Positions 1-64,000 of a stretch of DNA of 64,000 bases are shown in pieces; within the stretch, counting starts at the first letter, position 1, and each line of letters opens with the position of its first letter. A model generated the notes under the pieces. The model did no database searches. It saw only the letters and a program-made list of their open reading frames with translations, and was not told where the DNA came from. The position numbers were made by a program, and so were the translations under genes. This DNA is from Takakia lepidozioides (Eukaryota > Plantae > Bryophyta): assembly GCA_030704615.1 (NCBI GenBank), contig CM060731.1, positions 77,562,001-77,626,000 of the forward strand, given 5' to 3'.

Positions 1-3000
1 ATGTTAGAGATTCGGGACATGTTAAAGGGAAGAACAGCTGCCAATGTGGCCCCATCGGCACCGGTGCCACATGATCTTGTAGTTCCCACCTGGTTGGTCG
101 CATCTGTTGCACCTACTGTTGAGGCGGGGGAAGACATGGTCATTGAAGAAGTTGTGCACGAAGCAACTATCAACGTGGGATTGTTGGCGGTACAGCACAC
201 TGCCACCAAAGATTAATGAGCATTTCCTTCCAGTACTTTGTGTTAGATCAGGTACATATGGAATGTTTGCAAATATGTTAAGATGTTTTTAGCTCAAGTA
301 TGTGTGGTGGCTTGCAGGATGTTGCTGCTACGCAGCGTAGCCATGAGACAAGCCTGCAACTTCCCGTGGCTGCGCCCACCTTGAATGTGACGGGCACTGC
401 TACTTCAGAATCTCCAGTGGCTGATATGTTGGGAAAGAGGAAAACTTGGGATATGGGGAAAGGGGGGGAAATCCAAATGCAAGATAGTGAGAGTACAGAG
501 GAAGGAGGGAGGCGAGAGAGTGAGAAGGAACATGAAAGGAAAAAAGAGAGGGCAGGTAAAAAGAGGGAGAGAGTTGGGGAGAAGTCCAGGCCTAATACGA
601 GAAGGAGAACTAGAGAGGGAGGTCAAGTGGCTGTGGATGACTGAATTTCATGGGCAAGAGTCAGCCTGGACAGGGAGCCATGATTTGAGGTCAGTGCCTT
701 CTGCTACGGAAGCATGAGGAAATCCCCTCTCACACTGAATAAATGTTAAGTATCATGAGAACACAATTATAGACAGAGTGAACACTGCAACAATTATGCA
801 GGGTGATCCATGGGAAATAAGACGCTGTCAAGGGTACATAAAGTGGAGATGAAAATCAACACATCGATTTATTGTTGCCTGATGCGTTGAACTTGCAACC
901 AGGCCTCTTCATTTAGGCAAGTCTATCAAACTATGATTCCAACATGTGGGGAAATAATTTACAGATAGCTAAATGTGTAACTGCCATGGATTGTGCAGGT
1001 TAAAGTAGTGTGGTCCAATGATTCATATGAAACTAGCCAAGGTAGGTGGCATGTGAGAGCATTAGGGTTGCAATAAGACGACATTGTCAATTAGGTCATC
1101 ATTTGTTATGAAAATGAGTAAAATGGGGGTTGACAAATCTCTACAATGTGACTAACTGGCAATTTTCTGTTTTTATTTTTTGGAAATAACTGAAGGCTAT
1201 AGTGGGGCATCTTGCTCCTTCAATTTTCCTTTTTTTCCTGAGAAAGGGGACGGAGCCGGACGGAGTTTTGATCAAATTAATGGAGGACAAGATAATCTCA
1301 AAGGCCATAACGCAACAGGGAAAGGCCACTTCAGGACCGCAGTAACCAACACTCCTTCACAAGCGAGAGCTGAACCACTGCAGTATAGCTACACAAAGAC
1401 AAACCGGAAAGGAATAGTGCACAAACAAGGAAACAGGAAGGAGTGTATAGGGGAAGGCCTTGAGTGGAGGGCTTTCTTGGATTTGAGGGCCTCAAGTCTA
1501 GGGCAGTAGACCAAGGCGCAGGCTTGACATACAAGGGCCTTCCCTGTGTACCTATTCCCCTATACAAAAAAATTCAAAATTCAAATTCAAATTCATAATA
1601 TACATGTTTATTTTAATTCTAAATTTTAGCTCTTTCTTTTTCCTTTTTCTTTTTTGTTGGCCAAAACACTAGGAACCGTTCATAAATATGTCAATAAAAA
1701 GAAAAAAGCCATACAGAAATTAGGAGCAAAAAATCCCACCTCCCATCCTCCCCCAGCTTTTTTTTTGTTTTATTTTTCTTAAGAGAACAAGGGATTGGAG
1801 CCATGGGGAACTTTATTGGCTCCTCCCTCAAGAGGAGACCACGCATCACTTTTGAAAAAGTGGGATGATCCTGATATACCTACATCCGATCTTACCTACA
1901 ACAAGGATACAACACCCGAAGCCCTATGTTGTAGATAAACCTGCCCTAGTTAGCAATGGATGTTAATAATATGGAGTAGCTCCATAAATGTGTAGTTAAT
2001 GAGGTGTGTATCACATTAATTGTAGTCAAGAGGAAAATGTGAGGAGTTCGAATCCTTCTAAAACATATAAACAACTAGGATGAGAAAGGAACAGCCTAAA
2101 CAACTAGGATGAAAAAAGAAATGCACCGTAATAGCACATTAATGGCAGTCAAGATCATTCAATATGATGCAAAAGAGTTTATTCTAGCGACGACCGAAGG
2201 TTCGAGAGCGAGGAGGTCGAGAGCAGAGGTCTGAGAGCTAGTTTAGCGTAGAGCAGGAGGAGGAATAGGGTGCCATAGTGCCACATCATCGTCGCCACGT
2301 TTCGTACGTCGTCAATTTCTTTCTATCTGCCCGGATGCCCCGAAAAAAAAATCCGAAGAGAAAAAATAACTTCTTGAACGGTACTTAGTCGAGACTGACC
2401 ATTTCCTCCCGATTCTGTTTGAGTTCAAAGAGGAGAGAGGACCCTCCGGAGGAGGAGAGGGGAAGGACGAGAGGCGGTGATGAGGAGCCGAGCGGAGCCA
2501 ATGGCTAAATAGGTGATAAGGAGGCATTTAGAACAGGTTTAGATAGGTTCGGCGTGCGAGGGCGATCTATAATAGAAGAAATTTGAAGTGTAAAGAAAGA
2601 AGGGTTAGAAAGAGATCGAATTGTGCGGAGGGCATTTATTCCAAACGGCGCATACAGAGAGAGTTATTCCAGTGCGAATCCACGGGAAAGGAAAAAGGGT
2701 GAGAAGATTTATCCTTCACCAATGGGGGGACAACCTACATATCAAGTTTTTAGAGGGTTTACCCCTAGGACGCTCTCTGTCTTTTAATGATTGTGAAGAA
2801 GAGTTTTTCTGTTCTGCAAAAAGTGGCTGGGTCCTGTCTGTATCATAGGTTGTTGTTCCTAAACAGGGCCATGAAATTGCATTGTGCAAGGGTTTTTGGT
2901 GTTTTTACAAGGGAATTGGGCGGTATTCTTTCTTCTTGGGAGAGGCCGTCTTATTGATAGCCTACAAGAAACCTGCATGAGTAGATGGTCAACTGCAAGC

Positions 3001-3079
3001 AGCAGCGGGGGCACAATTGATAAAATCAGGCACTCTCACAATGACCACAGCCTCCAAAAGAGGAGGAGTCCACAGGACC

Positions 3080-3845
3080 TCTTCTGGAAATTCCAGGTAT
3101 ATGAGGACACTATGTGAGGCAAGGAAACTGAAAGAGGCTCTTCAAATTTTGAACCAAGGAAGCATTTCAGCAGGTACAGATACTTATGTCTTCTGCATGA
3201 AAGTCAAATGAAAGGCGGGAAAGCAGGTGCACTCTCACATTACCCAAAGTGGATTCAAACCAAATGTTTTTCTACAGAACACCCTTGTGAACATGTATGT
3301 TTAATGCGGGAGCATCATGGCTGCACACCAAGTGTTCAACAAAATGCCTGAACGAGGTTTGTTCACATGGAATACAGCAGGCAAGGGTACCACCGACAGT
3401 TTGGAGGCTGTGATGGCTGCATATGTGTGGGGAAAAAGAAGCTCATCCTGGAACAGGAGTGAAGGTTGGCAGCATCCGCAGGCAAGTCATGTACCCTCCT
3501 CTTCTTCCACAGACTTTAAACCAAGGAGGCATTTCAGCAGATTCAGAAACGTATGTCAGAGCAGAAGTTGCGAGAGCTGCTGCTGGACTTAGGGCGCAAG
3601 CAACAAGTGCTTGGCATTCAGGTGTATGCCTCTACCTCAGCCAACAGGAATGTGATACTCTTGGATTTTGGATGCTGTTGCTATCAACCATCTATGCTGC
3701 AGCTGGTAATTGGGATAATACTGCAAAGGTGAGAAGAATGATGAAGGTTAGAGGAGTTAGAAAGGAGCCGGGTCGCTGTAGAAAAACAGAAAAGGAATTT
3801 TCTGTTTGCCACCACAATGAGAAGCTGGCCATTAGTTTTGTGTCT
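3080..3845 (+). pseudogene. Decayed PLS-class PPR gene fragments with E and DYW remnants
   Basis: PPR-like text (AHQVFNKMPER..FTWN), E-domain text (LLSTIYAAAGNWDNTAKVRRMMKVRGVRKEPG) and DYW-like CHHNEKLAISF, broken by stops, frameshifts and deletions. Confidence 0.85.
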
Positions 3846-4159
3846 GGAGACGAAAGTAGTGGATCTGCCAACATCCAGTCCAACAGGTGAAGTCCTGGCA
3901 GAACAGGAAGAGGAGATTTCAAGTGCCTGAATATTAGGCAAGAGGAACTGACCCTACTAAAATGAAGTTGACTTGAAAGTTAACTTGGAAAGCTGATGTG
4001 TCCAAGGCCATGTTGGAAGAATGCAGAATGTCCAAACAACAGTTAGGCATAAAACCCTGAACTCATTTCCGGTTTGTAACATGGATGAGTGAAGGGCAGC
4101 CTTGACACTACTGTAATTTTAACTCAGGGTGAGGTTCAACCTCGAAACTATCAAAGTTA

Positions 4160-7000
4160 GTAAACAGAGGTACAGGCGTATGAGCAAATGATGCGTGAAG
4201 GGGTGAAGCCCAACCACATCACGTTCGGTTGCATTTGCAATGTGTATGCAAGCCTGGGAGCCCTGGAAAAGGGGAAAGAGGTCCATGATGACCTCGTCAA
4301 AGCTGGAATTGTAGCAGATGTCATTCTGAACACTGCCCTGGTGGACAATATGTATGCCAAATGTGGGTGCATTAAAGATGCAAAGGCAGTTTTCAACAAT
4401 ATGCAGGCTGAATGACATCTTCAGAGCTGGAATCGTACCAGATGTGATCCTAAACAATACCTTGGTGGACATGTATGCCAAATGTGGGAGCATTGAGCAT
4501 GCAAAGGGGAGTGTTCGACCATATCGCTAAACGAAATGTGGTGTCATGGAACACGATGTTGCAGAATATGCACAGCAGGGGCGCAGGATGGTGGCTTGGA
4601 GACGTATGAGCAAATGATGTGCAAAGGAGTGAAGCCTAGAAAAGGGTAAAGAGGTCCATGGTTGCATCGTCAAAAGCTGGAATTGTACCAGATGTCATCC
4701 TGAACACTGCCCTGGTGGACATGTATGCGATGTGGGTGCATCGAGGATGCAAATGGAGTATGGCTGAACGTGATGTGGTGTTGTGGAGTGTGATGATTGC
4801 AAGATATGCACAGCAAGGGTGCGGGATGGAGGCTTTGGAGACCTATGAGCAAATGATGTGCGAAGGGGTGAAAACCAACAACATCACGTTTGTTTGTGTT
4901 TGCAATGCGTGTGAAAGCCTGGGAGCTCTGGAAAAGGGGAAAGAGGTCCATGGTGACATCGTCAAAGCTTGAATTGTACCAGATGTCATCCTGAACACTG
5001 CCCTGGTGGACATGTATGCCAAATGTGGGTGCATTAAAGGATGCGAATGGAGTTAATTTCAGCATTATGGCTGAACGAGATGTGGTGTCGTGGAACGCGA
5101 TGCTTGCAGGGGTATGCACAGCAGGGGTGCAGGATGGAGGCTTTGGAGCTCTATTCCAGAGTTTACTGAGCATGTCACTGGCTGTCATTGTCAGCTGCTA
5201 GCAGCAAGGCAAGGATGTATGCATGATTTGTGCAGAGGCATGGATAGTTGAAGGAGCAGGGATAGAGTGTGGGTCCAGATTCATCCAAGGGGACCGGACT
5301 TCAAGCTCCAGATTACCTATGATTCCCTGTGGATCAATAGCTACAAGTAACCTGCATGGGTAGATGGTCAACTAAAGGCACGTATGTTTGCATTTGCAGT
5401 GCGTGTGCAAGCCTGGCAGCCCTGGAAAAGGGGAAAGAGGCCCATGGTGACATCGTCAAATCTGGAATTGTACCAGATGTCATTCTGAACACTGCCCAAC
5501 ACGATGCTTGCAGGGTATGCACAGCAGCGGCGCGAGATGGAGGCTTTGGAGACCTATGAGCAAATGATGTGCAAAGGGGTGAGGCCAACCACATCACGTT
5601 TGTTTGTGATTCCAATGCTTGTGCAAGCCTGGCAGCCCTGGAAAAGGGCAAGAGGTGCATGGTTGTATCGCAAAAGCTGGAATTGTACCAGATGTGATTC
5701 TGTACGATATCCTCGTGGGCATGTATGCCATCTTTCTTTCTTTTCTTCTAGGCACTAGAACCGTGAACGCCAGCTTCTAGTCCTTCACAGCTCCATACCC
5801 TCGCTGCGGAATCTTCTTGTCCTAAGCTTCCTGCAGCTCTTCCTGTTTTTAGGTTGGGGCGGTGTCCCCGTGTCCCCTTTCTCATCATCATGGTCTGTAC
5901 TCCGAGGTCATTTTTTCCTCACTTATTTCAATACATTTCCCTGGCCCACAATACCCTCGTGGACATGTATGCCAATTAATGTTGGAGGCATTTCAGCAGA
6001 TTCAGATACGTTTGTTTGTCTCTTGCTTAAGTGCATCAAGATGAAAGGTCTGGAAGCTGGAAAGCAGGTGCACACTCACATTATCCAAAGTGGATTCATG
6101 CCAAGGATGCGAAGGGAGTTTTCAACACTATGGCTGAACAAGATGTCGTGTCGTGGCACGCTATGCTTGCAGGGTATGCACAGCAGGGACATGGGTTGGT
6201 GGCTTTGGAAACCTATGATCAATTGATGGGGGAAGGGGTGAAGCCCAACCACATCACGTTTGTTTGTGATTCCAATGCCTGTGCAAGCCTGACAGTCCTG
6301 GAAAAGGGTAAAGAGGTCCATGGTGACATTGTCAAAGCTGGGATTGTACCAGATGTCATTCTGAACTCTGCCCTGGTGGACATGTATGCCAAATATGGGT
6401 GCATTGAGGATGCAAAGCAAGGAACTTATGTGTACTCTGCGAAGGGGTGAAGCCCAACCACATCACCGTAGTTTGTATGTGCAAGCTTGGGAGCCCTGGA
6501 AAAGGGGAAAGAGGTCCATGGTGACATCGTCAAAGCTGGAATTGTACCCAATGTTATTCTTAACAATGCCCTCGTGGACATGTATGCCAAATGTGGGAGC
6601 ATCAAGGATGCGAAGGCAGTGTTCAACTATAACGCTGAATGAAATGTGATGTCGTGGAACGCGTTGCTTGCAGGGTAGGGCGTGGGATGGAGGTTTCGGA
6701 GACCTATGAGCAAATTATGGGGGAAGGGGTGAAGCCTCGCCACATCATGTTTGTGTGCATTTGCAATGCTTGTGCAAATCCTGGCAGCCCTGGAAATGAG
6801 TGAAGGGGTGCATGGTTGCATCGCAAAAGCAGGAGTTGGTGAGAAGAATGATGAAGGTCAGAAGGGTTAGAAAGGAGGCAGGTCCCTGCTGCATTGAGAT
6901 TTGCAACAAGGGTGCACACCTTCGCTGTAGATGGCATCCCAGAATTAAGGAAATCCATGCTGAGCTGAGAAGATTGTCTGGGCAGATGAAGTGCCTTCAA
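4160..7000 (+). pseudogene. Tandem, shuffled PLS-PPR repeat fragments ending in an E/E+ remnant
   Basis: Many near-identical P-L-S units (ERDVVSWNAMLAGYAQQG..EALETYEQMM.EGVKPNHITF....NACASLGALEKGKEVHGDIVKAGIVPDVILNTALVDMYAKCG); VRRMMKVRRVRKEAG..IEI..HPRIKEIHAEL at ~6840-6990; no continuous ORF. Confidence 0.9.
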
Positions 7001-8253
7001 AACATTTCACCCTGTTTTCCCCTCTTTATTGAAATCTGCAAGTTACTGGTTGAGTGAATGAATTATGCCTGGTAGGTGAACCTCATGTGTATTCTGATGC
7101 CTGTGCCAGTCTTTGAGCACTGAAAAAGTGGAAATGGATCTGTATGTATTTGTAAGCCTATACGTTCTGATGTGGGATTTTCCTGGTTTTATGAAGGGCC
7201 ATCTCCTATTGGAATTCCTCAATCAGCATAGTTGGGTTTGAATCAAACATCAATGGACTATGCCTTTCGTCTTCACTAGGTGTTGCTGCCAAAAAAAATA
7301 ACCGATTGTGAGAGGGTCCCTAATCGAATGATGCTTCCAGGTACATTTTCTATTATGCATTTACGGCAAGAGAAAATATCTTTGTTGTACAGTTAGATTT
7401 CATTGATTATGGTCCCTTAGGTCAACACCCAATCCTTGCATAGCAAGTCCCTAGATTACTGGCCAACAAGTAGTAGCTAAAACTCAAAAGCATAGCATTT
7501 GCCTCCTACCATAGCCATGGTTGTCCACTGCCTCTTGAAAATTCTTTTGGCTGCATCATGCTCTACTTCTACCGACATGTCTACTAGATAGACGGTTGGA
7601 CCACCAAAAGAAAACTCATTGGGAGATACTGGTGGGTCCACAGCCAGCCCAAATTTCTCACAGTGCACCAAACTCATATCTTCGTATGAGAGGATCTCGA
7701 AACTATCCTAAAAGCTCATTCCTGATCTCGCATAAATGTCTGCAAGCTTTTCAGACAATTAAGCGGTGGCAATAGTACACTTTTTAGAATTTTGTGAGAT
7801 TGTGTATCATGAGTGCAAACTTATGGTTCTAGGGTGGGGTGATGATTCAAGCAGCAAGAAGGTGTGAAGACTGATTATGAATATCAATATCATATCTATT
7901 TTATCATCAATTTTATCATTATCAATATCAATATCAACATCATTATCAAGACAAATGATTTTTATCAAAAACGTTTGTTTTTATCAAGCTGGATTTTTAA
8001 CAATGATAATTGTTTTTATCAAGACATGAGTTTTATCAAAAACAACTATTTTCATTAAAATGTTATATAAATCTGAACAGTTATTATTTATTTTATCAAA
8101 ACGCGAATGTTATCCCCTTTTTAATACATTTACAGGGCTACAATCCCCCTCATCCTGAAAAACAAAATATAATAATAATAATAATATGTCCACCGTCAAT
8201 ATAATTATTTATTTATAATTCATATTTTCAGATGTGTATAGTTCTAAATTAAA

Positions 8254-11200
8254 ATGGAAAAAGAAATTGCTAATGCCAAGAGACGGGCAAAGTATGCTTT
8301 AAATAAAGAAAAATTAAATGATGAGCGACGGAAAAAATGTAAATCTCAACCGACTCTCGATTTAGACATAAAAAATGCTAAACGAAGGGAAAAATACAAA
8401 CTGGAACATCCACCACAAACCACAAAAACAGATCAAGACAAGACAAATGCTAAACGCAGGGAAAATTTCAGAATCGAAAATCCACCACAAACCTCCGAAA
8501 TAGATCCAGACGAGACAAATGCTAAACGCAGGGAAAAATTCAGAATCGAAAATCACAACAAACCACCGAAATAGATCCAGACGAGACAAATGTTAAACGC
8601 AGGCAAAAATTCAGAATCAAAAATCCACCACAAACCACGGAAATAGATCCAGACGAAACAAATGCGAAACGAAGGGCAAAATATGCATTCCAAAAAAACC
8701 AAGATCCATTGATCAAAAATAAAATATGTGCAGCACAAATTCAGAAATATATTACACACGAAAATGAAAAAAAGGAAAAACTCAAAAGAAAAAGAGAACA
8801 AATGTATTGCACTCCTGCAAAAAAACCAAAGAACGATCATGAGTTCCCACCAGAAATATGCCTGGAGAATAACTTGTTTTGTTTATCCAACTTCAACGAA
8901 TACATTAGTAATGCGACTTTCACAAATCTATATTGTTGTGTTTGCAGCAGAGACATAGTAACCTCTAACATGTTGAAATGGAGAATCGATGAATTACACA
9001 GTGAGATCTTAAAACACATGAAAAAATGGCTCAGCTTACAAGTAGAAAACCACTTTGAAGAACATATTCTCCTACAAGAGGTTCCCCAAGAATTGATCAA
9101 TGACACAAAACATCAGCTGGACGAATTAAATGGGTTGTTATTGGACAAACGAGGAGTATCAAATAATGCACGTACCATCTTCATTTGTAAAAACTGCAGT
9201 TCCACCTTGAAAAAGAACAAGATGCCAAAATTTGCACTCGCTAACGGTTTGTGGTTCGGAAAAGTTCACGACATTTTGCCAAAATTAACCATGGTTGAAG
9301 AAGCGTTAATAGCTAGATACCGTTGTCGTGTGATGTTGTTCAAATTACGTTATGTAAATAAGGGCGGAAGGGGGCAACGCGCATTGAGAGGAAATTTGGT
9401 GAGTTTTACTCAAAATCCAGGTCGTGCGGTCGAATTGCTAAACAAATTGCCACCACCCTTAGATTCATTATCCGATATTGTTGCCGTCCACTTCATCGGC
9501 ACTTCACATCCACCCATTAACGTCGTGAAAACATGTAATTTACTATACGTACGTAGACTTGCAGTGACGACATGGTTAACATGGCTGAAAAATAATCACA
9601 CGGGTTACAAAGACATTCAAATTGATAACGACATATTGGATGGACTACCAGAGAACGATATTCCACCATCAATCTTGAGATCGGTGTTTGAATCCACGGA
9701 CATTGACTTCGCCAACGCTGAACATCGTACCAATATAACGGATTTGCACAACAGAAAAACACTAATAAACAAAGATGACGCTACGATCCAGCCCGTCATA
9801 GACACGTCCGGACTCATCGATTTTGACGGAATTGACATAAAGCACAACGACCTAATCTCCAACGCTTTAAATGGATTGCAACTACAACAAAATATGTATC
9901 TGTCATACACGCATGAAACCAAAATGGTGAACGAATACGCAAACCCAAAATTGATCGCGTGTATGTTTCCGACTTTATTTCCGTTTGGAATCGGCGTAAC
10001 CGAAATGAAAAACCGTCCAATTAAAGTAACTTTGGAGGCCCACGTTGTGATGAGTTTGACCGATATCCATCACGACTTTTCGAAACACCACTTGTTTCCA
10101 TTCTTCATGTTCAATTTGATGTAACGTAGACAAATATGTCTGGGCGCAAAATTGACAGTGTCGAGATCGGCATTTCAAAGTGAAGCACAACTCCTTAACA
10201 ATATCCGTTCAGAAGACTTCAACGACATAATAGACGATGTGAAATCAATAAACAACAAACCGGAAATACAAAAGTTATTGCGACACTTGAAAGTATCAAG
10301 TAAACACGTGATGGCATCTAGAAGCAGTCGCGTAACACAGAGAAACGAAATATTCAGCATGATGCAGTAGTTGGGAACACCAAGTTTATTCTTTACTTTG
10401 AATCCAGCATTCGTACATCATCCTCTAGTGTCCCTACTAAGTGGGAACGACATCAATCTCGACATTTTTTTCGACGACAACCTCCCGGACCACAATGAAA
10501 GACGTGCAATTGCCACCACGAATCCGAGATCTCAAGCTAAATTTGTACACATCATCGTGAATGCAATTTTTAAATACCTACTCCGTGTCAGAGAGACTGC
10601 CAAAACTACCACAACAAATACAGGAGTACTTGGAAACATAAACGCATATTACGGTTGTTATGAAACCGCGAAAAATGGTTCACTTCACATACACACATTG
10701 TTGTGGCTAGAAAATGCCCCAAATCCAAACGACCTCGTACAAAAACTAAAAGACGACGAAGAATTCAAACGAAAAATGCTGGCATATTTGGACAACATTA
10801 TAGTACGCAACTTGATCCAATTCACATCCGAAATACCAATCGACGACGATATACCCACCAATACCACTGACTCCGAGAACGAAGAAAACAATGTAAACAC
10901 CAAAATCCATCCGTGCACTACTAGATCTCCCGATGTTCACTCTAAAAAAATTTATGCTCAAAATTGCTGAATGTATGCAATCGCCACGTCTGCAATCCTG
11001 CGTGTTACAAAACCAACGAAGACGTTTTCAAAAAGAATTGTAGATACGGATTTCCCGCTGTCTTAGTTAAAAAACGCATTTCGACGACGAAACCGGGTTG
11101 CTGTATATAAAACGAACCGACAGATGGTTGAACAACGCAAATATATGGATGTTAGTATCAGGAAGATGCAACCACGATTTGAAATTCATCGGTGCTTCAG

Positions 11201-11640
11201 GGAAAGACGCAAAGGCTCTGATATACTACATCACGGATTACATCACAAAATCTTCCGTCTACACATCACACATGTATTCGCTTTTGCAAATAGCCGTAAA
11301 AAAGATCAAAACAACTTATGACGATCTATATTCCGAATATTCAGTTGAGAAAAGCCGCAAATTGCTAATTCGATGTTTAAACACGATCGGATCGCAACAA
11401 GAAATCTCGGCGACAAAGGCAGTCAGTTACCTTATGAAATATCCAGACCATTTGACAAACCACCAGTTTGCATATTTGCCATGGTATAGTTTATCAGCAT
11501 GGATTCGCGAACAAGAAAAATCTCAATCGAACAAAGATGGAAACAACGATCTGAACAGCACACCTGACAATAACGACCCCGAAAATACCTTCGAAACATT
11601 CAAAGTTGAAAGATCCAAATAGAACGACAAGTTGATTAAC
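8254..11640 (+). mobile_element. Helitron RepHel N-terminal/Rep region (DUF6570-type), 3' truncated, with stops and frameshifts
   Basis: PKFALANGLWFG..LPKLTMVEEALIA (DUF6570-like), FPTLFPFGIG, GTPSLFFTLNP (motif I), GSLHIHTLLW (HUH), YITDYITK (catalytic Tyr pair); no helicase follows. Confidence 0.9.
8374..8690 (+). repeat. ~72-bp coding tandem repeat (about 4-5 units) in the Helitron N-terminus
   Basis: Repeated acaaatgctaaacgcagggaaaa.ttcagaatcgaaaatccaccacaaacc.ccgaaatagatccagacgag, encoding NAKRRE.FRIENPPQTSEIDPDET. Confidence 0.85.
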
Positions 11641-11699
11641 AATTTTCTCCATGGTTGTTTCCCGAGGTTATTTTTTCCTCAGTTTTTATTGGCTCTGTC

Positions 11700-12120
11700 C
11701 TGCAAGGGATAGAGGCATTGTGGAGACTTCTTGCCTAGGCGGAGAACGGAGAACTAGGCTTATCCATTAAGCCTAGAGAGAGATAGAGAGCCCCTAGTCA
11801 TTAGAGGGTTGATGAGACCCGCAAGGGATAGATGCATTGTGGAGACATCTTTAGGGAGAGAATTCGGCTTATCCATTAAGCCAAGAGAGAGAGAGCCCCT
11901 AGTCTTTAGAGGGTTGATGGGACTCGCAAGGGATAGAGGCATTGTGGAGACTTCTTGCCTAACCAGGCTTATCCATTAAGTCTAGAGAGAGAGAGAGCGC
12001 CTAGTCTTTAGAGGGTTGATGGGACCCGCAAGGGATAGAGGCATGCATAGTGGATACATCTTTAAAGAGAGAACTAGGCTTATCCATTAAGCCTAGTCTA
12101 TGGAGGGTTGATGGGAATGA
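11700..12120. repeat. Tandem repeat, ~4 units of ~100-120 bp
   Basis: gcaagggatagaggcattgtggagac...ggcttatccattaagcc.agagagagag..ccctagtctttagagggttgatggga recurs at ~11702, 11821, 11926 and 12028. Confidence 0.9.
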
Positions 12121-12160
12121 TTCATGAATCCCTAGAAAAAGTATAAAACAACAACCACAA

Positions 12161-12185
12161 AAGCCGCTTGTTTAACAAGCGGCTT
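12161..12185 (-). other. Helitron 3' terminal hairpin
   Basis: Perfect 12-bp inverted repeat aagccgcttgtt-t-aacaagcggctt, ~45 bp past the stop of the Helitron ORF; on the minus strand it is followed by a T-tract and CTAG (12132-12135). Confidence 0.7.
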
Positions 12186-12231
12186 GACGCGTAATGGCTC
12201 CACCCTCCAATATGAAATATATAAGGCAACA

Positions 12232-14710
12232 CTAATGTGAATGATGGTATTTAACAACGTGATTTGGCAACTTGAAAGCTATATATGTAGGTTTGTGATC
12301 TGTCCAATATGCTTCTGTAACTCCAGATATGCATTGTTGGTTTGGTGTATTTGTCCAAATGTGATCCAATTGTGAACCATATATTGTAGTAGCTTGCATA
12401 AATTGAAGTGTCATGTTAATCGTCTTCATAAATTGTAACAGTTGCTTTGACATTGATGAATTATTTTCTAGCATGTTAATATTAAAATCACCCATGATAA
12501 TGGTGGGGCAAAAACTTGGCATCTTATCAACAATTGTTTGTAAAGAAGATAAAAATGTGGGTATTGAAAGCGATGGAGGTTTGTAAATGACAATAATGTG
12601 GATAGTTCTTCTTGTATTTTTGTTGAAAGTAGCCATTATATATTCAGCACCAGAAGATGAAAATATTTCATACGATGTTAACGATATTGTTTTGTCATAT
12701 AATAGCATTGTACCATGGCTACCATGAACAGCCACATGCGAATATTTTTTGGTATCTATGAATAAGTTTATGTCAGAAGTTTTTGGATTAAAATGTGTTT
12801 CATTAAAACATAAAATATGAGCTGCTTGTAAGTTGTGATTTGCACATACATCTTCTCTATGTAATAATAACGATCTAGTATTTAAATGTTGTATAAAAAC
12901 ATGTGATTGTGTATATATGGTTAAAGTTGGAATGATCATTTTGCTGTTGTTTTCAATCTTTGCATTTCTTCTACCACACCATTATCAACATGAAAATTTG
13001 ATAATTGTAAATTTGATAGGAGATACAAATTTTCTTTTTTACGTATTCGAGACAAAGTTGTATAACTTAAACCATGTTTCTGTACTCATGTTGGATCAAA
13101 CGCCAAATAGTCTAAAGTTAATCCTTGTGAACGATGTATAATTCGTGCAGCTGCTAATTGAATAGGAAATTGTGTTCTTGTAATTATATATGATGTATTG
13201 GATCCTATTTGAATTTCTTTTGTAATTGGTTGAATTGGAGTCCATAACTTATTTATCGTTGAGCTATATAAATGAATTTTTTGCACGTGTAGCAACACCA
13301 GATTTTGCATTATTAAATTGTATCCATATTAAAGGCGTTGAATCTGTTAACACTGAAGTATGTTTAAATATACTGTCTGCTCCGTTTACTAAACCATCAT
13401 GTGTTGCATAGTTGCCTGCACATAACTCCACCAACATTTCTTCTTTTACACGAATGATTGTATGTAAGCCAGCTGTATTGGCTACATTATCTGAAAGCTT
13501 AAAAGTGGATGGACATGTATCATTATGTTTATCAATAGCTTCAAAAATATATATACTTCCTTTAGTTTGTTCAAATGCTTTGTGATTATGAACTAACATA
13601 GATTTGTTTGCATAATACAAATGTGGAAATGTTGGATTGCTAGGAGCAGGACGACAACATTGTCGATTTATAGTATCAATATCAAATTAAGTTACGGTTG
13701 CAATTCGCAGTCGATTCAAGATGGCAATGAATTCATTGTCTGATTGACGCATTATTTGATTAAGTTCGTAACATTTAATACAATCTTGCCAAAAACCAGG
13801 TACTATAGCATCAGGACCTTCATTTTTCTTTTTGAAAACCCATGAATCTTGTACTGGCGGTGCTTGGTAGAAATCTCCAGTGATAATAACATCAATATTA
13901 TCAAAGTAAGGATTAGGAATTCGTTTTATTGATCTCAATCGTTGCTCAGCAAACGCAAACATCCTACTACATATAAGAGATACTTCATCTAATACCATAA
14001 GTTGTAGTTCATCAAAAAAATTTACTAATGTATCTAAACGTTCAGAACCTAGTGATGGCAAATCTTTGCAATTAAGAGGTATGCTTAGTCCTGAATGGAT
14101 TGTTGTTCCATCTATATTGAAAGCAGTCTTTCCAGTTTATGCCATGAGAATTGTTTTTTGTTTAAGGGGGTCAGATTGTGGATGTCTATTGTAAAATCTC
14201 AATAAACCTTGAATAATAAGCAACAAAGTAAATATTTTTCCGGTTCCTGCCCCCGCTGTTAAAAACAAGTGCAAAGGTTTATTGGGAAACAAATGTTTTC
14301 TATACATACAATCATCAAAAATTGCGCGTTGTTCTATATTAAGTTTTCGTAGTTGTGCATAAAATTCTGTTGTGGAAATAATGTTATCAGACGCAGAAGA
14401 AATATTCGCATCAGGCACTGTCGATAAACCAATTTGAGGGCGCAAATGAAATTCAGTAGCTATGTCATATGGTTCTATCCCAGTACTACTTATTAATGAT
14501 TGTGGAATGGTTTCTGCATCAACATCAGCATCAAGAAAGTTATTCATCCATATACTAGTATCATTGATTTTGGCTAATTCGTGAGCATTTGTCTCTAACA
14601 TATTCCAAGATGATGTATTAGTATTTTCTATAGAAAACTTGTATATGAATTTATTACGTATTAATGAAATAGTTGATTCATGATTCATATACGCATCATG
14701 CCAAGTCTTA
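12232..14710 (-). mobile_element. Helitron2/Helentron C-terminal half: PIF1-family helicase plus EEP (AP-endonuclease-like) domain, pseudogenised
   Basis: Walker A LTAGAGTGK, Walker B MVLDEVS, GDFYQAPPV, LNQIMRQSD, GLVNG, RTQFPIQLAAARIIHRSQGLTLD; then EEP motifs HLNTRSL, CFNETH, IMGDFN, QLDHIW, TDHKP. Confidence 0.92.
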
Positions 14711-15323
14711 TGTCAAGGACGAGAACATGATTGAACACAAACAAGAGATAAGACTAGAGGTACAAGGCTAGACAAGAAATCAAGGTCGGCGTGGCCGAAT
14801 GCACAATGAGTAAATAGGAATCAAGACGATCTTTATAACAATGAACAAGAGTACAAGATATTGGAACACAACTTGAATACAGGAATGCTGGAAACTGGAC
14901 TGGAGTACCAGATACTGGAAACTGGGCTAGGGTACTGGGAACTGGAAACAAGAGTAGCTTGAACTGGTATTAGCGAGACTGAAGAGTGTCCAGTCTCGCC
15001 TCCTATATATACTGGCTACTAAGAAGCTTCCCTAAGAAGCTTCCCCTATAGAGGTTGATTGCTGGAGAAGTTTTCAAGATTAAACAAAGGTTTCTTGATG
15101 GAGAAGCTTCCTTAAACAAATGAGGTATCTTGATGGAGAAGTTTCCACCAAATGAAGCTTCCTGAGTAGTTTCCCAAGTTACTCTTGGTAATTTGGTAAA
15201 CTTCCGGTAACTTGGTAAGTAATGGTAAATCATGGTAAGTCATGGTAATTTTTCGGTAACTTGGTCACTTGGTAACTGCTAGTATTTACTCCTGGTAAGT
15301 TCCTCTGGGCTATGTCCGTGACA
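14711..15323 (-). mobile_element. 3' LTR of LTR retrotransposon family A
   Basis: On minus it starts TGTCACGG (15323) and ends TTGACA (14711); polypurine tract agaggagggggtga just upstream; followed by TAAGA; homologous to 58133-58460. Confidence 0.85.
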
Positions 15324-16001
15324 TCACCCCCTCCTCTAGCGCCGAGTTCTTCGAGGAGCGGTAAAATCTTGGACTTGCTTAGAGTTGGAGAAAATCCAAA
15401 ATCCGACGAATGGTACTTGCCAAGTATTCGGCTCTTCGTTCTTGACTCAAATGATTTATAGGTCCCTGCAACCATCGATAGTGTCCAACACCTTGAACTT
15501 AGGACCACGTAGTGATTTGAGCATTCTGATTTTCGAAACTGCCTTCAAACATGATTTCGTTGTCCTCTGGGTCCGAAGCCTCAACCTCCAACAGAATTAT
15601 CAGACTTCGAGTAGGCTCCACTTGCCGTCGTACGGGGTCCAGACGAGGAAGTACGCGTCGCATTGGTGGCCCATCGTCTCGATAGCGTCGGCGTGATGTT
15701 GAAGGTCGTGAGAGTCGGAAAGGCTGATCTGGTAGCTAGGTAAGCGACAACTCTAATGTATCTGGTTCCTGCGACTCCATACTGCCAATACAAGATACAA
15801 GAGTGCTGGAAGTGTAGCTATATACTCTGATGTGTGGTGCTCCTCCCTTCTTAGCGTGTATCAGGTACATTGAATGCGGAGTCTTCACCTTGAAGCTAAC
15901 TTTGCTGACATCATCGTTGTGACATCTTATTGACGTATAGCTCGGGGCTTAGCTGGATATCGTTGATGAAACTCTTGGACGTTGTCAGATGCATTGGCGA
16001 G
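15324..16001 (-). mobile_element. 3' internal remnant of family A element
   Basis: Lies between the family A PPT and the family B LTR; no recognisable domain. Confidence 0.5.
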
Positions 16002-16990
16002 TGTTAGAGGACTGTCTGGGACTTGGACACTTATACGGGATCTGTGGGGTACCCTTAATTTTTGCACAGACTGAGACCAACAGGAGCCTTAGGGGTGACA
16101 GCAGCGCACTTTAGAAAGGAGTTACACAGTCCGTCACAGTCCGACACAGCCAACACAGCTCGTCACAGTCTGACACAGCCGACACAGCCCGTCACAGCCC
16201 GTCACAGCCAACACAGCTCGTCACAGCCGACACAGCCCGTCATAGCCAGTCATAGCCAGACACAGCCGTCACAGTCAGTCACAGCTCGACACAGTCGCAC
16301 AGCCAGTGACAGCTTGACACAGCTGTCACGACCATAGGGAACGGATAGCAGGACAGGGAACGACTGGGGGGAACAACATCTACGAATGGAACATGTTAGT
16401 ACACGGATGACGGTTAGTGAGGGAAACGGTTAGAGCAACGGGTAGGAAGATAAAGCGAGGAGCGAGGACGGGAAAAGGATCACTTCTTGGGGGAATCGCT
16501 GCTGGGGGGGACTTCGGACATCACGGGAGGAAAGGAGGAGAGAGCGCATCTCTGAGCGGAAGGAGAGAGAGAGCACAGAGTAGCAGGAGGACGATCTGTT
16601 GATGCTTAATGAATGCAAGCAGTAGGGTTGTAATGTAGAGCAGATTAGAGACTCCATGGCTTCAGCCTGATACTTGATAGATATTAATCTGATACATACT
16701 TCATACTCACACTGTGTAGAGAGATCTGAGTGAAGCTGTGGAATGAATGGATGAGATGATGGAATCCGATAGATTGCTGAAGCAAACTGATACTTAATTA
16801 CCAACAGAAAGGTAACCAGCTAACATGAATGCGGGAAGGAAAACAAATAGGAAACAACCCCATGATACACTAGCTGTAGGTCATGACTGATTGTTCTGAG
16901 CGGGCTGAGTGCTTAGAGATTTCCAACTCTTCTATCTTGGAGTTTCCGCCTCGGATAGCGAAGGGATGGGTGAGTAAAAGCCGCGTGACA
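16002..16990 (+). repeat. 5' LTR of family B with an internal ACAGC-type minisatellite
   Basis: tgttagagg...gcgtgaca; homologous to 25505-25764, 39846-40740, 58461-59508 and 59531-60567. Confidence 0.92.
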
Positions 16991-17578
16991 TTTGGCGACC
17001 ATACTGGGGAACTGGGTCATGAACAACCAGATGTGACAGGCATCTGGTGGGATCATGGTGGTTGGAGAATTAAAGAATTTGATGTAAATCAAATTCCTTG
17101 TGAAACTGAGAAGGAAAGATTATCCAAACGATTCTTTCAGAGGTTCTTGGAATTGCCAGACGGTTGTAAAGAAAACATTCTTAAGAGAGTGCATGATGCT
17201 GACCCTGAATGGGGTCTGGAGAAAGGAGTGATAAAGATTTATCAGGTGGCCTGTAGAGGAAGAGCACGTTGGTTACCAACACTGGTTTATGTGATAGCAT
17301 TGCTATCCATTAAGCGAGTAGAGTTTGAAGGCTGGGAGGAAAGAAAGGTGAATGTTTATACTCATATGCATGAAGAACTTGTACTGGTAAAGAATTGGAT
17401 TCCAAATGATATTTTGTGGATCAAACTCACACCAAGAACAACTTTCCAGACTTGTTTGCCATATGGTTATATGGTAACGGAGACTTCTAGTATAGCCAAG
17501 GGTGCATTGAAGCTAGAAAGAAACCCAGGCATATACGAGAGATATTACAGAAGAGAGTTTTGGTTATTGCCACATTAA
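16883..17578 (+). CDS. Extra ORF upstream of gag (231 aa), unknown function
   Basis: Open frame from U5 through the PBS; homologous copy at 38705-39222 (minus). Confidence 0.55.
   Translation: MTDCSERAECLEISNSSILEFPPRIAKGWVSKSRVTFGDHTGELGHEQPDVTGIWWDHGGWRIKEFDVNQIPCETEKERLSKRFFQRFLELPDGCKENILKRVHDADPEWGLEKGVIKIYQVACRGRARWLPTLVYVIALLSIKRVEFEGWEERKVNVYTHMHEELVLVKNWIPNDILWIKLTPRTTFQTCLPYGYMVTETSSIAKGALKLERNPGIYERYYRREFWLLPH
16993..17010 (+). promoter_or_regulatory. Primer-binding site, tRNA-Arg-like
   Basis: TGGCGACCATACTGGGGA, 2 nt after the LTR CA; resembles the Tat/Ogre-type Arg PBS TGGCGACTCCACTGGGGA (recalled, not checked). Confidence 0.75.
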
Positions 17579-17599
17579 AACAAATGAAAGACAAGGGAC

Positions 17600-20082
17600 A
17601 TGAGTGATGAAAGAGAAGCTAGACGCCAAAGATATTCAGCAAAAAAAGAAAGCTATCTGAAAGCTAATTATCCATATCTTTGGGAGAGAGGAATAGACAT
17701 AGGGGAATCATCTGGACCTCTCACACCATTAAGATCAGAGAGTACATCACCCATACCGGAAGAACTAGAGTTGGATGCCACTCCTTCTTTTTCTTTGCAA
17801 GAAAGATTAAGGGAATTGGTATGGGAAGAAGATCAATCACGAGGTGAAAGATCTGAGGTACATCCCTGGATAAAAGATTTGACAGAAATCTTTGATAAGA
17901 GTTGGCATGGAACACCAAAAGCAGGAACTCCAGTTTCTGAAGTGGAAGGTGAAGAAGGAGGAGAGGATGTGGCAGAGCCAACGGAGAGTTCAGACTCTCC
18001 AACACCATTGCAGTTGAGTTACATGAGTGAAAAAGAAACCCAAGGGCAGAACTTGGAGGATGAAAACAGAGAGAAGAAATTGGAAGAGGAAGAGTATGAA
18101 GAAGTAGACCCAACAGCTGAGGTTGAGACTACAACCAGGACATCCCAACCCGTTGGACCTGGATCAAGTGGAGCACTTGGATCACAGGCCAATGAAGGTG
18201 TCGGCTCAGGGGGATCAGGCGGGCTACCTGGATCTGGCTCTGGGGGGACAGGGAGTGTGGGAAGTAGTGCAACTGAAGCTGGGAATACTGTGAATATCGT
18301 GGGGCCAGAAGCAAGGAGTGCTCAAGGGCCACCACTTGGTGGAAGATCCACCACAACAACAACAGGTCTAGAAGGACCAGCACCAGCAAGGGTGCCAGCA
18401 CCTGTCAGGGGCAGAAGGTAGGGCCACAGATGGCGTTACAACCAACACGGGCAAAACCACCTTTTCCAATATATTCAAGAAAAGGGGATCCCGATGTACA
18501 CATTAGCCAATTTGAGCACATGTGTATAGTGAACAATGAGAATGGCGATGATGCCAAGATGAGATTGTTTCCTTGTTCACTTATCAAGAAAGCAAGTAAA
18601 TGGTATGCAAGATTCCCTGATAATCATTTCCTAACCTGGAATGGCTTGAATACAGCATTCCGAAATAGGTTCAGGACAAGTAAAACTGAGGATGAAGTGT
18701 ATGGAAGTTTACAACAGTTAAAGCAAAAGAAGCATGAAACTGTTGAGGAGTATATGGAAAAGATGGAATTGATGATGAAAAAGCTGGCTGCTGTACCAGC
18801 ACCAGGTTTACAGAAGACTTGGTTTGTGAGTGGACTAAGACCAGAGTTGCAAAAGAAAGTGGATATGTTACCCCATAATACAGTGGATGAGGCATTTGAA
18901 ACTGCAAACAGAATTGAGCAATTGGGAATGCTCAGGAGAGAGAAAAGAGATGATGAGGACTCTGAGGATGAGTCAGATGAAGAAGAAGAGCAAGAACTAA
19001 AAAGGAAGAGTAAGAGAAAGGAGAAGTTGAAGAGGGATAACTATGAGAAAAGATTGGAAGAAATCTTGAAGAAGTATGCCACAGAGGCTGCAACACATTG
19101 GAGGAAGGGTGTATGGTGTGCAAAGTGCCAGAATGAAGGCCATACCACCACAGAATGCCACATGAAGGAGAAACACTGTACTATCTATAAAATGGATAAC
19201 CATTCTACTGAGAATTGTTACTACAACAGAAAGATAGTTGCAAGAGAACCTAGGCAAGTAAGGGTGCATCAGGTGCAGCCCCAGCCAAGAAGAAACAATG
19301 ATCAGGACCACTATGGTAGGTCTGGTGGTTATAACAATGGCATGGAAGGGAGAGGTAATTCAAGAGGGAATTACAAAGGAAATTCCAGAGGCAACTATCA
19401 GGGTAATCCAAGGGGGAATTACCAGCCCGGGAATCAGGATTACAGAAATAATCCAAGAGCAGACCAAGGGCGAGGACCCAATGGTGAAGAACTATGTTAC
19501 TATTGTAATCAGCCAGGACATCGCAAGGTAGCCTGTTCTTTCTGGATTAGACACCAGAATGAGATGAGAGCTCATGTGAATGAGGGCCCGGTGGTGGCAG
19601 CTCACATGGTTAGGCCATGTGTTGTACCAGAAGTAAGTACAATGATAGTAACAAGAAGTAAAGCCAAACTAATACCTCCAGTAGTAGAGGAACAGGATGA
19701 TAATGAAGGTGGCAGTGATATGCCTAAAGATGATGAGGCTTGGAGAGATGAGAAGGAACTGCACAAGGAAGTGACAGATACCATAAGGGAAATGCAGAAG
19801 AGTACTGATATTCCTGTGGCAGATTCTTCTGATTCTGATGGAGAAGAAGAAGTGAGTGAGGATGAAAGGAAGAAAGAAGATGCAGACATGCAAAATAATG
19901 AAGGGACTTTGGCTGAAGTAATATGCCAGACCAAAGCAGAGATTACCATTGGACAGCTATTGGCTGTGGCACCTTATTGTAGACACAGACTGTATCAAGC
20001 AATCAATCGAATTGCCCAGAAGATAGGAAGCACAGACCTGAACAGCAATGTGACCACTTATAATGTGAAGCCGGAAGGGTGA
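17600..20082 (+). CDS. gag: gag (two ORFs, probably one frameshifted gene) with three CCHC-type knuckles
   Basis: Capsid-like DPDVHISQFE..KMRLFPCSL..ASKWY..QKKHETVEEY..FVSGLR; knuckles CAKCQNEGHTTTEC, degenerate CTIYKMDNHSTENC and CYYCNQPGHRKVAC. Confidence 0.85.
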
Positions 20083-20091
20083 GAAACAGTC

Positions 20092-21880
20092 ATGGACTTT
20101 GATGATTCTATGCCAGTAATCCAATTGAGAATTGGAAGCACAGAACTAACTGATGTACTGATAGATGGAGGCTCAGGAGTAAATATCATGACAGACCAAT
20201 TAAGAAAGAAGCTTGGCCTAAGTAATATGAAACCAGCCCCATTTACAGTAACAATGGCAGATCAAAGAAGTGTACAGCCATTGGGATTAATAAGAGGAGT
20301 TAAGATACAGATACAGAAGATGATCTTTATGATCACAGTAACTGTGTTGAAGACGGATGAAGTAATGGAGGCTTACTCCTTATTATTGGGACGTCCGTGG
20401 CTGAAACAGGCCAGGGTATTCCATGACTGGAATTCTCAGTTACTAACCGTGCATAATGGGATACACGAGATACAAATTACCACAAAGAAATCTAGTAGAT
20501 TACCTGCTACGAGAAGACCTCGAGGGGTCAAAGAGTATGACTAGAGAAGAGGACTGGATGAGGAGCAGGAAGCTACCCTATTTGTTGCACACCCAGAGTG
20601 GGAACAGGTTGCAGAGATGCGGCTGGAAGGCCTAAGTTGTTTAAGGGGTATCTGCTGTGGTGTAGTGTCAACAACACCGATTGAAGAGGAAACCAGCAAT
20701 TACCCATCACATTTCTATGAAGAAAAAGAAGGAGAAATGGAAATCCTAGAGGAACCAGCCACTGTGAGTTTACAGGATGAAGTGGTGACTAGTTGGACAA
20801 TCATAGCTGATGAGCAAGTGAGGGAAGTGAATGTGGGAACTAAAGAGGAACTGAGGATGGTGAAGGTAGGAGCTGATTTGGAGCCAGAATTCTTTGAAGA
20901 AGCTAAGAGTTTGTTCATCAAATACAGAGATGTATTTGCTTGGAGCTATAAGGATTTAAAAGGGATACCACCTGAAATCTGTCAGCATAAGATTGAATTG
21001 GAACCGGGGTCAGTACCAATCAAGCAGGCAAGGTACAGAATGAATCCCAACTACGCACAGAAGGTTGGTGAAGAGATCAAGAAGTTGGCTGAGGCTAAGT
21101 TTATATACCCAATAGAGTATACAACTTGGTTGTCACCCATTGTGATAGTTCCCAAGAAAAATGGTAAACTAAGAGTTTGTGTGAACTACAAGAAGCTGAA
21201 TGCTTGTACGAAGAAAGATCCTTTCCCTTTGCCATTCACAGAAGCAGTATTAGACACTGTGGCAGGCCATGAGATGTACTCATTCATGGATGGCTTCAGT
21301 GGTTATAATCAAGTGCAAGTAGCAGAAGAAGACCAAGGAAAGACAGCTTTCATCACAGACTGGGGTGCTTATGCATACAAAGTCATGCCCTTTGGACTTT
21401 GTAATGCACCAGCAACCTTTCAGAGAGTGATAAGTGAATCTTTTCATGAGTATCTGGATGATTTCATGCAGGTGTTCTTGGATGGTTTCAGTGTGTACAG
21501 CTCTAAGAATGAGCACTTGCATAAATTGGAGTTATGTCTGGCCAGATGCAGGATAAGAGATCTGGGCCTGAATCCAGAGAAGTGTACTTTCTGTGTAACC
21601 CAATTTGACTGAGTAGGCAAAGAAGAGGGATTTCTTTTCATCTTTCCAGCTCCATTCGATGTACACAAGTATTGTCAGAGTTGTGATGAATGTCAGAGGC
21701 TAGGACCTTTGCAGAGATATGGGAAAATGGCTTTGCATCCTACAACGCCTACGGAACCATTTCAGAAATGGGGACTAGACTTTGTTGGACCAATTAACCC
21801 ACCAGCCAAGAATACACAGAACAGGTACATAATTACAGCCACTGATTATACTACGAGGTGGATGGAAGCTAAAGCGTGTC
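20092..21880 (+). pseudogene. pol: pol: aspartic protease, RT, then a deletion to the integrase Zn/core start
   Basis: VLIDGGSGVN and LLLGRPWL; RT WLSPIVIVPKKNGKLRVCVNY..FMDGFSGYNQ..MPFGLCNAPATFQR..VFLDG; RNase H missing; [21 protein letters not shown]. Confidence 0.9.
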
Positions 21881-23020
21881 CCTTTCTAAACTGACTTCCG
21901 TCCTTTCTTCCGCCGACCATTTCCCTGAAATTATCCTGCGTCCACCTGTCACTGATTCTATGGATTCTGTAACCCTAGTAGGCTGTGTTAAACTGTGACA
22001 GGTTGTGTCATACTGTGGTATGCCGTGATAGGCTGTGATACACTGTGGTAAGCTGTGATAGGCTGTGACACGCTGTGGTAGGTTGTGATATGCTGTGTCG
22101 CGCCTTGATGGGCTGTGATAGGATGTGTCGCGCTTTGATGGACTGTGATAGGCTGTGTCGTGCCTTGATGGGCTGTGATATGCTGTGTCGCGCCTTGATG
22201 GGCTGTGATAGGCTATGTCGCGCTTGTTCTGCCCGCCACGGTCATATATGCTCGGCGACAAGTGCTCCATATTCCGTTGGTAACACTGGCGCAGCCCGTG
22301 ACGGCTTTTGCGTTTTAACATGCAAATCATGCTGTAATGGTTTGTCATAGATACCACTGTACCCCTTCAACTTATTGGCATTGACTCTTCCCAGCATTTC
22401 TTTGTTAATGGTTTGTAACATGACGGTGTTGTTATCATACATCTTTTGTATGACATAAGGTCCTTTCCATGGTGATTTAAGCTTAGAAGCTTTAATCTTT
22501 CCCTTCTTCTGCAACCATAGAACCAAATCTCCCGTCTTAAAAGTCTTTAACTTGCCTTCATTAAACTGTTCCTTCCTCTTCATCTGAATTTTGGTCATAT
22601 TATCAGCTGCATCAGCACGTACTTCTTCCACATGGTATAATTCATGTTTCCTGACCTTAATGGAATCTTGTAATTCCATTCTCTTTCCCCATTCCGTTCT
22701 CATGGTAGGTAACAGGAATTCCACTGGAAGTAAAGCTTCCATACCATAAACTAATTGGAATGGTGTATACTTAGTGGTGACTTTATATGAAGTCTTGTAT
22801 GACCACAAAGCTGTCAGCAGCTTTGTATTCCAATCCGTTCTGTTTGCATTGACTATCTTAGTCAAGATAGTACATAGTATTTTGTTGGTAGCCTCTGCCT
22901 GCCCATTACCCTGTGGGTAATATGTTGTACTCTTCCTATGCACAATCATGAACTCTTTAGTCAATAATTCAATGGTCTCATTAATGAAGTGACTTCCCTG
23001 ATCACTGATAAATTCCAAGG
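21881..23020 (-). pseudogene. Inverted segment: integrase core/C-terminus plus downstream 30-bp repeats
   Basis: FISDQGSHF..YYPQGNGQAE..TPFQLVYG..WKGPYVI on minus; tandem gggctgtgata.gctgtgtcgcgccttgat units at ~22080-22225. Confidence 0.88.
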
Positions 23021-25466
23021 GAAGACTAAGAGACAGAGACGGGGAAAGATTGTAGTGGCGGATCCACTGGCTTCACGGAATCCGCATGATAATGTTTCCC
23101 AAGCTCTTGTGCAGGAAGGGGCACAGCAGCAGAGAGAACTGCTATTACTGGAAGCAGGACCTTCAGAGAGGGAAGAGGAAGTTACTTCAGTATCACAGCC
23201 ATCACAGCCAGATGATCGGCTTGTCACAAAGTTACCACAAGTTGTCCATGCAGTTCAACCAGAAATAATTGATTTAGAAAAAGAAGGGTTAGATATTCCC
23301 ACTACAGAACAGGTGTAGGCAGAAATTGAGAAGGGGGACCTTCTCTATGAATATTCTGGTATGGTCAAGGACACAGTGATTCTGGAGGTGCAATGGTTGT
23401 CCAGGGGAAACCCTGCGGCGCATATAATACACACACCTGTGACGGAGGCACCACAGGTAGAATGCCAAGACACTGCAGCACCAGTGACGGATGGAGTGGT
23501 TCAGGAAGAAAATCTGGTGGGGCAATGGCCTGAGTGGTTCGTAAGGCATCACACTGTTGAGGATCAGGGAGAACAGCAGCAAATTCACCAAGATGACCCT
23601 CAACAGGCTATGCTTATGAGTTCCATAAGCAGGACACTTAATTTGTTGGGTACTTATGTCAAATCCCATGTTCCCACTACTCAATTGGCAGCTTTGAGGG
23701 AGGAACTCAGGAAGGAGTTTGAGGCTCGACTTGCCACAGAGTGTGCAAATAAGGTCGATGAAGAGGTCACTCTCAAGATGCAGCAAGACTTGGAGAGTAC
23801 AGAAGCGGCTTTGCAATTGGCCAAGGAACAATTGATTGAGGCAGGCCTCGCGCAAGACCAGTTGCACCAAGCACATAAGCAACAGCTGTACCAAATGCAA
23901 GTGAAGCATGAAAGCAAGTTGCAACAAGTGAATGCACTACATACGGAGTTGCAGACAGTGCATGACAGGATGGCCATACAATGTGCTACACTCACAACTA
24001 TGCTTGACCAATCTACAACACAAATAAACAGTCAAGCAGAAAGATGTACGAAGGCAGAGGCAGAAAATGTTGAGCAAGTGAAACTCATTGTCGATATGAC
24101 GAATACAATCTGTCGCAATGAGGATACTTTCAAGCAATACAGACAGGTTGAAGCTGACCAAGAGAGACACATACTGGAGTTGCAACAAACGGTCATGGCC
24201 AATAGAAATGAAATCTTTGTCACTAACAAGGCTTGGAAGGAAGCCAATAATCTGCTTGCTGCCTATGCAAATTTGGTTGAACCTCATGCGAAGCGCATGG
24301 AGGCTTTACAACAGCAGTTAGATATGTACAAACTCAGAGAGGAGCAGACTCTCAGAGGTACCACAAGCAACTTAGTGGATAACCACCTTATGCAGGTCTG
24401 GTTAGTACAAAATGCTGCTTTTAACCCACCTAAAACTCCAGCTGCAAGGGAGTACAGTAGGGCTATGATTATGCCCTTCAACCAAATTCCCATTGTGTTG
24501 GATTTGGCTTGGAAAGAATTTAGTCCTCCGCAATCATTGGCACATTACTATCAAATCATGCGCATTTGGCTGCCAGTGGCAACTAGAACTAAGGTTCTTC
24601 CAAACAATCGACCCATTGAGGATTATCACTTTGCGCAGTACTGGCATGAGGCAAGTACCATGTTGAAGGAATTAATTGCCTTCCAAGTTGTACATGGATT
24701 CCTTTATACCAAGACCAAGGAGGTAGCAAGTATTGTCATGGGCTGTGGGGTATACTACGCTGCTTGTTTTCTGGTACGTTACCACATTGAGCAGCACAAG
24801 ATGCAATCGCGCTTTCTGAGTTATTCCAGTGGGGATCATTGGGTCTTACCTTCAGTGCCACCACATATGTACCTATATGAGGCAAAAGTTATGATGCAAA
24901 AGGATTCTCAAATTCGTTCATGGTTTCATGCGGCCTGGAACAATTTGTCAACACAGAAATTCGGCCCTGACGATATTTTCTTTAAGGGACATGAAGGATG
25001 GAAATACTTGCACAATTCACAAGTCATTGGTACCCCACTCACCTGGACAGACAAAGAGCTCAGGGTCTTCACCAATTTTGCCATTCAGCGTTTGCAGCAA
25101 GTTTTAAAATTTAAACTTCCAGACATGGTAGGACAACATTGTATGCCCCAGAGGATTCCACAAAAAGTTCGACAATTAAAACACCTGAGAGGCGATGAGG
25201 ATTCTGATACAACTGTTTCTTCAGCGGACTCTTTTGACATGGGAGAAGACTATGCAATTCAGATGGCAGAGAAGAAGCGACGGGGGTCTCCTATGCCTGA
25301 AAGGTTACCTCGATATCAGCCTCCAGAGGGCCTCACATATCCAGGTAGTGTTCAATCATCTCCGTCAACCAGTGACAGACCTCGGGCTCGTACACAGAGT
25401 CCTTCACGAGACTCTCAACGTCAGAAAGGTACTCGCTCACAAAGGTTTGCTAATCCCAATCAGTAA
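23020..25466 (+). CDS. Accessory ORF after pol (coiled coil plus conserved C-terminal domain)
   Basis: 701-aa ORF plus an in-frame upstream piece separated by one TAG; clear homolog of 60605-63999. Confidence 0.75.
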
Positions 25467-26796
25467 ACCGTGAGGACACAGCTTTTTGAGAGGGGAAGGC
25501 GTAATGTTAGAGGACTGTCTGGGACTTGGACACTTATACGGGATCTGTGGGGTACCCTTAATTTTTGCACAGACTGAGACCAACAGGAGCCTTAGGGGTG
25601 ACAGCAGCGCACTTTAGAAGGGAGTTACACAGTCCGTCACAGTCCGACACAGCCAACACAGCTCGTCACAGTCCGACACAGCCCGTCACAGCCAACACAG
25701 CTCGTCACAGCCGACACAGCCCGTCACAGCCAGTCACAGCCGTCACAGTCAGTCACAGCTCGACTGTGGACTAAGTAAGATAACAGTTCATACAGAGAAG
25801 AACCAACATCGGTCACATGGCTCAGCGTCCTTCCAGCCGCCATTATTGTGAATCGTTTGACATGAATCTTTGATCCCAGAAAACTTATTAAGTACCAATC
25901 TCGGCAGTATACATGTGCACATATGCCAACTCAAACCTCCTTTACGGTTGCCTAGGATAGGTCTGGTATGATACAATCTCCCATAAGGTCACAGACGCAG
26001 CCTCACTTTGTGGCTCGGTGCCGCGGCAATATTGGAGTGCAGGCATTGTCCACCCATCGAAGTAGACGTTAATGTAAGAAATCTACAGCTTTCCTGCCAG
26101 GTTAAACGTATGCATGAGGACAGCTTGTGACGCTGGCCTATTATTATTGTACCCACCTCCTTCGACGATGCACATTTTGTCTACTGGACAGGCTTGGATG
26201 TTTTGCCCGTCGGGCCTTTTAAACTGGAAGTTGTTGGACCAAGTCCACTTGTCGTCCGATTTCTGCTCTAAACTGATGTCAAAACGCTGGTTGACAACCT
26301 CATTCAATATCCTGATCGTCATTGTAAAAGCAATCCTCTGTTTCCATTGCACATTCTGATGGTAAGGAGCTGTCCTTGTTTCCGTGAAGAAGGGCAATTG
26401 CGCATCGTGGGCATGTTTCTCAAGGAACAGGGTAGCCCAAAAGGAAGCTGATGAAGCCCTCAAAAGCAGTGCAACATGGACAAAGGCAGGAAAGAGATGC
26501 GTGAGTGGTGGCTTTTCTTCCTCGCCTTGGCTGTCGCACAGCGATGCTCGAATGTGCGATCGGAGGCGTTGATGGATTGCAATTGATACTGGGTCAGGGT
26601 GCCTGCTCGCTCAAGTTGATGGGAATGCGGGGTTGAACTTGGGGGCGGAAAGTGGTTGTTCGCAGTCCCAAAAGGATACTGGAGCTATACATTGAGCAAG
26701 GTGTTGAATAGGAACAGCAAGTGGAGACCGTCCAGCGAACTCCGTGACTGAGAGAATGGCAGGCCACCATCACAAAAAGCAAAATGGGACGCAAAG

Positions 26797-27086
26797 AAGT
26801 GTAGTGAAGGGATAGCTGACAGTTTCAGGGCGCGCAGCACTGATGGCACTCAAAGTGTGCTCTTGCTAGCATTTGGAACGCTCACTATGCCCACATCTGC
26901 AACCAGCTTCAGCTCCCAGTCCACCCACATTTCTGCACCCTCCTCGCCATTTTCGGCCATCTGAGGAGTCTTGTTGCGACCAGTCTTGAAGGTAGTGTTG
27001 CCTCGTCCACCCTGACCTCCCGGCAGCAGCAGCTCTTGCTTCCCTGGAGTCCCAGCAGAACATCGCCATTCCTTCCGTCTTCCCAA
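26797..27086 (-). pseudogene. Fragment of an organellar Obg/CgtA GTPase gene
   Basis: [29 protein letters not shown] (degenerate G1), then after a frameshift ISAARPE..SYPFTTL (G2). Confidence 0.85.
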
Positions 27087-28770
27087 AGCCGTGGCCTCTG
27101 TGTTGACATTGGCTTCACCTGCTTTAACCTTGGAAAAAGCTATTATGAAGGTTTGAAGAAGGAGTCCAAGGAATTCTTAGGGAACCTGCAGTGAATCCCA
27201 AAAGACGTGGGAACAGTTTTTAATGGTGAGAAAGTTTTCGTGTTAAAAAAAAGAAAAAAAAGCCTTTTGATCTAATTTAAAGGATTTAGAGCCTAATTGG
27301 TCATATCTTTGTCAAATGAGCTCCATTTGACTCAGTTTTTGAGGGGATAGCTGCAGGAAGGGGAAATTTACCTATCTAGACCTGGTTTTTGTTTTTGGGA
27401 CTCTGCTAAAAATCTATGGAATTTTTAGAGTGTGAGTGTGCCGTGAAAGATCCACAATTCTGTTTCTAGAACCTGTTCTGGTCTATATGAGAGACAAATC
27501 TGTGGATGTCCTCCTTGTATGGCTGGGGGGAATGGGGACGTAATTGAAGGGCAGGTCTCTTCTCTTAGCCTGTGCACACACGGGGACAGGATTTATGTTT
27601 CCCAAGGAACTCAGATTGATTTGAGTGGAGAACAGTTGGACGAGTTGATTGCATACACTAGAAGCATTCGTGTCATTTACCACTGGGGTAACGACTCATT
27701 TTGAGTCGTAAAAGTCAAAAAACTGGGATCGACTGGAAGTTACAACAGACGTGGTAGTTGGGGTTGGACATTCAATGATTGGAGTGGTAAAGGACGCAGA
27801 CGCGCGAACAACTGCTCAGCGATTAATGCGATTAATGCTGAAGAACCACGTGGCGTAACCAGGCGGGCCGCCTTTGTGTCTAACCTTTTGGGCTGACTTT
27901 GACTTTTCCCCCCGGATGAGTGGACTGACTCACCCGGGGCGCGGTGACACATGGACGCGGACGTGGATGCGGACGTGGATGCCGATGTGGCGGCGCCGCG
28001 ACGAACGGCAATGCTGCCGCGTGGCCACGGGCCCAAGACGCCACATCGCAGTCGGCCACATCACTTGGAGTGCTGCATGTGACGTCGCAACAGCCACTGG
28101 CGAAGTCAACTGCACAACTACCGGCAGACGAATCCACGGGGACCACGTGAGGAGAGTGTGTGGGTCGACGCGTGGCGTCGTCCCCACGCAATGGCAGTGA
28201 CGGGTACGACTGCTAGTGGAAAGACGCAGAGTGCCTGTGCCATCTTGGGACTGCTTTGGCCAACTCCGCTGCCACTGTGCTAGTTGGTTGCACTACAGTA
28301 GGAAAGCACGAAAAATGAGCACTTGTAGTGGTTTGTGTGAGTTTCCAACTGACCTGCATTCTAAGCTGAAAATATGGTTCTGATGCATTCTACTGGTTTT
28401 TAGTGGTTCACCCATATGCAGGGGAATTGAGAAGCAATGATACTGGGCGAGACTCAGAACACAGACCACGATACATGCACAACATCACGTTAATGAACCA
28501 AATAGACGAGGCAACAGGGAGACCAAAGACCATCACACATACACATAGAAGGTGGACGGACACGACGACAAGTCAGAAAATGTGATATTACATTCAAATT
28601 AGAGACCGTCACGGCACACCTATATATGAGCAAGACTAAATGCCAACATACATGGTTGCCGGACATCACTTAAACTGTCATGGCCCAAATGTTCAAAACT
28701 GGTAACGTGAGTATCATACACACTTCTATGAGTATCATTACACACCAACAGGGACTACAAACATGAAATG

Positions 28771-31700
28771 TCACTTGATACTTTCACCTTTCCTCATACT
28801 CTTCTCTGGCCACAGAGTCACCGTGCCTTTCACGTGCGCTAGTGTGGTCTGGGGGGGGGCATCATCCACATTTGGGCAAGGCAATGTAATACTTGGAAGC
28901 ATGATCTCCTGGACTTTCACCTTGTACCACCCGGATCGAATGTCCTTGCAGTGGAACTTGTCAACCCCGGCTATTCTCACCACTTCCGCCTTGGCGGCGG
29001 CTGTCTTTGACCGCTTGTCGTGGGGGTTCAGGAGAAACACAGGATCTGATATCTGCAGACACCAACATCAGGGTCCACTCAGCAACAAACATAGCAATGA
29101 CAGGGTGAAAGTCAAGCGCAGCTGGGCATGGAAACGATCTTGGTTGCCACAATACTGAATCAGCAGCCAATTCACGGTGTACCAACGTACCTTGAAGCGA
29201 AGCTCGTCGCTGAGGGTGGCAACTGAGGAAAGCTGCCCACGTGTCTTCAACTGCAGCAGCAAAAAGAGGTTTAGTCAGACGGATAAGAATAACATGAACT
29301 TTGGTGGTTGCAATGGTATAAACACACCTCCACAGAGCAAGCTAACAAACACCCTGCTCAGACCCTAGCACTACAACTTCATGGCAAAAATAACCCTACT
29401 AAAAACCAGCCAGGCAAAGCAAGGAGCCATGAATGCATGCCTGGGGAACCACGTCCTGCTGCGATGATGGTGTCGGGGACAGCCCACTCCTCTTGCTCAC
29501 TGCAATGAATACACATTGCAACGCTTCAGGAAGTGTATCCATAAAGGAAACCAACCAAGTAAGTTTGCGGAGAGGGGCTGGGAACAACCATACCTGGGCG
29601 CTGCCTCCTCATGCCGGGGGGGGGAATCCGGAATGCTGCCGCCGTAGCACTATGGTCGTAGGCGCAGGACCCACCTTCTTCACATTTGACCCCACTGCCA
29701 CTCCATGTACATGTGGTCCCTGCAAAACATATAGTGCCAGCCTTGCGTGAGAGGGCATCCGGGGGGAACAAAACAAACATGGACTTTGGCTTCGATGTCA
29801 TGTTGCAAACAGTAAGGTTAGTTTCACCTGCATGGGCGCAGAAGTACTTCCCCCAACGACCCCATCCTCTCCCACATTCAAGCTGCCAGTCGGGGTCAGC
29901 TTCCGCGTGCTTGTGAAGACACGCACATCCTTGGAGCAAAACAAATCTTGGCAGTAGGGCCAGACTGTTTCTAAAAGGTAGTCTGAATCGAGCCCCTCAC
30001 TGACATTGCCAGTGACATCAAATGACAATGGATGGACCATGTTCAAAGGGGAGTTCCCCCTCCCCTTGTGTGGTGAATCATCCACTAGGAGGGTGTTGGA
30101 TTCGTTAAATCCAGAAAATTCCGACCACACCCTCGACAGTCTCTTCTGTAAGTTCTATACGGCACGCCCTTTTGTGGGGTGTGGCTCTGTCAAGGGGTCA
30201 CACTCCTCTTGTGACCACACAAAGAGGGGAGAACCCTTGACCCCCTGCATGACCACTTTGAAGATGTCTGCAACATTCCCTTGGAAGCACAGGACCATAT
30301 CCCAACGTAGAAATACGGAAGAGAAGGTTTAAAAACTCGCAGACCTGGGGCCTTGGGAAAACAAATACTTGTTGGTGGTCAACACCCATGGCCAATGACG
30401 CCTCGGGTTGGGCTGAAAGTTAGGAATAGAGTGGCACATGATCCCGTTCAGGTCTAGAACAATTAGTTTCGACTTTTCTATGAATGGAGCTTTTGAAGGG
30501 GTGTCACGGGGTCTCACCTCAGTGGGTTGGGAGACAACAGTCACCCCGGAGGGCAAAGTTTCGGTCCCCCTGCAGCCTGGACCAGGCAAACTACCACCCT
30601 CTCCCTACAGCTTCCCCTTTTCCCATCATGAGCAATGACCCCCCCATCGTCCATGTCATCCCCACCAACTTGCTGGACCTCTCCCTCTTCAACGAGTGGA
30701 CCCTGCCCCACTGTGAATATCATCAACAACAGCCCGGACCTCTGTCACATCCCTACCCACTACAATTACTTCCTCCTTGTCAGGTACAATGGTCGCAGCA
30801 GGGGGGTCTTCCATAATGCCACCCGTCACACCCCTTTTTGCCCCATCATGAAGTATACTATCTTCTTCAGTTGTGCTTCCATCCCCTCTCCCGCTCCGCA
30901 GAGAGAGCCGCAAGCCTCTCCGGGCCACGATGCGGGCGCGGCTGCCATTGAGTTCCCCGCTCCCTACGCATACAAACACCCACCCGTACTGGTAAAAACC
31001 AGAAGAAGAGGCCGAATGTGCAGGATTTCAGGCATTGGAGATGGCTAGGTTTGGCAGAACCCCTCGGTATCATGCGTGGGGGCCCCACATACCCACCCAA
31101 ATCTTAGTACAACAACAGATTCATGAATGGAAACCGGACTTCAAAAATACCTGGCATCAAAAACAGACTCTGATGGGTGCCAGTCGCAGTGTTATTGCAC
31201 TCCGCCCCGAGCTCGGACAGTGACGGGCTCCGCGCTTTGCGTCTTTTCTGTATTTGCCCATCCACACACTGTCAGTACAAAATGCCAGGAGCATATGGAC
31301 AAAGCACTGCCCTGCATATCACATAACAACTAATTCTGCACAAGCAATAAAACCCACTCGTGGGTGTCTCTTCCATCAGAACATGCCACAACGTAAGAGC
31401 AATGAGAAGGGGGTGAGGGAGATTACCAAACGGGCTGCTTGGCCTGCAACTCCTGCCCGGCCCCAACGCGAGGGGTTCGTGACACAAGCACGCGCTTGCT
31501 TCATCCCTTCAGCCTTTGCAAGTCCACGAGGGGACTCCCAGTAGGCAACAAGCTTATCCCAATAGGCGGGTTCAGTGTTCATTGGCCTCACACCAGTCTT
31601 CGCCCATTTATCTTTCAGTTTTGCTCTTTCTCCTTTCATTATCTTCCCACATTGCTTCACTATAAAATCACGATTGGCAGGGATAGGTGTGTACTCGTAC

Positions 31701-34500
31701 ATTCCATTTATGCCCTCTATTACTGTTGACATGGCACTCTGGACTGCTGGTCAATGTCTTGTACGCTTGAGTCAAGGTAACGCAATGCCAGGCCACGCAA
31801 ATCACGCTGCCAGTGTTCCTTACCTTCGCAGCCAGCATTGATGACTCCATTTCCATGCACCTCCACCTTGTGGCGCTTTAGCCTGCAGCCACCCTTCCCT
31901 CTCCATCTCCTTCCCATTGTTTCATGGCATGACGTCGTTCCTTCCTCAGCTCTGATGTCCGTTTCCTGCCCCCATGCTCTGGAGCAGCGCCGTCATACGT
32001 TGTGGGGGGTGACTGATGTGTGCCGGAGGGGGGAGGGCCGTATGGAGATGTGGGAGGCCCCCATTGTGACGTGGCAACATCAGGAAGCCAGCGCCACGAC
32101 CCCGAAGCAGGGGGGGCTCCCCATGGTGCACTCTGTTGTGGAGACCATCCGGCAGGGGGTGGGTGCCAAGGTTGGTGTTGGTTGGCATTGTGTGGTGGCT
32201 GTGAGTGCTTTGCTGCAGCTTCACTCCCCTTCCGCTGCCAAAAACATCCCACACACAAGGTGCATCAGCTGTAGTCCTACTGAACACAACGTCACCAGAG
32301 CACAAACCATCCCACAACCACAACTATGGATTGGCTGACCTCAAACCCACTCCCCTGCAGCGCAAGTGCCAAAAACTGAAAAGGAGAGGGACAGAATGTC
32401 CTCATAACATGTAAGCCCATTCATTGGTGAAGAAACAAATGTGGGCGGGTTCACATCAGTACCACATGAAACTTACCAGGAAACAGAACATCCATCCGGG
32501 TTTTGCACATATCCAGTGGACATCTATTCACACAATCAGCAAATGGCTGTATGGCGGAGCCCAGCAACGGAGCCCCAAAGGCCTAAAGACTCTCAATGTT
32601 GGTAAACACAGGTGCAGACACAATTCAATTGAAAGGATATTGCAGACCTAGCCTCGTTGGAGTTATCAACGCATATAGCAAATGCGTACTCCAACGCAGG
32701 TGCAATGACGTGACAAAGCAACATTTCCTTGACCTAAAAACTAGTCCCTCTGCACACAGTGGTAGACCTGAAGGTTTTTCCACGATGTCCTCCCCCATGA
32801 CACAAATTGAAAACATGTTCAGGGATGTTTTCTGCCTAACTTCATTTTCTGCCCAATCAGATCTCCTCTACGCTGATGATGTTGCCCTTTTGGCACAATC
32901 CCCGTCTTTTCTGCAACGCCATATCAAAATTTTGGAACAGTTCTGCAAAGACTATGGGATGCAAGTCAATCTTAGCAAGACCAAGATCATGGTCTTCAAT
33001 GGCCAGGCTGATCGTAGATTCATCTTCAACCAGCAGGAAATTGAGATTGTCAAATCATACCGGTACCTAGGTCTGGTTATCCACTCCCCCAAGTTTCACT
33101 TTGCAGCCACTGCCTTGGACAGATTGACTAAAGGTAAGGCGGCCTCCGTCCGCCTTCACGCCAAATGCAAGCAAATACATCTGCGGCATCCCCGACCAAA
33201 AAGTGGTTGTTTGACACCGTCGTCAGCCCTGCTACCATCAATGGTTGTGAGTTCTGGGCACCTGGTGTCCCTGTCTCCTGGTGGAAAAGAATTTGGAACC
33301 ATTACAGTCATCTTTTCTCCAAGCAATGCTTGGCGCCAGGAGCACAACTCCATCTCAGATCCTAGGTGCAGAGTTCGCATGTGTACCATTGCAATCCGAG
33401 GCACAGTTCAGGCTTACAATCTTTCTCCATAGATTGCAGGCCCTTCCACCCAAAGGGCTAGTGGCAAGGGCCCTCACAACATCTATGAGGCTCAAAGCTG
33501 CAGGTTTCGGGAACTCCTGGTATGCTCGAGTGGACAGTTTATTGAAACGTAACGGACTTTCTACTGCTTTCCTATTACCAATGAACCCACATGAGGTGGA
33601 CATCACATCCAGACATGACCGCAACAGACTCATTCGGAGAGAGCTTATGGAATTACATGTCAAGAGAACTTGGATGCTACCCAATCTCACAACAAAGCTC
33701 CACTTCTATCGAGAGACATTCTTGGTGCTCCGCGATGATAGAATCTTCAGACCAAATTACCTTTCAGCACCCTTACCTCCTTCCCTCTTGAGGGCATTGG
33801 GGCGGTTCAGGGTGGGTTCCCACAACCTACGGATAGAGACTGGCAGATGGGAAAACCTGCAACGGGAGGACCGCCTATGTCCAGCTTGCATAGGGCGCAG
33901 CAAGGAAATTGAAACTGAAGAACACTTCTTCTTCTTCTACTGCCCTGTATACTACGAGATCCGTTTGAACAACTTTGTGGATATGTGCATCCCAGTTTCA
34001 GTTTCAGGAGAACTCAACGCCCAGAAAACAAGAACACAAGTAGGGGTAGAACTCACCTCATGCGCAGCGGTTTTGTGCCGTTTGCGCACCTTTTGGAGAG
34101 ACTCTGCAGATGGAGGTGCAATTTCCTCCGAACTGTCCTCCACCTCATCGTCGTCGCCCATGCTATACTCGCTTGTGTCAAAATCCGAACTCGAAGACCG
34201 CCCACCGCTCTGCCTTCCCTCTCGCACCGACGCCATCTGTACCGGATTCAGTCGAGCCAGGCGGGGGCTCCTTCGCACCGCGGGGCTGGAATGTGCAGAA
34301 GTGGGAGGAGGTGATGCTGCCTCGGCGGTCGAGCGCTTCTTACTAGGCGTGGACATAGACCAGACAAGATGAGAAGCGAGGACATAGACCATGACAGATG
34401 AAGCGAGCGACATAGACCATGACCAAGATGAAGAGAGCGAGGACATAGAGACAAGAAGACGAGCAAAGACCAAGACAGGCAAGGAGGAAAGAAGGACAAG
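28771..34500 (-). mobile_element. CACTA/En-Spm accessory (TnpA-like) multi-exon gene, degraded, with an FCP1-like phosphatase segment
   Basis: Transposase_24-like RPMNTEPAYWDKLVAYWESP..KQAR..SRWG (~31420-31830); KLIVLDLNG..RPQVCEFL..NTLLVDDSPHK (~29860-30480); FHCKDIRSGWYKVKV..LPCP..VTLWP (28771-29040); divergent from the TnpD gene. Confidence 0.65.
32859..33961 (+). mobile_element. Internal fragment of an RTEX-like non-LTR retrotransposon (RT C-terminus plus Cys/His domain)
   Basis: LLYADDVALL..VNLSKTKIM..YRYLG; ALGRFRVGSHNLRIETGRW..RLCPAC..ETEEHF..CPVY; flanked by AGATC direct repeats. Confidence 0.85.
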
Positions 34501-36181
34501 GAGGGGAGTGTGATCACACACCCCCCCGATCTGTAGTGAAGATCCGCCGTTGTTGATTTCAAATATGAACACGTGTCGTGCATCCGACACTATGGCCTTT
34601 TCGACTTTGAGACGTTAAACCCTAAACCACTTACAATCCTCCAGACAACTAGATGTAGTGATTCACACAACTGACATGGATCCGTTAACTTTTTTTCCGT
34701 TCAAAATTAGGCGAAGGAAACACACTGCAATGATGCCGTGTATGGCTCCGCTTTACATGCATTCTTGGAGAAATGCGCATGATGTGTGAGAAGTGAACAC
34801 AGTGCTCTGCCAAATGATTCAGCAAAAACAAACTCAACTGTAGTGGTTCTCCCATCGCAGAGAAGGGTCCATTCGACACCCATCGCACCATGCCAGGTTG
34901 AGGTCCTCACACACACACCTACACACCGAGAATTTGCGAACCCACATCAGCTGGGAGAACATGGAAATTACCCCGTGGATCACATGCAAGCATGAATGAG
35001 AAATGGGTTTATGTTACATGGGAGATTTTGGTGTACCTGCGCGACATGCAACTCTGTCTACATACTCCATAAGTCGTTGTCCCAAGACCCAAGTGGACAG
35101 GGGAGGCCGGTGAGTCTGTACCACAAATGGTAATCATACAGCAGAGGGTACTGCTGCCCAACGTGCAAAAGCCGCCGGCTGCAGGATGCTAGGCATGCGA
35201 ACTCAGGCACAACACGCCTCCTCTGCACCCCACTCCGTCCCAACCAATGCAAAACAACCGTGCATGCATTGACTGCCCTCTGGCTTTCTCTCCAGGCATT
35301 TAGGGGTCTGCGATCTGCTACACGTAAGTGTCTTTGAATGCGACGATCAAAGGATCTGGTCACTTGCAGTTGCCGTCTCAAGGGCAATATTGCAAGAATC
35401 AGAATTAAGTAAGAAAGATGGTGGAAGACGCTGCAAACAGCAAATGAGTGAAGTGGCAGGGCGATGTTCCATTTTTAACATGCTCCCCTTCCCGCCATGG
35501 TGATAGAGCCACACAAATGGATTCCCTTCCCGCCACGGTGCAATTTCACGGCAACGGAACGGGATTGTCCGCCGAAACGTGATTTGGAGATGGCCTAAGA
35601 CAAGTGGCGCAGGTTCTGGCCTTGTAGTCAGGTTGTTCACACTTCAATGCACACATTTCATACACATTCAACCATATGCCCAAGATCACAACGTCGTCAA
35701 TCGTGAAAATTGAAATTCCACGTACGTCCTCCGATTCCTCACACACACACGAACTGTAGAGACAGGTCGTTTTCCAGGATGTCGTTGTTTGAGTCGATTT
35801 TGGTCATTTCTCTCAGTGTCTTGTTGAAAAGATTCTAGTTATGATGGGAAGCATCATGATGGCTTTTAAATGGTTTGCTGTTGAGTGTAACTTTTCATCA
35901 TGTTGTGGAATCTACCGGTTGGTATAAAATGTCAATTGTCTTCTCTGCCAAAGGATGTGCGGCTGAACCTTTCAAATTGAGATTGCAGGAGGAGGGAATT
36001 GACGGTAGTGAAATGGGAGTGGCAGAGCCAAATTGAGGAATCTCTGCAAAGGAGAATCTGGCCCCTGCAACGGCGTGCACAAACAGCATTGAAGAGGCTC
36101 CCCAACAAAAATGAGTTCCCCTCGCCCATGCGGAGGACTTCCAAGTAATCACCCCTGTAGACAGAACACCGAGATGACAAG

Positions 36182-37300
36182 TTGTGGGAAAGAGAAGTGG
36201 CACGTGCCCGAGCCCTTGGGCTTTCAAGGATGCCATGCCCATGTGAACGTTGTTTGGGCACTACAAGTAGATCTGAGGACGGTGTGCGCACACATCTCCT
36301 TCACCACAAAAGACATGAAGCATTTCGGGTGTGGATTGGAGATGGACCTGCAGACGAAGACGATGAGGAGTGGGCACAATTGGACAATGCACACCCCCGA
36401 GGGAGCCATACAGACAGGCCAGACGAGGACTATGTCATGGGCGCATGACATGAACCAGGCATGGACGGAGGGGTGGAGATTACTCGATGTTGCAGGAAGC
36501 ATTCCACATCATGGACGATGCTGAAGAGGGGGACGACGCTGCGACAACTGGGGATGGTGATGACGCAGGAAATGAAGGCATTCACGTGGGGAAGGCGTGG
36601 AAGGAGGTGGAGACGGAGAATTGAATTCTGCACACATGACACTAGAAGAAGCATGTGTGCCACTGTACGAGGGATGCAAATCCACAAAGCTTGCTGCCAC
36701 CATGCTGTTGATGAACCTGTGCACAACCCACGGTGTCTCAGACCATTTTGTGGACGAGTTGTTCTCTTTGCTTCGGCTGAACTTGCTTCCACAACCAAAT
36801 GAAATGCCAAAAAGCTGTCACATGGCCAACCAAATGATTGGGAAGCTCGGCCTCAACTACGTGAAAATTCATGCATGTCCAAAAAGACATGTACTTTTCA
36901 GAAGAGAGTACAAGGATGCTATGGAGTGCCCCAAATGCGGTGCAGCTCGATACCATGATGTGGGCAGGTTACAACAGCCAGCCAAGGTGTTGAGGTACTT
37001 TCCCCTTATCCCCCGTCTATTACGAATGTACAAATGCAAGACCATTAGTGAGCTCATGACTTGGCATTCCAGGAATGCCTCAAACGATGGTTTGGTAAGG
37101 CATGTCCCAGATTCCCTTGCATGGAAGCATATAGATGCAACTTGGCCCGATTTTGCCGAGGACCCACGCAATGTGCGATTGGCTGTATCTACGGATGGAG
37201 TAAACCCATACGGATCAAAGAGTTGCACATGGTCCACATGGTCCGTGCAGTTGGTGGCATACAACCTGCCACCATGGTTGACAACAAAGAAATTCTTTGA
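36182..37300 (+). pseudogene. CACTA TnpD transposase, copy 1, 3' truncated
   Basis: MPCPCERC..VRTHL; KIHACPK..CPKCG..KVLRYFPLIPRL..WKHID..DPRNVRLAVSTDGVNPY..YNLPPW (Transposase_21). Confidence 0.92.
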
Positions 37301-37329
37301 CATTCTCATGACACCATCTACCGCCGCTG

Positions 37330-37425
37330 GTTTGGCATGATATGATTGTAGTTCACATTCTTAATGAACGCTTTCAGCCTTGACCTCTTTGCGATCTTCT
37401 TCTGGGATTGCTTCTTCATAATTTA
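37330..37425 (-). pseudogene. RPL27: Ribosomal protein eL27 exon fragment, copy 1
   Basis: Translates IMKKQSQKKIAKRSRLKAFIKNVNYNHIMP, the eL27 signature, after a pyrimidine-rich intron-like stretch. Confidence 0.8.
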
Positions 37426-37797
37426 TGAAAGGGAAAAGCAGCTACACATCAAATTCTTGCAAGTACAGGGGGGTACTCAGGCCTCATTGGGAGAAAGAGT
37501 GCCATAAACACAGACACATCCTTAAATGTAAAAATTGGAGAAGCGAACGTCTGGTGGCAATAACTGCCTAAACCAGAATTATACTCCATTCCAGCGCACA
37601 TGTAAAGGGTCGGATGATAACTCGGAATCCCAGTTGGAGATAATGAGACGAATACATGACTATCTTGCGAGTTTCAACTTTCTTGGAGGTAGTTTCCAGT
37701 TTCTCTGGTGTCACAACTGCCTTCAAGCTGGGTTTTTTTCGGAATTAAGTCCCACTCGCAAATGCAGAATGTCTCCCTCATCTGCGTGGGCAAAATG

Positions 37798-37896
37798 GGG
37801 TTTGGCATGATATGATTGTAGTTCACAACCAAAGGGCATATTCTTCAGCCTTGACGTCTTTGCGATCTTCTTCTGTGACGCCTTCTGCATAACTTG
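37798..37896 (-). pseudogene. RPL27: Ribosomal protein eL27 exon fragment, copy 2 (more degraded)
   Basis: VMQKASQKKIAKTSRLK..(frameshift)..VNYNHIMP; shares upstream flank with copy 1. Confidence 0.7.
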
Positions 37897-38704
37897 TGAA
37901 ATGGAAAAGCAGCTACACATCAAATTATTGCGATGCCACTCAATGGCACTATGAACGTTTCGAGCATGCTGTCAGAAAACTAGACGGGCAAAAACCCAAT
38001 TCAGCAGCCTCGCCTTGCGTGGATACTTGGGAATTGATGCCAGAAGGGCATGCCCGTATGCGCGCTCCATCGTGCCTCCATCCAGCACATTCTGTAAATG
38101 ATGAATGACCAAGACCCCGATGTCACACCGTTCTGAGAAGCCACTACGCGCGCTCACAGTATACGAAGGCCTTGCCGTGTCAGGATTTCCATTCCACGTC
38201 CCGCCATGTCCGACGCAACACTTGCATCCTTGTCTCTGCCAAGTGGAGGCAGCACGTATTAAAATATCTATTCCCCCAAGGCCACATTTTGTTTACCTCT
38301 TTTTGTGAAAGCCACGTCAGCAAATGTGATGCCGAGTCATGGGTGCAATGAATGCGCAGTGGTTCATGGAGTCGATGAGTCGACTATATATTCACTTTAA
38401 TGAATAAATATCTTTATTCCATTAATCGAATTAGGAAAGAAAATTTGTAGTCGCATGTGCAGTAATTACAACCACTTGTAATTTTGGCTTTTTCAAATTT
38501 TATGTATTTACGCAATTCGTAAAATAGCCCGGAATTCTGCTACGACTCCGGAGTCGTTGACCCCACTTCTGTCCGCCGTCTGAAATGCCCCCGTGGGCCC
38601 ACATTGTCTGTTTCGACTCTCCAGTAGTCCTGTTTACTACCAAGTGGTTCCCGGAGTGGTCGCGGACATGCAGTCGAATCGGAAAAGACACGAATGCTTC
38701 TAGT

Positions 38705-39222
38705 GAATGCACCCTTGGCTATACTAGAAGTCTCCATTACCATATAACCATATGGCAAACAAGTCTGAAAAGCTGTTATTGGTGTGAGTTTGATCCACAG
38801 AATATCCTTTGGAATCCAATTCTTTACCAGTACAAACTCCTCATGCATATGAGTATAAACATTCACCTTCCTTTCCTCCCAGCCTTCAAACTCTACTCGC
38901 TTAATGGATAGCAATGCTATCACATAAACCAGTGTTGGTAACCAATGTGCTCTTCTCTACAGGCCACCTGATAAATCTTTATCACTCCTTTCTCCAGACC
39001 CCACTCAGGGTCAGCATCATGCACTCTCTTAAGAATGTTTTCTTTACAACCGTCTGGCAATTCCAAGAACCTCTGAAAGAATTGCTTAGACAATCTTTCC
39101 TTCTCAGTTCCACAGGGAATTTGATTCACATCAAATTCTTTAATTCTCCAACCACCATGATCCCACCAGATGCCTGTCACATCTGGTTGTTCATGACCCA
39201 GTTCCCTAGTATGGTCGCCAAA
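38705..39222 (-). mobile_element. Family B copy 3: PBS plus upstream extra ORF fragment
   Basis: tttggcgaccatactagggaa followed by a close homolog of ~17010-17507. Confidence 0.9.
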
Positions 39223-39846
39223 CAGATTCTATAGAAATTTGCAAATCTTAAAAAACATTGTACATCTCGGACCGAAGTTAGTTTAATCCACTCGATGATT
39301 GTTTGTATTTTCTTCTGATCCATAAAGACTCATTTGTCGGAAATAACGTAGCCCAAAAATTCGACTTCAGATTGGTGGAAAAAAATATTTTTCCAACTTG
39401 ACATATAGTCATTTTTCCCTCAATTTATTAAGGACAAGGTGTACATGGTGACCATGTTCTTCTTCAGTATGTGAAAATATCATAATGTCGTCCAAATAGA
39501 TGACTACAAAGTCATCTAAAAATTCTTGAAAGATGTCATTCATCATGTGTTGAAAAATTGCTGGAGCATTTGTAAGACCGGAAGGCATAACATTGTATTC
39601 GAAATGTCCGTACCTTGTGCGAAAAGCAGTCTTCCATTCGTCTCCTTCTTTTATTTGTACAAGGTTGTAAGCTCCTCTCAAGTTGATCTTTGTGAAAAAA
39701 TTTGCTCGTCCAAGTTGTTCGAGGAGTCCGGAAATCAGCGGTAGTGGGTAACGATTTTTTATAGTGACTTTGTTGAGCCCACGATAGTCCACACACATGC
39801 GTAATGATCCGTCTTTCTTCTTCACAAATAAGATAGGTGCTCCCGT
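39223..39846 (-). pseudogene. Chromovirus-type Ty3/Gypsy RT fragment
   Basis: [67 protein letters not shown]. Confidence 0.9.
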
Positions 39847-40740
39847 CACCCATCCCTTCGCTATCCGAGGTGGAAACTCCAAGATAGAAGAGTTGGATAT
39901 CTCTAAGCACTTAGCCCGCTCAGAACAATCAGTCATGACCTGCAGCTAGTGAATCATGGTTGTGCTTTCTATTTGTATTCATTCTTGCCTTCATGTTATC
40001 AATTTACCTTACCATGTATACTGAAGCATCAGATTGCTTCAGTATCTACTAAGTTCCAATTAATCATGCATTCATTCCACAGCTTCTCTCATGTCTCTCT
40101 ACACAGTATGTTTGTATTGATTCAGTTTTGGATTAAGATTAATCATGTATCATGCCTATGCCATGGTGTCCCTAATCTACCCTACTATATAATTTTACAG
40201 CTTGCATGAATTAAGCCTCAATCAAGTCATCATCTCCTCTTCAATGTTTCCGCTCTCCGTTACGTCTCCTCCTCTCCTGAACAAGTCGCCCTCCTCAAGA
40301 AGTGATCCCCTTCCTGTTGCCGCTCTGCCTAATCTACCTGCAAGCTGTTCTAACCACCTAATTAACTAACCGTTACCCCTGAAGTAACACGTTCCCCCTG
40401 CAAATGTCATTCCCACACAGTCGTTCTCTGTCAATGATAACTGTTCCCCATGTACTGTGACAGGCTGTGTCAAGCTGTGCCAAACTGTGACTGGCTGTGT
40501 AAAGCTGTGTCGAGCTGTGTCGGGCTGTGCGAAGCTGTGTCAGACTGTGACTGGCTGTGCGAAGCTGTGTCGGGCTATGTCAGACTGTGTCTGGCTGTGA
40601 TAGACTGTGACGGGCTGAGTAAAGCTGTGTCGGGCTGTGTAAAACTGTGTAAAGTTGTGTCTGGCTGTGATAGACTGTGACGAGCAGTCCAACCCCCCTA
40701 AAGCCTGCTCCTGCCACCCCTACGGCTCCTGTTGGTCTTA
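39846..40740 (-). repeat. Family B LTR (diverged), truncated at both ends
   Basis: Reverse complement of the U5 text and minisatellite of 16002-16990. Confidence 0.85.
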
Positions 40741-43740
40741 GGCGGGGGCTCCTTCGCACCGCGGGGCTGGAATGTGCAGAAGTGGGAGGAGGTGATGCTG
40801 CCTCGGCGGTCGAGCGCTTCTTACTAGGCGTGGACATAGACCATGACAAAGATGAAGACGAGCGAGGACATAGACCATGACCAAGACAAAGACGAGCGAG
40901 GAAGACCAAGACATGCAAAAGAGGAAAGAAGGACAAGGAGGGGAGTGTGATCACACACCCCCCCGATCTATAGTGAAGATCCGGCCGTTGTTGATTTCAA
41001 ATATGAACACGTGTCGTGCATCCGATACTATGGCCTTTTCGACTTTGAGACGTTAAACCCTAAACCACTTACAATCCTCCAGACAACTAGATGTAGTGAT
41101 TCACACAACTGACATGGATCCGTTAACTTTTTTTCGTTCAAAATTAGGCAAAGGAAACACACTGCAATGATGCCGTGTATGGCTCCGCTTTACATGCATT
41201 CTTGGAGAAAATGCGCATGATGTGTGAGAAGTAAACACAGTGCTCTGCCAAATGATTCAGCAAAAACAAACTCAACTGTAGTGGTTCTCCCATCGCAGAG
41301 AAGGGTCCATTCGACACCCATCGCACCATGCCAGGTTGAGGTCCTCACACACACCTACACACCAAGAATTTGCGAACCCACATCAGCTGGGAGAACATGG
41401 AAATTACCTCGTGGATCACATGCAAGCATGAATGAGAAATGGGTTTATGTTACATGGGAGATTTTGGTGTACCTGCGCGACATGCAACTCTGTCTACATA
41501 CTCCATAAGTCGCTGTCCCAAGACCCAAGTGGACAGGGGAGGCCGGTGAGTCTGTACCACAAATGGTAATCATACAGCCGAGGGTACTGCTGCCCAACGT
41601 GCAAAAGCCGCCGGCTGCAGGATGCTAGGCATGCGAACTCGGGCACAGCACGCCTCCTCTGCACCCCACCCCGTCCCAACCAGTGCAAAACAACCGTGCA
41701 TGCATTGACTGCCCTCAGGCTTTCTCTCCAGGCATTTATGGGTCTGCGATCTGCTACACGTAAGTGTCTTTGAATGCGACGATCAAAGGATCCGGTCACT
41801 TGCAGTTGCCGTCTCAAGGGCAACATTGCAAGAATCAGAATTAAGTAAGAAAGATGGTGGAAGAAGCTGCAAACAGCAAATGAGTGAAGTGGCAGGGCGA
41901 TGCTCCATTTTTAACATGCTCCCCTTCCCGCCATGGTGATAGAACCACACAAATGGACTCCCTTCCCGCCACGGTGCAATTTCACGGCAACGGAACGGGA
42001 TTGTCCGCCGAAACGTGATTTGGAGATGGCCTAAGACAAGTGGCGTAGGTTCTGGCCTTGTAGTCAGGTTGTTCACACTTCAATGCACACATTTCATACA
42101 CATTCAACCATATGCCCAAGATCACAACGTCGTCAATCGTGAAAATTGAAATTCCACGTACGTCCTCGATTCCTCACACACACACGAACTGTAGAGACAG
42201 GTCGTTTTCCAGGATGTCGTTGTTTGAGTCGATTTTGGTCATTTCTCTCAGTGTCTTGTTGAAAAGATTCTAGTTATGATGGGAAGCATCGTGATGGCTT
42301 TTAAATGGTTTGCTGTTGAGTGTAACTTTTCATCATGTTGTGGGATCTACCGGTTGGTATAAAATGTCAGCTGTCTTCTCTGCCAAAGGATGTGCGGCTG
42401 AACCTTTCAAAATTGAGATTGCAGGAGGAGGGAATTGACGGTAGTGAAATGGGAGTGGCAGAGCCAAATTGAGGAATCTCTGCAAAGGAGAATCCAGCCC
42501 CCTGCAACGGCGTGCACAAACAGCATTGAAGAGGCTCCCCAACAAAAATGAGTTCCCCTCGCCCATGCGGAGGACTTCCAAGTAATCACCCATGTAGACA
42601 GAACACCTGAGATGACAGGTTGTGGGAAAGAGAAGTGGCACCTGTCCGAGCCCTTGGGCTTTCAAGGATGCCATGCCCATGTGAACGTTGTTTGGGCACT
42701 ACAAGTAGATCTGAGGACGGTGTGCGCACACATCTCCTTCACCACAAAAGACATGAAGCATTTCGGGTGTGGATTGGAGATGGACCTGCAGACGAAGACG
42801 ATGAGGAGTGGGCACAATTGGACAATGCACACCCTCGAGGGAGCCATACAGACAGGCCAGACGAGGACTATGTCATGGGCGCATGACATGAACCAGGCAT
42901 GGACGGAGGGGTGGAGATTACTCGAATGTTGCAGGAAGCATTCCACATCATGGACGATGCTGAAGAGGGGGACGGCGCTGCGACAACTGGGGATGGTGAT
43001 GACGCAGGAAATGAAGGCATTCACGTGGGGGAAGGCGTGGAAGGAGGTGGAGACGGAGAATTGAATTCTGCACACATGACACTAGAAGAAGCATGTGTGC
43101 CACTGTACGAGGGATGCAAATCCACAAAGCTTGCTGCCACCATGCTGTTGATGAACCTGTGCACAACCCACGGTGTCTCAGACCATTTTGTGGACGAGTT
43201 GTTCTCTTTGCTTCGGCTGAACTTGCTTCCACAACCAAATGAAATGCCAAAAAGCTGTCACATGGCCAACCAAATGATTGGGAAGCTCGGCCTCAACTAC
43301 GTGAAAATTCATGCATGTCCAAAAAGACATGTACTTTTCAGAAGAGAGTACAAGGATGCTATGGAGTGCCCCAAATGCGGTGCAGCTCGATACCATGATG
43401 TGGGCAGGTTACAACAGCCAGCCAAGGTGTTGAGGCACTTTCCCCTTATCCCCCGTCTATTACGAATGTACAAATGCAAGACCATTAGTGAGCTCATGAC
43501 TTGGCATTCCAGGAATGCCTCAAACGATGGTTTGGTAAGGCATGTCCCAGATTCCCTTGCATGGAAGCATATAGATGCAACTTGGCCCGATTTTGCCGAG
43601 GACCCACGCAATGTGCGATTGGCTGTATCTACGGATGGAGTAAACCCATACGGATCAAAGAGTTGCACATGGTCCACATGGCCCGTGCAGTTGGTGGCAT
43701 ACAACCTGCCACCATGGTTGACAACAAAGAAATTCTTTGT
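40741..43740 (+). repeat. ~3-kb direct duplicate of 34260-37300
   Basis: Near-identical sequence throughout, with scattered substitutions and small indels. Confidence 0.92.
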
Positions 43741-46625
43741 CATGTTGTCTCTCTTGATTCCAGGCAAGGAGTCCGTGACAAATGCAAACATAGATGTGTA
43801 TTTGCAATCATTGATTGAAGAGCTACAGGAACTATGGATTGGAGTTGAAGCTTACGACATTTTGAAACCAGTAGGGCAACGGAGTTTCACCCTCCGTGCC
43901 ATACTCATGTGGTCAATCCACGATTTCCCCGCATATGGCCTTGTTGCGGGTTGCAAGACGAAGGGCTACAAAGGGTGCCCCATTTGTGGGCCCTATGTGG
44001 ATTCACGGCACTCAAAGCCACTAGGGAAGACAATATACATGGGGCATCGACGTTACCTTGCAAGAAACCACCCCTACCGACGAGCGGGAAGGCTCTTCAA
44101 TGGATGTGTTGAAAAGAGAATGGCACCAAATGCTGTGACACCGGAGGAGACATTGCAATTTGCAAAGGAGAAAGAGGCGTTCATGGAGATTGGAGGGAGA
44201 GACGGAAGTAGTGCGGATCCAGCCATGGAGCACGGGGTGAAGCGCCGGACAATCCTTTGGGATTTGCCATACTGGAAGGTGCATGAATCCCCCCTCCCCA
44301 TTCACTCACTTTCTTTCACATTGTGCTTCCTGGAATTACCTTTACTGTCAGGAGTCCTTCCACCAACTCCTAAGTCAGTGTAACTACTATGCAGTAGATG
44401 TTGAAGTCGTACACCTCACTGTGGAGAGGATCATGGAGTTGTTGAAAGCATAATGTAGTAACATGGGCAACTTCTGCCACATATTCTACTTTTTTTGCCC
44501 ATAGAACTTGGTCTCATGGGAGGACATTTGGCATTTCAGAACCTCTTGCAGCGGTACCTCCTGGACCCCATGCATTGTGAGAAGAACTTTTGCGAGAACA
44601 TTCTGAAGACTATCTTTGGGGAGAAGGATACGATAAACGTACGAAAGGACATGGAGATTGAAGGGATACAGTCACATCTGTGGCTAAGGCCTGATCCAAA
44701 TAGACCAGGCAAAGTGCTCATGCCAGCAGCATCATACGTCCTGACCAAATCAGAGCAAGAGGATTTTTTGAAGACATTGGGAGCCATGAAAGTGCCAACC
44801 GGATTCTCGGGTGCTTTCCAAAAGCATGCCATAAACAAGAAATGGTCGGGGATGAAGTCACATGATCTACACGTGATGATGCAGCAGATTTTGCCAGTGT
44901 GCATTCGGGGTACGATGGCGCCAGGTCCTCAAACAGCCATAATGCGTGTAAGTCGAGTGTTTAGGAAGATTTGTGCGAAGGTGTGGGATCCGAGGGACAT
45001 TACATCGTTGCATGAGGATGTGGCTATGACCCTATGTTTGCTGGAGAAAGAATTCCCTCCATCATTCTTTGACGTCATGACGCACTTGCTAGTGCATCTT
45101 GTAGAGGAGTTGCATGTGTGTGGGTCCGTAGCCAGCCGGTGGATGTACCCCATGGAGAGGTACATGAAGGATCTGAAGGGGTGTATGTACGCAACATGGC
45201 ACGGCCAGAGGGGAATATGGCGGAGGGCTACATCCGCGATGAAGCCCTGGGCTTCATGACAGAGTATATGTCTTCATTTGATGCAATACAACGACGGGTG
45301 TGGGACGAGAACGAGGAAGAAGGAGTTGTAGGCGAGGTCCTAGAAGGTGGTGGAACAAAGCGTGCCATGAGCCCGCGCCTTCGGGATGTGGCACATGATT
45401 ATGTGCTGAACAACACAACAACCATGACACCATGGAGACAGTGGGTGCCAACTTACATCCCTCCTGTGCTATTCTTAATGGTCTTTGTATGCTGGAATTA
45501 CATATATATTGTCACAAGTCATTCCGGCCACTATGGGAGTGGGATCGTGTACTAACAGGGTGCTTTAGACGACTACAGAGGGTGTTTCGTAGATCTTGGT
45601 TGTTGCTTGCAAGTGATTATGAAGTAGGCTGCATCACTACAGTGTGCTTGAAAGGACACACACTCTGCATGTGGCATGCATGTACAGCACAGTGTTGGTC
45701 AGGGGGACTGAGTTGCAGCTTCTATTTGGTTTCTGCCAGAAAGTACGCAGCGGAGAAGGTCCACCTGAAAACGGAACGGAGTGCATTTGCAAAAGTATGG
45801 CGGAGGGGCGGTCGTAGGCGCAGATCCCCGGTGGAGTACCCCTCAACAATGGAGGAGCTGCAGCCCTTTACAGTGTGGGTCAGATCTGCAATTGCAGTGT
45901 ACGCATCAGAGAACGAGGACCCAGATGAGGGCATGGTGAGTCTGTCATTCCCCCTAGGGCTGATTGCCACTTCGTACCGGTCAATGAAAGCATATGGCAA
46001 TCACTATAGAGTGGACGATGCCAACACCAGCCTCCTGGTGACTTATGACAGCGGAGTGGCATCATTTTTTGAACAAGATAGTAGGAGATGTGCACAAGAT
46101 CAGAATCCAATTTCATGCCATGTGTAATATGTAGGAGTGATCAAAGAGATCCTTAAACTAGACTATGGTCTTGTGAAGCCAATTCTATTCCGTTGTTCTT
46201 GGGTAAAAGCCAATATGGTAGGAGAGAATGCCACCATGAAACGGGATGAGTACGGGTTCCTCCTTGCTGATTTCAGAAAAATGCTACCACAAGATGAAGA
46301 GCCATTCATCTTCCCATCGCAAGTTGAGCAAGTTTTCTTTTCAGATGACACCCATGCGCCGAGATGGAAGGTGGTTCTTCACAAGGACCCCCGGGCCAAA
46401 CGAGTCGTGGCCGACGTCCATGATCTGGACCTAGGGGAGAATGCCGACCACGAGGGTCTGAGGGAACCACGAAATCTACCAGATACGGCCGAACCAGTCT
46501 CTTTGGAAGGAGCAGTTACCTTTAATGAGGAAGACATTCCAAGGTTGGTAATTACCGCAAGGCAAATTGCAGATGTGGGTAGTGAAGGGGAAGATTATTT
46601 GGATATAGATAGTGAGCCCAGCTGA
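42620..46625 (+). pseudogene. CACTA TnpD transposase, copy 2, near full length, with introns and frameshifts
   Basis: Transposase_21, HDFPAYG..CPIC, LDPMHCEKN, GMKSHDLH, FPPSFFDVMTHLLVHL..RWMYPMER (DUF4218-like), LFRCSW..EPFIFPSQVEQVFF (DUF4216-like); GT-AG intron ~44279-44539. Confidence 0.93.
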
Positions 46626-48485
46626 ATCTCAGTGTCCATTAAGCCAGCAGCTCATAGACGAGAGCTATGCTAAGGACTCTTACTGTCCTTAGAACCCATT
46701 TTGTACAGTCCTGCAAGCGCGCAAGGGCGAGACAGTTAATAGTATTGATAATGTCCCGGTATGTGGTCCGTACTGTCTTGTGAACAAACCTTTTTTTGTT
46801 CTGCCAATATTGTTTCTGACATGTGAGGAGAGGATCGTCTTCATGTACGGGAAGTAGACGTGAATGTGTGCATGCATTTTCTGGCCCAGCTGCATGCTTT
46901 CCAGGAACAAAGACCAGTGGAATGGGGGGTGTCTCCAAAGGAGCAGGACCGAACGACACCTTTTTGTGCTTCCCTTGCTTTCCTTCTCACCGTTGTTGCA
47001 TTCTCCCACCTGCCCAACAGCAGCACTCTCGAAGCAATAGCATGACATATGTTGCAACATGGTCTTCTTCACCAGCGAATGAGCTTTTTTGCTACATGTA
47101 CTGCCACGTCCACATTAACGTTGATCCCTGTAAGCACTTGGCAAGACACCCCAGAGCCGCAAATCCAGCAACCACCACAAACACATCTAACTGATTGTAG
47201 TGACACGGGAATAGCTCACTTGTAGAGGAATTGAACCTGCCAAATGAATGGCTCTGCCCCTTGTAGCACAAGTGCGATGCAAAAACAAGGTGAGTAGAAA
47301 ATGAAGAAGCACTTACGAGGTCCTCATCCCTCAGATGGGCTCCCACTTGTGCTCTGGAACTGTGCAGGCCTGACTAGCACCAAATTGCATGAATCCTAAG
47401 CCTATCCTCAATATCGCTTTGGACAGTCAGAACTCTGTTGGAGCCAGCAGTTCTGCAGCCGTAGGTGAAATACCAAAGTGGGTGAAAGCTAGGCTTGGAA
47501 CACAGCCAAAGTCAGCCCCGGGTACCAAGGTGTTCAGCCACAAGGCCGTGGTGTACTGGAGCAGAGGAGCAGGAGCTACACAAGTTTGTGCAATCAGACA
47601 TGGTTGCAGCTGGACACACTCTGCACAAAGCAACCATGAGCGGGGGTTCATTAGCAATGACAAGTTTGTTTTGCTTGAGGGAGATGCAATCATTCGCAAT
47701 GAGGACACCCGCAACCGTCTCAAAGCTTTCGAGTTGAGAGACTATCAGACCCTACCTTTGTTTTCTTTAGTGTTCAGTGAGCGGGAGATAGGGGAGTATT
47801 GCTTTGTTTCTACCTGGCAGAAAGAGGAGGAGGGTTGGTTAGAGCGAGCTACTGTAGCTTGGGACAAGGTTAGTGGCAGGTTTCTGGACATAGATATACC
47901 TCCTACACCTTACCATCATGCAGAGCGAGGCACTTTAAGAGAACTCTGGCAGTTGATAGCATAGATCAGGATTAGATCTTGCTTGGTCGGGCTTCTATTC
48001 TTCCCCTCCATCCTTGTTACTATTTTCATTACTTTGTACTTGTAGTTGCCAAAGCCTCTCTTGGTGGAGGCCAGTCAGTCCGGGGTTTTGGGCTGGGATA
48101 TTCTGCAGGATCCGCATTGCAGATGGATTTTGGTGTGGGGGTGTTGATGTTTTGATTTCTTGTGTTTGGATCCCCCCCAACACCTGCATGCTTGACTGTG
48201 CGCCATGTTGGTTTTGTGTGGGCGCTTGCTTTCATAGGGATTAGTGCGGATTTGATCACAGGTCAATCCTAGAGTATGCTGTCGGTGGTGAGGCTGGAGT
48301 GATGACCAGCAAGACCACCAGTGTTTCTTCTATGGTGAGGCTGGGTTGATGACCAGCCAACCATAGGAGTTCTTGCGGTGGATGCAGGTGCAGGTGCCAT
48401 GAGCCATTGGGATATGACCCTTAAACTGCAACAGGTGCCCACCCGTGTCACTATTAGAATTAGTACTATAGCCCTATAGTGTCAC

Positions 48486-49991
48486 GTGGGGGAGGTGCAC
48501 ATTGTGAGTGTCATCACGGAGTTACCCAAGGGTTTTGAGGGGAGTACGGCTACAGGCAGTAACAGTGAGAGTGGGTTCACAAGACGAGGTATTCGGTTCA
48601 GACCACCTTCACCTCCACCCTCAACTAGTGCAGAGTCAGACACAGACTCGGAGGCTTCATCAACAGGTGTGCAGTTTCATTCGCCATTGTTGTGGGACGA
48701 CATGGAGGAGAATTATGGAGCTACCAAGGGGCCTCGTAGGTACTCTGGAGCTGTGGGCACAATCAAGTTGGATGACTTTATCCAGCAGTTCGACAGCTGG
48801 TGTGATTTGCAGCAGATGCGCAATCCACAGCTATTCACCCCATTCATGGCATGGAAGGGACTGTTCCAGCATTTGGAAGGCCCGCCTATGGACGATTACC
48901 ACAAGTTCAGGCGAGGACATGAAGCAGAGATTGAGGAGTGGAGGATGTATTGGTCACCTGACTACGTCTCCATTACTCGAGGCACAACGCGACCAGTAGC
49001 TGCATCAGTACCAATATCTCCCATTGCCAGCACTAGTAGTGGAACAAGTAGTGCCGGTACTTCTACAGGTGGTACCAATTCAAAAGGTACTACTACTCCT
49101 CCTGCCACGACTACAACACATGTGCCTAGATTCAACCCGGTGGTGGAGTTCTTCCAGGAGTTGCGGAGGAACTACCAAGGTGTACGGACTGAGAAGCTGC
49201 AAAGTTTGCAAGACTTCCAGCGCAAACCCAGTGAGAGCCTGCGAGAGGCGTACACTCGTATGAGGCGCTTGATAAGTGTGACCCAAGGGGTTACTGAAGC
49301 TCAGGCAATCCAGTTTTGGTATGGAATTCTGGACAAGGAGCTCAAGAGAAGGGTGCGAGATTCAACCCTGTTACAAGTAGCCCAACCCACATTAGCAGAT
49401 GTGTTTCTGCTGGCTGAGCGGATTGAGCTCAACATGGTGGAGGAGCGAGTTGTTACCATTGGATTTGGCAAGGACATGCCTGCACGAGGCGCAGCTGCCA
49501 GCCCACAGGCACAAGGGACTGCCCAACAGCGTGGTCAGGGGGGCAAGGTTTCCCAACCCAAGTTCCATGGAGCTTACAGGGGACCTCAGGTGCAGAGGCC
49601 CATGGCATCTTTTGCAGGCCAACAGCAACCAGGGGTGATATGTTGGACATGTGGAGGACCCCATGTCAAGGGAGATTGCCCAGAGAGTGGCAGAAGGCCG
49701 GCACAAGCACAGCCTGCACAGTTGCAGTGTGGGCATTGTGGCAACTATGGGCATGGAGATGCCCAGTGTTATGACTTGCATCCTGAGTTGCGCCCAGACC
49801 AGTTCCAAGGGAACAATGGTGACCGGGGGCAAGGTGGACCAGCCCAGAGAGGACGAGGTGGTCGGGCACGTGGTGCAGGCCAAGGGCAAGCTCAACATGG
49901 CCAAGGACGCGGAGGTCAGGGTGTTGACCAAGGCATGGCCAACCGGCTTCAGCAGCTAGAGCAGAGGCTCGCTACCATGGCTACAGCTTAG
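48486..49991 (+). CDS. gag: gag with two Zn knuckles
   Basis: FQRKPSESLREAYTRM (QxxxE motif); CWTCGGPHVKGDC and CGHCGNYGHGDAQC. Confidence 0.85.
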   Translation: MGEVHIVSVITELPKGFEGSTATGSNSESGFTRRGIRFRPPSPPPSTSAESDTDSEASSTGVQFHSPLLWDDMEENYGATKGPRRYSGAVGTIKLDDFIQQFDSWCDLQQMRNPQLFTPFMAWKGLFQHLEGPPMDDYHKFRRGHEAEIEEWRMYWSPDYVSITRGTTRPVAASVPISPIASTSSGTSSAGTSTGGTNSKGTTTPPATTTTHVPRFNPVVEFFQELRRNYQGVRTEKLQSLQDFQRKPSESLREAYTRMRRLISVTQGVTEAQAIQFWYGILDKELKRRVRDSTLLQVAQPTLADVFLLAERIELNMVEERVVTIGFGKDMPARGAAASPQAQGTAQQRGQGGKVSQPKFHGAYRGPQVQRPMASFAGQQQPGVICWTCGGPHVKGDCPESGRRPAQAQPAQLQCGHCGNYGHGDAQCYDLHPELRPDQFQGNNGDRGQGGPAQRGRGGRARGAGQGQAQHGQGRGGQGVDQGMANRLQQLEQRLATMATA

Positions 49992-50639
49992 GTGGTACCG
50001 GCTCCCAGGCAGGATGGTCCACCTCCTGCGCCTGAGGGAGGAGATATGGGAGGCATGGGATTTATGTGCGGAGCAGCACTACCACTAGTGTAGGTGGAGT
50101 CTGCTGCAGCTGTGACTCGAGGAGCAGCACGAGTTCCTGAGCCACGAGGTGCAGAGGTGGAATTGGATCCACAGCATGGGGAGGCAAGCCGTCAGGCGAG
50201 GCTTCCTCAGTCATTCACATTGGCGGAGACAGTGTCGACGCCATCCATGGCACCCAGTTCTCGCCCGACTGTTACCGAGGCGGAGGTTACTATGCCATTG
50301 GGGAGAGCTACACGTGCAGCCCTGACACCTGCTACCAAGGCTAGTGCAGCCGGTGTGTTGTTGGGGGCAGCCACCTCTGTGTGTCAAACCCCACTGTTCT
50401 CGGCAACCATGATTGCGACGCCGGGGGTACGACCAGCTGCAGTGTTCAGACTAGCAGCAACACTCTGTGAGAGTGGGGATGTCACTTCATCTTCTGCGGA
50501 GTTAGTGGAAGGTGTAGTGGCAGAGGGATCCTCGGATTTGAGGGTCAAGACTGCCACGGCTGCGCCATGGCAAGCTGCAGCTGCCAGGTTGACGGAGCTG
50601 CCAGCTAGGCCAGCCTTTGAGCGCGCCATGGTGACACCT

Positions 50640-51090
50640 GGAGTTGTCTTGTTAGACAACCAGGATGGCATTTTCACTTTGAGTGGACCGGCAGGCAAGA
50701 AGTACCGGCCACTGCGGGTCTTGTTGGACTCGGGAGCTCAGCCACTGATGTTGGGCAGAGCTGCTATTGCAGGTTTGGGCCTCATGGAGGCGGATATGGA
50801 GCCTTGTCCTTTCCAGATACAGACATCTCTGGGAGGATCAGAGCAGGATTGGGGCATGACACGGCGTGAGTTGGCCATTGGATTACAGCCAGATCACCCT
50901 ACAGATGGCTCAGTGATGCGAGCCAAGGCCATTGTGACAGACGCGGTTTCTTACGATGTCCTTGTTGGTGGGGCAGTGTTGTACCCCATGGGCTTCGCCC
51001 TGGATTTTTGGGAGGAGTTAGCTTCCTATAGGCCTGGATGGCAGTCAAGGGAGGGTCGTCGTGTACAGCTCCCTGTGACATTCATTGGAG
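50640..51090 (+). CDS. Aspartic protease domain
   Basis: RVLLDSGAQPL ... YDVLVG. Confidence 0.8.
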
Positions 51091-51434
51091 GTATTGCGGC
51101 TGCCCAGCGGGGCAGGATGCCAACACTAGCCGCCTTTACAGCAGCAGTTAGTTGGCCTGGAGAGTTGCTGGAAGGCAATGCCCATGCAGAGGATGTGCCA
51201 CCTCCCGCAGAGCAAGATGACATGCATGGTACGGCGGAGTTGCCTGCCATGGTTGCTCACACTCCATTGTGGGGTATGGGCAAAGATTTGCAGCAGGGTG
51301 CTGATGGACGAGTGCAACAAGCCTGGGTAGAGGCCTTTGTACCGTCAGGGGAAGAGGAAAGTACGGTGATTGCACCAGGACCACCTCAGTTGTTGCCATT
51401 GGGCACCACACCTCTTGTGTGGCAGTGCCCGGAT

Positions 51435-52403
51435 GAAGGCATATGCCTTTTGGACTTGTTTGGCGGGATCAGCACTGGATTGGCTGCAGTGCTGTAGGCA
51501 GGTGTACGAGTTCGACGTTACCTATATGTGGAGAGGGATGAGACTGCACGACGCGTCTCACTGTGCCATGTTGCTCAGTTGGTACAGCAGTACCCTGATT
51601 TGTTGCCAGTGTCTGCAGTTCGTGGATACCAACAAGCCTTGCCAGCAAACATTTCGTTGCTGGGGGCGCAGGATTTGGAGCAGGTTGGCTCCATTGATCT
51701 GGTAGTGGCAGGTTGGCCCTGCCAAGGGCATTCATCAGCCGGGCATGACAATGGATTGCGAGACTCGAGGACGGGTCTGTTTTGGGAGATGGTGCGGATT
51801 TTGCGCCACTTGCAGCTTCATCAAGTTGTATCTCCAGCATACATCTTGGAGAATGTGCCACTGATGGGTGATTCTCGGGCCAGGGTGATGGCCAGTGTGC
51901 ATCAAGTCCGCTCGTGGCTTGGGTCAGCAGTGTTGCTGGATGCAGCTGCAGTGGGGTCACGGGCTCATCGTCCACGGCTTTGGTGGACTAACTTGATGCC
52001 ACCCGCACTGCTCAAGCGTGCATTTGATGGGGTGCAGCGGCCAGCACACCTCACAGTGGATAGCATTTTGGACATAGGGAGGCAGTCTCAACGTGTGAGA
52101 CACAATGACCGTTCACCTTTGGCAGTGGTCAACAGGATGGGTCAACCACGAGCAGCATTACCTACACTGCTCAGCTCCCCAAGATCCCATGCTTTTCGGG
52201 ATGGTGGACCTGGCCTCTTATGGGATAGCCAGTTGCAACAATTAGTGGAGCCCAATGCTGACGAGCGCGAGCGGGCAATGGGTTTTCCCACTGGTACCAT
52301 GGCGGTGCCATCTCTTTCTAAGGCATCACGTCGTCAGGTGTTGGGACAAGCAATGGATCTCAATTGCTTGACCTGGATTATCAGCTTGGCTATGGCTGAG
52401 TAG
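51435..52403 (+). CDS. C5 DNA (cytosine-5) methyltransferase domain, DNMT3-like, with one internal stop
   Basis: Motif I LLDLFGGISTG, II YVERD, IV DLVVAGWPCQ, VI YILENV, VIII AHRPRLWWTN, IX ERERAMGFP, X RRQVLGQAM, in canonical I-X order. Confidence 0.93.
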
Positions 52404-52689
52404 CGCAGAGTACGGAGTACACTTCCCTTCATGGTCTCCTTGCCTACCGAGACGTTACAGGCAGCGAGTGGGGGCGAGCAGGTGAAGACCACGAGGTGCA
52501 GGCCGCATCCATGGCACACGTGGGAGGTGCTCGAGGTTCATAAGGAGTTGGCAGCCAAGGCGGCGGTGATGGATCAGGTTGGGGATTTTTCTCGGGTTGA
52601 GGAGGTCCTCAAGGATGGGATGATGGGGCACGGTGAGACATTGTCACTGACAGAGGAGGCAGCTGGACTCAAGGTTGCAGTCACGGAGG

Positions 52690-54113
52690 ACGACTGGGAG
52701 CCTGATGTGGGACCTATAGTCACCGGAGGAGAGAGACGACGTATACGGCGGTTCTTGAGGGCTTACAGGAACTGCTTTGCCTTCAGTTTTAAGGACTTAG
52801 GAGCACTGAAGGGTCAAGAGATTCGCATTGAATTGGCTACTGACACGCCAATCTTTCGGAGACCCTATAGATATAGTGACATGGAGAGGTCCTTGATTCA
52901 GATGAGAACTCAGGACCTTTGGGAGGCTGGTTTGGTGGAGCTATCTGGGGGAGAGTATGCTTCAGCCACAGTGATGCCAGCCAAGAAAGATGTCTTTGGC
53001 AATTGGACGGAGAGACGTATATGCGGTGATTACCGGCCTGTAAATCGTCAGACCAAGTCCGATAGGTATGCCATGCCAACACCAGAGGAGATCTTTGATG
53101 CCATTGGGCATGCCAAGGTCTTTAGCACGTTGGATTTACGATCCGGATATCACCAGTTGCCGATCAAGGAGGCGGATAAGCAAAAGACGGCATTTTGGGG
53201 GATCAATGAGCACGGGAAGGATTGCCTATACCAGTGGCGGTTCTTACAATTTGGGCTTAAGAACGCTCCGGCAGAGTTACAGAGAGTCATGGACAGGATT
53301 CTAGCAAGGGTGGAGTTTGCTCGGTGCTACATAGATGACATCATCATCTTTAGTGCTACGGTGGAAGAGCATGAGAGACATCTTCAGGGGGTATTTGAGC
53401 GCTTGAGGGCGCATGGATTGAAGTTACATCCGGGAAAGTGCAAGTTTTTCCACAACCAGATTGAGTATCTGGGTCACATGATATATCCTGGAGGATTGGG
53501 GGTACAGCAGACTAAGGTAGAGTCCATTGCAGAGGTTCCACGCCCCACGGATGTGAGCCAAGTTTGAGCTTTCATGGGGTTAGCAAACTATTATAGACGG
53601 TTTGTTAAGGGATTTAGTGCCATTGCAAAGGCTCTAACCAAGCTGACCAAGGTGGACCAGGAGTGGCAGTGGGAAGATGAGCAAGAACAAGCTTTTCAAG
53701 AGCTCAAGACGAGGTTGACCTCGGCGCCCATCTTGAGACGGCCTATTAGGGGGCATCCTTTTCAGCTGCATACAGATTGGAGCATGTTGGGGCTTGGAGC
53801 GGTGCTCACACAGGTGGATGATGAGGGAAGAGAGTTCGTAATGGCTTATGCTAGCCGCTCGAACAACGTTGCAGAGTCTACGTATAGCTCATATGAGGGA
53901 GAATGCTTAGCTGTAGTGTGGGCCGTGGCACACTTCAGGTGCTATCTATACGGCAATCTCTTCACCCTTGTCACGGATCACCAACCACTCAAGTGGTTGA
54001 TGGAGTCAGACAAGCTTACGGGGAAGCTTGCACGGTGGGCACTCATCCTTCAAGAATATGACTTTCAGGTTGTGCATCGACCGGTTTGGTCAATCGCAAT
54101 GCAGATGGGTTGA
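52690..54113 (+). pseudogene. pol: RT and RNase H
   Basis: RICGDYRPVN..STLDLRSGYHQ..FGLKNAP..CYIDDI..YLGH; LHTDW..YEGECLAVVWA..TDHQPL..RWAL. Confidence 0.95.
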
Positions 54114-54220
54114 GTCGCAATCCATGCACAAGCCAGCAGGATGACACTGGAGCTCGGTGGCATGGTGAGACGGACAAGGAGATGGTGCCCGGATGACATG
54201 CATCTGCATTTCTGTGTATC

Positions 54221-55763
54221 TTGGCAGCGGAAGGCCAGGTTGCACCTGCAACAGGGATGACTGTAGATCAAGTGTCTGAGGACCCTGAGGCCAGCAATGA
54301 GCAAGGTGGCGCCAAAGATATACATGAGGATTCAGTTGTGTTGGACTACCTCCGCACTGGAGACACTGCAGCCACTGTGACTGCCAAGGAGAGGGATCGG
54401 ATCCTACAACGAGCCAAGAGGTTCAAGTGGGAGGGGACACACCTGCTCCGAGTGTGGGAGGATGGTCGAGTGAGGATTGTGCCTCACCCAACACAGCGGG
54501 CACGGTTAGTGCGGCATGCCCACGAGGAGTTGGGGCATTTTGGAGTACGACGCACTCATAGCCTACTGCAGGGGCAGTATTGGTGGCGTGGTATGCACAC
54601 AGAGGTGCAACAATTTGTGGCTAGGTGCATGGTGTGTGACAGGGTACGCGATTCATTCAACGCCCATACTCCACAATTGCACCCTCTTCCGATCATGGGA
54701 TTGGGCTACAGGTGGAGTCTTGACTTCGCAAGGCCGTTGCCACTGACCATGCGCCACAACAAGTATGTGTTGGTGATGGTGGAGCACTTCTCCAAGTGGA
54801 TTGAGTTGGTTCCATTGCCTGATAAGGCTAGTGAGGGAGCTGTGTATGCATTCTTGGATTGTGTGCTTAGCCGATTCGGTGCTCCAGCTGAGGTACTCAT
54901 GGACCAAGGGAGAGAGTTTTTTGGGGGAGTTTCAGGCTTTATGTGACAAGGCCTTGATAGACCACCGCACCACTTCTCGGGATCATCCTGAGGCCGATGG
55001 CTTGGCAGAGAGAGTTGTTCAGACAGTAAAGAGGGGTTTGCGCAAGTATGGCTTGCAGAAGGGACACCTAGGAGATTGGGACCTTCAGTTACCCTGGTTA
55101 GCCATGGGCTACAGGTTCAGCAAGCAAGCATCACTTGCCTCTTTCTCACCATACTTTCTTCACTTAGGCCGAGAGCCGGATTTGCCTACATCCATTCACA
55201 GGGAAGCCGCTACAGTTCTTAACCTTGACGATCCGGACGTGTGGGCACGTGCATGTGAGCAGCGTGCAGAGTTGTTCAAGAAAGTCATGCCCATGGCTTT
55301 CGAGAACCTTGTCATTGCACAACACCGTGATACGTTGAGGTATGCTACCATACGTGGTGGGGGCTATCGTCCTGGGGTTCAGAGATTCAACCCTGGTGAC
55401 TATGTCTATCTGCAGCAGACTGCTCCTATGACCTTGGATGTGACTGCAGGACGTGTTATTTTGAGGGTTCAAGAGGTCTTGCCCTCAGGCGTCTTGGTCT
55501 TGGAGGGTCGGGATGACATAACTTGGAAGGACCATGTGCATAGTTGTGCGCCATGTCACCTTCCGAATGTCAATGACAGGATTGACCCAAACCTGGCAGT
55601 GGTATCTGCAAGTTTGAGGTGCATGTTATGTGAGTCTGCTAGAGGGGCAGCCACCATGCTGGTGTGTGATCGATGCTCTAGAGGTTGGCATATGGGATGC
55701 TTGACTCCACCTCTTGAGATGGTTCCGGATGGGGATTGGTTATGTCCACATTGCATTGGATAG
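54221..55763 (+). pseudogene. Integrase (HHCC, DDE core) with a C-terminal PHD finger
   Basis: HEELGH..CMVC; WSLDF, MDQG, HPEADGLAER; C4HC3 PHD CMLC..MLVCDRC..GWHMGCLTPPL..VPDGDWLCPHC. Confidence 0.93.
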
Positions 55764-56023
55764 TGGGAGTGGATACAACCATGGAAGGCTAACAAGAAAC
55801 GCAAGGCCAAGCTACTAGGAGACCTTGAACACACGATATCCTGGCTCAAGTTCACAGATTGCAAGACGGCGACTAACGATGGGGCTACTCTTGTACCCAG
55901 CCTCTTGGTCTTTAGAGTTTGAGTACAATAGGGACAGTGATAGAGGACTTTGTACGGTTGTGGCTATTACATCTTGTAGCTATCTGGAGTTAGAGGGACC
56001 TATCCACTAGCTAGGGGGGCGAT

Positions 56024-56550
56024 TGTGGCAGACTACTTTATTGTGCATATATGTGTGGTGTGGTTTGGACAGCGATGTAGTTGTGTAGCGATACGTATGC
56101 GCACGACAGCTGTCAAGTTAAATAAGCACAATGTGAAACTAACTAGAATAAAGCTAGTTATTTGTATTTAACACTTGGATTTAGGTCAAGTGTTAAATCA
56201 GGTGTCAAGTTTAGTCTGACACCTGAACTGTCTTATCTTCACGAGAGCGTCAGTCGCGCAGCTCATCTCTCTTGAGTTGAGCCTGCGCGACCGAGCTCCT
56301 TCATCGTTTAGAACTGAGTGTGCTTATGATGGGAGGATAGGTTGTTGTGGGGTGGAGTCCTTATAGCTTGGGGTGCCCCTGGCTCGACTATTATCTGAAA
56401 GAGTGATGACGAGATGGATTTCATGTTTCTTGTGTTAAGAGTGTCATTTTTAGTTTTCTATCTATTGTGGCAGACTACTTTATTGTGCATATATGTGTGG
56501 TGTGGTTTGGACAGCGATGTAGTTGTGTAGCGATACATATGCGCACGACA
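56024..56550 (+). repeat. 3' terminal unit: two 85-bp TG..CA direct repeats (56024-56108, 56466-56550) around a 357-bp spacer
   Basis: tgtggcagactac...gcgcacgaca occurs twice with 1 mismatch; a PPT precedes only the first copy. Confidence 0.9.
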
Positions 56551-58132
56551 AAAGCTATAAAAGTATTAATTCATGGTGTTACTTCATCTTCTTGGATTCG
56601 TATTCGTAAAGATAAACTTCATGGTAGACAATTAAAGGCAGGTGATCTCCTTGAAAAACCAAATTTGGATAAGCTATTGCGCTCAGATCTAGGCTATAGA
56701 GATCTAGAACGATTACGAACATCGCCCGATTACTTGGCTCGTCTTTGAAAAGAAGCTTTGCAATGATTCGACAATTGGGACCCCCTACTTTTTTTGTCAC
56801 ATTCACAAGTGCTGAAAGTAAATGGACGCTACTATTAGAAACCCTTCATTCTCTCAACTATGAAAAATTAGAAATTCCGGATAATATACAAAACTTAGAA
56901 ACTAAACACATTGTCGAGTTAGTCCGATCCGACCCCGTTACATGTGCTCGATATTATGATCATTGAATGGCTGCTTTTAGACATCTATGTAAAAAAGATC
57001 ATACCATTTTTGGACCCCTACGTGATTTTTTCTATGTTACGGAATTTCAAAGTAGAGGTAGTGAACATGACCATGGAATGTTGTGGATAGCTAATGCACC
57101 CATTTATGGAATAGACCAAAATAAGATAATTGAAGATTTTGTGGATAAATATATAACATCTGATAGTAATGTTCTTCCACCTAGTCTTCGTGAAGCTCAA
57201 ATCCATCGACACAAATGGACATGTAGAAAAAAAAATCAAGCTATATGTCGTTTTCACTATCCATTGCCCCCAATGATTTGTACTATTATTTTGGAACCTT
57301 TCACTGAAGAATTAATCAGAAAGGATTTAAAACATTATACATTGATATCAACTCAAATATTTACTGAGTTAAATAAAATGGATTTGATGACTTTCTTTCA
57401 TTATTAAATATTGATTTAAAAAAAACATATATATGTGCATTGCGTATTAGATTGCAAAAACCTACTTTATTTTTAAAAAGAGCATGTAAAGATATCCGTA
57501 CTAATGCATTTGGTATCCACGCTGGCCCATTGTGGCAAGCTAATATTGATACACAACATATTCTCGATCCTTATGCTGCAACAAGTTATTGTACTTCTTA
57601 TTTAACTAAGATAGATAAAACTATTACTAATGAATTTCGTACAATAATAGAAAAATGTAAATCAGAACAAGTTGATGCAAATGTTAGAATCCGTAAGATG
57701 GGAAATGTGTTCTTCAATGCCCAGCAAATGTCCGCTCAATTAGCTGCATACGTTGTCTTATCTATACCATTATATCATGCATCCAGAACTTTTAAATTTC
57801 TAAACACATCACCGCCTCAAGAACGGGCATTTGTGCTAAAAGCTAATAAAGATTTACGACGACTCTCTCCCAAATCTACGGATATAAAGTGTGCATCTGC
57901 TATCGATAAATACATAGATCGCCCAACTACATTAAATCATTTAAGTCTAATTGAATATGTAGCAGATTATACAATGGAAATAATAATAATATAAAACGTC
58001 GTAAGAAATTTCATATCATTAGATATGTGCATTACAATGAGCATCAAGACTCTGAAAATTATTATCGAGAACAACTTCTACTTTTTCATCCATTCATAAA
58101 AAATGAAGAATCTCAAAAAGACAACCATAAGA
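56551..58132 (+). mobile_element. Helitron2 Rep half (partner of 12232-14710)
   Basis: FAMIRQLGPPTFFVTFT, TEFQSRGSEHDHGMLW (HUH), CRFHYP, YCTSYLTK; ends QKDNHK at TAAGA. Confidence 0.92.
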
Positions 58133-58460
58133 TGTCATGGACATAGCCCAGATGAACTTACCAGGAATAAATACCAGAAGTTACCAAGGTGCCATGTTAC
58201 CGAAAGTTACCATGACTTATCGTAATTTACCATGATCTACCATGATTTACCATTACTTACCAAGTTACTGGGAGTTTACCAAATTACCAAAAGTAACTTG
58301 GGAAACTACTCAGGAAGCTTCATTTGGTGGAAACTTCTCCATCAAGATACCTCATTTGTTTAAGGAAGCTTCTCCATTAAGAAACCTTTGTTTAATCTTG
58401 GAAACTTCTCCAGCAAACAACCTTCATAGGGAAAGTTTCTTAGGGAAGCTTCTTAGTAGC
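58133..58460 (+). mobile_element. 5' part of a family A LTR, interrupted by a family B LTR
   Basis: tgtcatggacatagccc... homologous to the reverse complement of 15015-15323. Confidence 0.88.
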
Positions 58461-60567
58461 TGTTAGAGGACTGTAGGGGACTTAGACACTTATACGGGAT
58501 CTGTAGGGTATCCTTAATTTTTGCACAGACTGAGACAAACAGGAACCTTAGGGGTGACAGCAGCGCACTGTAGAGGGGGGTTACATACCCCACACAGCCG
58601 ACACAGCAGTCACAGCCCACACAGCCAACACAGCCCGTCACAGTCGTCACAACCCACACAGCCAACACAGCCCGTCACAGTCGTCACAGCCCACACAGCC
58701 GACACAGCCGTCACAGCCCACACAGCCAACACAGCCCGTCACAGTCGTTACAGCCCACACAGCCCACACAGCCCGTCACAGTCGTCACAGCAGACACAGC
58801 CCACACAGCCAGTCACAGCCCGGCACAGCCACACAGCCAGTCACAGCCCGACACAGCCAAACACAGTCAGTCACCGCTTGACACAGCTGTCACGATAATA
58901 GGGAACGAAGAGTAGGACAGGGAACGACTGTGGGGAACAACACCAGTGAAGGGAACATGTTAGTTCACATACGACGGTTAGAGAGGGAAACGGTTAGAAC
59001 CGCGGATAGGAGGATAAAGGAAAGAACGGGGAATAGGAAGGGGATCATTATTCGGGGAGGACTTCGGAGACAGGCGGGAGCGGAGATCGGAGAGCACGAT
59101 GAAGGAGAAAAGAGGATTAGTAGATGCTTGTCATATGCAAAGCTAGAGTGATATTGTAGAGCAGATTAGAGACATAATGGATTCGGCCTGATACTTGATA
59201 AATCATAATCTGATACTTATACGATACAATCACACTGTGTAGAGAGATCTGAGTGAAGCTGTGGATTGAATGGAGGAGTTAAGGAAACCGATAAATTGAT
59301 GAAGCAAACTGATACTTAATTATCAATGGTGAGGTAGCTAAGATGAATGCGGAAAAGGAAACAAATAGGAAACACCCCCATGATACACTAGCTGTAGGTC
59401 ATGACTGATTGTTCTGCGCGGGCTGAGTACTTAGAGATTTCCAACTCTTCTATCTTGGAGTTTCCGCCTCGGATAGCGAAGGGATGGGTGAGTAAAAGCC
59501 GTGCGACATTTCCCACTGTCAACACCAAAATGTCGCACGGCTTTTACTCACCCATCCCTTCGCTATCCGAGGCGGAAACTCCAAGATAGAAGAGTTGGAA
59601 ATCTCTAAGTACTCAGCCCGCGCAGAACAATCAGTCATGACCTACAGCTAGTGTATCATGGGGGTGTTTCCTATTTGTTTCCTTTTCCGCATTCATCTTA
59701 GCTACCTCACCATTGATAATTAAGTATCAGTTTGCTTCATCAATTTATCGGTTTCCTTAACTCCTCCATTCAATCCACAGCTTCACTCAGATCTCTCTAC
59801 ACAGTGTGATTGTATCGTATAAGTATCAGATTATGATTTATCAGGTATCAGGCCGAATCCATTATGTCTCTAATCTGCTCTACAATATCACTCTAGCTTT
59901 GCATATGACAAGCATCTACTAATCCTCTTTTCTCCTTCATCGTGCTCTCCGATCTCCGCTCCCGCCTGTCTCCGAAGTCCTCCCCGAATAATGATCTCCT
60001 TCCTATTCCCCGTTCTTTCCTTTATCCTCCTATCCGCGGTTCTAACCGTTTCCCTCTCTAACCGTCGTATGTGAACTAACATGTTCCCTTCACTGGTGTT
60101 GTTCCCCACAGTCGTTCCCTGTCCTACTCTTCGTTCCTTATTATCGTGACAGCTGTGTCAAGCGGTGACTGGCTGTGTTTGGCTGTGTCGGGCTGTGACT
60201 GGCTGTGTGGGCTGTGTCTGCTGTGACGACTGTGACGGGCTGTGTGGGCTGTGTGGGCTGTGACGACTGTGTGGGCTGTGACGACTGTGACGGGCTGTGT
60301 TGGCTGTGTGGGCTGTGACGGCTGTGTCGGCTGTGTGGGCTGTGACGACTGTGACGGGCTGTGTTGGCTGTGTGGGTTGTGACGACTATGACGGGCTGTG
60401 TTGGCTGTGTGGGCTGTGACTGCTGTGTCGGCTGTGTGGGCTATGTAACCCCCTCTACAGTGCGCTGCTGTCACCCCTAAGGTTCCTGTTTGTCTCAGTC
60501 TGTGCAAAAATTAAGGGTACCCTACAGATCCCGTATAAGTGTCTAAGTCCCCTTCAGTCCTCTAACA
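58461..60567. repeat. Two full family B LTRs tail-to-tail (58461-59508 plus, 59531-60567 minus) with a 22-bp spacer
   Basis: ...gccgtgcgaca TTTCCCACTGTCAACACCAAAA tgtcgcacggc...; arms near-identical except in the minisatellite. Confidence 0.95.
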
Positions 60568-60604
60568 TTACCCCTTCCCCCCTCAAAAGCCGTGTCCTCA
60601 CGGT

Positions 60605-63600
60605 TTACTGTTTCCGAGTAGCAAGCCTTTGTGAGTGAGCACCTTGTTGACGTTGAGAGTTTCGTGGTGGGCTGTGTGTACGAGCCCGAGGTCTGTCTCT
60701 GGTTGATGGAGATGGTTGATCACTACCTGGATAAGTGAGGCCTTCTGGAGGTTGATATCGAGGTAATCTTTCCGGCATAGGAGATCCCCTTTGTTTCTTC
60801 TCTTCCATCTGAATTGCATAGTCTTCTCCCATGTCAAAAGAATTTTGTGAAGAAACAGTTGTATCAGAATCCTCATCGCCTCTCAGGTGTTTTAATTTTC
60901 GAACTTTTTGTGGAATCATCTGGGGCATATAATGCTGTCCTACCATGTCTGGAAGTTTGCATTTTACAACCTGGTGTAACCGTTGAACAGCAAAATTGGT
61001 ATAGACACTGAGCTCCTTGTCTATCCAGATGAGTGGGGTACCAATTACTGGTGCCGCGTGCAAGTATTTCCATGCGATATGTCCCTTATAGAAAATGTCA
61101 TCAAGTCCAAATTTCTGTGTTGACAAATTGTTGCAGGCTGCTTGAAACCATGAACGAATTTGAGAATCCTTTTGTATCATAACTTTTGGGTCATATAGGT
61201 ACATATGAGGTGGCACCGAAGGTAATACCCAATGATCTCCACTGGAGTAACTTTGAAAGCGTGCTTGCATCTTTTGTTCCTCTATGTGGTAACGTATCAG
61301 GAAACAAGCAGCGTAGTATAGCCCGCACCCCATGACAATACTTGCTATCTCCTTGGTCTTGGTATAAATGAGTCCATGTACAACCTGGAAAGCAACCAAT
61401 TCCCTCAACATGGTACCTGCCTCGTGCCAGTATTGTGCAAAGTGATGATCTTCAATATGTCGATTGTTTGGAAGAACTTTAGTCCTGGTTGCCACTGGCA
61501 GCCAGATACGCATGATTTGGTAGTAATGTGCGAATGACTGCGGAGGACTAAATTCTTTCCAAGCCAAATCCAACATGATGGGAATTTGGTTGAAGGGCAT
61601 AATCATAGCCCTACTGTACTCCCTGGCAGCTGGAGTTTTAGGTGGGTTAAAAGCTGCATTGCCCCATACCTCCGGCTGTGGTGGCTGTGGTGTGGTTGTA
61701 GTAACCACAGGTTCAGCTACTGGTACACTGACCTGTTGTGGTGGTGGTGGTACTGGTTCCTGTACCATTGGCATCTCCTGCACCTCCTGTGAAGACTGAA
61801 AAGCCAGAGTTCTGGCTTGCAAATAAGAAGCCATTAGTTGTTCCTGAGGGATATAGACTCTTTGGTCGATGTTTGAAGTGAGGTCTTCCACTTGAGTCTG
61901 GAGTCCGTCTACATCCTCTTGTAGCTCTGCTATCCTACTATAGACATTGTCTATAGTAGTTGTGGCAATGTTCTGCACCTGCAGTCTGAGCTCATTCATC
62001 TCGCTTAGGGTGAGCTTCCGTGGGCTTTTGCCCTCTACTGGCCCTTGTGCTAACCAGACCTGCATAAGGCTGTTATCCACCAAGCTGCTTGTGGTTCCCC
62101 TGAGAGTTTGCTCCTCTCTTTGCTTATACAATTCCAACTGCTGTTGTAAAGCCTTCATGCGCTTCGCCTGTGGCTCAACCAATTGTGCATAGGCAGCAAG
62201 TAAATTATTGGCTTCTTTCGAAGCCTTGTTACTGACCGCGATTTCATTTCTATTGGCCACGATGGTTTGTTGCAACTCCACGATGTATTTCTCATTCTCA
62301 GCTTCCATCTGCCTGTATTGCTTGAAAGTATCTTCATTGCGACAGATTGTATTCTTCATATCGACAATGAGCTTCATGTGCTCCACATTCTCTTCTTCTG
62401 CCTTCGTACATTTTTCCGCTTGACTGTTTATTTCTTTTGTTGATTGGTCAAGCATAGTTGTAAATGTAGCGCATTGTATCTCCATCCTGTTATGCACTGT
62501 CTGCAACTCCGTATGTAGTGCATTCAGTTCTTGTAACTTGCTTTCATGCTGCACCTGCATTTGGTATAGCTGTTGCTTATGTGCTTCGTGCAACTGGTCT
62601 TGCGCAAGGCCTGCTTCAATCAATTGTTGCTTGGCCAATTGCAAAGCCATTTCTGTATTGGCCAAGTCCTGCTTCATCTTGAGAGTGACCTCTTCATCGA
62701 CCTTATTTGAACACTCAGTGGCAAGTCGAGCCTCAAACTCCTTCCTGAGTTCTTCTTTCAAGGCTGTCAATTGGGTAATTGGAACATGGGTTTTGACATA
62801 AGTCCCCAACAAATTAAGTGTCCTGCCTATGGAATTCATCAGCATTGCCTGTTGAGGGTCATCATGGTGAGGTTGCTGCTGTTCCTCCCGATCTTCAACA
62901 GTATGATGTCTCACTAACCATTCAGACCATTGTCCCACCGGATTTTCTTCCTGAACTACTTCATTTATGACCGGTGCTACAGTGTCATGGCCTTCCGCCT
63001 GTGGTACCTCCGACACAGGTGTGTGCATTATATGTACCTCAGGATTTTCTTGGGCAACTGTTGCACCTCTGGGATTTCTGTCTGCTTGACCAGACCAGAA
63101 TATTCATAGAGAAGGTCCCCTTTCTCTATTTCCGCCACTATCTGTTCTGTAGTTGGAATATCTATCCCTTCACTTTCCAAATCTATTATTTCGGGTTGAG
63201 CTGCATGGATAACTTGTGACCTTGTGACAAGTCGTTCAAGTGGCTGTGTTGGTTGTGATGCAGAAGTAACTTCTTCCTCCCTCTCTGAAGGTCCTGCTTC
63301 CAGTAATAACATTCTTTTGTGCTGCTGTGCCCCTCCCTGGTCATGAGCTTGGGAAACATTATCATGCGGAATCCGTGAAGCCAGTGGATCCGCCACTACA
63401 GTCTTTCCCCTTCTCTGCCTCTTAGTCTCGGGTTGTGCTGCTAGTCCACCCTCACTGTGTGAAGAGCCTTGCTCTTCCATTGCAGTTGTTTCTGGCTCAA
63501 ACACTCCCATTTCCTTCCTTTCTTGTGCATTAAGTATGCCAGAACTAAGGATTATTTGAGCAATGATTGGGCCAGACACTATGATAGGAGATTTTGCGGT

Positions 63601-63999
63601 AGTACCTTGTAATCTTTTCATCTCCTCTACCAGTGCGTTGTACATTATGTCCGCCCATGGTACCTCTTGTCCCTTCAAGCCTTTGAGGATTTCCTCTGTG
63701 AAGGATCTGCTCAAATATTGTTGGTTCTGTTTCAGGGCAATCAGAACGTTCAATACTTGGCCTATGTCTTTTAACCCTGGGTACACAGCTTTGGTACAAG
63801 CATAACCCTGAGTTTTAAAGAAACTCCCTTCTTGGAATAAATCCCCTATTTGCAGTCTTTCTCTGTGTTCCTCCACATACACATGACCTTCTGGCAATCG
63901 AAACAATTGCTGGAGGTATAGGGGAGTAATCATTAATTCAACTCCCTTCACCGTTGTTGTTCCTGTCTTTGGCTCAAAGTTCTGCAAAAATTGTAACAT
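60605..63999 (-). CDS. Family B accessory ORF (323 + 807 aa, one frameshift), followed by PPT and 3' LTR
   Basis: N-terminus resembles plant-transposon/Athila env-like domains (TVKGVELMITPLYLQQLFRLP..VPWADIMY); long coiled coil; PPT ~60571-60584. Confidence 0.78.
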
Positions 64000-64000
64000 G

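Follow-up and report, generated by a model that had tools for sequence, protein, structure and literature searches.

A land-plant Gypsy-type retrotransposon family with a DNMT3-like methyltransferase domain, a probable readthrough stop and split terminal repeats

The discussion of PMC5890265 leaves open for what reason cytosine methyltransferases are carried by retrotransposons. The closest described system is KnitGypsy-Dnmt3 of Klebsormidium nitens (de Mendoza et al. 2018, PMC5890265; named Gypsy-DNMT3 in bioRxiv 10.64898/2026.05.21.726589). In the available text of the former source it is viewed as acquired within the K. nitens lineage and has a Ka/Ks under 0.2; its methyltransferase (MTase) lies in one ORF with reverse transcriptase (RT) and RNase H (RH) (PMC5890265, peer-review file), and it did not methylate yeast DNA, a result that its authors call inconclusive (PMC5890265). 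The family described here shares with KnitGypsy-Dnmt3 the Gypsy domains, an intronless and unpermuted DNMT3-like domain, purifying selection (here as seen between families) and DIRS-like repeats in the order A1, ORFs, B, A2, B. It differs in occurring in land plants and in having a conserved stop that separates the MTase from the RT. Another DNMT3 on a retrotransposon is SymbioDIRS-Dnmt3 of Symbiodinium, which performs de novo CG methylation in yeast and for which methylation of the cDNA has been proposed (PMC5890265, available text). That element, however, is a dinoflagellate tyrosine-recombinase element resulting from an independent capture, whereas the present family has a DDE integrase.

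The termini and the junction between them also have counterparts elsewhere. Split-direct-repeat elements of the DIRS type (PAT, Ngaro, TOC1) have A1...B1-A2-B2 termini and a tyrosine recombinase, and integration from circles has been proposed for them; in contrast, the present family combines such termini with a DDE integrase, TG...CA ends and 4-bp target duplications. In IS3/IS911, a DDE enzyme of the retroviral-integrase type cuts the junction of abutted ends in a circle. These are, however, bacterial DNA transposons without reverse transcription, whereas the junction found here lies inside an LTR-like unit. Ogre elements split GAG-PROT from RT-RH-INT by an intron of about 274 bp (PMC6317226, available text); the present family has a single in-frame stop instead, and its first frame (ORF1) includes the MTase. 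Finally, host DNMT3s of non-flowering plants, such as PpDNMT3b (Yaari et al. 2019, PMC6453930, available text), have an unpermuted DNMT3-type domain like that studied here and a C-terminal DUF3444. Unlike PpDNMT3b, the MTase described below is embedded in a retroelement ORF, with no DUF3444 in the Pfam result.

We analyzed a stretch of 64,000 nt (the window), which holds an element with the domain order gag-PR-DNMT-RT-RH-INT-PHD, where PR is the protease and INT the integrase (Table 1). It agrees with Ty3/Gypsy elements in the order gag-PR-RT-RH-INT with a DDE integrase, whose residues D, D and E are all present, and in having TG...CA ends, a polypurine tract and a target duplication within the 4-6 bp range (in 5/5 complete related insertions). 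It departs from them in its split repeats, which stand in place of two complete equal LTRs. Two other assignments were rejected: chromovirus, because Pfam gave no chromodomain match after the integrase and a PHD finger is found there instead, and Troyka (CG...CG ends, 3-bp duplication, animals only; PMC12440569, available text), because of the TG...CA ends and 4-bp duplications. Both the integrase-terminal PHD finger and the split direct repeats are features absent from the initial annotation of this DNA. Homology of gag to the N-terminus of the Marchantia proteins P0003 and P0004 is clear by eye, and the two frames of gag and PR are one in 21 of 27 loci; in those relatives whose PR matches Pfam, E ranges from 3e-6 to 5e-3. 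The open frame at the 5′ edge has no Pfam match, was found in none of the 83 loci and has a top Atlas score of 0.79, and coverage by sister-copy contigs climbs in the bin 47202-47552. No 5′ copy of repeat A (A1) was found elsewhere in the window, and no target duplication of the window copy was found in it.

Table 1. Features of the Gypsy-DNMT3 element in the window (positions counted from the first letter of the window)
Feature	Position	Strand	Evidence or remark
190-codon open frame, 5′ edge of internal region	47392..47964	+	sister-copy contigs cover it
gag, two Cys/His knuckle-like motifs (about 49641-49770)	48702..49988	+	PF03732 E=0.0024, under curated cut-off
Aspartic protease, LDSG at 50724	50640..51080	+	weak PF13650 E=0.046
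DNMT3-like C5 cytosine methyltransferase domain, unpermuted	51435..52400	+	stop at 51495-51497 breaks it
MTase-RT linker	52401..52694	+	stop 52401 private to window copy; 63-nt in-frame deletion at 52662/52664
Reverse transcriptase, YIDD	52695..53564	+	PF00078 E=7e-31; stop at 53565 directly after
RNase H	53568..54080	+	PF17917 E=2e-36; frameshift near 54082
DDE integrase with zinc-binding domain	54317..55583	+	PF17921 E=2e-16, PF00665 E=2e-11; frameshift near 54920
PHD finger, integrase C-terminus	55620..55757	+	PF00628 E=1.1e-10
Polypurine tract	56013..56021	+	sequence; identical tract precedes repeat B in related loci
Repeat B1, ends ...CGACA	56022..56108	+	99% identity to B2
Palindromic B/A junction ACA-GC-TGT, putative integrase attachment site	56102..56115	.	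same in L001, L010, L081, L082
Repeat A2, starts TGTCA	56111..56463	+	placed like A2 of L050, L054, L059, whose elements open with A1
Repeat B2, element 3′ end	56464..56550	+	repeat with B1; coverage drops after bin 56328-56678

The MTase domain carries its motifs in unpermuted order: motif I LFGG (F at 51459), motif IV GWPCQ (C at 51720), motif VI ENV (51849), motif VIII RPR (51969-51977) and motifs IX/X ERAMGF (52269) and LGQA (52341). This agrees with the motif set read by the initial annotation, as does the position of the domain downstream of the protease LDSG and upstream of the YIDD-bearing RT. The Pfam profile PF00145, which had been proposed as a check, matches the domain with E=6.8e-14. 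Among solved structures, the nearest by sequence is DNMT3A (E=5e-11), followed by DNMT3B, DRM and HhaI. An AlphaFold model built from a 41-row alignment (pLDDT 94.3) likewise has DNMT3A as its top Foldseek match (E=7.6e-20, TM 0.73), a match that spans the whole model, so that the earlier DNMT3-like call stands by both sequence and fold. The catalytic Cys, Glu and Arg reported at the outset are present, and relatives keep them as well: among 87 full-length proteins, the catalytic C is found in 81, the E in all 87, and the two R in 83 and 85. Where relatives depart from the motifs, the substitution is in many cases C>T or G>A, the pattern that methylation by the host would leave. Judged by these matches, the resemblance is far beyond chance, and they support the presence of a DNMT3-type C5 methyltransferase carried by a retrotransposon in a land plant.

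The window copy itself is dead, and the MTase cannot be made from it as it reads now, because it has five in-frame stops (49989, 50091, 51495, 52401 and 53565), of which that at 51495 falls in the MTase just after motif I, and two frameshifts (near 54082 and near 54920). Stops 49989 and 52401 are private to this copy, since the contigs of run X1 have another letter at these places in >99% of the summed depth; stop 51495 is not among the 40 variant rows listed for the X1 contigs, of a set with 611 more. The initial annotation had described gag, PR, MTase, RT and RH as sharing a single frame; the frame is indeed the same throughout, but the five stops mean that it is not open.

Other copies were studied through contigs from sequencing runs and through public loci (L numbers), and protein relatives (P numbers) through two protein searches, which together gave 208 matches (88 longer ones and 120 of 247 near-length ones listed). 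Named relatives come from Marchantia polymorpha, M. paleacea, Calypogeia, Riccia, three Sphagnum species and Closterium, with about 55-74% identity for those in Marchantia, Calypogeia, Riccia and Sphagnum; among the 208 matches listed, most of which are nameless, none is named as Klebsormidium or as a vascular plant. The searches gave no protein named as a host DNMT3 or DRM. Because these relatives stand in public annotations of Marchantia, Calypogeia, Riccia and Sphagnum, the land-plant family is less unique than the initial annotation implied. The metagenome loci were the best 80 of 148 and were not de-duplicated; of those with enough flank, 64 of 71 have an RT downstream of the MTase and 41 of 54 have a PR upstream of it. 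Run X1 placed 84,616 contigs on a 10.5-kb stretch with every bin covered (contig depth here is not a copy number), and one 5-kb contig from a second organism spans the MTase through to the PHD finger. Viral contigs yielded no relative. Sister copies lacking the domain would have spoken for a one-off insertion; instead, the same architecture recurs in dozens of loci and in named genomes. On this evidence, the DNMT-bearing Gypsy elements are a real family, in which the domain is family-wide, and which is old and present in many copies.

The MTase tree was a quick, unrooted one (101 rows, element-borne sequences only, SH-aLRT support only, no outgroup, long branches flagged). It places the window MTase in a 29-row clade (SH-aLRT 99) with liverwort and Sphagnum sequences, and the window RT falls in a matching 12-row clade (SH-aLRT 98). 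In a 31-row clade (most of P0041-P0076, including P0061), RNase H precedes and the integrase follows the MTase in all members long enough to show it; one of its proteins is labeled Chromochloris, an attribution that we take from the source tag Chrzof1. The DNMT and RT trees both group these RH-DNMT-INT members, so the domain has either moved within the element or been captured on two occasions. A PHD finger closes the integrase in the PR-DNMT-RT and RH-DNMT-INT architectures alike; the nearest PDB matches of the finger in the window are CHD4, PHF12, KMT2D, KMT2C, PHF21A and KDM5B.

Two loci, L081:1-9285 (CADCWO010000201.1) and L082:1-13480 (JBBASD010000061.1), are filed in cyanobacterial metagenome-assembled genomes and yet are Gypsy-DNMT3 elements with unbroken frames; their placement in these bins is likely due to eukaryotic contamination, to judge by what they encode. 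P0113 likewise carries a bacterial protein label. The L081 assembly is circular and includes a single B+A unit. L082:122-12171 holds a 3265-codon frame, RT-RH-DNMT-INT-PHD, followed by a separate 713-codon frame of no assigned function, and the same palindromic junction as in the window occurs at 12877.

The initial annotation had placed the MTase inside pol, as part of a single polyprotein. In the window’s lineage, however, the MTase is the last domain of the gag-PR frame, which ends at a conserved stop, and the single polyprotein is an artifact of the 63-nt deletion in the linker. At the deletion point (52662/52664), sister copies hold an in-frame stop: an X7 contig bridges the point with 64 letters in place of 1, and loose contig ends in X1 and X5 continue with in-frame UAG and then C. 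In the window’s own family, 2 of the 6 letters that follow the stop were not observed. The deletion thus removed the family’s ORF1 stop, which explains why the MTase-RT link of the window copy is free of it.

The same stop recurs among the related loci. The MTase-RT linker is in frame in 35 of 52 loci, and codon 81 is a stop in every one of the 34 in-frame linkers that are 291 nt long. When loci are anchored at the RT start (n=51), the stop place reads TAG in 32 and TAA in 13; the remaining six are four of a differently spaced subfamily, one mis-anchored locus and one with GAG. In the main family (35 de-duplicated loci, nine with UAA as the stop), CAA follows the stop in 35/35, CCC comes next in 32, the frame to the RT is open in 35/35, and an AUG stands three codons past the stop in 34/35. 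The type I readthrough motif of tobamoviruses is UAG-CAR-YYA (PMC3542737, available text), and CAA CCC of the main family is one base off it. A second subfamily has UAA CAA UUA (L074) or UAA CAA UCA (L058, L064 and L076), L053, L055 and L057 have AAA or AAG at that place, and L061 is without a stop. L081, which is unbroken and has 51% identity, reads UAG CAA UCA followed by 1047 stop-free codons, with its first Met at codon 117, inside the RT. The background rate is low: among the 37,768 stop triplets that the loci contain, only 0.7% are followed by CARYY. The three linker types are mutually non-alignable, with 16, 23 and 27 open codons from stop to RT. RNA structure after the stop is modest (z of -2.8, -1.3 and -2.2 versus mononucleotide shuffles) and is not counted as evidence.

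Protein relatives give the same picture. There are 29 PR-DNMT proteins that end 16-183 residues past the MTase, without RT, and all except P0067 fall in one 59-row clade (SH-aLRT 95). A continuous PR-DNMT-RT frame, the KnitGypsy type of shared MTase-RT ORF, was seen in P0037, P0038 and P0040 and not in the stop-bearing land-plant clade; others have a continuous RH-DNMT-INT frame. The stop therefore marks one clade. Since the relatives hold an in-frame stop before the RT, in a CAA-YY context and within linkers that otherwise cannot be aligned, ORF1 is Gag-PR-DNMT, and the production of RT-IN-PHD likely depends on readthrough of the stop.

The ends of the element are also unusual. The window element has no LTR pair; an 87-nt repeat is found at 56022 and 56464, after the polypurine tract (PPT). 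Related loci occur in a long form, A-internal-PPT-B-A-B, which is complete in L050 and L054/L059 and represented by its 3′ part in L009, L010 and L051, and in a short form, in which B abuts the flank, at 10 loci, among them complete A-internal-B copies in L011, L035 and L065. B never precedes A at 5′ ends (about 14 distinct 5′ ends). An ordinary pair of two complete equal LTRs is ruled out by these split direct repeats, both in the window and in the related loci. Elements end in TGTCA...CGACA, decayed in some loci, and 4-bp target duplications were found at 5/5 independent complete insertions. The palindrome ACA-GC-TGT at the B/A junction is shared by the window, L001, L010, L081 and L082 (the last of the RH-DNMT-INT type), with decayed variants elsewhere, and its central 2-nt spacer is missing from integrated ends. 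As a candidate primer-binding site, no TGG start was found after repeat A, and self-matches are only 8-9 nt and of low complexity. Taken together, the split repeats, 4-bp duplications and palindromic junction suggest that a DDE integrase inserts the element from circles. The A-internal-B form could also arise by B1 x B2 recombination after insertion.

Purifying selection on the MTase, on which the initial annotation had made its reading depend, is seen between families. Comparison of the window with the loci gives pN 0.21 and pS 0.73 (saturated) for the MTase, pN 0.19 and pS 0.77 for RT, and pN 0.30 for PR, which supports the view that the MTase is as conserved as RT between families. Within a family the picture is less clear. 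We contrasted common with singleton variants across 46 de-duplicated loci of the Sphagnum-like family, excluding C>T and G>A; for the MTase, the excess of silent changes among common variants (5/9, versus 51/157 of the singletons) is not significant (p=0.26), unlike that in RT (p=0.013), RH (p=0.001), PR (p=0.035) and INT (p=0.02). Within the decayed family dN/dS is 0.56 for the MTase and 0.44 for RT, values that are blurred by neutral decay. A stop-free MTase is found in only 3 of 57 de-duplicated loci, so most of the evidence comes from decayed copies.

From the observed anatomy, conservation, ORF1 stop and termini, we infer readthrough, packaging, enzymatic activity, substrate and circles as parts of one life cycle. 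The MTase, which ends the Gag-protease frame, would be made at the Gag level and packaged into particles, where the protease would free it. RT, RH, IN and PHD would be made by readthrough of the UAG. Reverse transcription would yield B-A-internal-B-A, closing into 1-LTR or 2-LTR circles, and the integrase would cut the internal ACA-GC-TGT with a 2-nt stagger, giving rise to both A-internal-B and A-internal-B-A-B. The MTase would methylate cytosines of the cDNA, probably at CG, and new copies would arrive pre-marked; the integrase-borne PHD finger would read histone H3 tails at the target. Several of the CHD4, PHF12, KMT2D, PHF21A and KDM5 fingers prefer unmethylated H3 tails. We give an even chance to the core of this proposal, a Gag-level MTase that is packaged, released by the protease and methylates new, likely circular cDNA before integration. 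More tentatively, the family may represent an ancient green-lineage Gypsy clade, still abundant in non-flowering land plants, whose particles would hold the element’s own DNMT3 in amounts like those of the coat protein, whose RT and integrase would be kept scarce through readthrough of the tobamovirus type, and which would integrate from circles rather than linear cDNA, its DDE integrase opening them at a palindrome inside the LTR.

The same features can be read in other ways. The MTase could act on chromatin, joined to the integrase and PHD finger in a readthrough product or integration complex, and methylate host DNA or the site of insertion. The PHD finger and the MTase would then act as reader and writer, the finger taking the place that the ADD domain has in animal DNMT3. 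The position of the PHD finger at the end of the integrase in both architectures, its nearest solved relatives (CHD4, PHF21A and KDM5-type fingers) and the adjacency of MTase and integrase in the RH-DNMT-INT clade fit this reading. In the window’s lineage, however, a stop separates MTase from integrase, so that most MTase would be made without integrase, and we consider action on chromatin unlikely. Less probable still is that the same packaged enzyme is accompanied by RT-RH-INT-PHD made through splicing that removes the stop, as in Ogre, or through re-initiation. Public gene models from Marchantia, Riccia and Sphagnum do skip the stop (P0006, P0008, P0011, P0039 and P0173), pyrimidine-rich tracts ending in AG follow it, and the AUG after the stop in the main family would suit re-initiation. 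The gene models nevertheless skip the stop at differing junctions, the stop-to-RT stretch is in frame and open in all three non-alignable linkers, L081 has no Met before RT, and the CAR-YY context would be needless by either route.

Lower again we rank, as improbable, a domain that works without DNA methylation, by binding or shielding the cDNA or methylating RNA, or a domain whose constraint is relaxed in some land-plant subfamilies. The inactivity of the Klebsormidium enzyme in yeast (PMC5890265, available text) and the within-family MTase result (p=0.26) are in keeping with this reading, but 81-87 of the 87 proteins keep the SAM-binding and catalytic residues, the match to DNMT3A extends along the full model, and pN between families is like that of RT. 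A one-off host-gene capture, an assembly chimera or an algal contaminant is very improbable; nothing found beyond the broken state of the window copy speaks for such an accident. Against it stand the dozens of loci and named genomes with the same architecture and the second-organism contig from MTase to PHD. Host plant DNMT3s, moreover, bear DUF3444, of which Pfam reported none in the window. As for algal contamination, which the initial annotation had raised against itself, it is unlikely because PPR repeats of the PLS type, decayed by many frameshifts and including an E motif, lie in the window at 3414-6900, and those of their listed best matches that have a source name are all land plants (Diphasiastrum up to 57% identity, Ginkgo up to 55%, Ceratodon 48% and Adiantum 33-45%). 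The highest identities listed, those to the lycophyte Diphasiastrum, hint faintly at a seed-free vascular host.

Within the literature covered, neither a land-plant member nor the ORF1 stop nor circle-type integration in this family was found described, and the Marchantia gene ids of the family had no match. The main text and searchable supplements of PMC5890265 have 0 occurrences of “PHD,” and neither 4-bp duplications nor a palindromic junction were found described there. A PHD finger is known from a Gypsy element of Chlamydomonas, and the accessible part of REXdb mentions neither PHD, methyltransferase nor Marchantia. The available texts of PMC12344493 and bioRxiv 10.64898/2026.05.21.726589 cite KnitGypsy for streptophytes, with no land-plant case found there, and those of PMC6890710 and PMC8616336 hold nothing further on the family. 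The land-plant range alone is a modest extension of KnitGypsy-Dnmt3; what is new is the position of the MTase on the Gag side of a stop of the readthrough type, together with the signature of integration from circles.

Members in Marchantia and Sphagnum put the family in organisms with genetics and methylomes. The ORF1 stop predicts abundant MTase in particles, which favors action on cDNA. Split termini together with 4-bp duplications point to integration of circles by a retroviral-type integrase, and retroviral circles are usually regarded as dead ends. Finders that require two equal LTRs likely miss such elements, which can also inflate DNA-methyltransferase gene counts in bryophyte annotations; stop-free ORF1 proteins already stand there as ordinary genes (e.g., Mp4g09160 and Mp8g17980). 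If the proposed cycle is true, a self-methylating retroelement that integrates from circles would be open to study in Marchantia.

The window holds further features outside the element. Pieces of Rep/helicase at 8526-14712 and 56551-58100, with a DUF6570 match, are presumably Helitron-like by their motifs, and the second abuts the 3′ end of the Gypsy-DNMT3 element; an exonuclease-endonuclease-phosphatase domain (12232-12981, minus strand) lies among them. Duplicated fragments of a CACTA transposase (Transposase_21) are found upstream of the element, at 36576-37340 and 42887-46625. Related long ORFs of 715 and 832 codons, plus a 323-codon ORF, occur at 23319-25466 (plus strand) and 60605-63999 (minus strand); they have no Pfam match, adjoin Gypsy remains and tandem repeats, and may be accessory genes that belong to another retroelement. 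A 9/28-nt repeat forms two arrays, at 58584-58900 and 60184-60454, which by eye run in opposite orientation.
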